From: a virus | Taxonomy: Duplodnaviria; Heunggongvirae; Uroviricota; Caudoviricetes | DNA length: 64,000 nucleotides | Virus record (IMG/VR): IMGVR_UViG_2740892230_000016 | Direction: 5' to 3' (one strand) | Shown here: piece by piece, positions 1 through 64,000 of the stretch | Numbering within the stretch: the first letter of the stretch is position 1 | Layout of the letters: the number at the start of each line of letters is the position of its first letter | Translations under genes and position numbers: made by a program | Notes under the pieces: model-generated | The model's database searches: none | What the model was told of the DNA's origin: nothing | Seen by the model: the letters and a program-made list of their open reading frames with translations, nothing else

Positions 1-2293
1 TACTGCAACGAAATTGAAAACCAAAAGGTCGCTTCAAGTTGACCTCCAAAGTGATAACGCCATCGACTTTGATGGTTCATCAAATGCTCTTCTGGGCATA
101 AAAGGTATTTTACCAATTACTCATGGGGGATTAGGTGCATCCAGCGTCTCTGGAGGGCGTACTAATCTTGGATTAGGTGTTGCGGACATCCCCCAATTTA
201 AGGGTATCAACCTTGTTAACTCAACAGACGCTGATTTAGCGGCGTCAGGGATTGTAAGTGGTTATCTGAATAATTCAGCTGGGGTACAGAGAAGTCGTTT
301 TAGAATTTATTCAGAGATCAGGAGTGACAACCGCTCATGGCTGACGTTACATCTACAATCTGATACCAACACCAATAAATATGCCGGATTAGACATTGAC
401 GGTAATTTTCTGATTACCGGTGATAGCAAATGCCGAGCATTAGAACCAACTGATGTAGCGTTAACAAGAAAAAATATTGATGTTTACAGCAAAGCCGAAG
501 TAGACCTTAAAAAAGGGATGAAATTCACCAGAGTCAATGCTCCTTCTGGAGCTGAAGAGGGTAAATTCTATCCTGTAGTCATCAAGAGATCTGCAACGAG
601 CAATGGTGAACTTGCTTCTCGGGTTATTATTTCCACTGCGCCGCGCCAAGCTGCACATCGCATGAACAACTGCGAATTCAATGGTTTTGTGATGCCTGCT
701 GGTTGGAGTGACAGAGGGCGGTACGCATACGGGATGTTCTGGCAATATCAGGATGCAGAACGGGCGATTCATTCTATTGCGATGAGCAATAAAGACGATG
801 AAGTTAGCTCAGTTTTTTATATTGAAGGCGGAGCATTTCCAGTATGCGTTCTTGTGGAGGAGGGGCTTTCTGTTGTTGTCCCTACAACGGATTATATTGT
901 TGGACAAACCACATACAAATGGGGGGCAACCAACCCTAAAGCTGAATGTATAGCTGCCGACATAATTATTGATTTTAGCAATGGTCGTGGTTTCTATAGC
1001 TCTGGAAACCTCAATGGTAATGCTGCAACAGCAACTAAATTACAGACCGCCAGAACAATCAACGGAGTAACCTTCGATGGCACTACTGATATTTCGTTGA
1101 CACCAGAGAACATTGGCGCGCTGTCACTATCCGGAGGCACATTATTAGGAGGTCTGACAGCTCCTTTACTTACCACTAAAAGCGATCTTATTTTTAGTAG
1201 CCATACAAGCCGTCATATCCGCTTTACATATACGAAAAATGACGGCACAACACTAACTGATGGGTACATATTTAAAGATGGTGTCGATAACCCTAACAGA
1301 CGACCAGGTATCCGGATAAATTGTGCTGCGCCGAATAAAGAAACCGGCAATGGTACTAATTCAGGTGATTGGATATTCGGTGAAGATGGCATTTTTACCA
1401 TGCCGGGTGGCACTGTTCTTCGGGGAGGAATCAATAGCAATGGCGTGCCGCAAAGTGAGTATAAACATGACATGCTCACGTCAGTTGTTGACGATGCAAA
1501 AATGTATCTGCGACGTTTCCGCTCCAGCACAGGTGCAAGCATATGGCATGAAACAATAGAGAATAACGTTTATCGCTTATGCACAGGAACAACTGACGCT
1601 CAGGAAGAGTTAGTCTTGAGGACTGGTTCCTATGCGAAATTCGCTGGCGAGATTATTTCCAAATCGGCGAATGGTCNNNNNNNNNNTTTAACTGTTTATG
1701 GTTCTGTTGGCCTGGGTACTGCAAATGCTCTTGGTGGTAACTCTATCGTCCTTGGCGATAATGATACTGGTTTTAAACAGAATGGTGATGGCATTCTTGA
1801 TGTTTACGCTAATAGTCAGAGAGTATTCCGCTTTAAGAATGATGCAGCTTTTTCTTTAAAAAAATTGCTGGTCGGAGATAGTAAAACTTTTTCATTATCA
1901 AGTTCAAACACGTCCACTAAGAACGTAACCTTTAATCTATGGGGTGCCTCTACTCGTCCTGTTGTAGCTGAATTAGGTGATGATTCAGGATGGCATTTTT
2001 ATAGTCAGAGAAATACTGATAACAGTATAACATTTGCTGTAAATGGTCAGGTGTCCCCCTCTAATTATAGTAATTTTGACTCGCGCTACGCATTAAAGAC
2101 GGCTTGTGTGACCAGCGTCAGACTTGGGGCATATAAAACTCATACCATGCAGAAAGGCACGATGTTTGAAACTGCTGGCTATGTCATTACAGGGCTTGGG
2201 ATTATTGGTGAAGTTGATGGTGACGACCCAGCAAGATTGAGGCCTTTACAGTATTGCATTAATGGAACTTGGTATACAGCAGCCACAGCATGA
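1..2293 (+). CDS. Tail fibre protein, variable C-terminal part (5' partial, interrupted by N-gap 1677..1686)
   Basis: ORF 14..2293 stays open to the window start (frame reads TATKLKTKRSLQ from position 2). Contains the collar repeat GNAATATKLQTARTINGVTFDGT. C-terminus NYSNFDSRYALKTACVTSV...QYCINGTWYTAA is shared with the opposite-strand fibre. Confidence 0.8.
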   Translation, partial: TATKLKTKRSLQVDLQSDNAIDFDGSSNALLGIKGILPITHGGLGASSVSGGRTNLGLGVADIPQFKGINLVNSTDADLAASGIVSGYLNNSAGVQRSRFRIYSEIRSDNRSWLTLHLQSDTNTNKYAGLDIDGNFLITGDSKCRALEPTDVALTRKNIDVYSKAEVDLKKGMKFTRVNAPSGAEEGKFYPVVIKRSATSNGELASRVIISTAPRQAAHRMNNCEFNGFVMPAGWSDRGRYAYGMFWQYQDAERAIHSIAMSNKDDEVSSVFYIEGGAFPVCVLVEEGLSVVVPTTDYIVGQTTYKWGATNPKAECIAADIIIDFSNGRGFYSSGNLNGNAATATKLQTARTINGVTFDGTTDISLTPENIGALSLSGGTLLGGLTAPLLTTKSDLIFSSHTSRHIRFTYTKNDGTTLTDGYIFKDGVDNPNRRPGIRINCAAPNKETGNGTNSGDWIFGEDGIFTMPGGTVLRGGINSNGVPQSEYKHDMLTSVVDDAKMYLRRFRSSTGASIWHETIENNVYRLCTGTTDAQEELVLRTGSYAKFAGEIISKSANGXXXXLTVYGSVGLGTANALGGNSIVLGDNDTGFKQNGDGILDVYANSQRVFRFKNDAAFSLKKLLVGDSKTFSLSSSNTSTKNVTFNLWGASTRPVVAELGDDSGWHFYSQRNTDNSITFAVNGQVSPSNYSNFDSRYALKTACVTSVRLGAYKTHTMQKGTMFETAGYVITGLGIIGEVDGDDPARLRPLQYCINGTWYTAATA
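8..21. repeat. Left copy of inverted repeat ACGAAATTGAAAAC (encodes TKLKT) at the fibre constant/variable junction
   Basis: Exact 14-bp match to the reverse complement of 5328..5341; flanking bases are partly conserved outward, suggesting the repeat extends beyond the window. Confidence 0.6.
11..38. other. Candidate cix-like crossover site (left)
   Basis: AAATTGAAAACC-AA-AAGGTCGCTTCA: the left half-site resembles the Hin/Gin/Cin consensus half-site TTnTnnAAAACC; the right half is degenerate. Confidence 0.4.
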
Positions 2294-2299
2294 TTATTA

Positions 2300-2857
2300 A
2301 TGGATCAAACAATGATTAATTTTAAAAAGTTCACATCCTACACCCCAGATGAAGATAAGTCAGAGCTTGTTGAAGCTGGAGTTGTATTTTTACGTGATGA
2401 AAACGGTAATGACTGGTATGAATGTCAGAAATTTTTTCATGAGAACACGATAAAGATAGTTTATGACAGCGATAATATTGTTGTGAGTATTTCAAACGAT
2501 GTTTCAACACTCTGGCCAGTGGGGGCATCTGTAGCAGAAATAGAAATCCTGCCTGAGGGAGTAGATATTAACGGGAACTGGATGTTTGACGGAAAAAATG
2601 TGGTTGAAAGAGTAAGAACCGCAGATGAGTTAAAAGCTATGGCGGAATCAAGACGCACTGAGCTACTTAACAACGCACGTCAACAACTCGTGATTAGCCA
2701 GACAAAATTACTACGCGGCAGAATATTATCTGAAGATGAACAGTCTTCTCTTGACGCCTGGCTGGACTATATTGATGCAGTTAATGCATTAGATTTCAAC
2801 ACAATAACAGATAAAGCCAGTTTCAATGCGATCGTCTGGCCTACTGAGCCAGGTTAA
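2300..2857 (+). CDS. Tail fibre assembly protein (U-like)
   Basis: Immediately downstream of the fibre gene; 185 aa; shares the ENGNDWYECQK motif with the inverted paralogue 2892..3455. Confidence 0.75.
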   Translation: MDQTMINFKKFTSYTPDEDKSELVEAGVVFLRDENGNDWYECQKFFHENTIKIVYDSDNIVVSISNDVSTLWPVGASVAEIEILPEGVDINGNWMFDGKNVVERVRTADELKAMAESRRTELLNNARQQLVISQTKLLRGRILSEDEQSSLDAWLDYIDAVNALDFNTITDKASFNAIVWPTEPG

Positions 2858-2891
2858 AAGTGAAGGCCCGATAAATCGGGCCTTCACTTCA

Positions 2892-3455
2892 CTACGGTTC
2901 TTCTGGCCATTCTGGTTTAGCTGTATCTACGCGATAAACCAACACGCTATAACGCTCCCATGCTTCCAGTTTAGCTCGTTCCTCATCTGTTGCCATATTC
3001 AATTTAACCGCCCGCTCAAGAGTTACAATAACTGATTCGGCATGTGAAAGTAAGGCAGCCTTTTTTGATTCAGCTTGCTGTTGTAACTCCGTATCAGAAT
3101 ATATGCGTTTAACAACAGAGTTGTCTCTAAACACCCAACCACCGTTGATATCTACATCTTCAGGTAAACTATCCACTTCTGCTACAGATAATCCTATGGG
3201 CCAAAGGGTTGAGGCGTCATCCGTAATGCTGACAACGATATTGTTGCTATCATACGCAATTACCTTTGTACATTCCGAAAATAACTTTTGACATTCATAC
3301 CAGTCGTTACCATTTTCATCCAACAGGAATAAAACTCCTGCATCAACAAGCTCTCTTTTATCTTCACCAGGCGTATATGGTGCGAAATTTTTAAAGTTAT
3401 TCATATGCTCTCTCATTATACTGATGCTGCTGTGTACCATGTACCGTTGATACAA
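2892..3455 (-). CDS. Tail fibre assembly protein, alternative copy (U'-like)
   Basis: 187 aa paralogue of 2300..2857 on the opposite strand; convergent arrangement typical of invertible fibre segments. Confidence 0.75.
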   Translation of the reverse strand: MYQRYMVHSSISIMREHMNNFKNFAPYTPGEDKRELVDAGVLFLLDENGNDWYECQKLFSECTKVIAYDSNNIVVSITDDASTLWPIGLSVAEVDSLPEDVDINGGWVFRDNSVVKRIYSDTELQQQAESKKAALLSHAESVIVTLERAVKLNMATDEERAKLEAWERYSVLVYRVDTAKPEWPEEP

Positions 3456-5425
3456 TATTGAACCGGTCGATAATAAATCCCGCCGATATTGTCGGCTGAA
3501 TTACTTCCTGTTTCTTGAACAATAATACCTGTCATAACCAGTCCGCTTCCTAGATTCTGAGTCCAGGAAACACCATTGCTTGATGGTTTATAACTGGCAG
3601 CAGATCCCATTCTTACGCTTGTCACACAAGCCGTTTTTAATGTGTAGCGCGAGTCAAAATTACTATAGTTAGCTGGAAGTATTTGCCCGCCGCACTGGAA
3701 GTTACCACTGCTATCAAGAAATGCTTGGCCATCTGTACCATTTGATGTTCTTGAGTTGTTAATCATGTAAAAGCCGAATTGACTATTACCAAGACCACCA
3801 ATAAAGAACTTTCTGTCAGCATGGTCTTGTCTTAATAATGCCTGGGCGGAACTGGTTGATACCTTATTAAGACCAAAAATAACATTTTGATCTCGCATAC
3901 TAATCCAAGAACCTGAGCTGCTATTAACAGAAAATCTGTTTGCATATACCCATGCATTGGTTCTTATATCGCCAGTTACATTGAGTCCATTACCGATTGA
4001 AACAGCCCCGTTAGCGTTGTTAATGGTAAGCGGTCTTAAACTATTCCATGTTCCAAGATTGTCACCCGAGGCGGTCAACATGAAGTATGTGCTTGAACCA
4101 TCGTTTCGGATAAAGAATCCATAGTTGCCATAGGCAATGCGCAGACCATTCGCCGATTTGGAAATAATCTCGCCAGCAGCAGTTAATCCGCCAGTTAACG
4201 CTCCTCCAGATAGTGGTAAAGCTCCGACATCAGCCGCAGTAGGTTTGTTTTTAGTGTTATACGCTCTGCGCCATCCTGGTGAATAACTTGTGCCATTAGA
4301 CACATAGATAAATTCAGCATTAGTGAGTGCGCCAGATACACTTGTCGTCGTTGCCGTTGTTATACGAATGGTAAAATAACTCGTGCTACTGCTATTATTA
4401 AATACCTCTATAACTGCGCCAGCCAGTGGAATAATGCCGCATCCTGTTTCGCTGTCTGGTATGGATGCACTATTTGCATACGCCCAGGCACAACGCGCTA
4501 TCCATACCTTTGCATTAAAAGCACCATTATCTCGTAGCAGAGTCACTAATTGCTCTGTTGTTATTGATGCTCCATTATCACCTGTTTCAAGCCAACCAGT
4601 AGGAGATGCCGGGCAACCAATATTTGCCGGTGACAGAGAAATATTAGCCGTTCCGTCAAATGAAACCCCATTAATGGTGCGTGCTGTTTGCAGTTTTGTG
4701 GCTGTAGCTGCATTGCCGGTAGTGCTCTGATTGCCTGTTTTATTCACGCCCGGCAGGTCGATGTTTGCGGTGCCATTAAATGAAACACCACCAATAGTTC
4801 TTGCCGTTTGTAATTTCGTTGCAGACGCCGCGTTTCCGGTTGTGTTCTGGTTGCCCGTGGTATTTACACCAGGGATGGAATCCTTCGATGTGTAGACCTG
4901 CGCCCACTCTGACCAACTGGCTGTATCAGTATCTCGTCGCGAACGTACATGTACAGGTGCATGAGCGCCACTTGTACCGCTCCAACCTATGAACAACTCA
5001 CCTTCACCAACTGCCGTTGCGCCCTTAAGATGAAGCACATTCCCGTAAGCAGAAGGATAGCCGTTGTTGTACGCCTCATACATTTGCAATCCAGTAGCAG
5101 CACCTTGTGTTGTACCGGTGAGCGCAGTAACACGCCCTCTGGACGTAATTGTTGGTATCGAAATGTCCACAGAACCATCAAATTTAACACCGTTGATGTT
5201 TCTTGCCGTCGCAAGTTTCGTCGCGGTAGCAGCATTCCCCGTGGTGTTCTGGTTACCTGTTGTATTTACACCTGGAAGATTGATATTGGCCGAGCCATCA
5301 AATGCCACACCGCCAATCGAGCGTGCTGTTTTCAATTTCGTCGCGGTGTCGGCATTCCCTGCCAGCGCCCCGGTGATCCCGCCGTTGAAAGTCTGGCGTG
5401 AACTCCATGTGTTAGCCGTGCTCAA
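3416..5425 (-). CDS. Alternative tail fibre variable part (Sv'-like)
   Basis: 669 aa with repeated GNAATATKL(Q/A)TAR collar motifs and a C-terminus matching the + strand fibre. The reading frame stays open upstream through 5456..5483, so the TTG start in the ORF track is probably not the true N-terminus. Confidence 0.75.
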   Translation of the reverse strand: MSTANTWSSRQTFNGGITGALAGNADTATKLKTARSIGGVAFDGSANINLPGVNTTGNQNTTGNAATATKLATARNINGVKFDGSVDISIPTITSRGRVTALTGTTQGAATGLQMYEAYNNGYPSAYGNVLHLKGATAVGEGELFIGWSGTSGAHAPVHVRSRRDTDTASWSEWAQVYTSKDSIPGVNTTGNQNTTGNAASATKLQTARTIGGVSFNGTANIDLPGVNKTGNQSTTGNAATATKLQTARTINGVSFDGTANISLSPANIGCPASPTGWLETGDNGASITTEQLVTLLRDNGAFNAKVWIARCAWAYANSASIPDSETGCGIIPLAGAVIEVFNNSSSTSYFTIRITTATTTSVSGALTNAEFIYVSNGTSYSPGWRRAYNTKNKPTAADVGALPLSGGALTGGLTAAGEIISKSANGLRIAYGNYGFFIRNDGSSTYFMLTASGDNLGTWNSLRPLTINNANGAVSIGNGLNVTGDIRTNAWVYANRFSVNSSSGSWISMRDQNVIFGLNKVSTSSAQALLRQDHADRKFFIGGLGNSQFGFYMINNSRTSNGTDGQAFLDSSGNFQCGGQILPANYSNFDSRYTLKTACVTSVRMGSAASYKPSSNGVSWTQNLGSGLVMTGIIVQETGSNSADNIGGIYYRPVQYCINGTWYTAASV
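5328..5341. repeat. Right copy of inverted repeat (reverse complement of 8..21)
   Basis: GTTTTCAATTTCGT on the + strand, encoding TATKLKT in the minus-strand fibre. Confidence 0.6.
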
Positions 5426-5455
5426 CAGGGGGATCTTTTCACCGCTGGTACCGAG

Positions 5456-5483
5456 TTCTCTTAAACCAAGGTTTAGGATTGAA
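5456..5483. other. hix/cix-like near-palindromic recombination site overlapping the 3' end of the invertase gene
   Basis: TTCTCTTAAACC-AA-GGTTTAGGATTG compared with recalled hixL TTCTTGAAAACC-AA-GGTTTTTGATAA; the invertase stop codon (5473..5475) lies inside it. Confidence 0.45.
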
Positions 5484-6033
5484 ATGATGACGCCGGAAAC
5501 TTCTTATAAAGCGTGGAAACAGCCACATCATAGATGATTGCAACCTGCTTACGGGGGATGCCCTTCTCGAGCAATCGCCGCATTTGCTGCCATGTTTCTT
5601 CTTGGTATTTAGGCCGACGTCCACCTATACGACCTTCTGCGCGAGCTGCATCAAGTCCAGCGCGTGTACGTTCAACGATAAGCTCACGTTCCATTTCTGC
5701 CAGCGCCCCCATTACGTGAAAGAAAAAGCGCCCCATTGGTGTACTGGTGTCGATGGAGTCAGTGAGACTCCGGAAGTTAATGCCTCTGTCACGCAGCTCT
5801 TCCACCAGCACAACTAAGTGACGCATGCTGCGCCCAAGACGATCTAACTTCCATACGACTAGGGTGTCACCTCTGGAAAGCATACGGAGAACCTTTTTTA
5901 ACCCAGGGCGTTCAGCCTTTTTGCCGCTCGCCTTGTCCTCAAAAATTAGCTCACATCCTGCGCTTTCAAGAGCGTTTCGTTGTAAAGCAGTGTTTTGTTC
6001 ATTTGTTGATACGCGTACATAGCCTATTAGCAT
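5473..6033 (-). CDS. cin: Serine DNA invertase (Cin/Hin/Gin/Pin family)
   Basis: 186 aa; N-terminal MLIGYVRVSTNEQ with the catalytic Ser of the resolvase/invertase fold; C-terminal HTH; directly adjacent to the invertible fibre segment. Confidence 0.9.
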   Translation of the reverse strand: MLIGYVRVSTNEQNTALQRNALESAGCELIFEDKASGKKAERPGLKKVLRMLSRGDTLVVWKLDRLGRSMRHLVVLVEELRDRGINFRSLTDSIDTSTPMGRFFFHVMGALAEMERELIVERTRAGLDAARAEGRIGGRRPKYQEETWQQMRRLLEKGIPRKQVAIIYDVAVSTLYKKFPASSFQS

Positions 6034-6160
6034 ATTTTCTGCTCACTATCGTTATTTATAGCAAGCTGCGGATTTTAATTAACAAAAACCAGTATGTGTG
6101 GAAATCACAAAGTACATACCGTTTCCCAATGATATTTAATTCACTATTAAGGAAATAGTT

Positions 6161-6442
6161 ATGTGTGATTTCACAATAATGCTCCTCTCCATCCTTGGCG
6201 GGGTGCATTCGTTTCTGAATGGGGTTCGTGAAAAACGTTACGAAGCGTCATGCAGGCAATTGATGGCCGAGTGTATTGCTGCCGTACTTGCAGGCTTTAT
6301 AGGCATGTATTTCGCGGAATATAAGGGTATGGATGAAAGTCTTCAGAATTGCGTGACTATTATTTGCAGCATCAATAACAGGCTCATTCTTGAAAAGTTA
6401 CAAAGGATTATCGATTCGCACCTCAATAGAAATGCCTCTTAA
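6161..6442 (+). CDS. Small hydrophobic protein upstream of the holin genes
   Basis: 93 aa with hydrophobic stretches; co-oriented with the lyd/darA operon. Confidence 0.35.
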   Translation: MCDFTIMLLSILGGVHSFLNGVREKRYEASCRQLMAECIAAVLAGFIGMYFAEYKGMDESLQNCVTIICSINNRLILEKLQRIIDSHLNRNAS

Positions 6443-6509
6443 GCAACAAATGACCGGTTGAGAAGTTACTTTGCATACCATTACCTCCTGACAACGTAGG
6501 AGGGAACTT

Positions 6510-6839
6510 GTGCTTGACACACAGGAATTAGCTCCAGTTGCTATTGCGCTCCTGCTTTCAGTAATTGGTGGGATAGGCACGTTCCTGATGGATGTCCGAG
6601 ACGGTCGCCAGTCTGGCAATTTGTTAGGATTGGTTACGGAGATCTTTGTTGCAGTGACAGCTGGCGCGGTGGCGTACCTATTGGGGCAACACGAGGGCTG
6701 GGAGTTATCAATTACGTACTTAATGGTAACGATAGCCAGCAATAACGGTCATGAGGTGATTTCAGGGATGAAACGAGTGAATATCGATAGCATTCTGAAT
6801 GTTCTTACAAGTTTGGTGAAAAAGGGAGGCGGGAAATGA
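6510..6839 (+). CDS. lydA: Holin LydA-like
   Basis: 109 aa membrane protein; size and synteny match the first gene of the P1 darA operon; 4-bp overlap with the next gene. Confidence 0.55.
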   Translation: MLDTQELAPVAIALLLSVIGGIGTFLMDVRDGRQSGNLLGLVTEIFVAVTAGAVAYLLGQHEGWELSITYLMVTIASNNGHEVISGMKRVNIDSILNVLTSLVKKGGGK

Positions 6840-7279
6840 TTGGCTGGGGTGTATGCGTTCTTGCGTTAGCCTTAGCCGATCGCTATTTGCTAAAACGCAA
6901 GGACATCACGCACTTAGAACTTGGTGATGTGGAAATTAAACCGGGTTTCATCCGGGTGCCGTTCAAATACCGGTCTAAATTCCCGTTTTTGCGCGGCGCA
7001 ACGGTCAGATATTGGATCCGCGATGTTCAGAAGCCGACGACAGTGATTGAAGGCGAACAACGTTGTCTGACGTCGGCTGAACAGGGCGAAAACAGTGAAT
7101 GGTTGTACATACCCACTGAATATATGGGTAAAGGAGAGCGACTGTGGCATTTCAACGTCATGGTTACGCATGGCGACTCGTTCATTAACCCGTTGTATCG
7201 GATTTTCCCTGTTACTCAGCAAATCCGCAGAAGTTACGTAATAAATCTCGCACAGGATGTGTCAGATGACGAAAAATAA
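6836..7279 (+). CDS. lydB: Antiholin LydB-like
   Basis: 147 aa; size and position match P1 LydB. Confidence 0.5.
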   Translation: MIGWGVCVLALALADRYLLKRKDITHLELGDVEIKPGFIRVPFKYRSKFPFLRGATVRYWIRDVQKPTTVIEGEQRCLTSAEQGENSEWLYIPTEYMGKGERLWHFNVMVTHGDSFINPLYRIFPVTQQIRRSYVINLAQDVSDDEK

Positions 7280-7868
7280 GTATGCAACGGTCGATTTTGA
7301 CCAGGTTAATGAAAAGGGGCTGAAATCCCTTATCGCGGCGATCAATAAAACCGGGGTTACGGTAATTGAGGTTGACTCCAGCAACCGCGCAACAACGAAA
7401 GATGGCGTTAAAGTTAAAACCGCAAAGCTGGTTCTTAACGACGGACAAATTCTTGCCATACAGGTAAACGATACTGGCGATATATCGTCTGTGAAACTGA
7501 ATGGAAAAGCTATTCCTAACGCTCAGTCGCCGGATATCAAGACGCTTGGTACCGTCATGGGACAGGCGGCCCGCAAAAACTCCGCAAAATTCCAGAAATC
7601 ACTGATCGCCAAAGCGAAGCGTGTTGCCAATCCGGTAGACAAGAAACCGGCAGTTAAATCCAACTTTCAGCGCCTGCAAGAGGCAAAACAGCGGAATGCT
7701 CAGGTGGTTGCCGCTTATAAATCAGCTCAGAACTCGGTGTCTTTCAATCAACAGCAGATCACTGATTTGCGGGCGAAGCTGGATAAGGAGACAGGCCGAC
7801 TCAATAACGAAAAGGCCCGAAATGGCGAACTCAAACGCCGTCTTAAGCAACTGAAAGCAGGAAATTAA
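7257..7868 (+). CDS. hdf: Hdf-like protein of the darA operon
   Basis: 203 aa (about 22 kDa); position and size match P1 Hdf. Confidence 0.5.
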   Translation: MCQMTKNKYATVDFDQVNEKGLKSLIAAINKTGVTVIEVDSSNRATTKDGVKVKTAKLVLNDGQILAIQVNDTGDISSVKLNGKAIPNAQSPDIKTLGTVMGQAARKNSAKFQKSLIAKAKRVANPVDKKPAVKSNFQRLQEAKQRNAQVVAAYKSAQNSVSFNQQQITDLRAKLDKETGRLNNEKARNGELKRRLKQLKAGN

Positions 7869-7869
7869 C

Positions 7870-9789
7870 ATGGAACAGTTCAATATCAATAAAGGGGTGA
7901 CGATCAAGCCTGGGCTGGACGTGCTTCCCCCGCCAGTGACTGATGATGAATATCGCGCATTAATGGCCGGTGAGGACCGCTATCTGATGACGGAATCCAA
8001 CACCCTGGAGGAAATCGAGGCTACGTTCTTCTATGACACGCCGATCCACTGGTGTGCTACGGATTTACTGGAGGCGATTAGTTCTACTCGTTTGCAGTTA
8101 CACCGGACCATGCAGGCATTTGTCCGGGCATTGAACCAGAAGCTGAATGGTACCGGAATCTCTGCGGGAAGTGATAAAACGGGGGATGTGGCCCAGAGCG
8201 GCGCGCGCGCGATCGGCGGCGCTGAAATTGGCCGGGCACGTAACGTTAACGGGCTGCCGGTCCTGCCAGCCATTATTCCGCTCAGTGATGGTCAGACTAT
8301 CAGCATTCTGTTTCATAGCCCGACAGCGGAAAACCGGATCACCAATAGCGATACGCTGGTTGCTTTCCAGTTCTTACTGAATAAAAAAGACGTTACTCAC
8401 ACCGTTGCTCCGATGAGTGGACGTGATATGACGCTGGCGCAGGTCACCATGAAACTTGCCAACCTTGCAGAGAAAAACTCGGCAAAATTCCAGCGTGCAC
8501 AGAAGAAGAAAAAAGCCCTGGTTGATGAACTAACCCAACTACAGGCTGACAGTGATCAGAAAGAGGATGCCATGAGCGACCTCGCGGATCAGGTGGCAGC
8601 GGTAGAAGGGCAGAAGGCAGATCTGGAGCAGAAAATTAACGCTGTTGCATCGGAAGCGGATTCTCTTTATGAAGAGAATGAGCGTTTGCAGGGGGAGATT
8701 GATCGGCTCAATCGCACTGGTGGGCGCGATACCATTGCCCCTGCGGGGATGACTGGTGGGCACTCTCGCGCGCTGACGGATCGCCTTGCCAGTATCAAAA
8801 ATCGTATGCATATGGACGGGGAAGCGATGCTCAGTAATGGTGCATCAATGAAGCAATTCATTGGGGATGGCGAAGGGTATATCCAGTTAACCGATCCGGA
8901 TGGCAGCGTATACATGATCAAGGCTAAATCCATACAGGGTGTGGACATGGCAGATGCGATCGGCAAGCTGTTTAAAGCCTATAAAGCGGGTAATGTATCG
9001 GAATATCTGGTCCAACCAGAAGAACATAAACCGGAAAACGTCGAACCTGAACCAGCGGAGGATACCGGTAGCTCTTCGCCTGAACCAGAAGTCTCTGTAG
9101 GTGCATATCGATATGCCCTGCAAATGCGTCCGGCGGCCCCTGGCGCAATACCTGAAGGTAACAAAGCAATTCTGCCGCGCCCTGATGAAGGTGACCCGTA
9201 TTATGAATATGCACGCTACGGCATTGCTACTTACGATACCCCGCTTTCTGATCAGCAAATGAGTGAGTACGACCTGAAGTTATTGCCTCGCGAGGATTCT
9301 TTCGACTTCCTGGCGAAGACACTTACTAATGGTCCGTTTGGCAAATATGCACAAAAAGCTCTGGAGCTGGCCACCAGCTCACCAGACGAGTTCCGCGTAA
9401 TGCTGAAAACTCAGTTTCAAAAAACTTTCCCCAATATTGCGTTTCCTGGGGGCGCTGGCACCGAGAAAATGGTGCAGAGCATGATCAATGCATTGCAGGC
9501 CGAAGTCGGTGAGATTACTCAGCCAGAACCGGCCCCGGCACAGCCTGATGAAACGGTTAGCGAAGCAGATGCAGAGGCTAATAAAGCCATTGAATATCTC
9601 AATAACGTGATGGATATGCAAAGCACTGACATGGCGGAGATCCGTAACGCCCGGGGCAATGTCCGGGAAGCGATTGCAGCCCTTCAGGCTGCCGGACGTT
9701 TTGAGGAAAACGAAGAGCTGGTTAATGGCGCTGCTCGCCACCTGGCTGATCTGCTGGTAGCAATCCAGAAAGCGGGGGTAGCGGCATGA
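7870..9789 (+). CDS. darA: DarA-like antirestriction/capsid morphogenesis protein
   Basis: 639 aa, matching the recalled size of P1 DarA; coiled-coil region; operon context hdf-darA-ddrA-ddrB. Confidence 0.65.
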   Translation: MEQFNINKGVTIKPGLDVLPPPVTDDEYRALMAGEDRYLMTESNTLEEIEATFFYDTPIHWCATDLLEAISSTRLQLHRTMQAFVRALNQKLNGTGISAGSDKTGDVAQSGARAIGGAEIGRARNVNGLPVLPAIIPLSDGQTISILFHSPTAENRITNSDTLVAFQFLLNKKDVTHTVAPMSGRDMTLAQVTMKLANLAEKNSAKFQRAQKKKKALVDELTQLQADSDQKEDAMSDLADQVAAVEGQKADLEQKINAVASEADSLYEENERLQGEIDRLNRTGGRDTIAPAGMTGGHSRALTDRLASIKNRMHMDGEAMLSNGASMKQFIGDGEGYIQLTDPDGSVYMIKAKSIQGVDMADAIGKLFKAYKAGNVSEYLVQPEEHKPENVEPEPAEDTGSSSPEPEVSVGAYRYALQMRPAAPGAIPEGNKAILPRPDEGDPYYEYARYGIATYDTPLSDQQMSEYDLKLLPREDSFDFLAKTLTNGPFGKYAQKALELATSSPDEFRVMLKTQFQKTFPNIAFPGGAGTEKMVQSMINALQAEVGEITQPEPAPAQPDETVSEADAEANKAIEYLNNVMDMQSTDMAEIRNARGNVREAIAALQAAGRFEENEELVNGAARHLADLLVAIQKAGVAA

Positions 9790-10151
9790 CACTATCAGCT
9801 ATTGAGTTAATGGATCTCAGCGATAAGTTGGATGCTCTGATGTCCAAAGCGGCTACCGCGAGTGGCATGGAGTTGCTGGATATCAGCGATGAAATTGACC
9901 AGATCATGCAACAGATGGGGTACGGCGCGTCCGGCGGCAGTAGTGGCGAGGAAAAACAACCTTCGGAACATGATGGTGTGCCAAAACTGGTAGCTGATTT
10001 CCTGGCTGATAAATTCGTCGATCAGAGCACAGATGCATTTATCGGTACCTTGCAGGACTTGAGTCAATATGTTGGCACATACATCGATCTGGACCAGGTT
10101 AAACAACACACGGCGGCATGGATAGCCGCCAATATTAAAGAGGCAGCATAA
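9786..10151 (+). CDS. ddrA: DdrA-like protein
   Basis: 121 aa; overlaps the darA stop; size and synteny only. Confidence 0.5.
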   Translation: MTLSAIELMDLSDKLDALMSKAATASGMELLDISDEIDQIMQQMGYGASGGSSGEEKQPSEHDGVPKLVADFLADKFVDQSTDAFIGTLQDLSQYVGTYIDLDQVKQHTAAWIAANIKEAA

Positions 10152-10163
10152 GGCGTAACAGGG

Positions 10164-13151
10164 ATGAGCTTAAGCGATCAGGTGGTGATGGCCACCAGCA
10201 TAGAAACGCTGATCGAGCTGCTAAAAAACCTGCCCGATTACGGGCGGGTTTCGTATGTGGTGACAGCGAAGGGAGACGAGGTAAAAACAGCGTTTGATAT
10301 CGTCGATGCCTCAACTCTTTTGGTATCCAATACTCTGGACGGGAAAATTAATCCGGACTATCCCCAGGAACTTCAGCCGCGCGACCGGACCCGCGCATCC
10401 AGCCTTCTTCAGGTTAACCAGATATCCAAGGATTTGCGGCCTGCTCAGCTTACCGATTCCGGTCTATCCAGCCATGGCGCGCCGATAATTGGTGAGGACA
10501 ATGCCGTTGAGTCAGGTAATGGACGGACCATGGGGATCATTAAAGCCTATCAGGACGGCAATGCGGATCGGTATCGGGAGTACCTGATTGAACATGCGAC
10601 CGAATTCGGCATACGACCTGAAAAGGTTGAATCAATGACGGCTCCGGTACTGGTGCGCCGCCGGTTAACGAAGGTTGACCGCGTTCAGTTTGCCAAGGAC
10701 TCAAATATTTCTGATCTTCAGGAAATGGCAGCCAGTGAAAAGGCTTTTGTTGATGCCGACAACATAACTCCGGCGATGATGGCGCTGTTTAACCCGTCAG
10801 AAAGCGGAGATCTGCTTAGCCGCAGTAATGACGCGTTTATTCGCGGATTCATGACGCAAGTTGGTGCCACACAGGCGGCTGGCCTTGTAACTGAAGATGG
10901 GCGACCAACACGGCAACTTGTTGACCGTATACAAAACGCGATCTTTGCCAAGGCATATAAGGATGCGCGCCTGGTAAGGATGGTTGCAGAAGAACCTGAT
11001 CCGGATATGCGTAATGTTCTGACGGCGCTTAATGCGGCAGCCAATGATTTTGTCCAGATGCAGGCTTTATCAGGAGAAGCGCACAAGCAGGCTGTGACAA
11101 CTATTGTTGATGGCATTGAGACAGCGGATAGCCTCGATAAAAAGGCGCTGGCGGCATTGAAAGATGCGGTAGACCTGGTAAGGCAATCGAAGGAGTCAGG
11201 CCAGCATATTACCGATGTTATTGCTCAGGGGGATATGTTCAGCGAAACGGCCCCGGAAGTGAAAGCACTCGCGTTGTTCATCGTCGCGAATAACCGTAGC
11301 GCGAAGCGTATGGCCACCGCCTTTAAGTTGATGGCGCAACGTATCAATGATGAGTTACAGCACCAGGGCCAGGCGCTCGGGGATATGTTTGGCGGCGGCG
11401 ATGTGTCGTTACAGGATATCCTTCGCCAGGTGTCTCAGGAACTGGAATACGAAGGCATGCAAGGGATATCCGGCGGTCTTTTCGAGTCCGTTTCCGGCGG
11501 TAGTTACAACGGTGTTGCTCCGTATACCAGTTTGCTATTACATCGGGCATCCGGCATCAAAGACATTATTCATCTGATCAGGCTGCTTTCCCGCACAGAT
11601 CCCCAGGATGAACAGCTTGTACAAGTGCTTGCGCATTTTGTTCGAATGCCTGTTGCCGACGTGAAAAAATGGTGCCGATTATTCGGTATCAGCAATTCGT
11701 TACTTCGCGGCTTGTTAAATCACGCATCCTCCCTTGGGCGCGATGGCTTTGACGAGATAGCGCAGGCGATAAAAAACGGAGATATGCCACCAGCTATTGA
11801 CTGGTTTTCCATTCGCCCAACCAGGGTGAAAGCATTCCTTAGCGCGGCGCATTCGGCATCACCATTGGCAGAAATGGTTCAGAGGTTGTCGCTCATATTC
11901 ACAGACCATACCGCGTTGGGTGATCTGACTCTGGACGAGATGAAAGAAGCCTCCATTCAGTGGGCCGATCAACAAAATGAGGTTAACTCAGACTTCTTGC
12001 CAGCATTCAGGAAGGCCGTTGGTAAAGCGGATGATGCCCGTGGAATTCTGAAGGCATTTAAGGCATTGCAAAGTCGGGTTAATAAACATGTCGGTGATAT
12101 CGATGGGGTAACGGCGGAAGGCAGGGATATCCTTAAAGAGCACGGCATAACGCCAGAGTTTATTGATGAGATCAGGACGGATATGCAGCGTGAGGTCGTA
12201 TCGTCCCTGCAAATTGTAGCCAGAGCGTTGGCGGATGCTAATCCGAAGAGTGCGGCCATTGTTAACCGGGTTATTGGTGATATTGAAGCATCGGAGGGCA
12301 TGGGGGCGCTGAAACTCTTCCTTTCGCGAGCGTTTAATCCTAACGGCAATATTCTCCCTGGCATTATTGGTGAGGCTAAAAAGTATGTCAGTGAAGAAGA
12401 ACTTGAGCAGCTTGACCAACTACTTAAGCGATTCTCATACAACCCGCAGACACGCTGGCAAATGAATCAGCGAAGTATGGGTTCGGTCCACGAGAAAGTG
12501 TTATCTGCCATGAACAGTGCGATCGCAAACTCATCCGTATCTGAAGAAAAAGCTCTTGAGTGGGCCGACTCTTTTATCACGGAAGAAGTGGAAGAAGCCC
12601 GCGCTGGACAGAATGGTGGGATAGACCTGCGCAAGGAACTTGCTGATATTTATCGCCTGACCGGCGGTAAAATTTCGACCTTATCAAAGGTGGTTCACCA
12701 CAAGGGAAGGGCATATGCAAATCTTAATGGTGTTGTTGCTGTCAATTTGAACGATGAAAATGCAAGTGCACTGTGGCACGAGCTGGGTCATCATCTTGAG
12801 TACAGTAACCCTGGTTTGTTAGAGAAAGCCCGGTCATTCCTGAAGGCCAATGTTGAAGGGGATAAGCCATCTTTCGTTAATATCGGTGGGCGTGGCAAGC
12901 CTGAATGGTGCTTCAGATCTCGATTGAGTAATATTTATATGGCGAAGGTATACCCGCCAGTCTCAGTGAGTAACTCCGGGAAAATTCGGCAGAAATCACC
13001 GACCATTTCCAAAACGTCAGCAACGGAAGTATTCTCTATGGCTCTTCAGTTGTATCATGACAAAGAGGCCGCTGCCGCATCACTGATGAATGGTGACGGA
13101 TTGCTGGAACTGTTATTAGGTGTGGCAAAGGAGCTAAATAATGCAGATTAA
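10164..13151 (+). CDS. ddrB: DdrB-like large antirestriction-associated protein
   Basis: 995 aa (about 109 kDa), matching the recalled size of P1 DdrB; last large gene of the operon. Confidence 0.6.
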   Translation: MSLSDQVVMATSIETLIELLKNLPDYGRVSYVVTAKGDEVKTAFDIVDASTLLVSNTLDGKINPDYPQELQPRDRTRASSLLQVNQISKDLRPAQLTDSGLSSHGAPIIGEDNAVESGNGRTMGIIKAYQDGNADRYREYLIEHATEFGIRPEKVESMTAPVLVRRRLTKVDRVQFAKDSNISDLQEMAASEKAFVDADNITPAMMALFNPSESGDLLSRSNDAFIRGFMTQVGATQAAGLVTEDGRPTRQLVDRIQNAIFAKAYKDARLVRMVAEEPDPDMRNVLTALNAAANDFVQMQALSGEAHKQAVTTIVDGIETADSLDKKALAALKDAVDLVRQSKESGQHITDVIAQGDMFSETAPEVKALALFIVANNRSAKRMATAFKLMAQRINDELQHQGQALGDMFGGGDVSLQDILRQVSQELEYEGMQGISGGLFESVSGGSYNGVAPYTSLLLHRASGIKDIIHLIRLLSRTDPQDEQLVQVLAHFVRMPVADVKKWCRLFGISNSLLRGLLNHASSLGRDGFDEIAQAIKNGDMPPAIDWFSIRPTRVKAFLSAAHSASPLAEMVQRLSLIFTDHTALGDLTLDEMKEASIQWADQQNEVNSDFLPAFRKAVGKADDARGILKAFKALQSRVNKHVGDIDGVTAEGRDILKEHGITPEFIDEIRTDMQREVVSSLQIVARALADANPKSAAIVNRVIGDIEASEGMGALKLFLSRAFNPNGNILPGIIGEAKKYVSEEELEQLDQLLKRFSYNPQTRWQMNQRSMGSVHEKVLSAMNSAIANSSVSEEKALEWADSFITEEVEEARAGQNGGIDLRKELADIYRLTGGKISTLSKVVHHKGRAYANLNGVVAVNLNDENASALWHELGHHLEYSNPGLLEKARSFLKANVEGDKPSFVNIGGRGKPEWCFRSRLSNIYMAKVYPPVSVSNSGKIRQKSPTISKTSATEVFSMALQLYHDKEAAAASLMNGDGLLELLLGVAKELNNAD

Positions 13152-13449
13152 AATCGCAGCGCCATTAGGCGGAGATGCCATTATCGAATTTGATGATAAT
13201 GAAGAAGTTTCCGGGCGTTTAAGCATTATCTCCGGTGACATTACCGAGGACATGATCGCTGAAGCCATAGCTGGAGCAAATCCCAATAGCTATATGGGAT
13301 TCGTTAACACCCTTGATGCTCCCGCAAGTGATGTTCTCCGAACGCTGTATCTTTACGCTGGCTGGTTTGTTGATTGGCCAGCAGTAGATGGTGGCGATGA
13401 GGACGACGACGATGATTTTGGTGATCATATAGACCAGATCATATATTAA
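13141..13449 (+). CDS. Acidic hypothetical protein
   Basis: 102 aa; C-terminal poly-Asp run (DEDDDDDF); overlaps the ddrB stop. Confidence 0.35.
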   Translation: MQIKIAAPLGGDAIIEFDDNEEVSGRLSIISGDITEDMIAEAIAGANPNSYMGFVNTLDAPASDVLRTLYLYAGWFVDWPAVDGGDEDDDDDFGDHIDQIIY

Positions 13450-13451
13450 AG

Positions 13452-13477
13452 AAATCCCGCCAATCGGCGGGATTTTT
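13452..13477. terminator. Rho-independent terminator between convergent operons
   Basis: GC hairpin AAATCCCGCC-AAT-CGGCGGGATTT followed by a T-run. Confidence 0.6.
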
Positions 13478-13480
13478 ACC

Positions 13481-14575
13481 TCACGAGAAGCTCTTTTCTG
13501 ATGTCAGCCAACAGTGCTCGTGCAAATCTCTCGGAGGTTTTTCGACAAATGCCTCTTCAGCCACATCCTGCCAGGGGATTTGTTTAGCCCATTCAGCTAT
13601 AGCGTTATGGTTTGCCGAGAATAACGGTATTGTATAGGCCTTCAGCCAGTCTAATGTGCTGGAGTTGTGTTTTTGAGCGTGATGTTTCGCATGGTGTTTG
13701 GCGATCACGATCGTAGGCACTACCCATTTACTACCGTCAGTCATTGTGAAGTGCATATTACGGGGAACAGATGACTTTTCCATCAACTCCCGAATCCCGG
13801 GAAATTTCCCCAAGATCAATCGGCGATATTCATCGCTATTGCGCCCACCAAACTCTTTGGCTTTGAATTCAAGATATGCTTCAGAAACGAGAGGCGAATC
13901 CTCTGTGTTTAGAGTTATCGCCGTGAAAAAACCAGCAGGATTGTTTTTACTATGGGCCAACCGGTGATGCGAATCATAAAAGTACCCTTTCTCGCGTTCC
14001 GATGGTTTCGACAGCAACAGCAGGCGCGAGTCATAATTGGTTAAATTGCCAGTTATCACTGCATGAGCGCGATCGCTGATTTCCGCCGAGTTAATAACGA
14101 TGAAAAGATCGTGCGGTCCAGTAAAACCAGCCAGAGACACTTCGTTATTCAGACAATAGGTTATATAGACGCATCCCCATGTTTCACTGATATGCACCAA
14201 CCCTTTGTCAGGGTGCATTCTGAAATGATTGCCAAGAAAAGGGTGTTTTTGGGTAACTCGCTCCCAATAACGGAACATATAGTCAATTATTGTTTTTCGA
14301 CTATCGTTAATAGCAGGAGAAACAACCACTGTACGGGAACACGAATACAGTATTGTTTGCAGGATGCTAATCACTGCCACAATAGAGGTTTCCCCAATAC
14401 CATGTGGTGTGGTGGCAGTGACTTTGGCTCCGGTGTTCTTTATCGCGTTAATAATTTTTGCTTGATGAGGTGTTAACTCAATATCAAGCAACTCTTTCGC
14501 TGCCAGTTCCCAATTGTCTTTATACTGTTCTATCAGTGCTAACCAGGCAGATTCATTCTGTATACGATTAATCAC
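13481..14575 (-). CDS. Terminase large subunit (PacB) ATPase-domain paralogue with degenerate Walker motifs; nuclease domain absent
   Basis: Aligns by eye along its length with PacB (33827..35311): HGIGETS vs PacB SGHGTGKS (Walker A Lys lost), FIVINSAE vs YIIDEASG (Walker B DE lost), LLLSKPSEREKGYFYDSHH vs [18 protein letters not shown]; 364 aa vs 494 aa. Confidence 0.6.
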   Translation of the reverse strand: MINRIQNESAWLALIEQYKDNWELAAKELLDIELTPHQAKIINAIKNTGAKVTATTPHGIGETSIVAVISILQTILYSCSRTVVVSPAINDSRKTIIDYMFRYWERVTQKHPFLGNHFRMHPDKGLVHISETWGCVYITYCLNNEVSLAGFTGPHDLFIVINSAEISDRAHAVITGNLTNYDSRLLLLSKPSEREKGYFYDSHHRLAHSKNNPAGFFTAITLNTEDSPLVSEAYLEFKAKEFGGRNSDEYRRLILGKFPGIRELMEKSSVPRNMHFTMTDGSKWVVPTIVIAKHHAKHHAQKHNSSTLDWLKAYTIPLFSANHNAIAEWAKQIPWQDVAEEAFVEKPPRDLHEHCWLTSEKSFS

Positions 14576-15530
14576 TTTCCACCTCTTCCGTGGTGTTTTC
14601 TCGCAGTTCTGTTAATGCAGCACGACACAGGTTCCGGGCTTTGGCTATAGCCACACTTTTTACCTCATCCGTCATTGTGCAGGTAATGTACTGATCGAGT
14701 TCTTCAGCTCGGATGATGCTTTTCCCTATCATAAACTCTATTTGCCAGAGCAGATCGGCATCCATCGCCAGTATTTCAGCCTGGCCTTCTGGGCCTGCGG
14801 GGAAGCAAACATAAGACTGTTTGCCCAGGCCGATAACTCGACAACTTGCTTCAAGAATTGCACGCTTGAGGTCTGACTTTGTAACTGAAACAGGTTGATT
14901 TTCACCTGTGATTACGCCGTTGACATGGACGTGGAAGGGCATGTAGCTTGAAATTCGCTCTACTTTCCATACGCCAGCAAGCGATCCTTCATGCAGCACG
15001 ATGGGGGTAACCGCGAGTTTCATCTCACCATATAACTGCTGGCAGATAACTGGATTACTGAATACATCCAGAGGTTCACACTCAAACAGCGGCGCAATCT
15101 GCATGAGGTCCATCATGGTCATACCAGGGGTACGAGCAGTAATGAATCTGCGCATTCCAGTATCCATTGTGCGCCAGATAGCTACACCATGCTTTTTGCT
15201 CACTTCTTCAGTAAAGCCAAGGTGGCACATGATGGTTTTTTCGATAGCCAGATCAGAGATAGAAACCTTTTCGCCTGGCACTCCATCGTTATTGATGGTC
15301 ACTTCGACACTCTGGCCATTACGTAGGCGGTATTGAATGGTTTTAGTATTTTGTGCTGTCATAGTCTTTTCTCTGCTTAAAAACTGATGTATTGCGCCTT
15401 CAGGTTGGTTAGGAATGTTTTCCCACCAGCGAAAGCAATATCTCGGGGTGTTCTTTTCGTGAAAAGCGCGCGCCATTGCCAACTTTGGCGTTTGTTTGCG
15501 AGTTCGTGCTTTTGTCGGCGTCTGGACCAC
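14568..15530 (-). CDS. Hypothetical protein
   Basis: 320-aa ORF co-oriented with and overlapping the TerL-like gene; no recognisable motif. Confidence 0.4.
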   Translation of the reverse strand: MVQTPTKARTRKQTPKLAMARAFHEKNTPRYCFRWWENIPNQPEGAIHQFLSREKTMTAQNTKTIQYRLRNGQSVEVTINNDGVPGEKVSISDLAIEKTIMCHLGFTEEVSKKHGVAIWRTMDTGMRRFITARTPGMTMMDLMQIAPLFECEPLDVFSNPVICQQLYGEMKLAVTPIVLHEGSLAGVWKVERISSYMPFHVHVNGVITGENQPVSVTKSDLKRAILEASCRVIGLGKQSYVCFPAGPEGQAEILAMDADLLWQIEFMIGKSIIRAEELDQYITCTMTDEVKSVAIAKARNLCRAALTELRENTTEEVESD

Positions 15531-15559
15531 CGCTTTTCTTTCAGTCGTTTTTTACACAT

Positions 15560-16048
15560 TCAAAACGGAATATCGTCGTCAAAGTCCATTGGAGGTTCGT
15601 TATTGGCGTTGCTCTGAGGTTTACCGCCACCACTGTATTGCTGGTGGTTTTGAGGTTGGTTTGATTGCCCCCAGCCATTTGAGGACTGTGAATCGTCACG
15701 GCGAGCGCCGATCATTTGCATGGTGCCGCCCTGGCTGACGATAATTTCCGTCGTGTAACGTTCTACACCGGCGTCATCTGCCCACTTACGGGTTTTAAGT
15801 TTCCCTTCGATGTAGACCTGAGAACCTTTTCGTAAATACTCACTCGCAATTTCAGCAAGTTTTCCGAACAAAACGACTTTATGCCATTCTGTTTGCTCTT
15901 TCTGTTGGCCCGTTTGCTTGTCGCGCCATGATTCATTCGTTGCGATGCTGAGTCTTCCGACCGCGCCGCCATTTGGTATATACCTGATCTCCGGGTCTTG
16001 CCCCAGGGTGCCAATCAGGATGACTTTGTTTACACCGCGTTGTGCCAC
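15560..16048 (-). CDS. ssb: Single-stranded DNA-binding protein
   Basis: OB-fold N-terminus [17 protein letters not shown], Gly/Gln-rich linker and acidic tail MDFDDDIPF typical of SSB. Confidence 0.9.
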
Positions 16049-16066
16049 TTATCTTACCTAATAAAA

Positions 16067-16083
16067 TAAATTAATTAGAGCAA
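16067..16083. promoter_or_regulatory. C1 repressor operator-like site
   Basis: AAATTAATTAGAGCAAT is the reverse complement of ATTGCTCTAATTAATTT (recalled P1 operator consensus ATTGCTCTAATAAATTT); lies in the divergent ssb/lyz intergenic region. Confidence 0.6.
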
Positions 16084-16217
16084 TAATGTATATCTTTGAA
16101 ACGTAGCTAACAAGTGATTTGCATTATCCTGTGCCTTCTAAAGGGATCGAGTCAGTCGGTATTGGCTGTGAATGGGTGTTTGTCCTGGAGCGTAAAAAAT
16201 TCGCTTATGAGGTCTTT

Positions 16218-16775
16218 ATGAAGGGAAAAACAGCCGCAGGAGGCGGTGCAATTTGCGCTATCGCGGTGATGATTACCATCGTGATGGGTAATGGCAATGT
16301 GCGAACCAACCAGGCGGGGCTTGAGCTGATTGGTAACGCTGAAGGTTGCCGACGTGATCCATACATGTGCCCGGCGGGGGTATGGACTGACGGGATTGGT
16401 AATACACACGGGGTAACGCCGGGTGTGCGAAAAACCGACCAGCAAATCGCCGCTGATTGGGAAAAGAATATCCTGATCGCTGAACGCTGTATTAATCAGC
16501 ACTTCCGGGGCAAAGACATGCCCGATAATGCCTTCAGTGCAATGACAAGCGCGGCATTCAATATGGGATGCAATAGCTTACGGACCTACTACAGCAAAGC
16601 GCGAGGCATGCGAGTAGAAACGTCCATCCACAAGTGGGCGCAGAAAGGGGAGTGGGTGAATATGTGTAACCATCTCCCTGATTTCGTGAACAGTAACGGC
16701 GTGCCCCTGCGAGGTTTAAAGATTCGCCGTGAAAAAGAACGCCAGCTTTGCCTGACGGGGCTGGTCAATGAATAA
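16218..16775 (+). CDS. lyz: SAR endolysin (lysozyme)
   Basis: 185 aa from ATG 16218; N-terminal Gly/Ala-rich weakly hydrophobic segment AAGGGAICAIAVMITIVMG (signal-anchor-release type); lysozyme motif GLELIGNAEGC...GVWTDGIG. Confidence 0.8.
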   Translation: MKGKTAAGGGAICAIAVMITIVMGNGNVRTNQAGLELIGNAEGCRRDPYMCPAGVWTDGIGNTHGVTPGVRKTDQQIAADWEKNILIAERCINQHFRGKDMPDNAFSAMTSAAFNMGCNSLRTYYSKARGMRVETSIHKWAQKGEWVNMCNHLPDFVNSNGVPLRGLKIRREKERQLCLTGLVNE

Positions 16776-17022
16776 ACTCCGGCAGCTCCGCCGACTTTCG
16801 ACAATGAAGTTATCGCTGGCGGCGATAGTTTTCGACTCGATTTTCATGGCGGTATATGTGCTCAATGAGACGTGGCCACTGGAACCGCTATTGTATGCTG
16901 GGCTTCGGCTGTGCCTGACATTTTTGAGCATGGCTGCAAGATTGATGCAGCAGAAAGAAACCGCTTCAGATTGTCCACGCCGCGCGGTGCGCAAATATAT
17001 GGCACGCAGGCGAAGGCGATAA
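16768..17022 (+). CDS. Small basic membrane-associated protein downstream of lyz
   Basis: 84 aa with a hydrophobic core and Arg-rich C-terminus; overlaps the lyz stop. Confidence 0.3.
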   Translation: MNKLRQLRRLSTMKLSLAAIVFDSIFMAVYVLNETWPLEPLLYAGLRLCLTFLSMAARLMQQKETASDCPRRAVRKYMARRRRR

Positions 17023-17035
17023 TAGTTAACGAGAA

Positions 17036-17061
17036 CCCCGGCATCCGCCGGGGTTATTTTT
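17036..17061. terminator. Rho-independent terminator
   Basis: CCCCGG-catccg-CCGGGG hairpin followed by TTATTTTT between convergent genes. Confidence 0.6.
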
Positions 17062-17066
17062 GGTGG

Positions 17067-19797
<2,731 letters not shown>

Positions 19798-19863
19798 TTA
19801 ATTAGAATAATTCACATCGTGTTTGAACGGAATTTAACACTAGTCACTTGTTAAGGATTACCA

Positions 19864-22800
19864 ATGAACAAGCTATCTATGGGGGTGTTTCGCTGTTCAA
19901 GTGTCAGCGAAATATTGAAATACATTAGGGCAATAACATCTCACCGAGCGCCGATTAAATATGGCGTGGAAAAGGTGGAAGGCAAAAGCTATGACCGACT
20001 GCGCCGGGAGGCGAATCAGAAGGCGATAGATTTGCTTAATTCGCTGGTGGACGGCGCGACACTGACAGATGAACAGCGCCAGATCCTGGCTGGGTACACC
20101 GGTGAAGGCGGCATTGGCGGGTCCGTCTCCGAATATTACACACCAAAGCCGATCGCTGAAGGTGTCTGGGAGATCATGAAGCTCTACGGCGCGGACGTAG
20201 GTAACACTCTGGAACCATCGGCGGGAACCGGCGTTTTTAATGAGACAAAACCGGTTGGTACGGTGATGACCGCGACTGAGATCAGCAGTGTTTCCGGTCG
20301 TATAAACCAGTTGTTACACCCGGAAGACAGCGTACAGATTTCCCCGTTCGAACAGCTGGCTGTAAGCACGCCTAACGATTCATTCGACCATGTTGTGGGT
20401 AACGTTCCGTTCGGCGGTCGTGATAACACACGCAACATCGATAAGCCTTACGCAGAAGAAACGGACATGGGTTCTTACTTCATGCTCCGCATGCTGGACA
20501 AAATAAAGCCAGGCGGATTCATGTGTGTGATTGTGCCGCCGTCCATTGTTTCAGGTTCAAACATGAAGCGGTTACGCCTGCGCCTATCCCGTAAAGCTGA
20601 ATTTCTTGGCGCTCACCGCTTGCCTACCGGTACTTTTGACGCAAACGGGACCAGTACAGTCGTTGATGTGGTGCTGATGCGCAAACATCCGGCGGAGATG
20701 GCTGAGAAAATCCCCCTGGTGGATGAAAGCACTCTTGAATCGGCAAATGTGCTTTGGCCAACGTTTATTTCTGGCAAGTGGTTTGAAAAGGACGGTCGCC
20801 GGTTTGTTCATGGTACCCAGGAAAAGGGCTTCCAGGGGCGTATTGAGGTTCGTGCCGACGGGCAGATTGATAACCAGGCTCTTAAAGCGAAGCTGATTCA
20901 TCGTTTCGAAAGTCGTATCGACTGGTCTTTGCTCGATATGGCTGAACCGTCACCGACCGCAGATGTTGTTGATGAAGGGGAAATGCGCCTGATTAATGGC
21001 GTATGGCAAAAATATGCTGGTGGTCGCTGGATTGAAGCTGATGCCGGGAAGGAACTTAAGATCGATGCTGCCAGTTATGGCGCGGATAGCTGGGAGGCTC
21101 TTCAGCGTAACCTGACTACAACAGAAGGCCGTCTCGGCATGACATTTACCCAGATGGCAAATGTCCGCGATAAGTACACCACATCAATCAGCGACGATAT
21201 GGTGCAGCTGGTGGACTGGATTAACAGCCAGCCTGAAAAATACCGTGAACGCTTGTATCGCGGGGCGATGATTGGCCGGATGTTAATTGAATATCAGGAC
21301 ATGAAGGCCGCCGGGCATAGTGCTGAACAAATCGAACAGCAGCGCCTTTCTCTGGTATCCCGTTTGCAGGCAGAGATTGACCGTTTTGGTAACCCCGGTC
21401 GCGGCCCGATAGCGAAATTATCGGGGAGCGGTGCGCGCGCCTGGTTTGCTTTCCGTGGTGCAATTAAGCTGGATGGCACTATTTCTGACGAGCTGGCAGG
21501 AAAGCTGGTTACGCATGATTCCAGCGCAAGTTATGACTCCACCAGCTATCAGGACACCCTGCGTTATCTCTACAGTGATCTCACTCGCGATCCAATCCAG
21601 CTCGATGATTTCCGCCTTGCGTTTACCGGCGAACTGCCAGCCAGTGATGAAGAGTTGCTTAATTTATTGGCCAGCACCCCTGGTATTGCGGTTTCACCGT
21701 ATGGCGGGATTGTTCCGTTCGCCCGCGCCACCAGCGGCGACATTAACGAGATAGTGGCTCCAAAACAGGAATTCCTCGCCACGCTCCCCGACGGTCCAGT
21801 AAAGAACAACGTCCTTAATCAGCTGGCAGCGATCGAAGAGAAGCGCATCAAGACGCCAGCAGAGAATATCCGGTTTAAGCTCAATAGCCGTTGGTTCGAC
21901 CGTTCCGTCATTCTGGAATTTTTGCAGGAAAACGGCTATCCGGATCTGCGCTATGTGCAGTCAGTGCAGCTTGAAGGCGACGAAATGGTTTCTGACACCT
22001 ATCACGGTGGTGATGGTCTGTTCGTCGGGCACCGATACGGTGTCGTCCAGCGCAAGGATAAAGAAACAGGCGAGATCCGCTACGAGTGGGACCGTAAATC
22101 AGGTGAAAACGCGACCGGGTTCCCGGCACAGCTGGAAAAGTATCTCAATGGTGCGCGTATCGGTGGCAAAGATAGCGCGACGGCTAACGGCTACCGCGAG
22201 CAGATGGCACTGCTTGAGGACCAGTTCAATAAGTGGATCAAGACGCACGATCGCTACGATGAGCTGGTTGCCAAATACAACGATGTGTTCAATAGCAATA
22301 TCCCGTATGAACACTCTGGCGATCCGCTTGGGTTGAAGGGATTAAGCGGTAAGCGCCAGCCATTTGATTACCAGAATAGCGAGGTGCGCCGACTGTCCGA
22401 AGATGGGCGCGGCATCCTGGGCTTCGGCACCGGGCTGGGTAAAACCACGACCGCGCTGGCGCTTGAGGCGTTCAACTATGAGAACGGTCGTTCCACCCGT
22501 ACTGCGTATGTAGTGCCTAAATCAGTGCTGGAAAACTGGTATTACGAAGCAAAAGAGTTTCTGAGTGAAGAGGCATTCAGTAACTACCTGTTCGTCGGTC
22601 TTGATGTGCTGATGGATGGCGATCAGATTCGCCAGGTGCCGGTGCTCGATGAGAACGGTAAACCTGTTCTTGGTACTGATGGCACTCCAGTTATGCGCGA
22701 TGCTCTTAAGCTGGCAGATGAAGCCACTATCACGGCGCGGATGAACGCGATCCCGCACTCAAATTACCGTGCAGTCGTGTTTACCAAAGAACAATACGCC

Positions 22801-25800
22801 CGCATTCCGCTACGTGATGACACCGTAGATGAGCATGCACAGGATATGCTTTATGACTTCGTTGCCGCCGGACGCGTAGCCAGCGCAATGGACTCCGACT
22901 CCCACCGCAAAGAGGCCGCGCGTCGCCGGGTATTGTCGGAGTATTCAGATACCGGCACCGAAAAAGCAGAGAAGTATCCGTACTTTGAGGATATGGGCTT
23001 CGATAGTGTGATCGCTGACGAAGGTCACAACTACCGCAATAGCTATAAAAATGGTCGCGAAGCGTCACAACTGGCCTATCTGCCCACCAGCGCGGTGGCG
23101 CAATCGGCGCGAGATATGGCAATTAAAAACGCGTACCTGATGAAAAAGAATGGCGGGCGCGGGCCGGTTCTCCTGACTGCAACGCCAGTCGTTAACACCC
23201 CGATCGATGCATACAACATGCTTTCTCATGTTCTGCCGAAGGAATACTGGCAGAACATGGGGATCTACGGTCCTGATGACTTCGTTAAATTCTTCGGCAA
23301 GACCAGGCTGGAAACGGTACAGAAAATCAGCGGTGAAGTTGAAGAAAAAATGGCGCTGGTGGGCTTTGAAAACCTTGATGCGCTGCGCGGTATATTCCAT
23401 CGCTGGGTAACGCTTAAAACGGCGGAAGACGTTAAGGATACCGTGGAGATCCCGGAGCTGGACGAACACCAGCAGGATGCACCACTTACTGAAGAACAAC
23501 TGGCGGCGTATGAAGAATTGCGTCAGCAGGCGGAAGCGGCGGCCAAAGCCAACAATGGCGTAACGACCTCGGTCAATGAAGACGGCGTGATTGAGCACGA
23601 GAAAGCCCGTCCGATCTTCTCAATAATCAGGGATATGGACCGCGTATGTACTGACATGGACCTGTACTATCGCCGGATCACCTATCGTTTCCTGCCGGAG
23701 TACGCCGATGCGGTGCAGCAGCTGGCGGACAGTTTGCCTAAACAAGCCACCAGCGAATACGACGACAGTGATGATTCAATCACGCAGCAATCGCAATACT
23801 CCCTGATAGATAAGGGCGAGTTTATTCAGTTGCAGGTTCCGGAAGCGTTCGAGCAGGAAGTGAATAAGCGCCTGGCCAGGTTTGGCATTGACGAACAGAC
23901 CGTAACTCACCCCGTTACGCCCAAATACGCGAAGCTGATCGCCACGCTGAAGGAGTTTTTCCCGGAAGGTAAGCAAATCATCTTCACCGATGAAAAAACG
24001 CAGCACCAGAAGCTCAAGCGCATTATCTGCAATGCTCTAAACCTTGAACCTTCAAAGGTGGGGATCCTGAATGCTCAGACGGTTGCCGAGGCAGGTAAAA
24101 CCGGTAAGAAACTGAAAGCGGTTAAACCGCCGAAAGAGCTACCGGATGAACCAACAGATGCACAGATAGCGAAATACAACGAGCAAATGGCTCTGCATGA
24201 CGCCTATATCGCGCAGCAAAATGAAATGTCGTTGGGCGGTCTGGAAAAGATTGCAGCCGACTTCCAGGAGGGCCGGACTCCGATCATCATCTGCAACAAA
24301 AAGGCAGAGGTGGGTATCAACCTGCATCGAGGAACGACGGATATCCACCACCTGACGTTGCCGTGGACACCAGCCAGTATCGCACAACGTAACGGTCGCG
24401 GTGCACGAGTTGGCTCCAACCGTGCAAGCGTTCGCGTTCACTACTACTGCGGCAAGGGGTCTTTCGATGAATACCGACTGAAGACGCTGAAGCGTAAAGC
24501 AGGCTGGATCTCCGATATCCTCCGTTCAGATAAGTCAGAAATGGAGAACGCCGACGCCAATGACATGATCGAAATGCAGATGTATACCGCGAAGGATGAC
24601 GGCGAACGTCTGGCAATGATGCAGGTTCAAATGGATAAGGCGAAAGCTGCGAAACGCGCTCGCCAGAAAGAACAGGCTACTATCGACCTTCAGAACTACA
24701 TCAAGGCGCAGCACGCAGCTGGCGAGGATGTGGAGGTACTTACCGCTGAATTAGAGCGAAGCAAAGCGGAACTTGAAAAGACCACCGCCGAGGTAGCTAA
24801 ATTCAAACAGGCGGCAATGGCCAAGGCAGCGGATAACGCAGACTGGAAGGCCCGCTGGGGGAGTGTCCATCACACAGACCGTATGTTGTTAGCACAGTAT
24901 CGCGCGTCGTTGAAAAGCGCCATTCAGCGCAAGGCTAATATCTCTCAGGCCATCTCACGCTATGAGAAATTATTGAACCGTACTCAGAAGGCCGCGACGG
25001 ATATCAAACGCCTGCGCCCGCTGGTGGAGGATGCAATAAATAAAGGCATTCTGGATATTGATCCTGACCTGGTTAACCATGCGAGTGAGTTCCTTGTTAT
25101 CGGCGATCGCTCATGGCGTGTAGGCCAATACTACGATTGTGCCGGTGATATCGTTCGCATTAAGTCGCTGGACTTCGACAGCCAGCGCGCAGACGTGGAG
25201 ATCATCTTTACCTTCAAAGGCACCAAATCGGGTAACTGGGATGTGAAGACGCTGGATAAACAGGTTGATGTAACTCCCGATGAAGATGCTGTTATGCAGA
25301 AAATCAGTGGTGGCGTCTCCATCGCCGGGATTAACGACATCATTTCCTGTGACGATTTCTACCGTTTCCAGCAGCGCGGCATGATCAAAATCACTGACTC
25401 ATACGGCGTTCAGACTACAGAGTCAGGCTATAGCATTGATTTTGTTGGCACCTATACGGACCCACTGAAGCATGCGGTTTACCCGGATCGCCGTGACGGC
25501 GCGCTGAAGTCGTCAATTGCAAAATGGGTGCTTGGTATGATGTCGGAAGGGAATAACCGCCAGATCCGTTCGGCAGAAACATTCCTGGTTGAATTGTTTG
25601 GCTTCAATTATGGCGATGTAATCGCGTCATACGGAGATACGCTATCCCCTGAAGCAATTCAGGAGAAAATAGCGGATGCGATCACCAGAATGCCGGAAAA
25701 AACAAGCCAGGGGTCTACTCGTAACGGGGATTCTGAACTTGAAGTCACCAATGCCATTTTCGGTACCAATGAGTTCCGGGCGTCAGATTATGAGATCACC

Positions 25801-26631
25801 ACAGCACAGTTTGGCACCATTGGCATTTACAGCAATAAAGACGAGATCAAGCAGGCAATGGACGCAGCAAGCGCGCGCATCGCAGCAGAACGGGAAGCCA
25901 ATCTGAATCATGCAGTCGCCGCGCTGACTCAATCGTGGGTAACAGCAATCAGGGAGGCCGCCACCACAGGGAAAATCACACCTGCAATTGCGGATGTCGT
26001 AAACGACGGCTCTAAATTTATGGATGCCTATAAAATGGATTCGGTGCAGTTGCCATCAGCCTATGGCCAACTCAGCTATCGCATGACCTACAACCTGGTA
26101 TCAATGTTTTCCGACCTTGCCATCCTTGGGCTGGTGGATCTTAACGAGGTTACGCCGGAATTGCTCAGCATGCGCAAGAATCATGTGGAGATATTGCAGA
26201 GAATTAACACGGTTCTTGCCGGGCGCACCGATGAAGAGAAACAGGCCGACGCTGATCGGATAAACCTGGCCCTTGGCAACATCACGGAGGAAGAGATTGC
26301 CGCCAGAAACGAGAAACAAGAAGAGTTATCATCAATACAGGGTGATGCCACCAGCATAGCTCAGTCTCTTGGTCTGAATTATCGCGTATCCACCGCCGAC
26401 CTGAAGATGATGTACGCACCAAAATTCGCCGCTGGCGAGGTATTTGGGCTTCAGGAAGCCTCAGGCATGAAAGGCGTTCTTTTCCGTGCGAAAGACGCAA
26501 TCAAGGCGAAATTCGGCGCTCGCTGGCTGCCAGCGAAGGCGAAGAACAGCGATTTCCCGGGTAACTGGTGGATTATCGAGACAAAACACAACGTGGCGGA
26601 CGTTCTGGCCGTCATCCAACAATACGCATAA
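19864..26631 (+). CDS. darB: DarB antirestriction protein (N6-adenine methyltransferase plus SF2 helicase fusion)
   Basis: 2255 aa, matching the recalled length of P1 DarB; MTase-like motifs EPSAGTGVF and VGNVPFGG; helicase motifs GTGLGKTT, ADEGHNYRN and QRNGRGAR. Confidence 0.85.
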   Translation: MNKLSMGVFRCSSVSEILKYIRAITSHRAPIKYGVEKVEGKSYDRLRREANQKAIDLLNSLVDGATLTDEQRQILAGYTGEGGIGGSVSEYYTPKPIAEGVWEIMKLYGADVGNTLEPSAGTGVFNETKPVGTVMTATEISSVSGRINQLLHPEDSVQISPFEQLAVSTPNDSFDHVVGNVPFGGRDNTRNIDKPYAEETDMGSYFMLRMLDKIKPGGFMCVIVPPSIVSGSNMKRLRLRLSRKAEFLGAHRLPTGTFDANGTSTVVDVVLMRKHPAEMAEKIPLVDESTLESANVLWPTFISGKWFEKDGRRFVHGTQEKGFQGRIEVRADGQIDNQALKAKLIHRFESRIDWSLLDMAEPSPTADVVDEGEMRLINGVWQKYAGGRWIEADAGKELKIDAASYGADSWEALQRNLTTTEGRLGMTFTQMANVRDKYTTSISDDMVQLVDWINSQPEKYRERLYRGAMIGRMLIEYQDMKAAGHSAEQIEQQRLSLVSRLQAEIDRFGNPGRGPIAKLSGSGARAWFAFRGAIKLDGTISDELAGKLVTHDSSASYDSTSYQDTLRYLYSDLTRDPIQLDDFRLAFTGELPASDEELLNLLASTPGIAVSPYGGIVPFARATSGDINEIVAPKQEFLATLPDGPVKNNVLNQLAAIEEKRIKTPAENIRFKLNSRWFDRSVILEFLQENGYPDLRYVQSVQLEGDEMVSDTYHGGDGLFVGHRYGVVQRKDKETGEIRYEWDRKSGENATGFPAQLEKYLNGARIGGKDSATANGYREQMALLEDQFNKWIKTHDRYDELVAKYNDVFNSNIPYEHSGDPLGLKGLSGKRQPFDYQNSEVRRLSEDGRGILGFGTGLGKTTTALALEAFNYENGRSTRTAYVVPKSVLENWYYEAKEFLSEEAFSNYLFVGLDVLMDGDQIRQVPVLDENGKPVLGTDGTPVMRDALKLADEATITARMNAIPHSNYRAVVFTKEQYARIPLRDDTVDEHAQDMLYDFVAAGRVASAMDSDSHRKEAARRRVLSEYSDTGTEKAEKYPYFEDMGFDSVIADEGHNYRNSYKNGREASQLAYLPTSAVAQSARDMAIKNAYLMKKNGGRGPVLLTATPVVNTPIDAYNMLSHVLPKEYWQNMGIYGPDDFVKFFGKTRLETVQKISGEVEEKMALVGFENLDALRGIFHRWVTLKTAEDVKDTVEIPELDEHQQDAPLTEEQLAAYEELRQQAEAAAKANNGVTTSVNEDGVIEHEKARPIFSIIRDMDRVCTDMDLYYRRITYRFLPEYADAVQQLADSLPKQATSEYDDSDDSITQQSQYSLIDKGEFIQLQVPEAFEQEVNKRLARFGIDEQTVTHPVTPKYAKLIATLKEFFPEGKQIIFTDEKTQHQKLKRIICNALNLEPSKVGILNAQTVAEAGKTGKKLKAVKPPKELPDEPTDAQIAKYNEQMALHDAYIAQQNEMSLGGLEKIAADFQEGRTPIIICNKKAEVGINLHRGTTDIHHLTLPWTPASIAQRNGRGARVGSNRASVRVHYYCGKGSFDEYRLKTLKRKAGWISDILRSDKSEMENADANDMIEMQMYTAKDDGERLAMMQVQMDKAKAAKRARQKEQATIDLQNYIKAQHAAGEDVEVLTAELERSKAELEKTTAEVAKFKQAAMAKAADNADWKARWGSVHHTDRMLLAQYRASLKSAIQRKANISQAISRYEKLLNRTQKAATDIKRLRPLVEDAINKGILDIDPDLVNHASEFLVIGDRSWRVGQYYDCAGDIVRIKSLDFDSQRADVEIIFTFKGTKSGNWDVKTLDKQVDVTPDEDAVMQKISGGVSIAGINDIISCDDFYRFQQRGMIKITDSYGVQTTESGYSIDFVGTYTDPLKHAVYPDRRDGALKSSIAKWVLGMMSEGNNRQIRSAETFLVELFGFNYGDVIASYGDTLSPEAIQEKIADAITRMPEKTSQGSTRNGDSELEVTNAIFGTNEFRASDYEITTAQFGTIGIYSNKDEIKQAMDAASARIAAEREANLNHAVAALTQSWVTAIREAATTGKITPAIADVVNDGSKFMDAYKMDSVQLPSAYGQLSYRMTYNLVSMFSDLAILGLVDLNEVTPELLSMRKNHVEILQRINTVLAGRTDEEKQADADRINLALGNITEEEIAARNEKQEELSSIQGDATSIAQSLGLNYRVSTADLKMMYAPKFAAGEVFGLQEASGMKGVLFRAKDAIKAKFGARWLPAKAKNSDFPGNWWIIETKHNVADVLAVIQQYA

Positions 26632-26664
26632 CAGGAGCGCCCGGTTCGCCGGGCGTCGCATAAT

Positions 26665-27105
26665 ATGGCCACACTATCTGATACAATAAAACCGAATAAA
26701 ACATATCTTGAGGCGGTACTGCGTACGGCGTTGTTAGGAAAGACAGAAGACGAATACGTTGATTTCTTCCTGTCAGGGCTACGCGGGCGATTACTGAAAA
26801 ATCCCCGCCTGTACCGCAGCTATGGTCCATACTGGCCGGAAATTAAAAAATTATTACTGGAGCGCGGTTATGGTAATTTCGGTCGTCTCGTTGACCGTGA
26901 CGTTCGCAAAATTTACCGTTATGACCGCCCGGCGCTGACGCTCATAGCTGCGACGCTCTACAGCCAGGAGCGTTTTGATAATGGTCAGATATACTCAGCC
27001 TGGCATTTACTGCCAGTGCCTGAAGAGGTTGACGACCAGGACTATGAGTTTGAGTCTTACGATTTGGAAGTTGAAGCCTTAGCACAGGCTGGAGAGAAAA
27101 CTTGA
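26665..27105 (+). CDS. ulx: Ulx-like protein
   Basis: 146 aa between darB and the 82-aa gene; synteny only. Confidence 0.45.
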   Translation: MATLSDTIKPNKTYLEAVLRTALLGKTEDEYVDFFLSGLRGRLLKNPRLYRSYGPYWPEIKKLLLERGYGNFGRLVDRDVRKIYRYDRPALTLIAATLYSQERFDNGQIYSAWHLLPVPEEVDDQDYEFESYDLEVEALAQAGEKT

Positions 27106-27350
27106 AAAAGCGATACTACACAGTAAAGCATGGGACGCTACGAGCATTACAAGAGTTTGCTGATAAGCATAACGTTGAGGTGCGCAGGGAAGGGGGAAGT
27201 AAAGCTCTGCGCATGTACCGTCCGGACGGAAAATGGCGGACGGTCGTCGATTTCAAAACTAACAGCGTTCCCCAGGGCGTCCGCGACCGGGCATTCGAAG
27301 AATGGGAGCAAATCATCATAGATAATGCATTGCTCCTGAATGCGGATTGA
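27102..27350 (+). CDS. lxc: Lxc/Bof-like C1 co-repressor
   Basis: 82 aa, matching the recalled size of P1 Lxc (Bof); overlaps the ulx stop. Confidence 0.45.
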   Translation: MKKRYYTVKHGTLRALQEFADKHNVEVRREGGSKALRMYRPDGKWRTVVDFKTNSVPQGVRDRAFEEWEQIIIDNALLLNAD

Positions 27351-27401
27351 TTTATATATCGGGCAGTTGTAGCTGCCCGTTAAATGTTTGCAGCGTTTCA
27401 A

Positions 27402-28709
27402 TTACACTATATTTTTCACTATAGAATTGGCGTCATCCAGTACGCCAAGTTCCTCGATGTGTTTTTTTATAATTAATCGATTTGAAGCAATGATTGTAGA
27501 CCATCGCGTTTCCCAAGCTCTATAAGCATGCCACGAATAACCTAACCGTCTTTCTTTGCTCATATTGGACATTGAGTATTCGACTGCTTCTAAATATGCC
27601 TTTTCATATTTAGTGCCAGCAATTTCTATGATACTTCCAAAATATATAAGCCATTTTGCAAGTTGTTCATATTGCTCCCAAGCGCCGCTCTCTCTTGTTA
27701 AATTTCTTTTTTGTTCTATTATCCTCTTAAAAAATTCAACAACTCTGCTGTCACTCCAATCCAAACCTTCAGATATAATTGAAGAAATTATCTGATAAAA
27801 TGAGTCTTCTAATCTAATATATTCATTCTTATATGTATGAGAACCTACAATAACTTTTCTAATGTTTTCACGAGCTCTCTCCATTATATCTTCTATGAGC
27901 AGTATCTTACTGCTCAGTCGATGAAAGAAATCATCTATTTCCGTATTATCAATTACCCTTATTCCAAAACAATAAAAGTAATAGTCCTTCATGTCTTGAC
28001 TTACTTCGCCATGAGATATGAAGAATATATTAGAGCACAGTGCATTATCTTTAGAAAATGTCTTATAACTATTTATAATTGCCTTAAGGTTTGTATCACT
28101 TAAAGAATATCCTAATATCACAACTGTATTTTCATGTAGTATCGTACTAAGTTTTTGTGAAAAATAGGTGTCAGAGTTTATAAACCTGAAGTAGTCTTCT
28201 GAAGTAACAACCATGTTTTTTGGTGAATCAATAGAACCATGGACATGATATATTTTAACTTTAGATGAGTATTTAGGAATAGGTAAGCCCGGGGTAATAG
28301 ACTGTACTTCCTCATCTCCAGTTAAGCATTCAGCTAACTTGTCATAATTTGTTGTAATGACACGGAATGAATTTTTTTGAAAAAAATCTTTTATATTTGA
28401 TATATCTTCTCCAAGTTGAATTGGAGATATGATCTCAACAATTTCATCATAAATCGACTTACCCTCAATATTGAGCTTCAAAGATAGTATTTGTGCGGCT
28501 TCTTCAAGGCTCAATGCTGGTGGTTTATCATCAGGGAATAACGTGTCTTCCAACTGTTTGGCGTTGTGAACTTTGCTGCAAACTTTTTTTAATAGTTCTT
28601 TCCACGTTGGAGCTTCGCCGTTCGAGACTGCCTTTGAAAAGCCAGTCCCGGTAAATAGACAAAGCCTGCTTGTAGCGGCAGCGTATGCTAACTCAACATA
28701 TTCGCTCAT
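27402..28709 (-). CDS. SIR2-like (sirtuin/DHS-like NAD-binding) protein with an alpha-helical C-terminal domain; candidate NADase defence effector
   Basis: 435 aa; SIR2 motifs at ThsA-like spacing: LFTGTGFS (about residue 18), VITTNYDKLAE (about 119), YHVHGSID (about 157), VVILGYSLSDTNL; region is visibly AT-rich against the flanking backbone; occupies the res/mod position of P1. Confidence 0.6.
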   Translation of the reverse strand: MSEYVELAYAAATSRLCLFTGTGFSKAVSNGEAPTWKELLKKVCSKVHNAKQLEDTLFPDDKPPALSLEEAAQILSLKLNIEGKSIYDEIVEIISPIQLGEDISNIKDFFQKNSFRVITTNYDKLAECLTGDEEVQSITPGLPIPKYSSKVKIYHVHGSIDSPKNMVVTSEDYFRFINSDTYFSQKLSTILHENTVVILGYSLSDTNLKAIINSYKTFSKDNALCSNIFFISHGEVSQDMKDYYFYCFGIRVIDNTEIDDFFHRLSSKILLIEDIMERARENIRKVIVGSHTYKNEYIRLEDSFYQIISSIISEGLDWSDSRVVEFFKRIIEQKRNLTRESGAWEQYEQLAKWLIYFGSIIEIAGTKYEKAYLEAVEYSMSNMSKERRLGYSWHAYRAWETRWSTIIASNRLIIKKHIEELGVLDDANSIVKNIV

Positions 28710-28765
28710 TACTTACTCCATTTACTTATAGTTCTATGGAGAAGTATACCCTAATGCATTGACGT

Positions 28766-29434
28766 TTATAGATAATTTCCTTTTCCTGTTAATTCCCCTT
28801 TCGGCACCCGTTTTTGTGCCAGCGTTTGGGTTCCGCGAATTATGTTAATCAGAGGGCTTAGTAACGATGGTTCTTGGCGTGCCTCAACTTCTCCAGCCAT
28901 TGCCCTGATGTAGTCTGCGCTGGCAACGTTGTTGTATTCCGTCGCAAAGCAACATAGTAACGTCAGAACATGCTCTGTCGTTATTTCGCTCCAGTTGATG
29001 TTGAAAAATTCATCGCCTTTTTTATCGTGTTCGGAATCAAAGATGCTTTGGTGGAGGATGTATTTGCCGGATTCTTTGCGCGGTAACTTGATCGCTTTCT
29101 GGCGTTCCAGCTCCTTGTAAATCTGCATTGCTTCAATTAGTACCGGCCTGCTGTTCATGAAGGGATCGCGCAACCTTACACGCTGGCCAACTCTACCGGT
29201 AATAAAGCTGTTTTCCTCTTCCACCAGCACGATAAAACCTTTTTCCTCTTTCTCACGCAATTCGCGCAGCAACTGGAGTTCCATATCGCGGCGGCGTTCA
29301 GGGTAGCTGGTCCGCTCAGCCATTATCAGCTCGTTGTTGATCCATGCAGCAGTCATTGACGCCGGTTTGCCGACGCTCATCGAAACAACGCATATTTTCT
29401 TATCCATAGCGCCCCTACAAAAAAGAAAAGCCAC
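28766..29434 (-). CDS. Hypothetical protein in the P1 mat position
   Basis: 222-aa ORF (possible true start MDKKICVV) between ref and the SIR2-like gene; ordinary GC; no recognisable motif. Confidence 0.4.
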   Translation of the reverse strand: MAFLFCRGAMDKKICVVSMSVGKPASMTAAWINNELIMAERTSYPERRRDMELQLLRELREKEEKGFIVLVEEENSFITGRVGQRVRLRDPFMNSRPVLIEAMQIYKELERQKAIKLPRKESGKYILHQSIFDSEHDKKGDEFFNINWSEITTEHVLTLLCCFATEYNNVASADYIRAMAGEVEARQEPSLLSPLINIIRGTQTLAQKRVPKGELTGKGNYL

Positions 29435-29595
29435 CAGCGGCGGCTTAGCAATACAACTGAAGGTAGCGCCCGGTACTCAGACTGTGCCGTCCATGGAATA
29501 TTTGAAAAGGGATCCATCCGTACCGGGCATGTGATGATTCTGACTGAAGTCACTTGTCAGTTGTCAATTATTTCAGATTAAAAATAATATATTTA

Positions 29596-30156
29596 TTAGT
29601 GCATGATGTTTGCCATCTCATAGGCGTCAGCCAGCAACTCCATCTCTGACTTGTTCAGCAAGGTGAATTCTTTCTTGCCTCCAACCACACCATCGGCATG
29701 AACAGGGACCAGCCAGGGGTATTTTTCTCTTACTTCAGCCGGTGCTGCATGCTGGTGGTGCCATCTACAAAGGGGCAATTGCTTTTTGTGACAACCCGGC
29801 GCGGTACGACCGGAGATATGGTGCAGAGATACCTCTTCAGATATTACTCCATGCATGTAGCAGGCAATGCAAGGGAGAGCGCCAAGAGCATTGGCGATGC
29901 TCTGTTCCTCCGCTGTCGGTGTTCGCCCCTTCAAGCCACGAGATTTTATCTTTACCGCACTTTTCCGCGTTTTGCTGGCTGGTGGGCGCTCTTTCTGTTT
30001 AGCGATACGGCGGTCGATAGAATCCCGCATTTTCTGATATTGCGATTCTCGCCAGGCGGGGTCAGCCAACTTTTCCCGTTGCCGAGCGATCGCTCGTTCT
30101 CTGGCTGCCTTCTGCCACTCGCGGCGCTGTTCAAGTTTTTGTTCGATTGTTTTCAT
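29596..30156 (-). CDS. ref: Ref recombination enhancement function (HNH endonuclease)
   Basis: 186 aa; basic N-terminus; Cys/His HNH-type motif CIACYMHG...LHHI...CHKK...CRWHHQ. Confidence 0.75.
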   Translation of the reverse strand: MKTIEQKLEQRREWQKAARERAIARQREKLADPAWRESQYQKMRDSIDRRIAKQKERPPASKTRKSAVKIKSRGLKGRTPTAEEQSIANALGALPCIACYMHGVISEEVSLHHISGRTAPGCHKKQLPLCRWHHQHAAPAEVREKYPWLVPVHADGVVGGKKEFTLLNKSEMELLADAYEMANIMH

Positions 30157-30161
30157 ATGGC

Positions 30162-30188
30162 AAAAAAAAAGGCGGCCTAATGGCCGCC
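30162..30188 (-). terminator. Terminator-like hairpin abutting the ref start
   Basis: On the minus strand: GGCGGCC-atta-GGCCGCC followed by nine T, ending 5 nt before the ref ATG. Confidence 0.45.
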
Positions 30189-30255
30189 AATGATGTCAAG
30201 GAGTTAAGTAATGGCAACGTCTTCGTAGTTGACAAAAACTGCGGCTTAATTATAG

Positions 30256-30272
30256 CAATCAATTAGAGCAAT
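30256..30272. promoter_or_regulatory. C1 operator-like site
   Basis: Contains AATTAGAGCAAT (reverse complement of the ATTGCTCTAATT core) upstream of ref. Confidence 0.5.
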
Positions 30273-30403
30273 GGTAGATATTTTGTTAATCGCGAATCAC
30301 ATTTTTTCACTTCAGTACCTGTGTGCTATACTCCTTCTTGATTGATTGGATGCGGAATACAAACCCGCTCTTTTGTGCAGCCTGGCTCCTTGCCAGGCTT
30401 TTT

Positions 30404-30715
30404 TTATTTCATCATGGAAGCTGTTAACGCTTTGGATCTTGCTGAACTGATTGAAAGGGCATTGTTTACCTTACCCAGGAGTTCGCCAAATTCCACCATC
30501 ACTCTAGTAAGCCCGCGCCGCGCTTCCTCCTCCGTTGCATTCATCACAAAATGTTCAGCACTCCGCATGCTTTTAACGGGGAACGCAACAGATATCGAGT
30601 CGATATCAGGCATCCTATCGCTCAACTTTACGGTGACAATGACAGATGGTGACTGAATTTGAGAGCTTACAGACAGCACCACATATTTTCCGTCTATTTT
30701 GAAATCCTTCCGCAT
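30404..30715 (-). CDS. Small hypothetical protein between cre and ref (cra/hxr position)
   Basis: 103-aa ORF co-oriented with cre and ref; overlaps an antisense ORF of similar length, so the call is weak. Confidence 0.3.
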   Translation of the reverse strand: MRKDFKIDGKYVVLSVSSQIQSPSVIVTVKLSDRMPDIDSISVAFPVKSMRSAEHFVMNATEEEARRGLTRVMVEFGELLGKVNNALSISSARSKALTASMMK

Positions 30716-30732
30716 GTGTCACCATAAATATC

Positions 30733-30748
30733 AAATAATTAGAGCAAT
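30733..30748. promoter_or_regulatory. C1 operator-like site
   Basis: AAATAATTAGAGCAAT matches the reverse complement of the operator consensus; just downstream of the cre stop. Confidence 0.5.
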
Positions 30749-30765
30749 CAAGCGCAAATGAACGG

Positions 30766-31797
30766 CTAATCGCCATCTTCCAGCAGGCGTACCATTGCCC
30801 CCGTTTCACTATCCAGGTTACGGATATAGTTCATGACAATATTTACGTTGGTCCAGCCACCAGCTTGCATGATCTCCGGTATTGAAACTCCGGCGCGGGC
30901 CATATCTCGCGCGGCTCCGACACGGGCACTGTGTCCAGACCAGGCCAGGTATCTCTGACCAGAGTCATCCTTAGCGCCGTAAATCAATCGATGAGTTGCT
31001 TCAAAAATCCCTTCCAGGGCGCGAGTTGATAGCTGGCTGGTGGCAGATGGCGCGGCAACACCATTTTTTCTGACACGGCAAAACAAGTAGTTATTCGGAT
31101 CATCAGCCACACCAGAGACAGAAATCCATCGCTCGACCAGTTTAGTTACCCCTAGGCTAAGTGCCTTCTCTACACCTGCGGTGCTAACCAGCGTTTTCGT
31201 TCTGCCAATATGGATTAACATTCTCCCACCGTCAGTACGTGAGATATCTTTAACCCTGATCCTGGCAATTTCGGCTATACGTAACAGGGTGTTATAAGCA
31301 ATCCCCAGAAATGCCAGATTACGTATATCCTGGCAGCGATCGCTATTTTCCATGAGTGAACGAACCTGGTCGAAATCAGTGCGTTCGAACGCCAGTGCCT
31401 GTTTTGCACGTTCACCGGCATCAACGTTTTCTTTTCGGATCCGTCGCATGACCAGTGAAACAGCATTACTGTCACTTGGTCGTGGCAGCCCGGACCGACG
31501 ATGAAGCATGTTTAGCTGGCCCAAATGTTGCTGGATAGTTTTTACTGCCAGACCGCGCGCCTGAAGATATAGAAGATAATCGCGAACATCTTCAGGTTCT
31601 GCGGGAAACCATTTCCGGTTATTCAACTTGCACCATGCCGCCCACGACCGGCAAACGGACAGAAGCATTTTCCAGGTATGCTCAGAAAACGCCTGGCGAT
31701 CCCTGAACATGTCCATCAGGTTCTTGCGAACCTCATCACTCGTTGCATCGACCGGTAATGCAGGCAAATTTTGGTGTACGGTCAGTAAATTGGACAT
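30766..31797 (-). CDS. cre: Cre tyrosine recombinase
   Basis: 343 aa beginning MSNLLTVHQNLPALPVDATSDEVRKNLMDMFRDRQAFSEH and ending MVRLLEDGD, matching canonical P1 Cre as recalled; adjacent loxP. Confidence 0.97.
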   Translation of the reverse strand: MSNLLTVHQNLPALPVDATSDEVRKNLMDMFRDRQAFSEHTWKMLLSVCRSWAAWCKLNNRKWFPAEPEDVRDYLLYLQARGLAVKTIQQHLGQLNMLHRRSGLPRPSDSNAVSLVMRRIRKENVDAGERAKQALAFERTDFDQVRSLMENSDRCQDIRNLAFLGIAYNTLLRIAEIARIRVKDISRTDGGRMLIHIGRTKTLVSTAGVEKALSLGVTKLVERWISVSGVADDPNNYLFCRVRKNGVAAPSATSQLSTRALEGIFEATHRLIYGAKDDSGQRYLAWSGHSARVGAARDMARAGVSIPEIMQAGGWTNVNIVMNYIRNLDSETGAMVRLLEDGD

Positions 31798-32215
31798 TTA
31801 ACACTCAGATAATGGTTTTAAGTAAAGTGTACAGGATCGGCTCTGCCTTTACCTGTTTATGGTTCTCGTCATAGAAACGCCAGCGACCGCGCGTGCGTTC
31901 TATTTTCTCTTCACCGCGCGATAATGACAGTTGACAACTATCACGATCAAACCCTTTTGCCCGCCAGTAACCACGGTTTTTCTCAAGCTCAATATGAGTG
32001 GACACTTTAGCAGCTGAATATCCCATTTTTCACCTCTGATTGATTGGTGGTGCTAAGTGCGCTACGCAAAATCTGGAGCACTAACACTGCCAACATTTCG
32101 CAGATTTTACGTAGCGCAACCTTGATCAAATGATCAAGTGATCACTATTTGACCTGATAAGGTATTGAACTGTATGGATTTACAGGTAAATTGATCATGT
32201 TCAATAACCCTTAAG

Positions 32216-32249
32216 ATAACTTCGTATAATGTATGCTATACGAAGTTAT
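32216..32249. other. loxP recombination site
   Basis: Exact ATAACTTCGTATA-ATGTATGC-TATACGAAGTTAT: 13-bp inverted repeats around the 8-bp spacer. Confidence 0.97.
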
Positions 32250-32292
32250 TAGGTCTGAAGAGGAGTTTACGTCCAGCTGCGCATAAAAATCA

Positions 32293-32309
32293 AGAATTAT
32301 TAGAGCAAT
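32293..32309. promoter_or_regulatory. C1 operator-like site (inverted partner of 32376..32391)
   Basis: AGAATTATTAGAGCAAT is the reverse complement of ATTGCTCTAATAATTCT. Confidence 0.55.
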
Positions 32310-32375
32310 AAATTTTGAGAGAAAAATCCCACTCCACCAGCCAAAAACTGGATTGTTTTTCATAGTTGTTTGACA

Positions 32376-32391
32376 ATTGCTCTAATAAATT
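32376..32391. promoter_or_regulatory. C1 operator, perfect consensus, overlapping a TTGACA -35 element
   Basis: TTGACA-ATTGCTCTAATAAATT; sits upstream of coi and c1. Confidence 0.7.
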
Positions 32392-32630
32392 ATAGTTTTG
32401 CCGCCGTTTCGTAATACGACTTTGGATTCACTATTTAATGTGTCTTCAGCGTTGTAGAGCGGCTCAGAAGGAAATGAGCAAACAGGGAAACCTTATACAA
32501 CGGCATTACAGCTATGCATTGCTCATCTTACACACAGCGCAATGTTGTTAGATTACCCCAGCATGGATCATGGGTGAAACAGTAGGTCAGAGCTTCAGGC
32601 TCTGTGTTGTCAATACAGTGAGGCATAATT

Positions 32631-32840
32631 ATGGCTTTCATTCCACCAACCATCGACGACGTTAGACATTGCTCTAACGCTTTATCTGTAGACCCCGCCG
32701 AAACCGACGCTGCCCGCGCCATTGCTGAACACTACTCAAAGATATCCAATCAGGAGTACCGCATCACCCAAGACGACCTGGATGATCTCACTGACACAAT
32801 CGAATATCTCATGGCCACTAACCAGCCAGACTCACAATAA
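32631..32840 (+). CDS. coi: Coi, C1 inactivator
   Basis: 69 aa immediately upstream of c1; size and position match P1 Coi. Confidence 0.75.
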   Translation: MAFIPPTIDDVRHCSNALSVDPAETDAARAIAEHYSKISNQEYRITQDDLDDLTDTIEYLMATNQPDSQ

Positions 32841-32950
32841 ATGCACTAATAAATCTATTATTTTCGTTGGATCCTTCTATAATGGTGGTCAACAACTCCC
32901 AGTGTAATCCGCTGTGAGTTGTTGGCCATGTCAATTCTGGAGGAGGATCA

Positions 32951-33802
32951 ATGATAAATTATGTCTACGGCGAACAACTGTACCAGGAGTTCGTCAGCTT
33001 CAGGGATCTCTTTCTAAAAAAAGCTGTTGCACGCGCCCAACACGTTGATGCCGCCAGCGACGGTCGTCCTGTACGCCCGGTTGTCGTTCTGCCGTTCAAA
33101 GAAACTGACAGCATTCAGGCTGAAATTGATAAATGGACTTTAATGGCGCGGGAACTGGAACAGTACCCAGACCTCAATATCCCAAAGACTATTTTATATC
33201 CAGTGCCTAACATCCTTCGCGGTGTGCGTAAGGTTACGACTTATCAGACAGAAGCTGTGAACAGCGTCAACATGACCGCTGGCCGCATTATTCATCTGAT
33301 TGATAAGGACATTCGCATCCAGAAAAGCGCAGGGATCAATGAGCACAGTGCGAAATACATAGAGAACCTGGAAGCAACAAAAGAGCTAATGAAGCAGTAC
33401 CCGGAGGATGAAAAATTCCGTATGCGCGTACACGGCTTTAGCGAAACAATGCTGCGCGTCCATTACATTTCTAGTAGCCCTAACTACAATGATGGTAAAT
33501 CAGTTAGTTACCATGTGCCGCTATGTGGTGTGTTTATCTGCGATGAAACTCTCCGTGATGGAATTATCATCAACGGTGAATTCGAGAAAGCAAAATTTAG
33601 CCTTTATGACTCTATAGAACCGATCATCTGCGACCGCTGGCCGCAGGCAAAAATATATCGCCTGGCAGATATTGAAAATGTAAAAAAACAAATTGCCATC
33701 ACTCGCGAAGAGAAAAAGGTCAAATCAGCCGCATCAGTTACGCGCAGCCGTAAAACTAAGAAGGGGCAGCCAGTAAACGACAACCCCGAAAGCGCGCAAT
33801 AG
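32951..33802 (+). CDS. c1: C1 repressor of lysis
   Basis: 283 aa beginning MINYVYGEQLYQEFVSFRDLFLKK, matching P1 C1 as recalled; flanked by operator sites. Confidence 0.85.
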   Translation: MINYVYGEQLYQEFVSFRDLFLKKAVARAQHVDAASDGRPVRPVVVLPFKETDSIQAEIDKWTLMARELEQYPDLNIPKTILYPVPNILRGVRKVTTYQTEAVNSVNMTAGRIIHLIDKDIRIQKSAGINEHSAKYIENLEATKELMKQYPEDEKFRMRVHGFSETMLRVHYISSSPNYNDGKSVSYHVPLCGVFICDETLRDGIIINGEFEKAKFSLYDSIEPIICDRWPQAKIYRLADIENVKKQIAITREEKKVKSAASVTRSRKTKKGQPVNDNPESAQ

Positions 33803-33826
33803 TTTCCATCCGGCATGGTCAATGAG

Positions 33827-35311
33827 TTATTCATTAAGCCATGCCAGAGCTTCATCAACCTGCGCTTCGTCTTCGACGCTAAGCACTTCATCCTGGGGAA
33901 CATAATCCGCCAGCATAGCGAAACAATATGTATCCCAATGGTCTGGTGAGTGCAGGTTGAGTTTTTTCTTCATATCCTCCTTACTCATCACCTTCCATTG
34001 ACCTGCGGAGTTAATCCCTACAGGGATTTTCGACGCTTCCTCAATAGTTTCATTACCCTTATCCAGTCTCATACGACCTGATTTTACGGCCTCTGCGGCT
34101 TGAACGTTGGCATAAGCACGCTTATCAAAGTACAGGCTCTTATCTTCACGGCTATGCATCTTTTTACCCCAGCGTATACGCTGTACGGTAATACCATAAT
34201 ACTCGTACATCAGATCCGCCGTTGCTTTACCCAGCCCATCGCCGTCTATCGCTATGGTGATATTTGGGAATCGCTCAGGATTACATTCTGCGAAAATTTT
34301 GGCGGCAAGCTGCGTTTCTGTAACGTCTGTGTATTCCAGCATTCGATAGTTGATTACACGGCGTTTATTTCTCTGGCCGGACACCATCATGATATTGATA
34401 ACGGACTTATCCCTTCCCGTACCACCAGCAACGTCCACACATGCAAGCCAGCCCCATCCTTTGGCAATCTTGACTTTCCGCCGCGTTGCACGTTCAACCT
34501 CATCACGTCCAAGAAGGAAGCCATCCTGTGATTTAGGGAATAGGCCGCGTACCTTAATCATGTACATAGGGTTATCGCGCCCGCCGTACTCCGCCAGCTT
34601 CATTTTGATAAATGCTGGCGTTACCAGCGGTGATTCCTCACTGTTAAGCGTGATCGCCGTATAAACGCCATCAGGGTTACCAGGACGCTTGGCCAGTTTA
34701 TGGTGTGTATCGTAGAAATAGCCGCTTGGGCGTGTAGGCTGTGACAGTAATAAGATGCGGTTATCCTGTCCGGTAAGAGCACCGGTGATGATACCGAAAG
34801 CTCTATCACTGACACCGGAGGCTTCATCGATAATATACAGAAGATGATCTGCGTGTTCACCGGCGAGAGCTTCTTCACTTCCCAGACGAAAGCCCTTCGG
34901 TACTACAGTCCATACACCTTTACCTGTAACCTCATAGAAAGCGGTTTCTGTCAGAACAAAATAATCAGCAAGCCATGGGAAACGGCTGGTGGCAGTAGCC
35001 CAGTTTATCTTGATGTACTTGAATATACCGGTCATTACCTGCTGAATTTTGTTCGCAACGATAATGGCACGGGCACCTGGATACATGATTATGAACAACA
35101 TGATCATGATAGAAGTCATGTCTGATTTCCCGGTACCGTGACCAGACGAAACAGATGTCTTGCTACCCTGTTCCTGCACAGACTCAATAATCAGATCCTG
35201 CTGCCAGGTAGGTGTTTTGCCGAACAAAACATCAGCGGCAGCAATCCAGTCATAACGATATAGCGCCACCAGCTCGCGCCAACGTGGATCCGTTACGCAA
35301 CTTCTGGCCAT
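33827..35311 (-). CDS. pacB: Terminase large subunit PacB
   Basis: 494 aa; Walker A SGHGTGKS, Walker [12 protein letters not shown]-terminal nuclease domain with acidic residues (AIDGDG). Confidence 0.85.
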
Positions 35312-36504
35312 TAATCATCATCCCCGTATAGCTTGCGGGTAACTTCTTCGTCTTCCTCCTCGTCTTCGTCCAGGTCTTGTTCCAGCCATGGGTCGTTTGA
35401 TACACCTTCAGTATCAACATCTCCATAACCGCCTGTATCAACGATATCGGCGATTTCTTCCCTACGCTGCTCAATCCACAATGCGGCATCGGCGCGGCGG
35501 TTGGCGGCCCGTTCTCGCGCAACTTTGTCCAGATCTTCAAGAGAAGGGCCACCGACGGCTGTTTGCCTTTCCTCATCATCGGTATTGGTCTTAGGAGCAC
35601 GCAGATCGGCTTTGATTTGCTCCAGCATCAGGGGCGGTACTTTCCCTCCATGCGCCTCGATGAATTCAGCTGCCTCCAGCACTGACCAGTTGTTTTCACG
35701 CTTTCGTTCGTATGCCAGCTTAACAATGCCAGCTTGCCCCATAGACAAAGCGTGCTTTTCCGCCTCCCGGCTTTCTTTTCGATAGTTATTCCGGATGCTG
35801 TAAATGGTGTTGATCAGGCTGCTTATCTGCGCGGAACAGCTGTTTAGCATGCTCGCGATACGGTATTCAGGCGGAGTTCCTTCATCATCGTCTTTTTGCT
35901 GATCGCGCATTTCCTGAACCAAGCGAATACACGTATCCCTGGCGTTCTCCAGCATAAGGAGATGAGAGAGAGACTTTTCCAGAAGAGTGGTTTCCAGAAC
36001 ATCAGCCCCGGACCGACGCAACATAGCGCGCGCGGCCTTCCGCGCTTCAACGTTATCTATCAGGTAATCGCCAGCTTCGAATTCAAAGCGTTCACCATCA
36101 TCATCCAGGGTGTCGCGTTCCAGGCGATCACGTAAGGTCCGGTGGGCGCGGGTGATCACGTCATGATCATCAGAACGATCATTTATGCGCTTATTCTGGC
36201 GCTTCGCGTTCTCGACTGCGGCACTGACAACAGCATTAACTCTTTGTTTTTCAGCCATTTCAGCCACAATGTGATCACCTGCACGTTGATCATTAGCGTG
36301 ATCAATGATCATGCTTTTTAGTGGTTTTCTGACAGGCTTATTTGGCTTACGGCTGTCCGCTGTTCCGGTGTCTTCTTTGAATGCACGGAGATAACGACGT
36401 GCGGTGTTTGGGTTGAGATTAAACTCGGCGGCATATTGTGCGATGGTGTAACCACCATCTCGCGCCAGGCGAGCAAAATTCTTCTTGTGATCGTCCCAGG
36501 TCAC
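35311..36504 (-). CDS. pacA: Terminase small subunit PacA, containing the pac site
   Basis: 397 aa; N-terminal HTH-like region, acidic C-terminus; directly upstream of pacB; contains the GATC hexamer clusters. Confidence 0.8.
36126..36311. other. pac packaging site (4+3 TGATCA-type hexamers with Dam GATC sites)
   Basis: GATC-containing hexamers at 36126, 36153, 36164 and 36177, then 36272, 36287 and 36306, separated by about 90 bp, inside pacA as in P1. Confidence 0.7.
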
Positions 36505-36590
36505 TTATGCTTCCTTTCGTATAAAACTCTTTTTGACGCGAGGGTAACGAAAGTCACATGTCAAAAGGCCCGGAACGGGCAAGCAATCAA

Positions 36591-37043
36591 TCAGATACGT
36601 GCGGATGTGGCATTACCGTAATGACGGTGCTGACGGACCACCTTATTGAAAAGTTGACGCGCCATCACCCAAGGCTGGTGCTCCCGGCGTTCCTTTTCGT
36701 CCTGCGTCATATAGAGTTCGTTCTGGAGTTTTTCATCAAACCGGCGCGGAGCGCGGCTGCGGCGAAAGAATTCAGGATTCAGAGAGTGGATCTGAAATCT
36801 ACGTGGGCGTGTACTGTCATCAATCAAAACAGACGAATACTTAGACACAGCGATAGCCTTTAAGCGCAGATAAACATCGCGCTTATCGACATCCAGATGC
36901 GGGTATTCCTTTTCAAGAATTGCTGCGAGTTCTTTCGCTGATAGAAGAGATTTAGTGCGGATCATGTAATCCGCAATCTCGTACGATGTTATTCGTGAGT
37001 GATTTATTTCCATGAAGTGGCGTCCCTGCCAGTTAAGTAACAT
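36591..37043 (-). CDS. lpa: Late promoter activator Lpa-like
   Basis: 150-aa ORF immediately downstream of a C1 operator and upstream of pacA; synteny with P1 lpa. Confidence 0.5.
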   Translation of the reverse strand: MLLNWQGRHFMEINHSRITSYEIADYMIRTKSLLSAKELAAILEKEYPHLDVDKRDVYLRLKAIAVSKYSSVLIDDSTRPRRFQIHSLNPEFFRRSRAPRRFDEKLQNELYMTQDEKERREHQPWVMARQLFNKVVRQHRHYGNATSARI

Positions 37044-37113
37044 CCTGTCACCTACTGATTAGCCCATGTCAACTAATCAACGTCGAATATAATACCCTCG
37101 ATTAAAGAAATAG

Positions 37114-37130
37114 CAATACATTAGAGCAAT
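37114..37130. promoter_or_regulatory. C1 operator-like site upstream of lpa
   Basis: AATACATTAGAGCAAT, reverse complement of ATTGCTCTAATGTATT. Confidence 0.55.
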
Positions 37131-37131
37131 T

Positions 37132-38175
37132 TTATCTAACGCTCGACGAATGACTTGTGATAGCGCCAACTCCAAGCGCGTAATCAAAGAACAATCGTTG
37201 ATGCATCGCCAGCCTACCGTGCGTCTTCTCCCAATTATCGCGGTCACGCTCAATATCACGCTGGCATGACTGGCACAGAGGAATAGCATAAATGTCATGC
37301 GCGCATAATCGACTATGACGAACGATATAAGGCGTAATGTGAGCGCCAGCTCCCGCAGCTCCACAGCCACAGCATGGACGGGAAGCCACAAAGTCCATGT
37401 ACTCGGGCAATTTTAGCGATTGAAGTTTTGGTATCTTGAAATGCGCCATACCTGGGTCGGAGTCAACATCCACAGGGCATACTTTTGCACGCATCGGCGC
37501 GGCGCGTTCTTCCATCATATGAACATATGCTGTAGCGCGATCGTCATACGGGCGAATATCCGCCTCTTTCAGAGGTCCGCTATCCTGCGGAGTAGCCTTC
37601 ATCTTATTTATTGATATGCGGCAGACTTCTTCCGGCATCAGGTGCATCATGTTGCGCATGAAAGCCCACCAGCACAGCTCCTGAATACTTAAATCATGGC
37701 TATTTGAAAGGCCCATTTCCTGACGGGCGACATCCAGTATCCAGTTAACGCGATTATTGTGCAGCGTTTCTTTCAGCTCATTAAAACCACGCATCCGGTA
37801 ATGGTTATCGTGATGCCAGCACAACAACACCGCGCTATTGTCTCGTTCAGCGTGGACAATATGGTTGTCACACCAACTACGATCTGCGGCCTGGCATTGA
37901 CCCTCTTTCCTACGCAACCACGCCACCAGCGCGTCAATTCCACCAATACGGCGAAACAGTTCATCGCTGTTAAAAAACGGCTGCAACGCCTCATTTGTTG
38001 CCATGGTTTGCTCGGTAACAACGAGGCCGTCTTCCATGTGCTCGATTAACTCACGCGGCACCGGCTCCATAATAAATTTACGGCCAGCCTCCACCAGCTT
38101 TCTGACCTCCTGATCCACTTTGAACGTGGCGAGGCCAAGCTCTTTCTGTACAAAGGGAGTAATTACGGCTTTCAC
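37132..38175 (-). CDS. Post-doc protein (PdcB-like), Cys-rich
   Basis: 347 aa downstream of doc; Cys-rich motif [13 protein letters not shown]...CQSCQ; synteny. Confidence 0.45.
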
Positions 38176-38386
38176 ATCACACCTTTAATCACTGATTGGG
38201 CTTTATCTGCTGCCCGGCATTCTCTGTTTAAGCACAACCATTTCCTGACGGCATAACACAGCAATAGCTGTCCTGGCACCAATTTGCTTACCAACCAGGT
38301 ATTGCTTTACCTTGCGGCGACTCACGCCATCAAGAAGCATCTTTAACGCTTCACGGGACAACTTGTTGTATTTGCGTGCCATTAAT

Positions 38387-38767
38387 CTACTCCGCAGAAC
38401 CATACAATCTACGTAACGTGTCGGCGACAGAAGATACAGATATCTCGCCAGTCGCAGCGCCTACGGTAAGGTCTGCCAGTTCAGGTGAATCAAATACCTG
38501 CACCCCGTTACGGCGTAGAAATAGCAGCGCACTGTTTAGCGCGGTACGCTTATTGGCATCATTGAATATATGCCCTCTCGCTGTAGCCACCAGGTAGGTG
38601 GCGGAGACTTCGAAAAGGTCGGTAATCTCTTCGTACACAACTCTGGCCTGGACTCTCCCGATAATGGCCTCTGCCCTGCCCGGATCTGACATGCCAGGCA
38701 GGCCGCCGTAGCGGTTTATATTCGCATCATGAAGCGCAATAAGTTCTTCCGGTGATATATGCCTCAT
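38387..38767 (-). CDS. doc: Doc toxin (Fic-fold kinase)
   Basis: 126 aa; [25 protein letters not shown]...[16 protein letters not shown], Fic-like motif; overlaps the phd stop. Confidence 0.9.
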
Positions 38768-38988
38768 TATCGGTTAACCAGTTCCTTGTTGGTGGAGTCC
38801 AGGGTGTCAAACAGGGATGCAAATTCAGCATCCAGCGCCGCTTTTTTGTAGGCTTCGAAAGTAGCCTTGCTGACAATTACTGCTGGCTCACGGCCTCTGC
38901 GGGTGATTTCAACCTCTTCCCCGGCTTCAACATTGTTGAGCACTTCAGAAAGGTTGCCGCGCGCGGTACGGAAGTTAATGGATTGCAT
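38767..38988 (-). CDS. phd: Phd antitoxin
   Basis: 73 aa from [39 protein letters not shown] (YefM/Phd fold). Confidence 0.9.
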
Positions 38989-39060
38989 AAACACCTCGTG
39001 TACTCGTTATGTGTACACAATTATAAACTTCACAGGCATAAAGCACCAGCACTTTGCAGC

Positions 39061-39450
39061 TTAAATCACCGGACAATCATCAAATTCCCCACTTCGGGCA
39101 TCATTGATGACATGAGTGATCACACCAAAAACAGCATTACTGCCCGTGTATCCATCGTCATCTACTGGTAACGCCTCTTTCTTCCCGGTGCTTAAGTCCT
39201 CCAGGTGCTGGCGCGGATACTTCCTGTATCTCTTTATGCGATATTCACCCTCCATAGCGCACACAAGCAGAGAACCATCAACCGGAGTAAGCGAGGAATC
39301 AACCACCAGCAAAGCACCCTGCAATATTCCCTCACGGTGATGGCTATCAGCTGCCCGCATGAAGTAGGTTGCTGATGGATGCCTGATTAGTTGCTGATCA
39401 AGAGAAATTCGGCTTTCAACATAATCCGCCGCAGGAGAAGGGAAGCCCAT
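39061..39450 (-). CDS. humD: UmuD-like protein HumD
   Basis: 129 aa; S24 peptidase-like C-terminal domain; position next to phd/doc as in P1. Confidence 0.7.
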   Translation of the reverse strand: MGFPSPAADYVESRISLDQQLIRHPSATYFMRAADSHHREGILQGALLVVDSSLTPVDGSLLVCAMEGEYRIKRYRKYPRQHLEDLSTGKKEALPVDDDGYTGSNAVFGVITHVINDARSGEFDDCPVI

Positions 39451-39624
39451 AGCGTTTTCACCTCAATAGTACTGTTCATTTATACAGTATACATTAAAGA
39501 GACACCTTTGGTGCAAACGCGTTACGTACATCAACAACCGCTGATGATTTTGTGCGCTTTGCTACTATTCATCACCAACGGATCAGCGTAACCTCGTTGC
39601 CAATCAGTTAATAAGGAATTAGCT

Positions 39625-40197
39625 ATGCCTAATCGCATTCCTCTCGATCCTGTATTGCCCAAAAATTTTGACTGCACTCCTAACGAGAAACGCTCTAAAG
39701 CTCAGCTGGACGCCTGGTGGGACCATCCATATGGGGTTACAGAACATGACGGGAAAATTGTTGTTTATTGTCTGAATGGTGGCGCGTGGGACCGTCCATC
39801 CGTGCTTGGTTTGGCAAATAACTATGATGAAGCCTGTGAACTTGCCGAAAGACAGCAGGCAAGCTGGGTAAAAACACGGTCTGAACCGACATTCATGTTT
39901 TCAAAAGAACCGCCATTTATACTGGCGAGGATGCCGCAGCGACCGGATCATCAACAAGAAATTGTTGCTGAATTTTCCTCAAGGGATGAGATGAATCTCT
40001 TCTCATTAAAGCAGGAAGAAAGGGACCGCGTCGAAGTGTCTCCAACTCTCGACCACAACCGGATGAACCTGGCCCAGCTCGCCTGGTACAGCAAAGAATT
40101 GGAGATGTCTATCGCCCGGCTTGAAAACGAAAAAGCCGCTATCCAAGCCCAGCATGAAGCTGTCATTGCCAGGATACGAGAAGTTCAAAACGGTTAA
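39625..40197 (+). CDS. lxr: Lxr-like protein
   Basis: 190 aa, divergent from humD; synteny only. Confidence 0.4.
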   Translation: MPNRIPLDPVLPKNFDCTPNEKRSKAQLDAWWDHPYGVTEHDGKIVVYCLNGGAWDRPSVLGLANNYDEACELAERQQASWVKTRSEPTFMFSKEPPFILARMPQRPDHQQEIVAEFSSRDEMNLFSLKQEERDRVEVSPTLDHNRMNLAQLAWYSKELEMSIARLENEKAAIQAQHEAVIARIREVQNG

Positions 40198-40203
40198 CTA
40201 CCG

Positions 40204-40455
40204 CTATTTCTTTACGGCATCATCTTTCTGATATGCCGGATCGCTCCCTTTTGGCAACTGGAGGCTTAACTGCCGATAGTGCCGTAACCGTTCCATGAAA
40301 TAGGTGCGCAGATTCTCTGGTTGCTCGCGGGCTACCTGTTCAGCTATGACAGGTATGTTCAATCGCTCTTTGTACGCCACACCGCTGGCAGCCAGATCAA
40401 CGTTAACCTTATCCCGTTCTTCCTGACTTTTAGCTGCAATATTCCAGTCGCTCAT
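40204..40455 (-). CDS. hot: Hot, homologue of DNA polymerase III theta subunit
   Basis: 83 aa; [33 protein letters not shown] resembles Hol[34 protein letters not shown]. Confidence 0.8.
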
Positions 40456-40457
40456 AT

Positions 40458-40730
40458 TTAAGGCTCACATTTCCAGATGGTATTCTGAACACCCGAACCG
40501 GGCGCAAGATTAGGGTTAGCGTTCGCGCTATGCTGATATACTGCTTTAGACTTCCCATATTGCTGACAGGCTTTATCTGCGGTTTTTTGCAGGCTATCCA
40601 GGCCATACCAACCATCTGACTGTATGCTTACCTTTTCACCGTCGTTGTATTGCACCATTGCACACCCAGATATAGCCAGTATCGCGCCGACAATAACGCT
40701 TTTCCATAAAACTCTATGCAACATATACAA
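40458..40730 (-). CDS. Lipoprotein
   Basis: Signal peptide with lipobox AISGC. Confidence 0.5.
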
Positions 40731-40769
40731 AAATCCCCTCTGTGAATTGAGGGGATTTTAGCATGGTGA

Positions 40770-41543
40770 TCAGATATCGGCCTTATTCGGAATTTTATCA
40801 GCCACCAGCTGCAATAAAGCCTTCGCCATTTCATGAACCAACATGGCATCAATGACGCCTAGCGTATGGCCCGGCTTAATCTTTAATGCGGCCTCAAGAT
40901 AGCCTCTTTCCAGAGTGGTTTTTACGCTTTTCTTGGGCGATTGTTGGGAACTATCCGGAAAATCCGGATGGTTGCCAGCCACATAAGCTACCCGCAACCA
41001 GTGCATGAATGTTTCCGCAGACACACAACCGCAGTCCACATCGATTTTCCCGCGTTGCTGTTCCAGCCATTGCTCAAAATCTAACTTGTAAGCCTTACTT
41101 TCAGGTTCATCACCATTGAACTCGACTTTCTGCGACGCTATGAGAGCAGCTTCGTATTGTTCGCGAGTGACAACTGACTGGTATTCATCGCTATCAAGGT
41201 CACCGATTGGAAGCTCAATCTCACAACAAAAATTGCGCCCAAAGAAAGTGTCTTTTTTGTGGTCCGAGCCAAAAGCAAAAGTCGCGCATGGCGCCATTAA
41301 ATTGGCACTGAGCAGGCGACAATCGATCATACCATCAGGCCACCCGCCGCACTTGGGCAGCTCCTTCACTAACAAGTCGATAAGCTTCATTTTTTTATCA
41401 TCTTTGCAAGCCGCCAAAGCCATTTGGGCAAGTGCCAATACTTCATCTGCCGTATATCCAGCACCGTGACCATACATTTCGATACGGGCGATAATCTCTG
41501 ATATGCGTTCTTTAGTGATTCTTGTCATTTCTTTTTGCGCCAT
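40770..41543 (-). CDS. Hypothetical protein in the backbone junction zone
   Basis: 257-aa ORF; ordinary GC; no recognisable motif. Confidence 0.4.
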   Translation of the reverse strand: MAQKEMTRITKERISEIIARIEMYGHGAGYTADEVLALAQMALAACKDDKKMKLIDLLVKELPKCGGWPDGMIDCRLLSANLMAPCATFAFGSDHKKDTFFGRNFCCEIELPIGDLDSDEYQSVVTREQYEAALIASQKVEFNGDEPESKAYKLDFEQWLEQQRGKIDVDCGCVSAETFMHWLRVAYVAGNHPDFPDSSQQSPKKSVKTTLERGYLEAALKIKPGHTLGVIDAMLVHEMAKALLQLVADKIPNKADI

Positions 41544-41899
41544 TTCTTTTCACATTCCTTAGTCCATTTTTCAATGTTCATTTTGGCAATATCAGTCATT
41601 CCATCACCTAAGAAATACTTTTTCCGGTATGCCTTGCACTTAAACCACACTACAACAGCCACCAGCCAGAAAATAAAAGGCCATACAGCAATACCAACGA
41701 CAGCCGCGATAAAGCCCAATAGCCATAAATGAAGCTCTCCAACTTCTGTTTCCGGCAATATTCTTAAAGAATTAAACAGCAGGCTGAACGAATGGTCGTA
41801 TGCATTGGCAGTATAAGACATGCAATCCATATAATTAAAGTCATAGCCTGCGGCTGCCGCCCATAATGGGCGGTCAAGAAAATGTTTTAGTGTCATCAT
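41525..41899 (-). CDS. Small membrane protein, AT-rich cassette
   Basis: 124 aa with a long hydrophobic stretch LWLLGFIAAVVGIAVWPFIFWLVAVVVWF and a Lys-rich C-terminus. Confidence 0.45.
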   Translation of the reverse strand: MMTLKHFLDRPLWAAAAGYDFNYMDCMSYTANAYDHSFSLLFNSLRILPETEVGELHLWLLGFIAAVVGIAVWPFIFWLVAVVVWFKCKAYRKKYFLGDGMTDIAKMNIEKWTKECEKKWRKKK

Positions 41900-41905
41900 A
41901 TAAAT

Positions 41906-42286
41906 TTAAGGTTCAGACCAGTTATCTTCAATAGCAATGCTTAATCTTTGTAGCCATTCTGCTAATTTCAGCATTGCTTCTCTTTCGCTTAAACCACGAG
42001 GAAAATCATCAAGTGAAATTGTTGGCTTGAATCCCCCGTAATTATCCATTTCAACTGTCAGATTTTGTTCCAGCACGGTATTTCTTACGCGACTATTGTG
42101 CCGGAGCAAATATACTGAGCGTGATTTATTGGTTTTGTGGTCTAGCTTATATTCGGTAAGTATCATCTGGCTTTTGCCATGACTATTACCTCTCCACATA
42201 CTTACCTCACTTAATAAAACAACTCCATACGTAGTTGATGATTTTTTCCCACGTAATATAAATATGCACTCCAGCAGAAAAACCAA
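41906..42286 (-). CDS. Hypothetical protein, AT-rich cassette
   Basis: 126-aa ORF 6 bp upstream of the membrane protein; true start possibly an internal Met. Confidence 0.35.
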   Translation of the reverse strand: MVFLLECIFILRGKKSSTTYGVVLLSEVSMWRGNSHGKSQMILTEYKLDHKTNKSRSVYLLRHNSRVRNTVLEQNLTVEMDNYGGFKPTISLDDFPRGLSEREAMLKLAEWLQRLSIAIEDNWSEP

Positions 42287-42377
42287 AACCTACAATTACT
42301 GAAAAAATCAAAACATTTACTTTTGACATTATAAAATTTCTCTCGTTGCCGTAGGTGATAGCACCATAATTGCTAAT

Positions 42378-42629
42378 TTAGTGAGTTAGCAGTTCCATTT
42401 TTTGGATGATTTCCGCATGAGCATCATCGTTGTCAACACTTAACTCGTTTAATGCCTCTCGCACTACATCAACTTCTTCTGGTTGGAAGAAGTCATCTCG
42501 GTAGTCACCAAATAGAACCGAAACAAGCCTGCCACCAGCAACATCAAGATTGGCGCTAACAGGTGGCTCTTTACCATCCTCAAATTCGACTACAAAAGTT
42601 AATTTCCCCATCGTTACCACCAGCGACAA
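42378..42629 (-). CDS. Hypothetical protein
   Basis: 83-aa acidic ORF. Confidence 0.35.
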   Translation of the reverse strand: MSLVVTMGKLTFVVEFEDGKEPPVSANLDVAGGRLVSVLFGDYRDDFFQPEEVDVVREALNELSVDNDDAHAEIIQKMELLTH

Positions 42630-42693
42630 ATTGAATACAAACCCAGTGCTGCCGCCATCACAATTCCTACCGTTGCGAATGCTTCAGGCCAGC

Positions 42694-64000: not shown

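What the first reader, a model, noticed from the sequence alone, without database searches (positions are those of the whole stretch)
1..6033. Invertible tail-fibre C-segment with Cin invertase; three candidate crossover sites, one overlapping the invertase stop codon
Two fibre variable regions and two assembly genes are arranged convergently, and a serine invertase is adjacent. A 14-bp inverted repeat (8..21 and 5328..5341) encodes the shared TATKLKT junction peptide. A near-palindromic hix-like site lies at 5456..5483, inside the 3' end of the invertase gene, and the alternative fibre frame stays open through it. Which pair of sites actually recombines, and whether the alternative fibre can be expressed by read-through from the invertase gene, cannot be settled from sequence alone.
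Basis: partly seen in the sequence, partly recalled or inferred. Interest (0 to 1): 0.4.

Follow-up and report, generated by a model that had tools for sequence, protein, structure and literature searches.

The report
Phage P1 tail-fibre inversion switch
This is the well-known phage P1 switch, in which the Cin enzyme flips a DNA segment so the phage makes a different tail-fibre tip; only one of the three proposed flip sites is real, and its partner lies just off the left edge of the window.

Summary
Window 1..6033 is the invertible C segment and cin gene of a P1-family phage-plasmid. It sits at the start of a draft scaffold.

- **Cin:** the protein is 100% identical to P1 Cin.
- **Real site:** 5456..5481 is letter-for-letter P1 cixL. 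The crossover is at 5468/5469 and the cin stop codon at 5473..5475. This overlap is annotated in the P1 record.
- **Enhancer:** the P1 inversion enhancer inside cin (5944..6015) is identical.
- **The 14-bp repeat:** it exists, but it is not a crossover site. It is the inner tip of a 152-bp inverted repeat cut by the window edge.
- **Partner site:** in 99.9%-identical relatives, cixR lies about 105-130 bp left of position 1.
- **Mapping:** sibling plasmids in opposite orientations place the exchange in 5349..5472. That includes the cix core and excludes the 14-mer.
- **Read-through:** cin and the silent fibre are in different frames, so no fusion protein can form.

One thing was not expected. 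A second, internal 191-bp inverted repeat (3987..4177) has its partner hidden by the N gap at 1677..1686. It also recombines in nature. All four fibre combinations occur among otherwise identical plasmids. This is most likely homologous recombination; Cin involvement is not excluded.

Verdict: already known; low interest.

The parts
1..21 (+). Inner tip of the left arm of the 152-bp cix-proximal inverted repeat. The rest of the arm, cixR and the constant part of gene S lie off the window to the left.
   Evidence: Alignment with MH445380, P1 and MH422554. Relatives carry cixR, TTATCCAATACC TT GGTTTAAGAGAA, 105-130 bp upstream.
22..1642 (+). Module D: proximal part of the fibre variable region, joined to the constant part of S in this orientation.
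   Evidence: 99.9% identical to the same module in CP057856, MH445380 and others. Its frame is continuous with the S frame of relatives.
1643..1686 (+). First 34 bp of the left copy of the internal 191-bp inverted repeat, then a 10-N scaffold gap that stands for the missing 157 bp.
   Evidence: the repeat finder pair I3. Relatives have the full 191 bp here.
1687..2293 (+). Module B: distal fibre tip, including the stop codon.
   Evidence: 100% identical to relatives. It always sits next to U.
2300..2857 (+). U, the tail-fibre assembly chaperone for tip B.
   Evidence: Pfam Caudo_TAP, E = 1.8e-21. Occupies the P1 U position.
2858..2889 (.). GC-rich hairpin between the convergent U and U' genes; likely a two-way transcription stop.
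   Evidence: 15-bp perfect inverted repeat I14. Folding energy -31.7 kcal/mol, z = -7.8. The simple terminator scan did not call it.
2892..3416 (-). U', the assembly chaperone for tip C.
   Evidence: Pfam Caudo_TAP, E = 6.3e-29. Annotated this way in MH422554 and CP057856.
3416..3986 (-). Module C: the alternative distal fibre tip.
   Evidence: Module mapping in relatives.
3987..4177 (-). Right copy of the internal 191-bp inverted repeat. It encodes the C-terminal part of a Gp34_trimer-type trimerisation domain and is the substrate of the inner inversion.
   Evidence: Pfam PF21446 on residues corresponding to 4022..4330. Two inverted copies in relatives. Clean reciprocal exchanges within it in three sibling plasmid pairs.
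4088..4113 (.). Weak Din-like sequence, TGTGCTTGAACC AT CGTTTCGGATAA, inside the internal repeat. Probably a coding coincidence.
   Evidence: Second-best matrix score in the 64 kb (8.4, against 26.6 for cixL). The same nucleotides, coding FIRNDGSST, occur in the homologous tail-fibre block of other viral contigs; only 3 of the 80 loci examined carry a second inverted copy and few have a Cin homologue in the stretch held.
4178..5327 (-). Module A: proximal part of the silent fibre variable region. It contains three roughly 113-nt fibre repeats.
   Evidence: Module mapping. Direct repeat family D1.
5328..5479 (-). Right arm of the 152-bp cix-proximal inverted repeat. It encodes the fibre residues shared by both variants (LGLRELGTSGEK...TATKLKT).
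5456..5481 (.). cixL, the Cin crossover site. The central dinucleotide is at 5468..5469.
   Evidence: Identical to the published cixL and to the annotated P1 cixL and crossover. Top matrix score in the window.
5473..6033 (-). cin, the serine DNA invertase. Its stop codon (5473..5475) lies in the outer half of cixL.
   Evidence: Resolvase and HTH_7 domains. 186 aa, 100% identical to P1 Cin.
5944..6015 (.). Recombinational enhancer within the 5' part of cin.
   Evidence: Coordinates transferred from the P1 annotation 'enhancer of Cin-mediated C-segment inversion'. The sequence is 100% identical to P1.
6072..6155 (-). cin promoter region (P1cin and P2cin of the P1 annotation). It includes a strong Cin half-site-like sequence, TTAACAAAAACC, at 6079..6090.
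   Evidence: Identical to P1. Third-best matrix hit in the window.

Best explanation
The region is the C-segment/cin host-range switch of a P1-family phage-plasmid.

How it works:
- Cin is a serine invertase. It is helped by the enhancer inside its own gene, which in P1 is bound by the host protein Fis.
- Cin exchanges strands at the central AA of cixL (5468/5469) and of cixR. cixR sits in gene S, about 105-130 bp left of window position 1.
- Flipping the roughly 5.6-kb segment joins the constant N-terminal part of S to one of two variable parts, each with its own chaperone (U or U').
- In the orientation shown, Sc-D-B plus U is expressed and A-C plus U' is silent.

The three proposed sites:
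- The 14-bp 'junction' repeat is only the point where the two arms of the 152-bp repeat stop being alike. That point is a recurrent ATKL(K/Q)T fibre motif, and homology to P1 also ends there.
- The overlap of cixL with the cin stop codon is the normal P1 arrangement. The stop lies in the outer half-site, which does not move on inversion.

A second inverted repeat of 191 bp lies inside the segment. It lets the inner block (B-U-U'-C) flip independently, most probably by general homologous recombination. The family can therefore make four fibres: D-B, D-C, A-B and A-C.

Shown here: sequence identities, site positions, the natural isomers and the mapped crossover intervals. Inferred: Cin activity in this particular element, Fis dependence, and the mechanism of the inner inversion.
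For: - Cin is 100% identical to P1 Cin, with Resolvase and HTH_7 domains.
- cixL, the enhancer and the cin promoters are identical to annotated P1.
- Gene order cin-lydC-lydA-lydB-hdf-darA matches P1.
- cixR is present upstream in relatives that are 99.9% identical over window 1..1676.
- Among PLSDB plasmids the whole segment occurs in both orientations relative to cin, with matches ending at 5479.
- RHB13-C02 and C03 (CP057851, CP057845) have 0 differences in the flanks compared (about 24 kb) but opposite segment orientation.
- In the RHB02 pair (NZ_CP058059, NZ_CP099360), SNPs at window-equivalent 5342/5345/5348 move with the modules. Outer half-site differences stay with the flanks in the RHB13 pair.
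- Together these bracket the exchange to 5349..5472.
- Inner inversion: D-IR-B occurs in 9 plasmids and D-IR-C in 14.
- All four isomers were verified by module mapping.
- Clean reciprocal exchanges lie inside the 191-bp repeat in three sibling pairs.
Against: - cixR and the constant part of S are not in the window, so the partner site is inferred from relatives.
- No reads are available, so inversion in this particular isolate is not shown.
- Comparative mapping only narrows the crossover to 124 bp, not to the base.
- The window is a draft scaffold with a gap in one repeat copy, so the D-B linkage rests on the scaffolder. The same arrangement does exist in 9 complete plasmids.
Confidence: 0.93

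Rival explanations
1. The 14-bp repeats (8..21 and 5328..5341) are themselves the crossover sites, alone or in combination with the site at 5456..5483.
For: The exact 14-mer is present in inverted orientation at both places, and near matches are more common than chance. It coincides with the end of homology between the arms and with the end of homology to P1.
Against: - It does not resemble Din-family sites: matrix scores are -1.1 and -8.0 against 26.6 to 30.0 for cixL and cixR.
- The repeat continues outward for about 130 more bp to true cix sites in relatives.
- In the RHB02 sibling pair, SNPs just cix-ward of the 14-mer move with the modules, so the exchange was outside the 14-mer.
- The motif is a recurrent fibre repeat; another copy with 2 mismatches lies at 4806..4819.
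Confidence: 0.02
2. The internal 191-bp repeat holds a second pair of Cin substrates, at 4088..4113 and its partner. The locus would then be a Min-like multi-inversion system with four programmed states.
For: - The second-best Din-matrix hit in 64 kb falls inside the 191-bp repeat. It has a good half-site (TTATCCGAAACG) and a palindromic AT core.
- The third-best hit is in the cin promoter, so the top three all lie in this locus.
- SNP linkage in three sibling pairs is compatible with one crossover in repeat positions 40..110, which contains the site at 65..90.
- Inner and outer inversions are both seen among colonies carrying otherwise identical plasmids.
Against: - The score of 8.4 is below every known functional site (14 or more). 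It is not an outlier from the background tail, where the next hits score 8.2, 7.8 and 6.8.
- The second half-site is poor.
- The same nucleotides code the conserved FIRNDGSST motif in the homologous tail-fibre block of other viral contigs, and only 3 of the 80 loci examined carry a second inverted copy.
- A perfect 191-bp repeat is an adequate substrate for RecA-type recombination.
- The SNP intervals are equally compatible with random crossover positions.
Confidence: 0.18
3. The D-B and A-C linkage in the window is a scaffolding or assembly artefact at the 191-bp repeat. The real genome would have D-C and A-B, as in MH422554 and MH445380.
For: The N gap lies exactly in one repeat copy. The window has nine 10-N gaps, so it is a short-read scaffold. 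The two closest phage records have the other linkage.
Against: - The other repeat copy is contiguous, with C on one side and A on the other. That agrees with the scaffold's D-B join.
- Nine complete plasmids have exactly this arrangement, four of them colinear with the whole 1..6600 at 98.7-99.9%.
Confidence: 0.1

Closest known systems
Phage P1 C segment with the Cin invertase and cixL/cixR (Hiestand-Nauer and Iida 1983; P1 genome record AF234172)
   Same: - The Cin protein is identical.
- cixL, the enhancer and the cin promoters are identical.
- In close relatives the partner site is identical to the published cixR.
- cixL overlaps the cin stop codon in the same way.
- The layout is the same: Sc | Sv-U / U'-Sv' | cin, followed by lydC, lydA, lydB, hdf and darA.
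   Different: - The cargo differs. Homology to P1 stops at 5325, right after the TATKLKT motif.
- The arms of the terminal inverted repeat are 152 bp instead of P1's roughly 0.6 kb. The P1 figure is from my own knowledge of the literature.
- The variable parts are longer two-module fibres. They share an internal 191-bp inverted repeat that P1 lacks.
Phage Mu G segment with Gin and gix
   Same: Same family of serine invertases. Both use 26-bp sites with a 2-bp core, an enhancer inside the invertase gene, and alternative S/U and S'/U' fibre sets.
   Different: gix has a GA core and different half-sites. The position of gin relative to its segment was not examined here.
Plasmid p15B Min multiple-inversion system (Sandmeier, Iida and Arber)
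   Same: It sits on a P1-related plasmid backbone. It offers more than two fibre C-termini through nested or overlapping inversions. Mosaic fibre modules are joined at conserved motifs.
   Different: - Min uses six bona fide mix sites recognised by the invertase.
- Here only two strong sites exist. The extra inversion uses a 191-bp homologous repeat that contains only a weak site-like sequence.
Invertase-driven tail-fibre switching in E. coli prophages, for example EC958 Phi1, Phi2 and Phi4 (PMC4134206)
   Same: The 26-bp crossover sites lie at the outer ends of longer imperfect inverted repeats inside the fibre gene.
   Different: Those are different phages, invertases and fibre cargo.

Membership tests
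P1 Cin/cix (Din-family serine invertase switch) | A small serine recombinase with an N-terminal resolvase catalytic domain and a C-terminal HTH | tested here: met
   PF00239, E = 4.6e-51, and PF02796, E = 1.9e-18. 186 of 186 aa are identical to P1 Cin.
P1 Cin/cix (Din-family serine invertase switch) | A 26-bp crossover site with two 12-bp half-sites around a 2-bp core, next to the invertase gene | tested here: met
   5456..5481 equals the published cixL and the annotated P1 cixL and crossover.
P1 Cin/cix (Din-family serine invertase switch) | A second site in inverted orientation at the other end of the segment, inside the fibre gene | tested here: inconclusive
   It is not in the window, because the scaffold starts 21 bp before the inner end of the repeat. 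It is present as exact cixR in relatives that are 99.9% identical over window 1..1676.
P1 Cin/cix (Din-family serine invertase switch) | A cis-acting recombinational enhancer (Fis-bound in P1) in the 5' part of cin | tested here: met
   Window 5944..6015 is 100% identical to the enhancer annotated in P1. Fis binding itself cannot be tested with these tools.
P1 Cin/cix (Din-family serine invertase switch) | The segment is found in both orientations, with junctions at the sites | tested here: met
   Both orientations occur in near-identical plasmids. The exchange is bracketed to 5349..5472. This was not tested in the source isolate itself.
P1 Cin/cix (Din-family serine invertase switch) | The cargo is two alternative fibre C-termini, each with its own chaperone, convergently arranged | tested here: met
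   plus annotations.
p15B Min-type multiple inversion system | More than two invertase crossover sites defining overlapping invertible segments | tested here: not met
   The matrix scan finds only cixL (and cixR in relatives) at functional strength. The internal candidate scores 8.4, is shared with homologous tail-fibre blocks elsewhere of which only 3 of 80 have an inverted partner, and is probably coding sequence.

The most novel reading that the evidence does not exclude
In this branch of the P1 family the switch has two tiers. Besides the cixL/cixR flip, the inner block (tip B-U / U'-tip C) flips at a 191-bp repeat that encodes a trimerisation domain, giving four fibres instead of two. The most novel version is that this inner flip is also programmed. 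Cin would act on the weak site at 4088..4113, with its palindromic AT core, making a minimal Min-like shufflon.
Probability: 0.18. Interest if true: 0.5.

Novelty: already known. Interest (0 to 1): 0.2.

Why it matters
For the finding as stated, little is at stake. It re-identifies the textbook P1 host-range switch, and the site overlapping the invertase stop codon is the annotated cixL.

Two practical points follow.
- Inverted repeats at invertible segments break short-read assemblies exactly here. This window has a contig end and an N gap for that reason, and such breaks can mimic short 'junction repeats'.
- Some natural P1-family phage-plasmids, which carry resistance genes and are used for transduction, can present four fibre combinations rather than two. 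This matters for predicting or engineering their host range.

Tried and rejected
- **14-mer as a crossover site:** rejected on matrix score, on the extension of homology in relatives, and on SNP linkage.
- **Translational read-through from cin into the silent fibre:** rejected by frame analysis.
- **A terminator between cin and the silent fibre:** none found, so transcriptional read-through stays open.
- **A crossover site straddling the outer edge of the 191-bp repeat:** nothing site-like appeared in the matrix scan.
- **Conservation test of the internal candidate site:** the same nucleotides occur in homologous tail-fibre blocks elsewhere, only 3 of 80 with an inverted partner, so no extra constraint is detectable.
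- **Literature:** no held paper describes a nested inversion in P1-like plasmids, or the accessions MH422554 and MH445380 in this context. The P1 genome paper is not held. My recollection of a pseudo-cix site in the cin promoter could therefore not be checked.
- **Not run:** E. coli chromosome searches, RNA family searches and structure prediction. The question was settled without them.
Full report
**What is in the window**

ORF listing and sequence show two convergent units.
- A fibre reading frame on the + strand from the window edge to 2293, followed by a 185-aa gene at 2300..2857.
- On the - strand, a fibre frame at 3416..5482 followed by a 174-aa gene at 2892..3416.
- Then a 186-aa gene at 5473..6033 (-).

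Pfam assigns Resolvase plus HTH_7 to the last gene. It assigns Caudo_TAP (tail-fibre assembly protein) to both small genes. It finds a Gp34_trimer fibre domain in the minus-strand fibre. Downstream genes follow the P1 order lydC, lydA, lydB, hdf, darA.

The window is a draft scaffold with nine runs of 10 N. The constant part of the fibre gene and gene R are absent from it.

**Identity with P1**

- Megablast against phage records finds P1 at 98.8% over 5325..6600.
- Alignment with the richly annotated P1 record AF234172 shows 7 nucleotide differences in cin. The 5' part of cin containing the enhancer, the upstream promoter region and the cix site show none.
- The Cin protein is 186/186 identical to P1 Cin.
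- Transferring P1 annotation by the constant offset gives cixL around 5459..5478, the crossover at 5468/5469, cin at 5473..6033, and the enhancer of C-segment inversion at 5944..6015.
- The 26-mer 5456..5481, TTCTCTTAAACC AA GGTTTAGGATTG, is letter-for-letter the cixL listed in Table 3 of PMC3241671.

So the 'hix-like site overlapping the invertase stop codon' is real, correctly placed, and is the known P1 arrangement. The stop codon (5473..5475) sits in the outer half-site, which stays with cin when the segment flips.

**The 14-bp repeat**

The exact 14-mer is at 8..21 and 5328..5341 and encodes TATKLKT in both arms. It is not an isolated repeat.
- Window 1..21 already matches 5328..5348 at 18 of 21 positions (pair I4).
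- MH445380 is 99.9% identical to window 1..1676. In it, the sequence upstream of window position 1 continues the repeat for another 131 bp and ends in TTATCCAATACC TT GGTTTAAGAGAA. That is exactly the published cixR.
- The same holds in CP057856, CP057851, CP057845, NZ_CP058059 and others.

The 14-mer is therefore the inner tip of a 152-bp inverted repeat whose left arm is cut by the scaffold end. The real partner site lies about 105-130 bp off the window.

The repeat ends at a recurrent fibre motif, (N/D)xATKL(K/Q)T. That motif also occurs at 4806..4819 and within the 113-nt repeats of module A. Homology to P1 also ends there (5325). It is a mosaic joint, not a recombinase site.

**Which sites recombine**

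I built a half-site weight matrix from 13 published Din-family sites and scanned the window.
- cixL scores 26.6, and cixR in relatives scores 30.0.
- The best 26-mers overlapping the two 14-mers score -1.1 and -8.0.
- The background has mean -29.7 and sd 9.8.

Natural isomers give a direct test.
- In PLSDB the whole segment is found in both orientations relative to cin, with matches breaking at 5479.
- CP057851 and CP057845 come from colonies C02 and C03 of one pooled pig sample. They have no differences in the flanks compared, about 24 kb, but carry the segment in opposite orientations.
- In the E. fergusonii pair NZ_CP058059 and NZ_CP099360 (both 94,718 bp), three SNPs equivalent to window 5342, 5345 and 5348 (left arm 7, 4, 1) stay attached to modules A or D when the segment flips.
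- The differences between the outer half-sites stay with cin or Sc in the RHB13 pair.
- Together these bracket the exchange to 5349..5472. That interval contains the cix core and excludes the 14-mer.

**Read-through**

- On the minus strand cin ends ...FQS* and then reads TLV* in its own frame.
- The silent fibre frame is a different frame. It is open for only 13 codons upstream of the crossover before a stop. No Cin-fibre fusion is possible.
- The first canonical start codon in the fibre frame is the TTG at 5425.
- No terminator-like structure lies between cin and the silent fibre. cin transcripts may therefore extend into it, but any product would lack the constant N-terminal part of S. Whether such transcripts exist is untested.

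**The unexpected part: an internal 191-bp inverted repeat**

The N gap at 1677..1686 follows a 34-bp perfect inverted match to 4144..4177 (pair I3). Relatives show that the full repeat is 191 bp (window 3987..4177), and that the gap replaces the remaining 157 bp. The repeat encodes AGEIISKSANG...AVSIGN, the C-terminal part of the Gp34_trimer domain.

The repeat divides each variable region into a proximal module and a distal tip.
- Proximal modules: D (22..1642) and A (4178..5327).
- Distal tips: B (1687..2293, with U) and C (3416..3986, with U').

The window has D-B and A-C. MH422554 and MH445380 have A-B and D-C. Junction-spanning queries find D-repeat-B in 9 complete plasmids and D-repeat-C in 14.

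Module mapping verifies all four isomers.

| Isomer (Sc side / cin side) | Records |
|---|---|
| Sc-D-B / A-C-cin | CP057856, CP134893 |
| Sc-A-C / D-B-cin | NZ_CP058059, NZ_CP122828 |
| Sc-D-C / A-B-cin | CP057851, NZ_CP099360, NZ_CP123268 |
| Sc-A-B / D-C-cin | CP057845, MH422554, NZ_CP122809 |

Three sibling pairs differ by a clean reciprocal inversion of the inner block.
- RHB13-C01 versus C02: 0 differences in about 25 kb of flanks.
- ETEC1732 versus ETEC1734.
- The RHB02 pair.

SNPs inside the repeat place the exchange at repeat positions 1..110, 1..164 and 40..191 respectively.

**Mechanism of the inner inversion**

The second-best matrix hit in the whole 64 kb is 4088..4113, TGTGCTTGAACC AT CGTTTCGGATAA, with a score of 8.4. 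It lies inside this repeat at repeat positions 65..90. The third-best hit (8.2) is in the cin promoter. That is suggestive of Cin involvement, but four points argue against it.
- The score is below every functional site (14 or more).
- It is not separated from the background tail.
- One half-site is poor.
- Eighty homologous blocks were fetched from viral contigs. Only three of the 80 loci carry a second, inverted copy of the block, and few have a Cin homologue in the stretch held. The identical or nearly identical 26-mer turned up 24 times among them, where it simply codes FIRNDGSST.

I therefore favour general homologous recombination across a perfect 191-bp repeat (about 0.75), with Cin action unexcluded (about 0.18).

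**Comparison and verdict**

The system is P1 Cin/cix itself, with different and longer fibre cargo and shorter terminal repeats. It resembles p15B Min in offering more than two fibres, but it fails the Min criterion of multiple bona fide crossover sites. Its specific puzzle, three candidate sites and possible read-through, dissolves.
- One site is cixL.
- The 14-bp pair is an edge-truncated repeat.
- The partner site is off-window.
- Frames forbid a fusion protein.

Novelty: already known. The four-state behaviour of this sub-family is a modest side observation worth a bench test.

Noticed in passing
window 1677..1686, plus 45221..45230, 50868..50877, 51800..51809, 60886..60895, 61142..61151, 61555..61564, 62105..62114 and 62254..62263: There are nine runs of exactly 10 N, so the window is a scaffold of short-read contigs. 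The first gap hides 157 bp of the internal repeat, and the listed ORF 14..2293 is read straight across it.
   Followed up: partly
window 3987..4177 and 1643..1676 plus the gap; L004-L012: An internal 191-bp inverted repeat lets the inner block B-U-U'-C flip independently. All four fibre combinations exist among complete plasmids. Three colonies from one pooled sample (RHB13-C01, C02, C03) carry three isomers of an otherwise identical 95,217-bp plasmid.
   Followed up: yes
window 4088..4113: The second-best Din-family site score in the 64 kb lies here, with a palindromic AT core, inside the internal repeat. It codes FIRNDGSST and also occurs in homologous fibre blocks elsewhere, most without an inverted partner, so it is probably coincidental.
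   Followed up: yes
window 6079..6104: A strong Cin half-site-like sequence, TTAACAAAAACC, lies between the -10 and -35 boxes of the P1cin promoter as annotated in P1. It is the third-best matrix hit. From memory, P1 literature mentions a pseudo-cix site in the cin promoter, but I could not verify this in the held papers.
   Followed up: partly
L007 11860..11890 and L008 7105..7136 (NZ_CP058059 and NZ_CP099360): In these E. fergusonii plasmids the outer half of cixL reads CAATCCAATACC instead of CAATCCTAAACC, which resembles cixR. The cin stop codon is destroyed, and Cin is annotated as 190 aa, ending at the next TAA in the inner half-site. This looks like the localized conversion at crossover sites described for P1.
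   Followed up: partly
window 1, 4, 7 versus 5348, 5345, 5342: The two arms of the cix-proximal repeat differ at three positions in the window and in the RHB02 plasmids. They are identical in the RHB13 plasmids, which suggests gene conversion between the arms.
   Followed up: partly
L011 8251..10023 and L012 1..1085 (ETEC1732 and ETEC1734 plasmids): The constant part of the fibre gene appears to be cut short next to an IS91-family transposase, so the fibre gene is probably defective. The two plasmids nevertheless differ by the inner inversion.
   Followed up: no
window 4641..4753, 4761..4873 and 5163..5275: There are three roughly 113-nt direct repeats (69-72% identity). They encode the recurring GNAATATKLQTARTINGVSFDG fibre motif, which explains why ATKL(K/Q)T-coding 14-mers recur.
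   Followed up: partly
window 2858..2889: A perfect 15-bp stem hairpin (-31.7 kcal/mol, z = -7.8) lies between the convergent U and U' genes. It is probably a two-way terminator, although the simple terminator scan did not call it.
   Followed up: partly

Follow-up and report, generated by a model that had tools for sequence, protein, structure and literature searches.

A collapsed repeat and a probable nested Cin-type inversion in the tail-fibre locus of a P1-like phage-plasmid

Introduction

The window analysed here, a stretch of 64,000 nt from the virus record IMGVR_UViG_2740892230_000016, begins with two tail-fibre genes on opposite strands that share a perfect inverted repeat, and at one copy of this repeat the assembly is interrupted by a run of Ns. 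The locus therefore raises the question of whether the + strand fibre gene was joined by a scaffolder from parts that do not belong together, or whether the repeat is a place at which fibre genes recombine; a first-pass annotation of the DNA had put forward both readings. The question touches a familiar system, as P1 is the textbook example of a two-state host-range switch and a workhorse of transduction and DNA delivery.

Results

The first base of the window falls within the C segment, invertible by Cin, of a phage-plasmid that is P1-like (IncY-type). The features of the locus (Table 1) follow the order A - IR - X - U, then U' - Y - IR' - B - cixL - cin, and are preceded off the window by Sc and cixR; the core of cixR, which is present in all complete relatives, is found some 120 nt ahead of position 1. 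Complete P1-like plasmids carry an S gene to which module A is 99.9-100% identical, and there too Sc and cixR come before it. The components of the P1 switch can all be recognized. The invertase is identical to P1 Cin at 186 of 186 residues and has the domains of a small serine recombinase (Pfam Resolvase, E=4.6e-51; HTH_7, E=1.9e-18); the predicted Fis enhancer matches at 72/72 nt the feature 'enhancer of Cin-mediated C-segment inversion' of NC_005856; two inverted 26-bp crossover sites flank the C segment, cixL in the window and cixR off the window in the relatives, and the window cixL is identical to the cixL in Table 3 of PMC3241671; and the alternative fibre 3' ends, tips X and Y, each have a chaperone, the two being Caudo_TAP proteins. 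What the first-pass annotation missed was this Cin/C-segment context, together with the 191-bp length of the repeat and the assembler origin of the 34 bases that it reported.

Table 1. Features of the tail-fibre locus, in window coordinates.
Feature	Coordinates	Strand	Evidence
Module A, first fibre shaft variant, middle of the expressed S-type tail-fibre gene	1..1642	+	ORF 14..2293
First 34 nt of the 191-bp IR, left copy	1643..1676	+	sequence match
10-N assembly gap standing for 157 nt	1677..1686	.	L002 fill
Tip X, C-terminal (receptor-binding) end of the + strand fibre	1687..2293	+	ORF, module map
U, tail-fibre assembly chaperone cognate to tip X	2300..2857	+	Pfam Caudo_TAP, E=1.8e-21
U', tail-fibre assembly chaperone cognate to tip Y	2892..3404	-	Pfam Caudo_TAP, E=5.8e-29
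Tip Y, C-terminal end of the silent - strand fibre	3416..3986	-	ORF, module map
IR', complete right copy of the 191-bp repeat	3987..4177	-	exact reverse complement of L002 IR
Inner cix-like 26-mer TTATCCGAAACG-AT-GGTTCAAGCACA, core AT at 4100-4101	4088..4113	-	
Module B, second fibre shaft variant, silent in the present orientation	4178..5425	-	ORF, module map
cixL, outer Cin crossover site TTCTCTTAAACC-AA-GGTTTAGGATTG	5456..5481	+	sequence
cin, serine DNA invertase	5473..6033	-	Pfam Resolvase + HTH_7
Recombinational enhancer inside cin	5944..6015	-	72/72 nt vs NC_005856

The 34 bases that precede the gap, GCTGGCGAGATTATTTCCAAATCGGCGAATGGTC (1643-1676, +), have a perfect reverse complement at 4144-4177; the match reported earlier is thus confirmed, with its partner, first placed at 4141-4174, moved by three bases. 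The two fibre ORFs, 14..2293 (+) and 3416..5425 (-), are read through these bases in the frame that gives AGEIISKSANG, the peptide already reported for the two copies, and the run of ten Ns (1677-1686) begins immediately after 1676. A perfect match of 34 nt cannot be due to chance in 64 kb. While the match is real, the figure of 34 is an artefact of assembly, the biological length being 191 bp. The window contains nine 10-N gaps, and at five of them (those starting at 1677, 50868, 60886, 61142 and 61555) exactly 34 nt of the left flank are repeated elsewhere; a repeated right flank was seen at none of the nine. Because exactly 34 nt recurs at five of the nine gaps, the overlap is to be ascribed to the assembler: it corresponds to k-1 in a de Bruijn assembly made with k=35. 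Deliberate masking was considered as a source of the Ns and ruled out, as the constant 34-nt overlap at five gaps indicates an assembler. No tandem repeats were found at 50-64 kb. At 42.8-45.3 kb, the scaffold appears to pass from P1-like DNA into a Stx2-type prophage via a shared segment of 1.24 kb.

The content of the gap can be read in nine complete plasmids, 97.8-100% identical to the window on both flanks, in which it is filled in frame by 157 nt (3047 versus 2890 bases). In one of these plasmids the fill (L002, positions 6677-6833) matches window 3987-4143, taken as its reverse complement, base for base, and stops exactly at the right edge of the gap, 1687. Since complete plasmids with 100%-identical flanks place 157 in-frame bases in the gap, the true repeat is 191 bp long; the missing nucleotides are positions 35-191 of IR, among them those of the inner cix-like site in its left copy. 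An independent assembly, that of strain M37H, also breaks at the 191-bp repeat. A short-read assembler with k=35 would enter the left copy of IR by 34 nt and then stop, and the scaffolder would span the remaining 157 nt with ten Ns. We see no difference between this gap and the collapsed-repeat gaps of short-read scaffolds, which have the same k-1 contig end and fixed 10-N spacer: the k-1 overlap is constant at other gaps, and finished relatives complete the repeat without rearrangement. As judged from these sequences, the gap is an ordinary collapsed repeat and A-X a natural arrangement. Closure in silico reveals a short in-frame segment of 157 bp that is missing, and no rearrangement, an outcome that the first-pass annotation had itself named as speaking against its suspicion. 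No particular cause has to be sought for the gap, and insertion of the 157 nt completes the fibre gene in silico.

The 191-bp IR and IR' lie in frame in both fibre genes, and enclose the two tips with their chaperones. Module maps of complete plasmids reveal all four possible orders: Sc-A-X (L002, L019), Sc-A-Y (L003, L021, L023), Sc-B-X (L001, L020, L025) and Sc-B-Y (L005, L022). Three isolates from one farm carry the same 95,217-bp plasmid in three different states. In PLSDB there are 9 A-X records versus at least 12 flipped ones, and A-X with the 157-bp fill is present in 9 complete PLSDB plasmids and in 6 complete genomes of E. coli, two sets that overlap. On the evidence of these maps, IR and IR' bound a second invertible segment, 2.3 kb long and nested in the C segment. 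An outer inversion (cixL x cixR) would swap whole fibre tails, while an inner inversion (IR x IR') would swap a tip and its cognate chaperone between shafts A and B; combined, the two inversions would produce four fibres, A-X, A-Y, B-X and B-Y. The earlier suggestion of an internal recombination hotspot is in this respect well founded, as the repeat bounds a nested segment that otherwise identical plasmids carry in both orientations, and it also agrees with the presence in the repeat of a site with at least one demonstrated Cin-type crossover (L004/L005).

This site is the inner 26-mer of Table 1. In a scan with a position-weight matrix built from published Din half-sites, cix sites being left out, cixL is the top-scoring site in the window and the inner 26-mer ranks 4 of 63,842 positions, a rank that is not significant alone; one of its half-sites is poor (-0.3 bits), and two unrelated positions in the window score equal or higher. 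The pattern ATCCNANACNNTGGTTNAAG, derived post hoc and hence circular as evidence, was used to locate sites only. The inner site and cixR start at the same codon phase (phase 1 of the S CDS), so that joins at either site stay in frame, as they do in a Min-type system. The left half-site has a score of 9.7, versus 0.7 in the homologous P1 S sequence, from which it differs by three synonymous changes, all towards the Din half-site consensus (codon pairs, inner site versus alternative: ATC/ATT, CGA/CGT, AAC/AAT); the P1 S version of the 26-mer (TTATTCGTAATG...; TTATTCGTAATGATGGTTCAAATACA) keeps FIRNDGS except for S->N.

L004 and L005 contain CAATCCTAAACC-AT-GGTTCAAGCACA, in which the left half of cixL is joined to the right half of the inner site, the exchange falling precisely at the 2-bp core; module A is deleted. 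This hybrid was found in only one lineage (two plasmids, both from the same study), and the event was a deletion rather than an inversion. A further indication is provided by SNPs of the repeat, each of which remains with its flanking module when the segment flips: 36T/39T with A, 111C and 165/168/171 with Y. Because of this linkage, crossovers are confined to repeat positions 40-110, with the core at 77-78; the probability of such linkage under uniform crossovers, for the minimal event count, is ~0.07-0.13, so that with few markers and events the observation is weakly discriminating. The sequence of the site is also under other constraints. IR' codes for the C-terminal portion of a Gp34_trimer-like domain (Pfam PF21446 over 3987..4177), and the peptide GFFIRNDG, with similar DNA, occurs also in T4-like fibres without an invertase, which argues that part of the sequence conservation is protein-driven. 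In a search for islands of conservation the 26-mer was always exact in diverged copies, but inside a generally conserved module; such an island was rejected as a clean test, the whole module being conserved. The exact inner 26-mer is found at 9 loci in IMG/VR, too few for statistics. The inner inversion is probably catalysed, as a rule, by Cin at TTATCCGAAACG-AT-GGTTCAAGCACA.

The outer and inner sites differ in their cores, which are AA/TT at cixL and cixR and AT at the inner site. All Din sites in the table of PMC3241671 have AA or GA cores, and the absence of a palindromic AT core among the described natural Din sites was counted against the assignment to Cin. The AT core would, we infer, keep inner and outer sites from recombining productively together. 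No outer x inner inversion hybrids were found among the 72,556 plasmids of PLSDB, where artificial Sc|inner and inner|cix junctions served as queries (all records stayed below 80% coverage), and the outer/inner hybrid sites ATCCWAWACCNNGGTTCAAGCACA and TTATCCGAAACGNNGGTTTAAGAGAA gave 0 matches in IMG/VR. With different cores, and with no outer x inner inversion junction in either database, the locus does not display the universal site-by-site recombination of sites that share a core. These data can be accommodated by a switch of two tiers, in which an unaltered P1 Cin acts also on a second, AT-core class of sites written into a fibre domain by synonymous codons, so that a nested cassette would be inverted independently, the tiers would be orthogonal and the fibres would number 2 x 2; we hold this to be only slightly better than an even bet. 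On the same scheme, relatives with three inner sites would yield more than 2 x 2 fibres.

Discussion

The finished plasmids show directly what the gap contains, that the four isomers exist, and that in one case cixL and the inner 26-mer have crossed over exactly. To the joint explanation, in which a collapsed-repeat gap, a nested P1-type switch and the action of Cin at the inner 26-mer are combined, we assign a probability of about two in three.

The suspicion that the + strand fibre is a scaffold chimera, with A truly followed by tip Y or with a mixed culture offering the scaffolder the wrong partner, was reasonable inasmuch as the join does lie inside a repeat bridged by ten Ns, both exits, X and Y, follow A in nature, A-X records do not outnumber flipped ones, and a repeat-linked misassembly is plausible on a scaffold with an apparent P1-like/Stx2-type prophage join. 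We nevertheless regard it as improbable. B-IR'-Y (window 3416-5425) is assembled free of gaps, so that the complementary path is A-X; the exact A-X sequence recurs in the overlapping sets of 9 plasmids and 6 complete genomes; and the reading frame is unbroken across the fill. Since near-identical complete plasmids display every one of the four shaft-tip combinations, A-repeat-X among them, this arrangement is a natural isomer and not a demonstrable chimera. It is scarcely credible that the repeat is just a conserved coding motif of two paralogous fibre genes with no role in rearrangement: it does encode part of a Gp34_trimer-like domain, common in fibres, but its 191 bp are identical at all synonymous positions between unrelated flanks, and the enclosed segment is present in both orientations in otherwise identical plasmids.

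A different matter is the agent of the inner inversion. RecA-dependent recombination anywhere in the repeat would also make the nested inversion, in which case the 26-mer would be a by-product of a fibre motif and the L004/L005 hybrid a one-off accident of Cin at a quasi-site. A perfect inverted repeat of 191 bp is an adequate substrate for RecA, and identity is perfect over this whole length; the fibres of T4-like and P2-like phages, of Mu and of P1 have kept the peptide motif and a good part of its DNA; and the weak half-site, the fourth rank in the window, the single hybrid lineage and the compatibility of uniform crossovers with the SNP linkage all favor this view, which we consider doubtful although with an appreciable chance of being right. 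Less easily reconciled with RecA are the hybrid junction, which lies, without microhomology, precisely where half-site position 12 meets the core; the codon phase that the inner site shares with cixR; and the synonymous codons of the inner site, the most consensus-like among the homologues compared. Moreover, all informative flips kept the SNPs on the side expected from a crossover at 77-78, the informative events all mapping within positions 40-110 of 191, with few markers and events; and in CP042632, a relative with five sites, a third copy has the 26-mer exact although, to its right, identity runs unbroken for only ~30 nt.

Natural P1 relatives with the same Cin encode four fibre combinations at one locus, and because of this their host range is expected to be broader and more dynamic than a two-state annotation implies. 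In practical terms, phage-plasmids of this kind, when assembled from short reads, will be broken or wrongly joined at the repeat, and records labelled 'complete' show just one of four states. If Cin does use the AT-core site, this would be a natural case of core-dinucleotide orthogonality within one invertase system, a property that, if true, would be useful for synthetic multi-state inversion devices.

These results can be placed among known systems of fibre variation. The recombinase, enhancer and cixL of the P1 Cin/C-segment switch are identical to those of the window, and the gene order cin - C segment - Sc - R is shared, as is the provision of a chaperone for each alternative fibre 3' end. 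In classical P1, however, the homologous module is single-copy, occurring only in S (74% identity), and departs from the consensus at the position of the site, so that one invertible unit produces two fibres; in the window locus the 191-bp repeat is present in both fibres, adding a nested unit and two more fibres. A close parallel is the Min region of p15B, a P1-related plasmid in which one Din invertase serves more than two in-frame crossover sites in a tail-fibre gene with several 3' ends. This region holds six mix sites, which reportedly recombine with one another. The four arrangements seen in near-identical plasmids likewise exceed two; the window locus differs from Min in having two classes of sites, the inner ones embedded in a long perfect repeat instead of being bare 26-mers, and the p15B mix sequences differ from the inner site. 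The mix sites tabulated in PMC3241671 have an AA core throughout, and Min-type regions occur also in some P7-like plasmids, such as pMCR_SCKP-LL83 (PMC5786510). In the literature that we searched, the nested Cin arrangement is described nowhere.

Other systems share single aspects of this design. The Mu Gin/G segment and the switches of the Pin/e14 type use enzymes of the same family to swap fibre C-termini and chaperones, but have two sites and two states. The R64-type shufflons (Rci) resemble the locus in that several invertible pieces yield many C-termini of one protein, and differ in using a tyrosine recombinase and other sites, with the pilus adhesin PilV as target. In the motif-mediated homologous exchange between T-even tail-fibre genes (Tetart et al. 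1998, in PMC10879196), a conserved fibre module (T4-like gp34/gp37) is the junction of exchangeable parts, as it is here, but the exchange takes place between genomes on an evolutionary timescale, and not as a reversible intramolecular inversion beside an invertase. We regard the locus as a variant within the group of multiple-inversion systems already known, p15B Min among them.

The assembly gap and the 191-bp inverted repeat

The neighbourhood of the window start is the host-range switch of a P1-type phage-plasmid, in which two convergent fibre genes combine alternative shafts (A, B) and tips (X, Y), with the cognate chaperones U and U' between their 3' ends. Complete relatives (IncY plasmids, 'Punavirus P1' MH422554; 99.9-100% identity) place the constant fibre part (Sc) and the outer inversion site cixR just upstream of position 1. 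In plasmid pDETEC74 (NZ_CP116091.1) IS26 occupies the place of cixL, cin and the first 130 nt of module B (10442-11200), and the switch is locked in the A-X state. The imperfect repeats between the tips and between the chaperones (see table) could be additional homology patches for tip or chaperone exchange.

Features of the window and of two related plasmids (window coordinates unless a plasmid is named)
Feature	Position	Strand	Remarks
Module A	1-1642
Fibre ORF	14..2293	+	convergent with 3416..5425 (-)
Motif in module A	near 1021-1100		related to the NTTGNAATATKLQTARTINGVSFDG repeat of module B
34-mer GCTGGCGAGATTATTTCCAAATCGGCGAATGGTC	1643-1676	+	start of left repeat copy (IR)
10-N gap	1677-1686		directly after the 34-mer
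Tip X	1687-2293
Chaperone U	2300-2857	+	Caudo_TAP
Chaperone U'	2892-3404	-	Caudo_TAP
Imperfect inverted repeat, X vs Y	2061-2127 / 3606-3672		67 nt, 90%; within inner cassette
Imperfect inverted repeat, U vs U'	2312-2437 / 3279-3404		126 nt, 79%; 5' ends
Fibre ORF	3416..5425	-	convergent with 14..2293 (+)
Tip Y	3416-3986
Right repeat copy (IR')	3987-4177		full 191-bp copy
Inner 26-mer TTATCCGAAACG-AT-GGTTCAAGCACA	4088-4113	-	repeat positions 65-90
Module B	4178-5425
Direct repeats in module B	4653-5275		101-nt unit, three copies, ~72% identical; encodes repeated NTTGNAATATKLQTARTINGVSFDG motif
cixL TTCTCTTAAACCAAGGTTTAGGATTG	5456-5481		identical to published cixL (Table 3 of PMC3241671)
Serine invertase ORF	5473-6033	-	Pfam Resolvase + HTH_7; 186/186 aa identical to P1 Cin
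Recombinational enhancer	5944-6015		72 nt, unchanged vs enhancer annotated in NC_005856
Further 10-N gaps	50868-77, 60886-95, 61142-51, 61555-64		34-nt left flank recurs 70-670 nt downstream, same strand
Restriction-modification pair	52966-55385		BsuBI/PstI-type endonuclease + Eco57I-like methylase; prophage part
stx2A	62706-63665		Pfam RIP E=1.7e-29; A subunit sequence read
stx2B	63677-63946		B subunit sequence read
Hybrid site, CP066198.1	7590-7620
Hybrid site, NZ_CP062890.1	5995-6025

The first-pass annotation had noted a perfect 34-bp inverted repeat ending at the gap. Both copies do encode AGEIISKSANG, in frame in both fibre ORFs, and the Ns do begin at the next base; the partner, placed at 4141-4174 (-), actually lies three bases away, at 4144-4177. 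The figure of 34 bp is an assembly artefact. The window contains nine 10-N runs, and within it the longest recurring left flank is exactly 34 nt at five of them (1677, 50868, 60886, 61142, 61555), while a repeated right flank occurs at none of the nine. This constant value reflects the k-1 overlap left by a de Bruijn assembler run at k=35, whose contigs enter a repeat by k-1 bases and then stop. Nine complete PLSDB plasmids, five of them at 100%, match window 1-2900 on both sides of the gap; they span 3047 nt, against 2890 non-N bases in the window, and therefore 157 nt are missing. The fill taken from NZ_CP116091 keeps the frame continuous and, when reverse-complemented, matches window 3987-4143 base for base, its identity with the other copy stopping exactly where the window sequence restarts. 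The true repeat is therefore 191 bp long, perfect and inverted, its left copy consisting of the 34-mer plus the gap.

In RefSeq, an unrelated 'complete' assembly of strain M37H also breaks within this repeat (positions 47/48), and the enclosed inner cassette (2588 bp) and module A (1773 bp) were deposited as separate linear 'plasmids' (L026/L027, NZ_CP092241.1, NZ_CP092242.1); either the locus defeats other assemblers as well, or a mixed culture had been sequenced. Near-duplicate ninG/ninH/Q-like segments contain the gaps at 60.8-61.6 kb, which probably represent copies from paralogous lambdoid prophages that the assembly collapsed.

In its right third (42857-64000) the window ceases to be P1-like: starting at 42857 it shares 99% identity with the chromosomal Stx2 prophage of E. 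coli O104:H4, and it ends in an intact Shiga toxin 2 operon. Matches to P1-like plasmids stop at ~44099, and 44000-50860 is found in no PLSDB plasmid. The junction is a shared 1.24-kb DUF551/Ea22 segment (42857-44099) free of N; either the contig is chimeric here or a true recombinant has been sequenced.

A nested invertible cassette

The locus was split into modules A, IR, X, U, U', Y, IR' and B, which were mapped on complete plasmids (L-numbers). All four joins to Sc were found: Sc-A-IR-X-U (L002, L019 and the window itself), Sc-A-IR-Y-U' (L003, L021, L023), Sc-B-IR-X-U (L001, L020, L025) and Sc-B-IR-Y-U' (L005, L022). Therefore, besides the outer inversion between cixL and cixR, the 2.3-kb X-U-U'-Y piece between the IR copies inverts, each tip remaining adjacent to its own chaperone while the shaft that carries it switches. 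Flips of the inner piece are recent and have recurred. Three isolates from one pig-farm sample share a single 95,217-bp plasmid, each in a different state, and both the inner and the outer state differ within a pair of E. fergusonii plasmids (94,718 bp) and within a pair of ETEC plasmids (90,359 and 90,361 bp).

In PLSDB the A-X junction is present in 9 records and the flipped one in at least 12; the 5,426 complete E. coli genomes yielded 6 A-X records and about as many flipped. The A-X join of the window is therefore one of the two that nature offers, and it is the complementary path, because B-IR'-Y was assembled without a gap. The suspicion of a scaffold chimera in the fibre gene finds no support in these data; the other suggestion, a recombination hotspot between fibre alleles, holds in the refined form of a nested cassette, probably driven by Cin, with both orientations in complete plasmids. 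Both the explanation of the gap and the presence of a nested switch appear practically certain.

Cin or RecA as the agent of the inner inversion

Judged by its sequence, the inner 26-mer is a candidate Cin site, and we assign a probability of about 0.6 to the nested inversion being catalysed by Cin there. A half-site matrix that draws on the published hix, gix, pix, mix and bix sites but on none of the cix sites ranks it 4th among 63,842 window positions; one half is strong (9.8 bits) and the other weak, as in several mix sites. For comparison, cixR is TTATCCAATACC-TT-GGTTTAAGAGAA, and cixL, read from the cin side, CAATCCTAAACC-TT-GGTTTAAGAGAA. The start of the 26-mer shares its codon phase with that of cixR, which keeps any exchange in frame. 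The homologous stretch of the classical P1 and D108 S genes encodes the same FFIRNDG with a different DNA sequence (TTATTCGTAATG); the three synonymous differences all bring the present family nearer to the Din consensus, with a left-half score of 9.7 versus 0.7. Homologues from one P2-like and one T4-like phage have a lower overall score.

The core dinucleotides are AA/TT in the outer sites and AT in the inner ones. Both within-class inversions occur at near-equal frequencies, yet neither 72,556 plasmids nor IMG/VR contained an in-frame inversion junction of the Sc|inner or inner|cix type. The probable orthogonality of the two classes fits the known requirement that core dinucleotides match for recombination, a subject that Iida and Hiestand-Nauer (1987) reportedly treated. 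Every Din site tabulated in PMC3241671 has an AA or GA core, which would make a palindromic AT core an unusual one.

Inversion by RecA on the homology of the repeats is, in our estimate, rather unlikely. A perfect 191-bp repeat serves as a RecA substrate too, and the repeat module, a conserved fibre domain of the Gp34_trimer-like kind, has DNA that is recognisably kept even in invertase-free T4-like phages. On the side of Cin, SNPs within the repeat keep to the flanking module when the cassette flips: the E. fergusonii pair retains 36T/39T alongside A, 111C accompanies Y in six plasmids regardless of the partner (A, B or the hybrid), and in the ETEC pair 165/168/171 remain with Y. By this linkage, crossovers are confined to repeat positions 40-110, around the core at 77-78; the probability of the pattern under uniform crossovers, with a minimal event count, is ~0.07-0.13, which backs the Cin-site reading without deciding the matter.

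Further evidence for a Cin site comes from CP066198 and NZ_CP062890 (one study), in which module A is lost and CAATCCTAAACC-AT-GGTTCAAGCACA adjoins cin. This hybrid joins exactly the outer half of cixL to the right half of the inner site; microhomology is absent from the switch point, which lies precisely at the boundary of position 12 and the core. Such a remnant would be expected from a serine-recombinase exchange with a 2-bp stagger, once the core mismatch had segregated; deletions made by Gin, and recombination of Cin at quasi-sites with 'localized conversion', have reportedly been described. The tip cassettes of the two plasmids have opposite orientations, so the hybrid site (or the remaining 113 bp of homology) still supports inversion. 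The hybrid represents a single lineage, a point in favour of RecA.

Comparison with known inversion systems

The enzyme, the enhancer and the outer sites are those of the P1 Cin system; classical P1 has one copy of the module and hence two fibres. Our literature search, which did not extend to the primary Min papers, returned no description of a nested Cin arrangement, and an earlier one may exist. Multiple inversion has long been known in P1-related plasmids, the Min system of p15B having six mix sites. Min-type regions are also present in P7-like plasmids (PMC5786510). The present locus differs from Min of p15B in having two classes of sites, in being strictly nested instead of recombining all against all, and in having its inner sites embedded in a long perfect repeat. 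The relative CP042632 carries this design in an enlarged, shufflon-like form: its five sites, at 4125, 5965, 9643, 10594 and 12018, are cixR, three inner 26-mers (one forward and two reverse, 951 bp apart) and cixL. With three inner copies in one plasmid, the design scales.

What the first reader, a model, noticed from the sequence alone, without database searches (positions are those of the whole stretch)
13481..14575. Terminase large-subunit paralogue with inactivated Walker A and B motifs and no nuclease domain
The 364-aa product aligns along its whole length with the ATPase domain of PacB in the same window, but the Walker A lysine is replaced (HGIGETS vs SGHGTGKS) and the Walker B acidic pair is lost (IVINSAE vs IIDEASG). 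The protein stops before the PacB nuclease domain. A catalytically dead TerL ATPase domain, kept next to ssb and the antirestriction operon, suggests a repurposed function such as a packaging regulator, decoy or structural protein.
Basis: seen in the sequence. Interest (0 to 1): 0.55.

Follow-up and report, generated by a model that had tools for sequence, protein, structure and literature searches.

The report
Catalytically dead terminase paralogue in P1
A P1-like phage-plasmid carries a second copy of the motor half of its DNA-packaging enzyme that has lost every catalytic residue yet stays under selection, so it probably works by binding rather than by catalysis, through a mechanism nobody has described.

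Summary
The minus-strand ORF 13481-14575 encodes a 364-aa protein. Residues 11-272 align with the PacB ATPase domain (35% identity, E 7e-53), and the predicted fold is a terminase large-subunit ATPase. The Walker A lysine (K to E), the Walker B DE pair (to IN) and the coupling motif (SQPT to SKPS) are lost, and there is no nuclease domain.

One correction: residues about 270-364 are a separate small domain of unknown function. It also occurs in Xanthomonas and Cronobacter phages.

The gene is not a fragment. All 21 IMG/VR copies are intact, dN/dS is about 0.2, and orthologues at 48-53% identity keep the architecture and the position after isaA. In a rough tree, ten of the short relatives lacking both Walker motifs form one clade. 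Every relative whose context was recovered lies in a P1-like element.

The gene is the last one in the C1-operator-controlled ssb-isaA operon. It occupies a swappable slot that holds IS1+isaB in canonical P1. About 120 PLSDB plasmids carry it, against 617 with pacB.

Function is unproven. My best guess is a non-catalytic PacB mimic that competes for terminase partners. The main rival is an antagonist of terminase-sensing immunity. I found no paper on it. I rate it a new variant of a known kind.

The parts
13481..14575 (-). Gene for the 364-aa catalytically dead PacB paralogue ('pseudo-TerL'; PHROG 5902)
   Evidence: ORF list. 35% identity and E 7e-53 to PacB. phrog_5902 full length, E 5e-184. 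100% identical to MH422554 and MH445380. dN/dS 0.19-0.37.
13790..14575 (-). N-terminal domain (aa 1-262): terminase large-subunit ATPase fold, catalytic motifs degenerate
   Evidence: AF2 model with pLDDT mostly above 90 in this part. Foldseek top hits are Sf6 gp2, P74-26 TerL ATPase, T4 gp17 and D6E TerL. BFVD hits are overwhelmingly terminases: the named hits are nearly all terminase large subunits.
14384..14407 (-). Walker A remnant PHGIGETS (aa 57-64): lysine replaced by Glu62, the two glycines kept
   Evidence: The 18 aligned active PacB-type relatives have K at this column. The pseudo clade has E, R, H, T, M, C or I.
14081..14107 (-). Walker B remnant LFIVINSAE (aa 157-165): Asp to Ile161, catalytic Glu to Asn162
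13997..14008 (-). Degenerate coupling (C) motif KPSE (aa 190-193; PacB has QPTR)
   Evidence: Q, P and T are invariant in active relatives and lost in the pseudo clade.
13481..13789 (-). C-terminal domain (aa 263-364) of unknown function that replaces the nuclease domain; a mobile module
   Evidence: No similarity to the PacB C-terminus. 36% identity, E 9e-13, to the C-terminus of a 471-aa Xanthomonas phage protein (phrog_17928). Stand-alone homologues exist: P0124 and Cronobacter phage JK004 gene_35. pLDDT 56-77. dN/dS 0.03-0.18.
14568..15362 (-). isaA (264 aa, unknown function); its stop overlaps the GTG start of the pseudo-TerL gene. Conserved upstream partner in divergent elements.
   Evidence: IsaA followed by pseudo-TerL is also seen in L023-L033, L070 and L093 at 47-48% IsaA identity.
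15560..16048 (-). ssb, first gene of the co-directional ssb-isaA-pseudoTerL array
16068..16084 (-). C1 repressor operator (Op21/Ossb) in the ssb promoter region
   Evidence: 16 of 17 match to the operator consensus, 8 matches in the window against 0.22 expected. Annotated at the same place in P1 NC_005856.
13452..13475 (.). Bidirectional terminator hairpin between the convergent hxr and pseudo-TerL genes; it is also the left edge of the cassette slot
33827..35311 (-). pacB, the active terminase large subunit of the same element (reference paralogue; GHGTGKS and IIDEAS intact)

Best explanation
The gene encodes a pseudoenzyme: a paralogue of the ATPase half of the P1 terminase large subunit PacB. 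It keeps the fold and the non-catalytic surfaces but cannot bind or hydrolyse ATP in the canonical way and has no nuclease. A small unrelated C-terminal domain is fused to it.

It is the last gene of the ssb-isaA operon. That operon carries a C1 operator, so the protein is probably made only after C1 repression is lifted and before the late PacA/PacB proteins. It is probably translationally coupled to IsaA.

It therefore acts stoichiometrically, by binding. My preferred target is the terminase's own partners. As a PacB look-alike it would form cleavage- and translocation-incompetent complexes with PacA (at pac) or with PacB. This would damp or delay pac cutting and packaging initiation, which a headful packager needs to limit.

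Shown: homology, fold, loss of the three catalytic motifs, purifying selection, family-wide conservation of the dead state, operon anatomy, and accessory cassette status.

Inferred: co-transcription with ssb, binding to PacA or PacB, and any effect on packaging.
For: - Homology and fold.
- Motif loss is specific. Walker A, the Walker B Glu and the C motif are invariant in 18 active PacB-type relatives and lost here, while many other conserved residues are kept, including Q38, G59/G61, LAG149-150, GYFY197-200, SP227-228 and G256/F258.
- Among the aligned homologues of at least 200 aa, nearly every 450-860 aa terminase has both Walker motifs. Only a set of short (208-444 aa) proteins lacks them. 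Ten of these form one clade in a rough tree.
- The gene is selected. 21 of 21 copies are intact, dN/dS is 0.19-0.37 in both domains, and orthologues at 48-53% identity keep the same architecture.
- Every family member whose context was recovered lies in a P1-like element. A PacB-type terminase gene was seen on the same contig in the window, L023-L033, L070, L069/L073, L080, L092, L093 and L094.
- Several subfamilies sit 0.2-3.5 kb upstream of lpa-pacA-pacB (L080, L092, L094) or about 5-6 kb downstream of pacB (L023-type, L093).
- Active ATPase domains are basic (pI 8.5-9.7), while pseudo members are mostly neutral or acidic. This argues against a DNA-handling role and for protein binding.
- Operon anatomy: overlapping isaA stop and GTG start with a strong Shine-Dalgarno sequence; the only minus-strand terminator-like site in the scanned region lies directly after the gene; a C1 operator lies upstream of ssb.
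- From my own recollection of the P1 literature, not verified here: internal pac sites must stay uncut for processive headful packaging, and pac cleavage is regulated (Sternberg and Coulby 1990).
Against: - No binding partner was tested or could be modelled, because no multimer prediction was available.
- In P1 itself the gene is about 19 kb from pacAB.
- Canonical P1 lacks the gene and packages normally, and only about 20% of P1-like plasmids carry it. Any packaging role is therefore optional.
- The slot and the neighbouring genes have an anti-defence and toxin flavour: Tad2-like, the Dar operon, and a HipA-like alternative cargo. This fits the decoy rival at least as well.
- The pseudo-TerL is no more similar to its own element's PacB than to other PacBs.
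- The ssb promoter is reported to be weak (my recollection of Lehnherr et al. 1999, not verified here). That is awkward for a stoichiometric competitor.
Confidence: 0.35

Rival explanations
1. Counter-defence. The protein is an early-made PacB ATPase-domain look-alike aimed at host sensors that detect terminase large subunits (Avs1-3, Upx). One version: it occupies the sensor pocket without the terminase-bound ATP that seals and activates the complex, so it acts as an antagonist. A weaker version: its loss of the nucleotide site is an adaptation that keeps a TerL-like protein invisible to those sensors.
For: - The gene sits in an operon that carries a Tad2-like (Thoeris anti-defence) domain gene in sister elements, and it lies next to the Dar antirestriction operon.
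- It is cassette-like accessory cargo in a known hot spot, RD-2 (PMC6906374).
- Its dN/dS and dN exceed those of the core genes compared and resemble those of darA and isaA.
- EcAvs2 and Upx are activated by the TerL ATPase domain alone. EcAvs2 and SeAvs3 read the terminase-bound ATP and active site (PMC13601566). Those are exactly the features this protein has lost.
- Mostly acidic or neutral surfaces.
Against: - Losing the ATP site may simply abolish binding to Avs2 and Avs3, so the protein would not work as a decoy.
- No known anti-Avs protein is a terminase mimic.
- There is no PADLOC or anti-defence family match.
- The promoter is reportedly weak (my recollection, not verified here).
- The association is by neighbourhood only.
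Confidence: 0.22
2. DNA replication or recombination accessory factor. The dead ATPase domain and its C-terminal module work with Ssb, IsaA or recombination proteins on replication or recombination intermediates, unrelated to packaging.
For: - It shares an operon with ssb.
- The C-terminal domain recurs at the end of a 471-aa protein next to ERF recombinase, exonuclease and SSB genes in Xanthomonas phages, and as a 98-aa protein two genes downstream of a DnaB helicase gene in Cronobacter phage JK004.
- A 263-aa family member overlaps the stop of a Ref-like RecA-dependent nuclease gene.
Against: - Most family members lack the C-terminal domain and sit in other contexts.
- The loss of positive charge relative to active terminase domains argues against DNA binding.
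- No nucleic-acid-binding motif was found.
Confidence: 0.15
3. Competition or exclusion. It is a dominant-negative terminase subunit that poisons the packaging motor of rival P1-like phages or satellites in the same cell.
For: - It has the architecture expected of a poison subunit: an intact fold and a dead active site.
- It lies in a variable accessory slot whose alternative cargo is a HipA-like toxin.
Against: - The C1 operator implies repression in the lysogen, when exclusion would be needed.
- It would be present during the element's own packaging.
- The clade is old and shows no sign of being derived from any particular rival's terminase.
Confidence: 0.1
4. A decaying relic: a pseudogenised or frameshifted fragment of a duplicated terminase gene with no function.
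For: Loss of all catalytic motifs and of the nuclease domain. The gene is dispensable in canonical P1.
Against: - All 21 IMG/VR copies are intact 364-codon ORFs, and dN/dS is 0.19-0.37 in both domains.
- Orthologues at 48-53% identity have the same length and position.
- A well-folded model.
- A conserved family with about 14 representatives at the 50% identity level.
Confidence: 0.02

Closest known systems
PacB, terminase large subunit of phage P1 (same window, 33827-35311)
   Same: Homologous over the whole ATPase domain (35% identity, E 7e-53). It has the same fold, the same N-terminal helices and the same lid-region motifs (GYFYDSHH, SEDSPLV, EYGGR..Y).
   Different: No Walker A lysine, no Walker B Asp-Glu, no C motif and no nuclease domain. 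It carries an unrelated C-terminal domain. It sits in the operator-controlled ssb operon, not in the late lpa-pacA-pacB unit, and it is accessory rather than essential.
T4 vs.8, a stand-alone terminase-ATPase-like paralogue (Evans et al. 2026, PMC13601566)
   Same: A phage-encoded second protein homologous only to the ATPase domain of the phage's own large terminase. Its function is unknown.
   Different: vs.8 keeps conserved Walker A and B motifs and activates EcAvs2. The P1-type protein has lost them. No sequence comparison with vs.8 was run here.
PHROG 5902 / NCBI 'hypothetical protein' cluster P0001 (851 member sequences)
   Same: The window protein is a full-length member (E 5e-184; 98% identical to the cluster representative).
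   Different: Neither source assigns a function. Two GenBank phage records label it 'terminase large subunit', which the motif analysis contradicts.
Proteins that subvert or sense terminases by binding (TerS-targeting satellite proteins such as Rpp and Ppi; TerL sensors Avs1-3 and Upx)
   Same: They act on the packaging machinery through protein binding, not catalysis. This is the mode proposed here. My account of the satellite proteins is from memory; the sensors are.
   Different: None of them is a terminase homologue. No interaction of the P1-type protein with any of these partners has been tested.

Membership tests
Functional terminase large subunit (TerL/PacB) | ASCE ATPase fold of the TerL N-terminal domain | tested here: met
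   AF2 model with pLDDT 84.8. Foldseek hits to Sf6 gp2, P74-26, T4 gp17 and D6E TerL at E 1e-9 to 1e-6.
Functional terminase large subunit (TerL/PacB) | Walker A motif G-x-G-x-G-K-[ST] | tested here: not met
   The sequence is PHGIGETS, with Lys replaced by Glu62. All 18 aligned active PacB-type relatives have Lys at this column.
Functional terminase large subunit (TerL/PacB) | Walker B hhhh-D-E with catalytic glutamate | tested here: not met
   The sequence is LFIVINSAE, with Asp replaced by Ile161 and Glu by Asn162.
Functional terminase large subunit (TerL/PacB) | Coupling (C) motif S-Q-P-T after strand 5 | tested here: not met
   The sequence is SKPS. Q, P and T are invariant in active relatives.
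Functional terminase large subunit (TerL/PacB) | C-terminal RNase H-like nuclease domain | tested here: not met
   The protein ends at residue 364. Residues 270-364 show no similarity to the PacB C-terminus and have stand-alone homologues elsewhere.
Functional terminase large subunit (TerL/PacB) | Gene next to the small or recognition subunit gene (pacA) in the late packaging unit | tested here: not met
   It lies between isaA and hxr, about 19 kb from pacA-pacB.
PHROG 5902 (unknown function) | Full-length profile match | tested here: met
   E 5.3e-184, residues 1-364 against profile positions 1-359 of 359.
Clade of catalytically dead PacB-ATPase paralogues of P1-like phage-plasmids (defined here) | PacB-type ATPase fold with degenerate Walker A and Walker B, no nuclease domain, encoded in a P1-like element | tested here: met
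   for motifs and the tree. for genomic context. A PacB-type terminase gene was seen on the same contig in most but not all recovered contexts. The rough NJ tree may be affected by long-branch attraction.
Stand-alone TerL-ATPase paralogues of the T4 vs.8 type | Conserved Walker A and B motifs, and activation of EcAvs2 | tested here: not met
   The Walker motifs are absent. Avs2 activation cannot be tested with these tools. The description of vs.8 comes from PMC13601566.
Known anti-phage defence system proteins (PADLOC-DB) | Match to any defence-protein profile | tested here: not met
   No family at E up to 0.1 for the protein, for IsaA, or for three other family members.
Anti-defence decoy or antagonist of terminase sensors | Binds Avs1-3 or Upx and blocks their activation | not testable with these tools
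   Support is by neighbourhood only: Tad2-like and Dar genes. This needs co-expression and binding assays or multimer modelling.

The most novel reading that the evidence does not exclude
The protein is a molecular mimic of a viral 'pattern'. It is an ATP-free look-alike of the terminase ATPase domain, probably made before the late terminase proteins. It would plug terminase-sensing NLR-like receptors (Avs1-3, possibly Upx) without supplying the bound ATP and active site that trigger them. If so, it would be the first phage-encoded antagonist that works by imitating the very protein the sensor detects.
Probability: 0.13. Interest if true: 0.85.

Novelty: new variant of a known kind. Interest (0 to 1): 0.55.

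Why it matters
Terminase large subunits are among the most conserved phage proteins. They are now known to be a main target of bacterial pattern-recognition immunity. A selected, family-wide catalytically dead copy of the ATPase domain shows that this fold has been repurposed for a non-enzymatic job in the P1 group of phage-plasmids, which are widespread in Enterobacterales and used for transduction.

Whichever reading is right, the protein gives a simple genetic handle. If it regulates packaging, it bears on how pac cutting is limited in headful packaging. If it is an immune antagonist, it bears on how phages cope with terminase sensing. About one carrier in five has the gene and canonical P1 lacks it, so add-back and deletion experiments are straightforward.

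There is also an annotation point. Two GenBank phage records call it 'terminase large subunit', which could mislead tools that count or classify terminases.

Tried and rejected
- Pfam gave no hit for the protein. It gives none for PacB itself either, so this is uninformative. NCBIfam gave only noise. A PDB sequence search found nothing.
- The word-indexed protein search found only 3 relatives. The exhaustive HMMER search was needed.
- IsaB of canonical P1 is not related to the gene it replaces (E 0.084), so P1 does not hold a remnant of this gene.
- IsaA is not a PacA paralogue. It has no PDB, Pfam or PADLOC match. Its AF2 model was useless (pLDDT 40), so I ran no fold search on it.
- A profile of the C-terminal domain against PDB gave no credible hit.
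A viral scan with P0007 found nothing. The afdb50 library was unavailable.
- Literature searches for a dead, second or paralogous terminase and for the isaA-hxr region found no description of this gene. The P1 genome paper and the P1 ssb paper are not held. Statements about weak, C1-repressed ssb expression and about regulated pac cleavage rest on my memory of them.
- I considered that the C-terminal domain is a remnant of the nuclease domain. I rejected this because there is no similarity and homologues exist fused to other N-termini or standing alone.
- I considered that the short 230-270 aa relatives are contig-end fragments. I rejected this for those checked, which are complete genes with downstream neighbours.

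Full report
**What the window is.** The region is 100% identical to two P1-type phage records (MH422554, MH445380). The window carries darA, ddrA, ddrB, hxr, ssb, lyz, pro, prt, darB, c1, pacB and pacA. It is a P1-like phage-plasmid.

**The observation.**
- The ORF at 13481-14575 lies on the minus strand and starts with GTG behind a GAGGTGG Shine-Dalgarno sequence. It encodes 364 aa.
- BLASTP against the window's PacB (33827-35311, 494 aa) gives 35% identity over 266 aa, E 7e-53, covering residues 11-272.
PacB has GHGTGKS and the ORF has PHGIGETS (Lys to Glu62). PacB has LYIIDEASG and the ORF has LFIVINSAE (Asp to Ile161, Glu to Asn162).
- The coupling motif is also lost (SQPT to SKPS).
- An AlphaFold2 model (mean pLDDT 84.8, N-terminal domain mostly above 90) keeps the strand-loop-helix geometry of the P-loop. 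Its best matches in the PDB are the large terminases of Sf6, P74-26, T4 and D6E. BFVD hits are overwhelmingly terminases.

**One correction to the observation.**
- Residues about 270-364 do not align with PacB. They form a separate small domain (pLDDT 56-77).
- This domain is strongly conserved in orthologues.
- It is homologous (36% identity, E 9e-13) to the C-terminal 100 aa of a 471-aa protein of Xanthomonas CP2-like phages (phrog_17928). That protein lies next to ERF recombinase, exonuclease and SSB genes.
- It is also homologous to a 98-aa stand-alone protein of Cronobacter phage JK004, encoded two genes downstream of a DnaB helicase gene, and to a 123-aa metagenomic protein.
- It has no Pfam or PDB relative.
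- I read it as an acquired module, not a remnant of the nuclease domain.

**The gene is not a fragment or pseudogene.**
- All 21 copies recovered from IMG/VR are intact 364-codon ORFs.
- Against alleles 90-99% identical, dN/dS is 0.19-0.37, and both domains are constrained.
- This is looser than the core genes compared (pro 0.02-0.04, lyz 0-0.07, prt 0.07-0.12). It is similar to the accessory genes darA (0.14-0.18) and isaA (0.24).
- Orthologues at 48-53% identity in other P1-related elements have the same length and both domains.

**It belongs to a family.**
- An exhaustive HMMER search of 1.84 billion representatives found 644 relatives.
- Among the aligned homologues of at least 200 aa, nearly every 450-860 aa homologue has G-x-G-x-G-K-[ST] and [DE]-E.
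- About 14 short representatives (208-444 aa) lack both. At the lysine position they carry E, R, H, T, M, C or I.
- Ten of these group as one clade in a rough neighbour-joining tree. Long-branch attraction cannot be excluded.
- A column-by-column contrast shows where the loss is concentrated. Walker A, the Walker B glutamate, the C motif and a few neighbouring positions are invariant in 18 active PacB-type terminases and lost in the clade.
- Many non-catalytic positions are kept, including Q38, G59, G61, E146-L-A-G150, G197-x-F-Y200, H204, S227-P228, G256 and F258.
- Active ATPase domains are basic (pI 8.5-9.7), while the dead ones are mostly neutral or acidic.
- Together this is the signature of a pseudoenzyme that keeps its fold and surfaces but not its chemistry or its DNA-handling charge.

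**Genomic anatomy in the window.**
- ssb (15560-16048), isaA (14568-15362) and the gene are co-directional.
- The isaA stop overlaps the GTG start (GTGATTAA).
- The only minus-strand terminator-like site in the scanned region is the hairpin directly after the gene (13452-13475), which also ends the convergent hxr.
- A C1 operator with a 16 of 17 match lies 20 bp upstream of ssb. It is the one annotated as Op21/Ossb in the P1 reference.
- I infer a single C1-controlled transcript made after C1 repression is lifted. This is not shown.

**The slot.**
- Canonical P1 has IS1 plus the unrelated isaB exactly where this gene lies. Homology to P1 stops at the hxr stop and resumes 23 nt inside the gene's 5' end.
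- Another plasmid has a HipA-family yjjJ gene in the same slot, with breakpoints at 13475 and 14567.
- This is the published hot spot 'RD-2' of P1-like elements (PMC6906374).
- In PLSDB, 120 plasmids carry the gene and 617 carry pacB.
- Some carriers also have a Tad2-like (PF11195, formerly DUF2829) gene between ssb and isaA.

**Context in other elements.**
- In a divergent P1-related group (PacB 57% identical to P1's), the order is pacA-pacB-c1-cre-orf114-orf158-dUTPase-Tad2-like-IsaA-pseudoTerL. IsaA is 47-48% and the pseudo-terminase 48-53% identical to the window's proteins.
- Sister contigs keep IsaA but carry other cargo after it.
- The IsaA-pseudoTerL pairing is therefore old, and the gene is accessory in that group too.
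- Members of 237-252 aa lie 0.2-3.5 kb upstream of lpa-pacA-pacB.
- A 263-aa member overlaps the stop of a Ref-like RecA-dependent nuclease gene.
- A 264-aa member follows a radical-SAM gene.
- Every context recovered is a P1-like element, and most show a PacB-type terminase gene on the same contig.

**What it most likely does.**
- Catalysis is excluded by sequence, so the protein must act by binding.
- My preferred model (confidence 0.35) is a PacB mimic that competes for the terminase's own partners. It would form inert complexes with PacA at pac or with PacB, and so damp or delay pac cutting and packaging initiation.
- Supporting points: the family is confined to P1-like elements in every context recovered; several subfamilies sit close to lpa-pacAB; non-catalytic surfaces are retained; and P1 needs to leave internal pac sites uncut (this last point is from my recollection of the literature).
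- Points against: the gene is dispensable, its neighbourhood has an anti-defence flavour, and no interaction has been tested.

**The main rival (0.22) is counter-defence.**
- Evans et al. 2026 (PMC13601566) show that EcAvs2 and Upx are activated by the terminase ATPase domain alone.
- They also show that EcAvs2 and SeAvs3 read the terminase-bound ATP and active site.
- A look-alike that lacks exactly those features could be an antagonist, or could simply be invisible to the sensors.
- The same paper describes T4 vs.8, a stand-alone terminase-ATPase paralogue with intact Walker motifs that activates EcAvs2. It is the closest published analogue.
- Known anti-Avs proteins are not terminase mimics.

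**Lesser rivals.**
- A replication or recombination accessory role (0.15), suggested by ssb, the C-terminal domain's neighbours and the Ref-coupled member.
- Exclusion of rival phages (0.10), disfavoured by the C1 operator.
- A decaying relic (0.02), effectively refuted by the selection data.

**Comparison with the known, and novelty.**
- The protein fails five of six defining features of a functional large terminase, so it should not be annotated as one. Two GenBank phage records do so.
- It is a full member of PHROG 5902, which has no function assigned.
- No PADLOC model matches.
- Eight literature searches found no description of the gene.
- I rate it a new variant of a known kind: a terminase-derived pseudoenzyme family. 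Interest is moderate (0.55). The existence and conservation of the family are solid and were not previously reported in the literature I could search. The function is open but directly testable.

Noticed in passing
L084 3758-4432 (NZ_CP058881.1); L023 6527-7213; L093 4590-5234: Sister P1-like elements carry a gene with a Tad2-like (Thoeris anti-defence, PF11195/DUF2829) domain immediately upstream of isaA, in the same operon as the dead terminase paralogue. The window itself lacks it.
   Followed up: partly
window 13476-14566: The stretch between the isaA stop and the hxr terminator behaves as a clean cassette slot. It holds the dead terminase paralogue here, a HipA-family yjjJ gene in NZ_CP100532.1, and isaB plus IS1 in canonical P1. 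The homology breakpoints sit at the gene borders.
   Followed up: yes
window 14568-15530: The P1 reference annotates IsaA as 320 aa from an upstream GTG. Homologues from divergent elements are 249-268 aa and begin at the ATG at 15362, so the reference start is probably over-extended. IsaA has no detectable family, and its structure prediction failed (pLDDT 40).
   Followed up: partly
window 13481-13789; L087 1885-3300; L086 4010-4306: The C-terminal roughly 95 aa form a mobile domain of unknown function. It is also found at the end of a 471-aa Xanthomonas phage protein (phrog_17928) beside ERF, exonuclease and SSB genes, and as a 98-aa protein two genes downstream of a DnaB helicase gene in Cronobacter phage JK004.
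   Followed up: partly
L090 7336-8792: In another P1/P7-like element, a 263-aa dead terminase paralogue overlaps the stop codon of a Ref-like RecA-dependent nuclease gene (PF16786). This suggests translational coupling of a nuclease-less terminase domain to a separate nuclease.
   Followed up: no
L080 8001-8714; L092 6001-6759; L094 6001-6717: The shortest family members (237-252 aa) lie 0.2-3.5 kb upstream of lpa-pacA-pacB. In L080 and L094 they sit next to a gene with a crAss001_48-related domain (PF21825, labelled 'Sequestin' in the precomputed Pfam hits). In L080 the PacB gene is cut short (268 aa) beside a Tn3-family transposon.
   Followed up: no
window 16068-16084, 19918-19934, 30256-30272, 30732-30748, 32293-32309, 32376-32392, 32840-32856, 37114-37130: There are eight matches (up to 3 mismatches) to the C1 operator consensus, against 0.22 expected by chance. 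They map the immunity-controlled promoters of this element.
   Followed up: no
L023 7788-9077; P0002: ORF callers give the orthologue a 65-100 aa N-terminal extension (429-461 aa) that overlaps isaA in another frame. The conserved start matches the 364-aa form, so the extension is an artefact.
   Followed up: yes
window 13481-14575 compared with L017 and L016: The gene's synonymous and non-synonymous divergence between P1-like alleles (dS up to 0.15, dN up to 0.033) exceeds that of most flanking genes. This hints at allelic exchange or older alleles at this slot.
   Followed up: partly

What the first reader, a model, noticed from the sequence alone, without database searches (positions are those of the whole stretch)
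19864..26631. DarB: 2255-aa methyltransferase-helicase fusion divergent from the portal gene, with the darA operon 7 kb away
The N-terminus carries adenine-methyltransferase-like motifs and the middle has complete SF2 helicase motifs, followed by a long C-terminal region of about 900 aa with no recognisable motif. Together with 6510..13151 (lydA, lydB, hdf, darA, ddrA, ddrB) this forms the capsid-packaged antirestriction system of P1. The element therefore carries anti-defence cargo alongside the candidate SIR2 defence gene.
Basis: partly seen in the sequence, partly recalled or inferred. Interest (0 to 1): 0.35.

Follow-up and report, generated by a model that had tools for sequence, protein, structure and literature searches.

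The report
DarB antirestriction gene of P1-like plasmid
This is the well-known darB gene of a phage-P1-like plasmid prophage, an intact and near-identical copy of a virion-packaged protein that protects injected phage DNA from host restriction enzymes, so the finding is correct but ordinary.

Summary
The ORF at 19864..26631 (+) is real: 2255 aa with no interruption. It is 98.8% identical (2228/2255 aa, same length) to phage P1 DarB. The whole neighbourhood is collinear with P1. The portal gene prt lies divergently 75 bp upstream, ulx and lxc follow darB, and the lydA-lydB-hdf-darA-ddrA-ddrB operon lies 6.7 kb upstream at 97.5-100% aa identity. The methyltransferase and SNF2-type helicase motifs are all present and are invariant across 25 relatives of 31-49% identity. 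Selection is strongly purifying (dN/dS 0.09).

- ulx (26665..27105), a sixth Dar component, was omitted.
- lydA and lydB are lysis genes that merely share the operon.
- The unannotated C-terminus is about 740 aa, not 900.
- Methyltransferase motif IV is NVPF, not NPPY; this is a family-wide trait.

The C-terminus folds confidently in prediction (pLDDT 80-84) as a coiled-coil hairpin followed by globular domains. It matches no Pfam family, PDB sequence or Foldseek structure. It is also the fastest-evolving part (dN/dS 0.41, against 0.03-0.04 in the enzyme cores). A SIR2-like gene does sit next door, in place of P1's EcoPI res/mod.

Verdict: already known, low interest.

The parts
19864..26631 (+). 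darB, 2255-aa methyltransferase / SNF2-helicase antirestriction protein
   Evidence: ORF confirmed. 2228/2255 aa identical to P1 DarB, same length, no stop codons. Full-length match to phrog_1685. The exact sequence is in NCBI, in a 90%-identity cluster of 16,340 members.
19864..19953 (+). DarB aa 1-30, the N-terminal capsid-targeting sequence
   Evidence: No amino-acid difference from P1 in aa 1-250. In P1 the N-terminal 30 residues are sufficient to target a reporter protein into the capsid (PMC9024508). The function here is inferred from identity.
20119..20739 (+). gamma-class N6-adenine methyltransferase domain (aa ~86-292): YYTP 91-94, motif I EPSAGTG 117-123, motif IV GNVPF 179-183
   Evidence: Pfam N6_Mtase and Eco57I. 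PDB sequence hits to type I HsdM, including EcoKI M. T93, P94, P118, S119, G123, N180 and P182 are invariant in 25 relatives.
22360..24453 (+). SWI2/SNF2-type SF2 helicase/translocase module (aa ~833-1530), with a large insert between motifs III and IV
   Evidence: Pfam SNF2-rel_dom, ResIII and Helicase_C. G857, G859, K860, D1052, E1053, H1055, A1106, T1107, Q1508, G1511, R1512, G1513 and R1515 are invariant.
24598..25041 (+). predicted long coiled-coil hairpin (aa ~1579-1726)
   Evidence: AlphaFold2 model m4f412915fa29 has helices 59-99, 103-139 and 149-206, with pLDDT about 90. Foldseek finds only generic SMC/Rad50/HlyD coiled-coil look-alikes, none significant.
25042..26628 (+). C-terminal globular region (aa 1727-2255): a small beta-barrel, helical domains and a terminal alpha/beta domain; no known fold
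   Evidence: Model mad210ccc9358 has pLDDT 83.7. The best PDB Foldseek hit has E 0.07 and TM <= 0.15. No Pfam or PDB sequence hit. Only G1913 is invariant here. dN/dS is 0.41.
   Evidence: 144/146 aa identical to P1 Ulx. phrog_1629 'Ulx-like anti-restriction', E 4.5e-66. It lies immediately downstream of darB in relatives, with Ulx identity as low as 28-35%.
19778..19849 (.). prt/darB divergent control region: positions of P1-annotated PdarB (19778-19808, +) and late promoter LPpro (19831-19849, -)
   Evidence: Window 19760-19880 is base-for-base identical to P1. Promoter coordinates are transferred from the P1 annotation. They are predictions in that record and were not tested here.
18079..19788 (-). 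prt, the portal protein gene, divergent from darB
   Evidence: 562/569 aa identical to P1 Prt. Divergent prt/darB synteny is conserved in distant relatives.
6463..6481 (+). late promoter LPdar, upstream of lydA
   Evidence: Window 6440-6515 is identical to P1. Coordinates are transferred from the P1 annotation.
6510..7279 (+). lydA (holin) and lydB (antiholin): lysis genes sharing the dar operon, not antirestriction components
   Evidence: 100% and 98.6% aa identity to P1. Pfam Phage_holin_3_3 and LydB.
7257..13151 (+). hdf, darA, ddrA and ddrB: Dar components needed for head-size control and for ordered packaging of the Dar proteins
   Evidence: 99.0, 99.1, 97.5 and 98.3% aa identity to P1. 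Pfam DarA_N and DarA_C hit DarA, DarA_N hits Hdf, and ddrB-ParB hits DdrB. NCBIfam anti_RE_DarA scores 1093 bits.
27402..28709 (-). SIR2-like candidate defence gene (context only), in the slot of P1 EcoPI mod/res
   Evidence: Pfam SIR2_2, E 9.8e-24. PADLOC PDC-S25 at 2.3e-28 and ThsA at 1.3e-17. Annotated 'SIR2 family protein' in pSBF45b, which is 99.9% identical here.

Best explanation
The ORF is darB of a P1-like (Punavirus, IncY-type) plasmid prophage of Escherichia/Salmonella. Together with hdf, darA, ddrA, ddrB and ulx it makes up the P1 Dar (defence against restriction) system.

Shown in P1 by others, and inferred here from near-identity:
- DarB is made late in infection.
- It is directed into the procapsid by its N-terminal ~30 residues, as the last of an ordered series (Hdf/DarA first, then DdrA, DdrB, DarB/Ulx), at about 40 copies per head.
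- It is ejected with the DNA.
- It protects that same DNA molecule, in cis only, against type I restriction by EcoB and EcoK.

The biochemical step has not been defined in the literature. My inference rests on the strict conservation of both catalytic cores. I propose that DarB loads on the entering DNA and uses its SNF2-type ATPase to translocate along the duplex. It would then either methylate adenines non-specifically or dislodge or stall type I complexes before they cleave (roughly 50:50 between these two). The fast-evolving, fold-orphan C-terminal region would act as a non-catalytic scaffold or partner-binding part rather than a third enzyme.
For: Identity:
- 98.8% aa identity to P1 DarB with equal length.
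- 98.2% DNA identity to the P1 reference records and 97.9-98.5% to other P1-like phages.
- The exact protein is in NCBI, in a cluster of 16,340 members.
- darB is present in 806 PLSDB plasmids.

System completeness:
- All six Dar genes are intact at 97.5-99.1% identity.
- The LPdar region and the prt/darB control region are identical to P1.

Synteny: prt, darB and ulx stay adjacent, with DarA/DdrA/DdrB within 10 kb. This holds in viral contigs whose DarB is only 28-44% identical.

Enzymatic cores are maintained:
- All methyltransferase and helicase catalytic motifs are invariant in 25 relatives of 31-49% identity.
- dN/dS is 0.025 for the methyltransferase and 0.038 for the helicase.
- None of the 27 substitutions relative to P1 falls on an invariant or >=90% conserved column.

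C-terminus as a non-catalytic part:
- Only G1913 is invariant after N1562.
- There is no conserved acidic, His, Cys or Ser constellation.
- A coiled-coil hairpin is predicted.
- dN/dS is 0.41.

Literature: six-protein system, ordered packaging, capsid-targeting sequence and copy number (PMC9024508; PMC12810830); action in cis (PMC12707154); proposed methylase-SWI2/SNF2 partnership (PMC5512222).
Against: - No experiment was done on this element. Packaging and antirestriction are inferred from sequence identity only.
- The molecular mechanism of DarB is explicitly described as undefined (PMC11109961; PMC9009780).
- Methyltransferase motif IV is NVPF rather than NPP(Y/F), so catalytic competence is unproven.
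- Sequence-specific methylation cannot easily explain protection against enzymes with different recognition sites.
- The anti-EcoKI effect of cloned darB turned out to be a DNA artefact (Chi plus EcoKI sites triggering restriction alleviation) and not a protein effect (PMC11109961). There is therefore no clean in-trans assay of the protein yet.
Confidence: 0.93

Rival explanations
1. DarB protects DNA purely as a stoichiometric internal head and DNA-coating protein (physical occlusion). Its methyltransferase is catalytically dead and the helicase motifs serve only for DNA binding.
For: - Motif IV is NVPF instead of NPPY/F.
- About 40 copies are packaged per head (PMC9024508).
- The occlusion hypothesis is cited in a review (PMC12707154).
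- Protection is in cis only.
Against: - N180, P182 and the SAM-binding motif I, together with the Walker A, DEGH and arginine-finger motifs, are invariant across relatives of 31-49% identity.
- These regions show the lowest dN/dS in the protein, 0.025-0.038. That is the expected pattern for maintained catalysis, not for a scaffold.
- About 40 molecules cannot coat roughly 94 kb of DNA.
Confidence: 0.2
2. The gene is a defence enzyme rather than an anti-defence enzyme: a methyltransferase-helicase of the type I / type ISP / DISARM / BREX kind that the plasmid uses against other phages.
For: Weak partial hits to DrmD, ZorD, DpdE, PglX and type I methyltransferase models in PADLOC and NCBIfam. 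A SIR2 defence gene lies next door.
Against: - All of these hits cover only the generic SNF2 or methyltransferase cores and lie far below the curated cut-offs (DrmD 45 bits against a cut-off of 610).
- There is no nuclease or specificity domain.
- The gene is 98.8% identical to a protein shown to be a virion component with antirestriction function (PMC9024508).
- Linkage to the portal gene, ulx and darA is conserved in phage genomes.
Confidence: 0.02
3. The copy in this window is a decaying remnant, as are many truncated or internally deleted darB alleles in public data, and no longer functions.
For: - Many in-frame internal deletions, and DarA::DarB and DdrB::DarB fusion proteins, exist in databases.
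- Only 441 of the 806 plasmids with a darB match carry at least 80% of the gene.
- Relic 3' fragments occur on unrelated plasmids.
Against: - Here the ORF is full-length with no frameshift or stop codon.
- 91 synonymous against 27 non-synonymous codon changes relative to P1, giving dN/dS 0.09.
- No change falls at a conserved column.
- All partner genes and promoters are intact.
Confidence: 0.03

Closest known systems
DarB of Escherichia phage P1 (AAQ13985.1, AF234172) and of P7, SJ46, RCS47
   Same: Same length (2255 aa) and 98.8% aa identity. The N-terminal 250 aa, including the capsid-targeting sequence, are identical. Same motifs, same divergent prt neighbour, same downstream ulx-lxc, same 11 Chi sites within the gene.
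   Different: 27 amino-acid substitutions, 14 of them in the last 530 residues. Most belong to a common second haplotype (IRSAETFLVE instead of VRLAEVFLTE at 1901-1910). Only S1914F and A1941T look private to this copy. Downstream of lxc this element carries a SIR2-like gene instead of EcoPI mod/res.
E. coli plasmid pSBF45b (NZ_CP067234, IncY, 95 kb) and about 440 other P1-like plasmids in PLSDB
   Same: Same gene order from pro to c1. The ulx-SIR2-mat-ref stretch is 99.9% identical. There darB is annotated 'N-6 DNA methylase'.
   Different: darB itself differs at 132 nt and 33 aa, no closer than P1. The region is therefore a recombination mosaic among P1-like plasmids.
Methylase / SWI2-SNF2 dyad of 'polyvalent proteins' (Iyer et al. 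2017, PMC5512222), e.g. the giant DarB-like proteins of Bcep22-like and Parlo-type podophages (phrog_10089)
   Same: An N-terminal helical LPD36-like segment with a GxG[GAS] motif (GEGG, aa 80-83). A TP motif before the methyltransferase (YYTP 91-94). An EcoKI/TaqI-like adenine methyltransferase followed by an SNF2-type ATPase with inserts.
   Different: Those proteins are 3,000-12,000 aa long with many additional effector domains. The P1-type protein carries only the dyad plus its own lineage-specific C-terminal region, found in about 127 representative clusters.
Type I R-M HsdM (EcoKI M; PDB 2ar0, 2y7c, 7eew) and the Sulfolobus SNF2/Rad54 ATPase (1z63)
   Same: These are the only solved structures detectable by sequence. 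They cover the methyltransferase core (aa 86-267) and the helicase C-lobe (aa 1460-1560).
   Different: E-values are only 1e-4 to 6e-3. DarB has no HsdS or HsdR partners and no nuclease, and it carries an extra ~540-aa linker and ~740-aa C-terminus without counterpart.

Membership tests
P1-type DarB (Punavirus defence against restriction B) | Full-length collinear homology to P1 DarB | tested here: met
   2228/2255 aa identical with no gaps. phrog_1685 match covers residues 1-2255 of the protein and positions 1-2278 of the 2278-position profile.
P1-type DarB (Punavirus defence against restriction B) | N6-adenine methyltransferase motifs: SAM-binding motif I and catalytic motif IV N-x-P-[FY] | tested here: met
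   EPSAGTG at 117-123 and GNVPF at 179-183. Pfam N6_Mtase scores above its gathering cut-off. N180 and P182 are invariant and F183 is >=90% conserved in 25 relatives. Note that the first proline of the canonical NPPY is Val throughout the family.
P1-type DarB (Punavirus defence against restriction B) | Complete SWI2/SNF2-type SF2 helicase motifs I, Ia, II, III, V and VI | tested here: met
   GTGLGKT, VVPKS, DEGH, TATP, AEVGINL and QRNGRGAR. Their key residues are invariant in the family. Pfam SNF2-rel_dom, ResIII and Helicase_C all score above cut-off.
P1-type DarB (Punavirus defence against restriction B) | N-terminal capsid-targeting sequence (residues 1-30) | tested here: met
   The sequence is identical to P1 in aa 1-250. 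The function is established for P1 only (PMC9024508).
P1-type DarB (Punavirus defence against restriction B) | Genomic context: adjacent to the portal gene, followed by ulx, with hdf-darA-ddrA-ddrB in the same genome | tested here: met
   conserved in distant relatives.
P1-type DarB (Punavirus defence against restriction B) | Incorporated into virions and protects DNA in cis against EcoB/EcoK | not testable with these tools
   Needs virion proteomics and plating-efficiency assays of deletion mutants.
Polyvalent-protein methylase/SNF2 dyad (Iyer et al. 2017) | LPD36-like N-terminal helical segment with a GxG[GAS] motif, plus a TP motif preceding an EcoKI/TaqI-like methyltransferase fused to an SNF2 ATPase | tested here: met
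   GEGG at 80-83 (G80 invariant; G82 and G83 >=90%). YYTP at 91-94 (T93 and P94 invariant). HsdM is the best PDB sequence relative. No LPD36 profile was available to score (no Pfam hit in aa 1-149).
Defence methyltransferase-helicase systems (type I/III/ISP R-M, DISARM DrmD, BREX PglX, Dpd) | Score above the curated family cut-off, and presence of a nuclease/specificity module or the partner genes of the system | tested here: not met
   DrmD scores 45 bits against a cut-off of 610, and DpdE 31.6 against 500. PADLOC hits cover only generic cores. No nuclease domain. The neighbours are virion genes.

The most novel reading that the evidence does not exclude
The last ~530 residues of DarB (aa 1727-2255) are confidently predicted to fold but have no relative in Pfam, PDB or BFVD. 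They evolve about ten times faster, relative to synonymous change, than the enzyme cores. They could form a previously undescribed fold that is the actual specificity determinant of antirestriction. For example, it might be a module that docks onto type I HsdR/HsdM (or BREX PglX) and is under diversifying selection in an arms race, with the coiled-coil hairpin acting as a spacer arm.
Probability: 0.15. Interest if true: 0.45.

Novelty: already known. Interest (0 to 1): 0.08.

Why it matters
The finding adds nothing new. It is one more copy of a gene described in 1987 and present in thousands of E. coli and Salmonella assemblies.

Its value is as annotation. It fixes the identity of the element as a P1-like plasmid prophage. 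It also shows that the element carries a complete, apparently functional six-gene Dar system directly beside a SIR2-type defence gene that replaces P1's EcoPI restriction-modification genes.

The one open scientific question it touches is how DarB works, which the literature still calls undefined. Here I add only these points:
- The non-canonical NVPF catalytic motif is family-wide and conserved.
- Both enzyme cores are under strong purifying selection.
- The C-terminal third is a fold-orphan, fast-evolving region without conserved catalytic-type residues.

Tried and rejected
1. **Known domain in the C-terminal 735 aa.**
   - Pfam at E <= 1 gave only sub-threshold noise: Par3_HAL_N_term, and CENP-Q (which reflects coiled-coil composition).
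   - The PDB sequence search gave nothing beyond aa 1560.
   - NCBIfam and PADLOC gave nothing there.
2. **Fold recognition.**
   - AlphaFold2 model of aa 1521-2255 (pLDDT 80) against PDB: only generic coiled-coil look-alikes, E >= 0.19, TM <= 0.13.
   - The same model against BFVD: a tape-measure-like helical protein at E 8.7e-4 but TM 0.13 and rmsd 47 Å. I reject this as a low-complexity helical match.
   - Re-modelling only the globular part, aa 1727-2255 (pLDDT 84), to remove coiled-coil masking: best PDB hit E 0.07, TM <= 0.15 (PLP enzymes, SGF29 Tudor). Rejected.
3. **PF28555, listed for some database relatives.** Mapping the fragments shows it must lie within about aa 960-1190 (the helicase N-lobe or its insert), not in the C-terminus. 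It is absent from the local Pfam copy.
4. **The cluster of substitutions at 1901-1993 as a sign of something special.** It is enriched (Fisher p = 0.002). However, it is a common second haplotype shared by many database alleles, i.e. ordinary recombination among P1-like plasmids.
5. **Pfam scan of the 25-sequence alignment.** Invariant motifs from the alignment itself were used instead.
6. **Piya et al. 2017 (PMC6011833).** Could not be read. Its content is cited only through papers that quote it.

Full report
**Observation.** The ORF listing returns an ATG-initiated ORF at exactly 19864..26631 on the + strand, 2255 codons long.
- A 569-aa ORF lies on the opposite strand at 18079..19788, 75 bp upstream.
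- A series of co-oriented ORFs lies at 6510..13151.

**Identity.** Megablast of 19000-27500 against GenBank phages finds 18 records covering at least 80% of the query at 97.9-98.6% identity. They include phage P1, P7, SJ46 and RCS47, with the features annotated darB, prt, ulx and lxc. I fetched the P1 reference (AF234172) with its curated annotation and translated both sequences. Identities to P1 are as follows.
- DarB: 2228/2255 residues identical, equal length, no stop codons.
- Dar components: Hdf 99.0%, DarA 99.1%, DdrA 97.5%, DdrB 98.3%, Ulx 98.6%.
- Neighbouring genes: LydA 100%, LydB 98.6%, Prt 98.8%, Lxc 100%.

The 121 nucleotide differences in darB fall in 118 codons, 91 synonymous and 27 non-synonymous. 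The prt/darB intergenic region, which carries P1's annotated PdarB and LPpro, is base-for-base identical to P1. So is the LPdar region upstream of lydA. The exact protein sequence is already in NCBI and belongs to a 90%-identity cluster of 16,340 members named 'N-6 DNA methylase' or 'helicase'. darB DNA occurs in 806 PLSDB plasmids, 441 of which carry at least 80% of it.

The closest overall record for the flanking DNA is the 95-kb IncY plasmid pSBF45b of E. coli. There the ulx-SIR2-mat-ref stretch is 99.9% identical. darB itself, however, differs at 132 nt, no closer than P1. The region is thus a recombination mosaic among P1-like plasmid prophages.

**Anatomy of the protein.**
- aa 1-30: identical to the P1 capsid-targeting sequence (PMC9024508).
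- aa ~60-95: a helical segment with GEGG (80-83) and YYTP (91-94). These match the LPD36 GxGU motif and the TP motif described for this family (PMC5512222).
- aa ~86-292: an EcoKI/TaqI-like N6-adenine methyltransferase. Support comes from Pfam N6_Mtase and Eco57I and from PDB sequence relatives that are type I HsdM proteins. Motif I is EPSAGTG. Motif IV is GNVPF, not the canonical NPPY/F.
- aa ~293-832: a linker with no family match.
- aa ~833-1530: an SNF2-type ATPase with motifs I GTGLGKT, Ia VVPKS, II DEGH, III TATP, V AEVGINL and VI QRNGRGAR.
- aa 1531-2255: no Pfam, NCBIfam, PADLOC or PDB sequence match.

The unannotated tail is about 740 aa.

**Family-wide conservation.** An exhaustive HMMER search with the C-terminal 735 aa against 1.84 billion representative proteins found 127 clusters at E <= 1e-3. 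Nearly all sit at the C-terminal end of proteins of 2,000-2,500 aa. This tail is thus a lineage-specific part of a DarB-like family and not a mobile domain. Most hits cover only the first ~420 residues of the query.

I aligned 25 full-length relatives of 31-49% identity.
- Invariant methyltransferase residues: T93, P94, P118, S119, G123, N180, P182.
- Invariant helicase residues: G857, G859, K860, D1052, E1053, H1055, A1106, T1107, Q1508, G1511, R1512, G1513, R1515.
- The consensus for motif IV is GNVPFG, so the Val-for-Pro change is a conserved family trait and not decay.
- Beyond N1562 only G1913 is invariant. No conserved Asp, Glu, His, Cys or Ser constellation exists there.

Column conservation falls from 0.5-0.7 in the enzyme cores to 0.23-0.37 in aa 1576-2175. 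It rises slightly at the extreme C-terminus.

Nei-Gojobori estimates against P1 give these dN/dS values:

| Region | dN/dS |
|---|---|
| Whole protein | 0.09 |
| Methyltransferase part | 0.025 |
| Linker | 0.11 |
| Helicase | 0.038 |
| Coiled coil | 0.054 |
| aa 1727-2255 | 0.41 |

None of the 27 substitutions hits an invariant or >=90% conserved column. The local cluster of changes at 1901-1993 is statistically enriched (Fisher p = 0.002). It corresponds, however, to a common alternative haplotype seen in many database alleles.

**Structure of the tail.** An AlphaFold2 model of aa 1521-2255, built on 18 diverse sequences, is fairly confident (mean pLDDT 80.1). It shows these elements in order:
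- a long helical hairpin (aa ~1579-1726);
- a small beta-barrel (aa ~1743-1801);
- a mixed and helical region;
- a compact alpha/beta end domain.

Foldseek against the PDB gives only insignificant coiled-coil look-alikes. Against BFVD it gives a spurious tape-measure-like helical match (TM 0.13). A second model of the globular part alone (aa 1727-2255, pLDDT 83.7) also finds nothing in the PDB (best E 0.07, TM <= 0.15). The tail therefore remains without a recognisable fold.

**Context in distant relatives.** A scan of IMG/VR with the family alignment found DarB relatives of 28-44% identity in viral contigs, many of them 83-97 kb long. tblastn with the window's proteins shows two patterns.
- In most of these contigs the portal gene lies divergently upstream and an Ulx homologue (28-50% identity) lies immediately downstream.
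- DdrB, DdrA and DarA homologues lie within 10 kb.

A second arrangement places darA, darB, ulx and prt on one strand. The darB-ulx pair and its link to head genes are thus conserved features of the system.

**Mechanism.** In P1 the Dar system consists of Hdf, DarA, DdrA, DdrB, DarB and Ulx.
- All six are virion head proteins by mass spectrometry.
- They are incorporated in order, with DarB last, at about 40 copies per head.
- The first 30 residues of DarB suffice for capsid targeting (PMC9024508; PMC12810830).
- The proteins are co-ejected with the DNA.
- Protection works only in cis (Iida et al. 1987, as quoted in PMC12707154).
- DarB, Ulx and DdrB are the components linked to protection against EcoB and EcoK, and DarA to protection against EcoA and StySA (PMC12810830; table in PMC9024508).

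The molecular mechanism is explicitly called undefined (PMC11109961; PMC9009780). The apparent anti-EcoKI activity of cloned darB was shown to be caused by Chi and EcoKI sites in the DNA, not by the protein (PMC11109961). Consistent with that paper, this darB carries 11 Chi sites.

Both catalytic cores are conserved and strongly constrained. My preferred inference is therefore that DarB translocates along the entering DNA using ATP. It would then either methylate adenines or displace or stall type I complexes. The C-terminal region would serve as a non-catalytic arm or interaction module. Pure occlusion remains possible but fits the conservation pattern less well.

**Comparison and novelty.** By every sequence-testable criterion this is a member of the P1 DarB family. 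It is not a member of any defence methyltransferase-helicase family: those scores lie far below the curated cut-offs and there is no nuclease. The finding is already known.

This includes the remark about neighbouring defence cargo. The ORF at 27402..28709 (-) has a SIR2_2 domain (E 9.8e-24) and PADLOC PDC-S25/ThsA-like hits. It replaces P1's EcoPI mod/res.

Three corrections apply. ulx was omitted. lydA and lydB are lysis genes. The tail is about 740 aa, and motif IV is NVPF.

Interest is low. The only residual curiosity is the fold-orphan, fast-evolving C-terminal third of a protein whose mechanism is still unknown.

Noticed in passing
window 27402-28709 (-): A 435-aa SIR2_2-domain protein (Pfam E 9.8e-24; PADLOC PDC-S25 2.3e-28, ThsA 1.3e-17, LmuA-like 2e-16). 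It sits exactly where P1 carries the EcoPI mod/res genes, between lxc and mat. 46 PLSDB plasmids carry at least 80% of the 26600-30400 stretch. This slot looks like an exchangeable defence-cargo site in P1-like plasmids.
   Followed up: partly
window 13481-14575 (-): A 364-aa ORF occupies the place of P1 isaB plus IS1, between hxr and isaA. There is no Pfam, NCBIfam or PADLOC hit. It gives a full-length match to phrog_5902 (unknown function) and a weak match to the terminase-large-subunit ATPase family phrog_2 (E 1.2e-7). It could be another variable cargo gene.
   Followed up: partly
window 5802-42624: 39 Chi sites (GCTGGTGG) against 1.7 expected from shuffles. None lies in the last 21 kb of the window (42625-64000). 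11 lie inside darB (6 on +, 5 on -). From about 30.8 kb to 42.6 kb nearly all are on the - strand. Chi enrichment is known for P1. The sharp boundary and the strand bias were not examined.
   Followed up: partly
database proteins P0001-P0041 (relatives of window 24424-26628): Public assemblies hold many in-frame internal deletions of DarB that keep the C-terminus (e.g. aa 1-260 joined to aa 1478-2255). They also hold DarA(1-474)::DarB(1672-2255) and DdrB(1-314)::DarB(1745-2255) fusion proteins, one of them seen on 12 contigs of up to 88 kb. These imply recurrent deletions between the co-oriented dar operon and darB in natural P1-like plasmids.
   Followed up: partly
window 22663 (darB nt ~2800); L043 5079-8969: Many plasmids match darB only from nt 2800 onward, and their proteins start near DarB aa 926/960. 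One example is a 'helicase-related protein' followed by ulx and lxc on an IncHI1B plasmid, next to a RelE/Phd toxin-antitoxin pair and an autotransporter gene. It appears to be a relic of a P1-like element with a recurrent breakpoint.
   Followed up: partly
window 17600-39400 vs L002 (pSBF45b): Mosaic relatedness: the ulx-SIR2-mat-ref stretch is 99.9% identical to pSBF45b, while the adjacent darB differs at 132 positions, as far from pSBF45b as from P1. This points to recent recombination with a breakpoint near the 3' end of darB.
   Followed up: partly
L017, L018, L020, L022, L023 (IMG/VR contigs): In a subset of distant DarB-encoding viral contigs the order is darA ... darB - ulx - prt, all on one strand, instead of the divergent prt/darB layout of P1. 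In L018, L019 and L022 no Ulx homologue was detected by tblastn.
   Followed up: no
window 16119-16775 (+) and 17067-18116 (-): The mechanical ORF calls for lyz (218 aa, TTG start) and pro (349 aa, TTG start) are longer than the annotated P1 proteins (185 and 339 aa). The shared parts are 100% and 99.7% identical. The difference comes from upstream alternative start codons, not from real extensions.
   Followed up: yes
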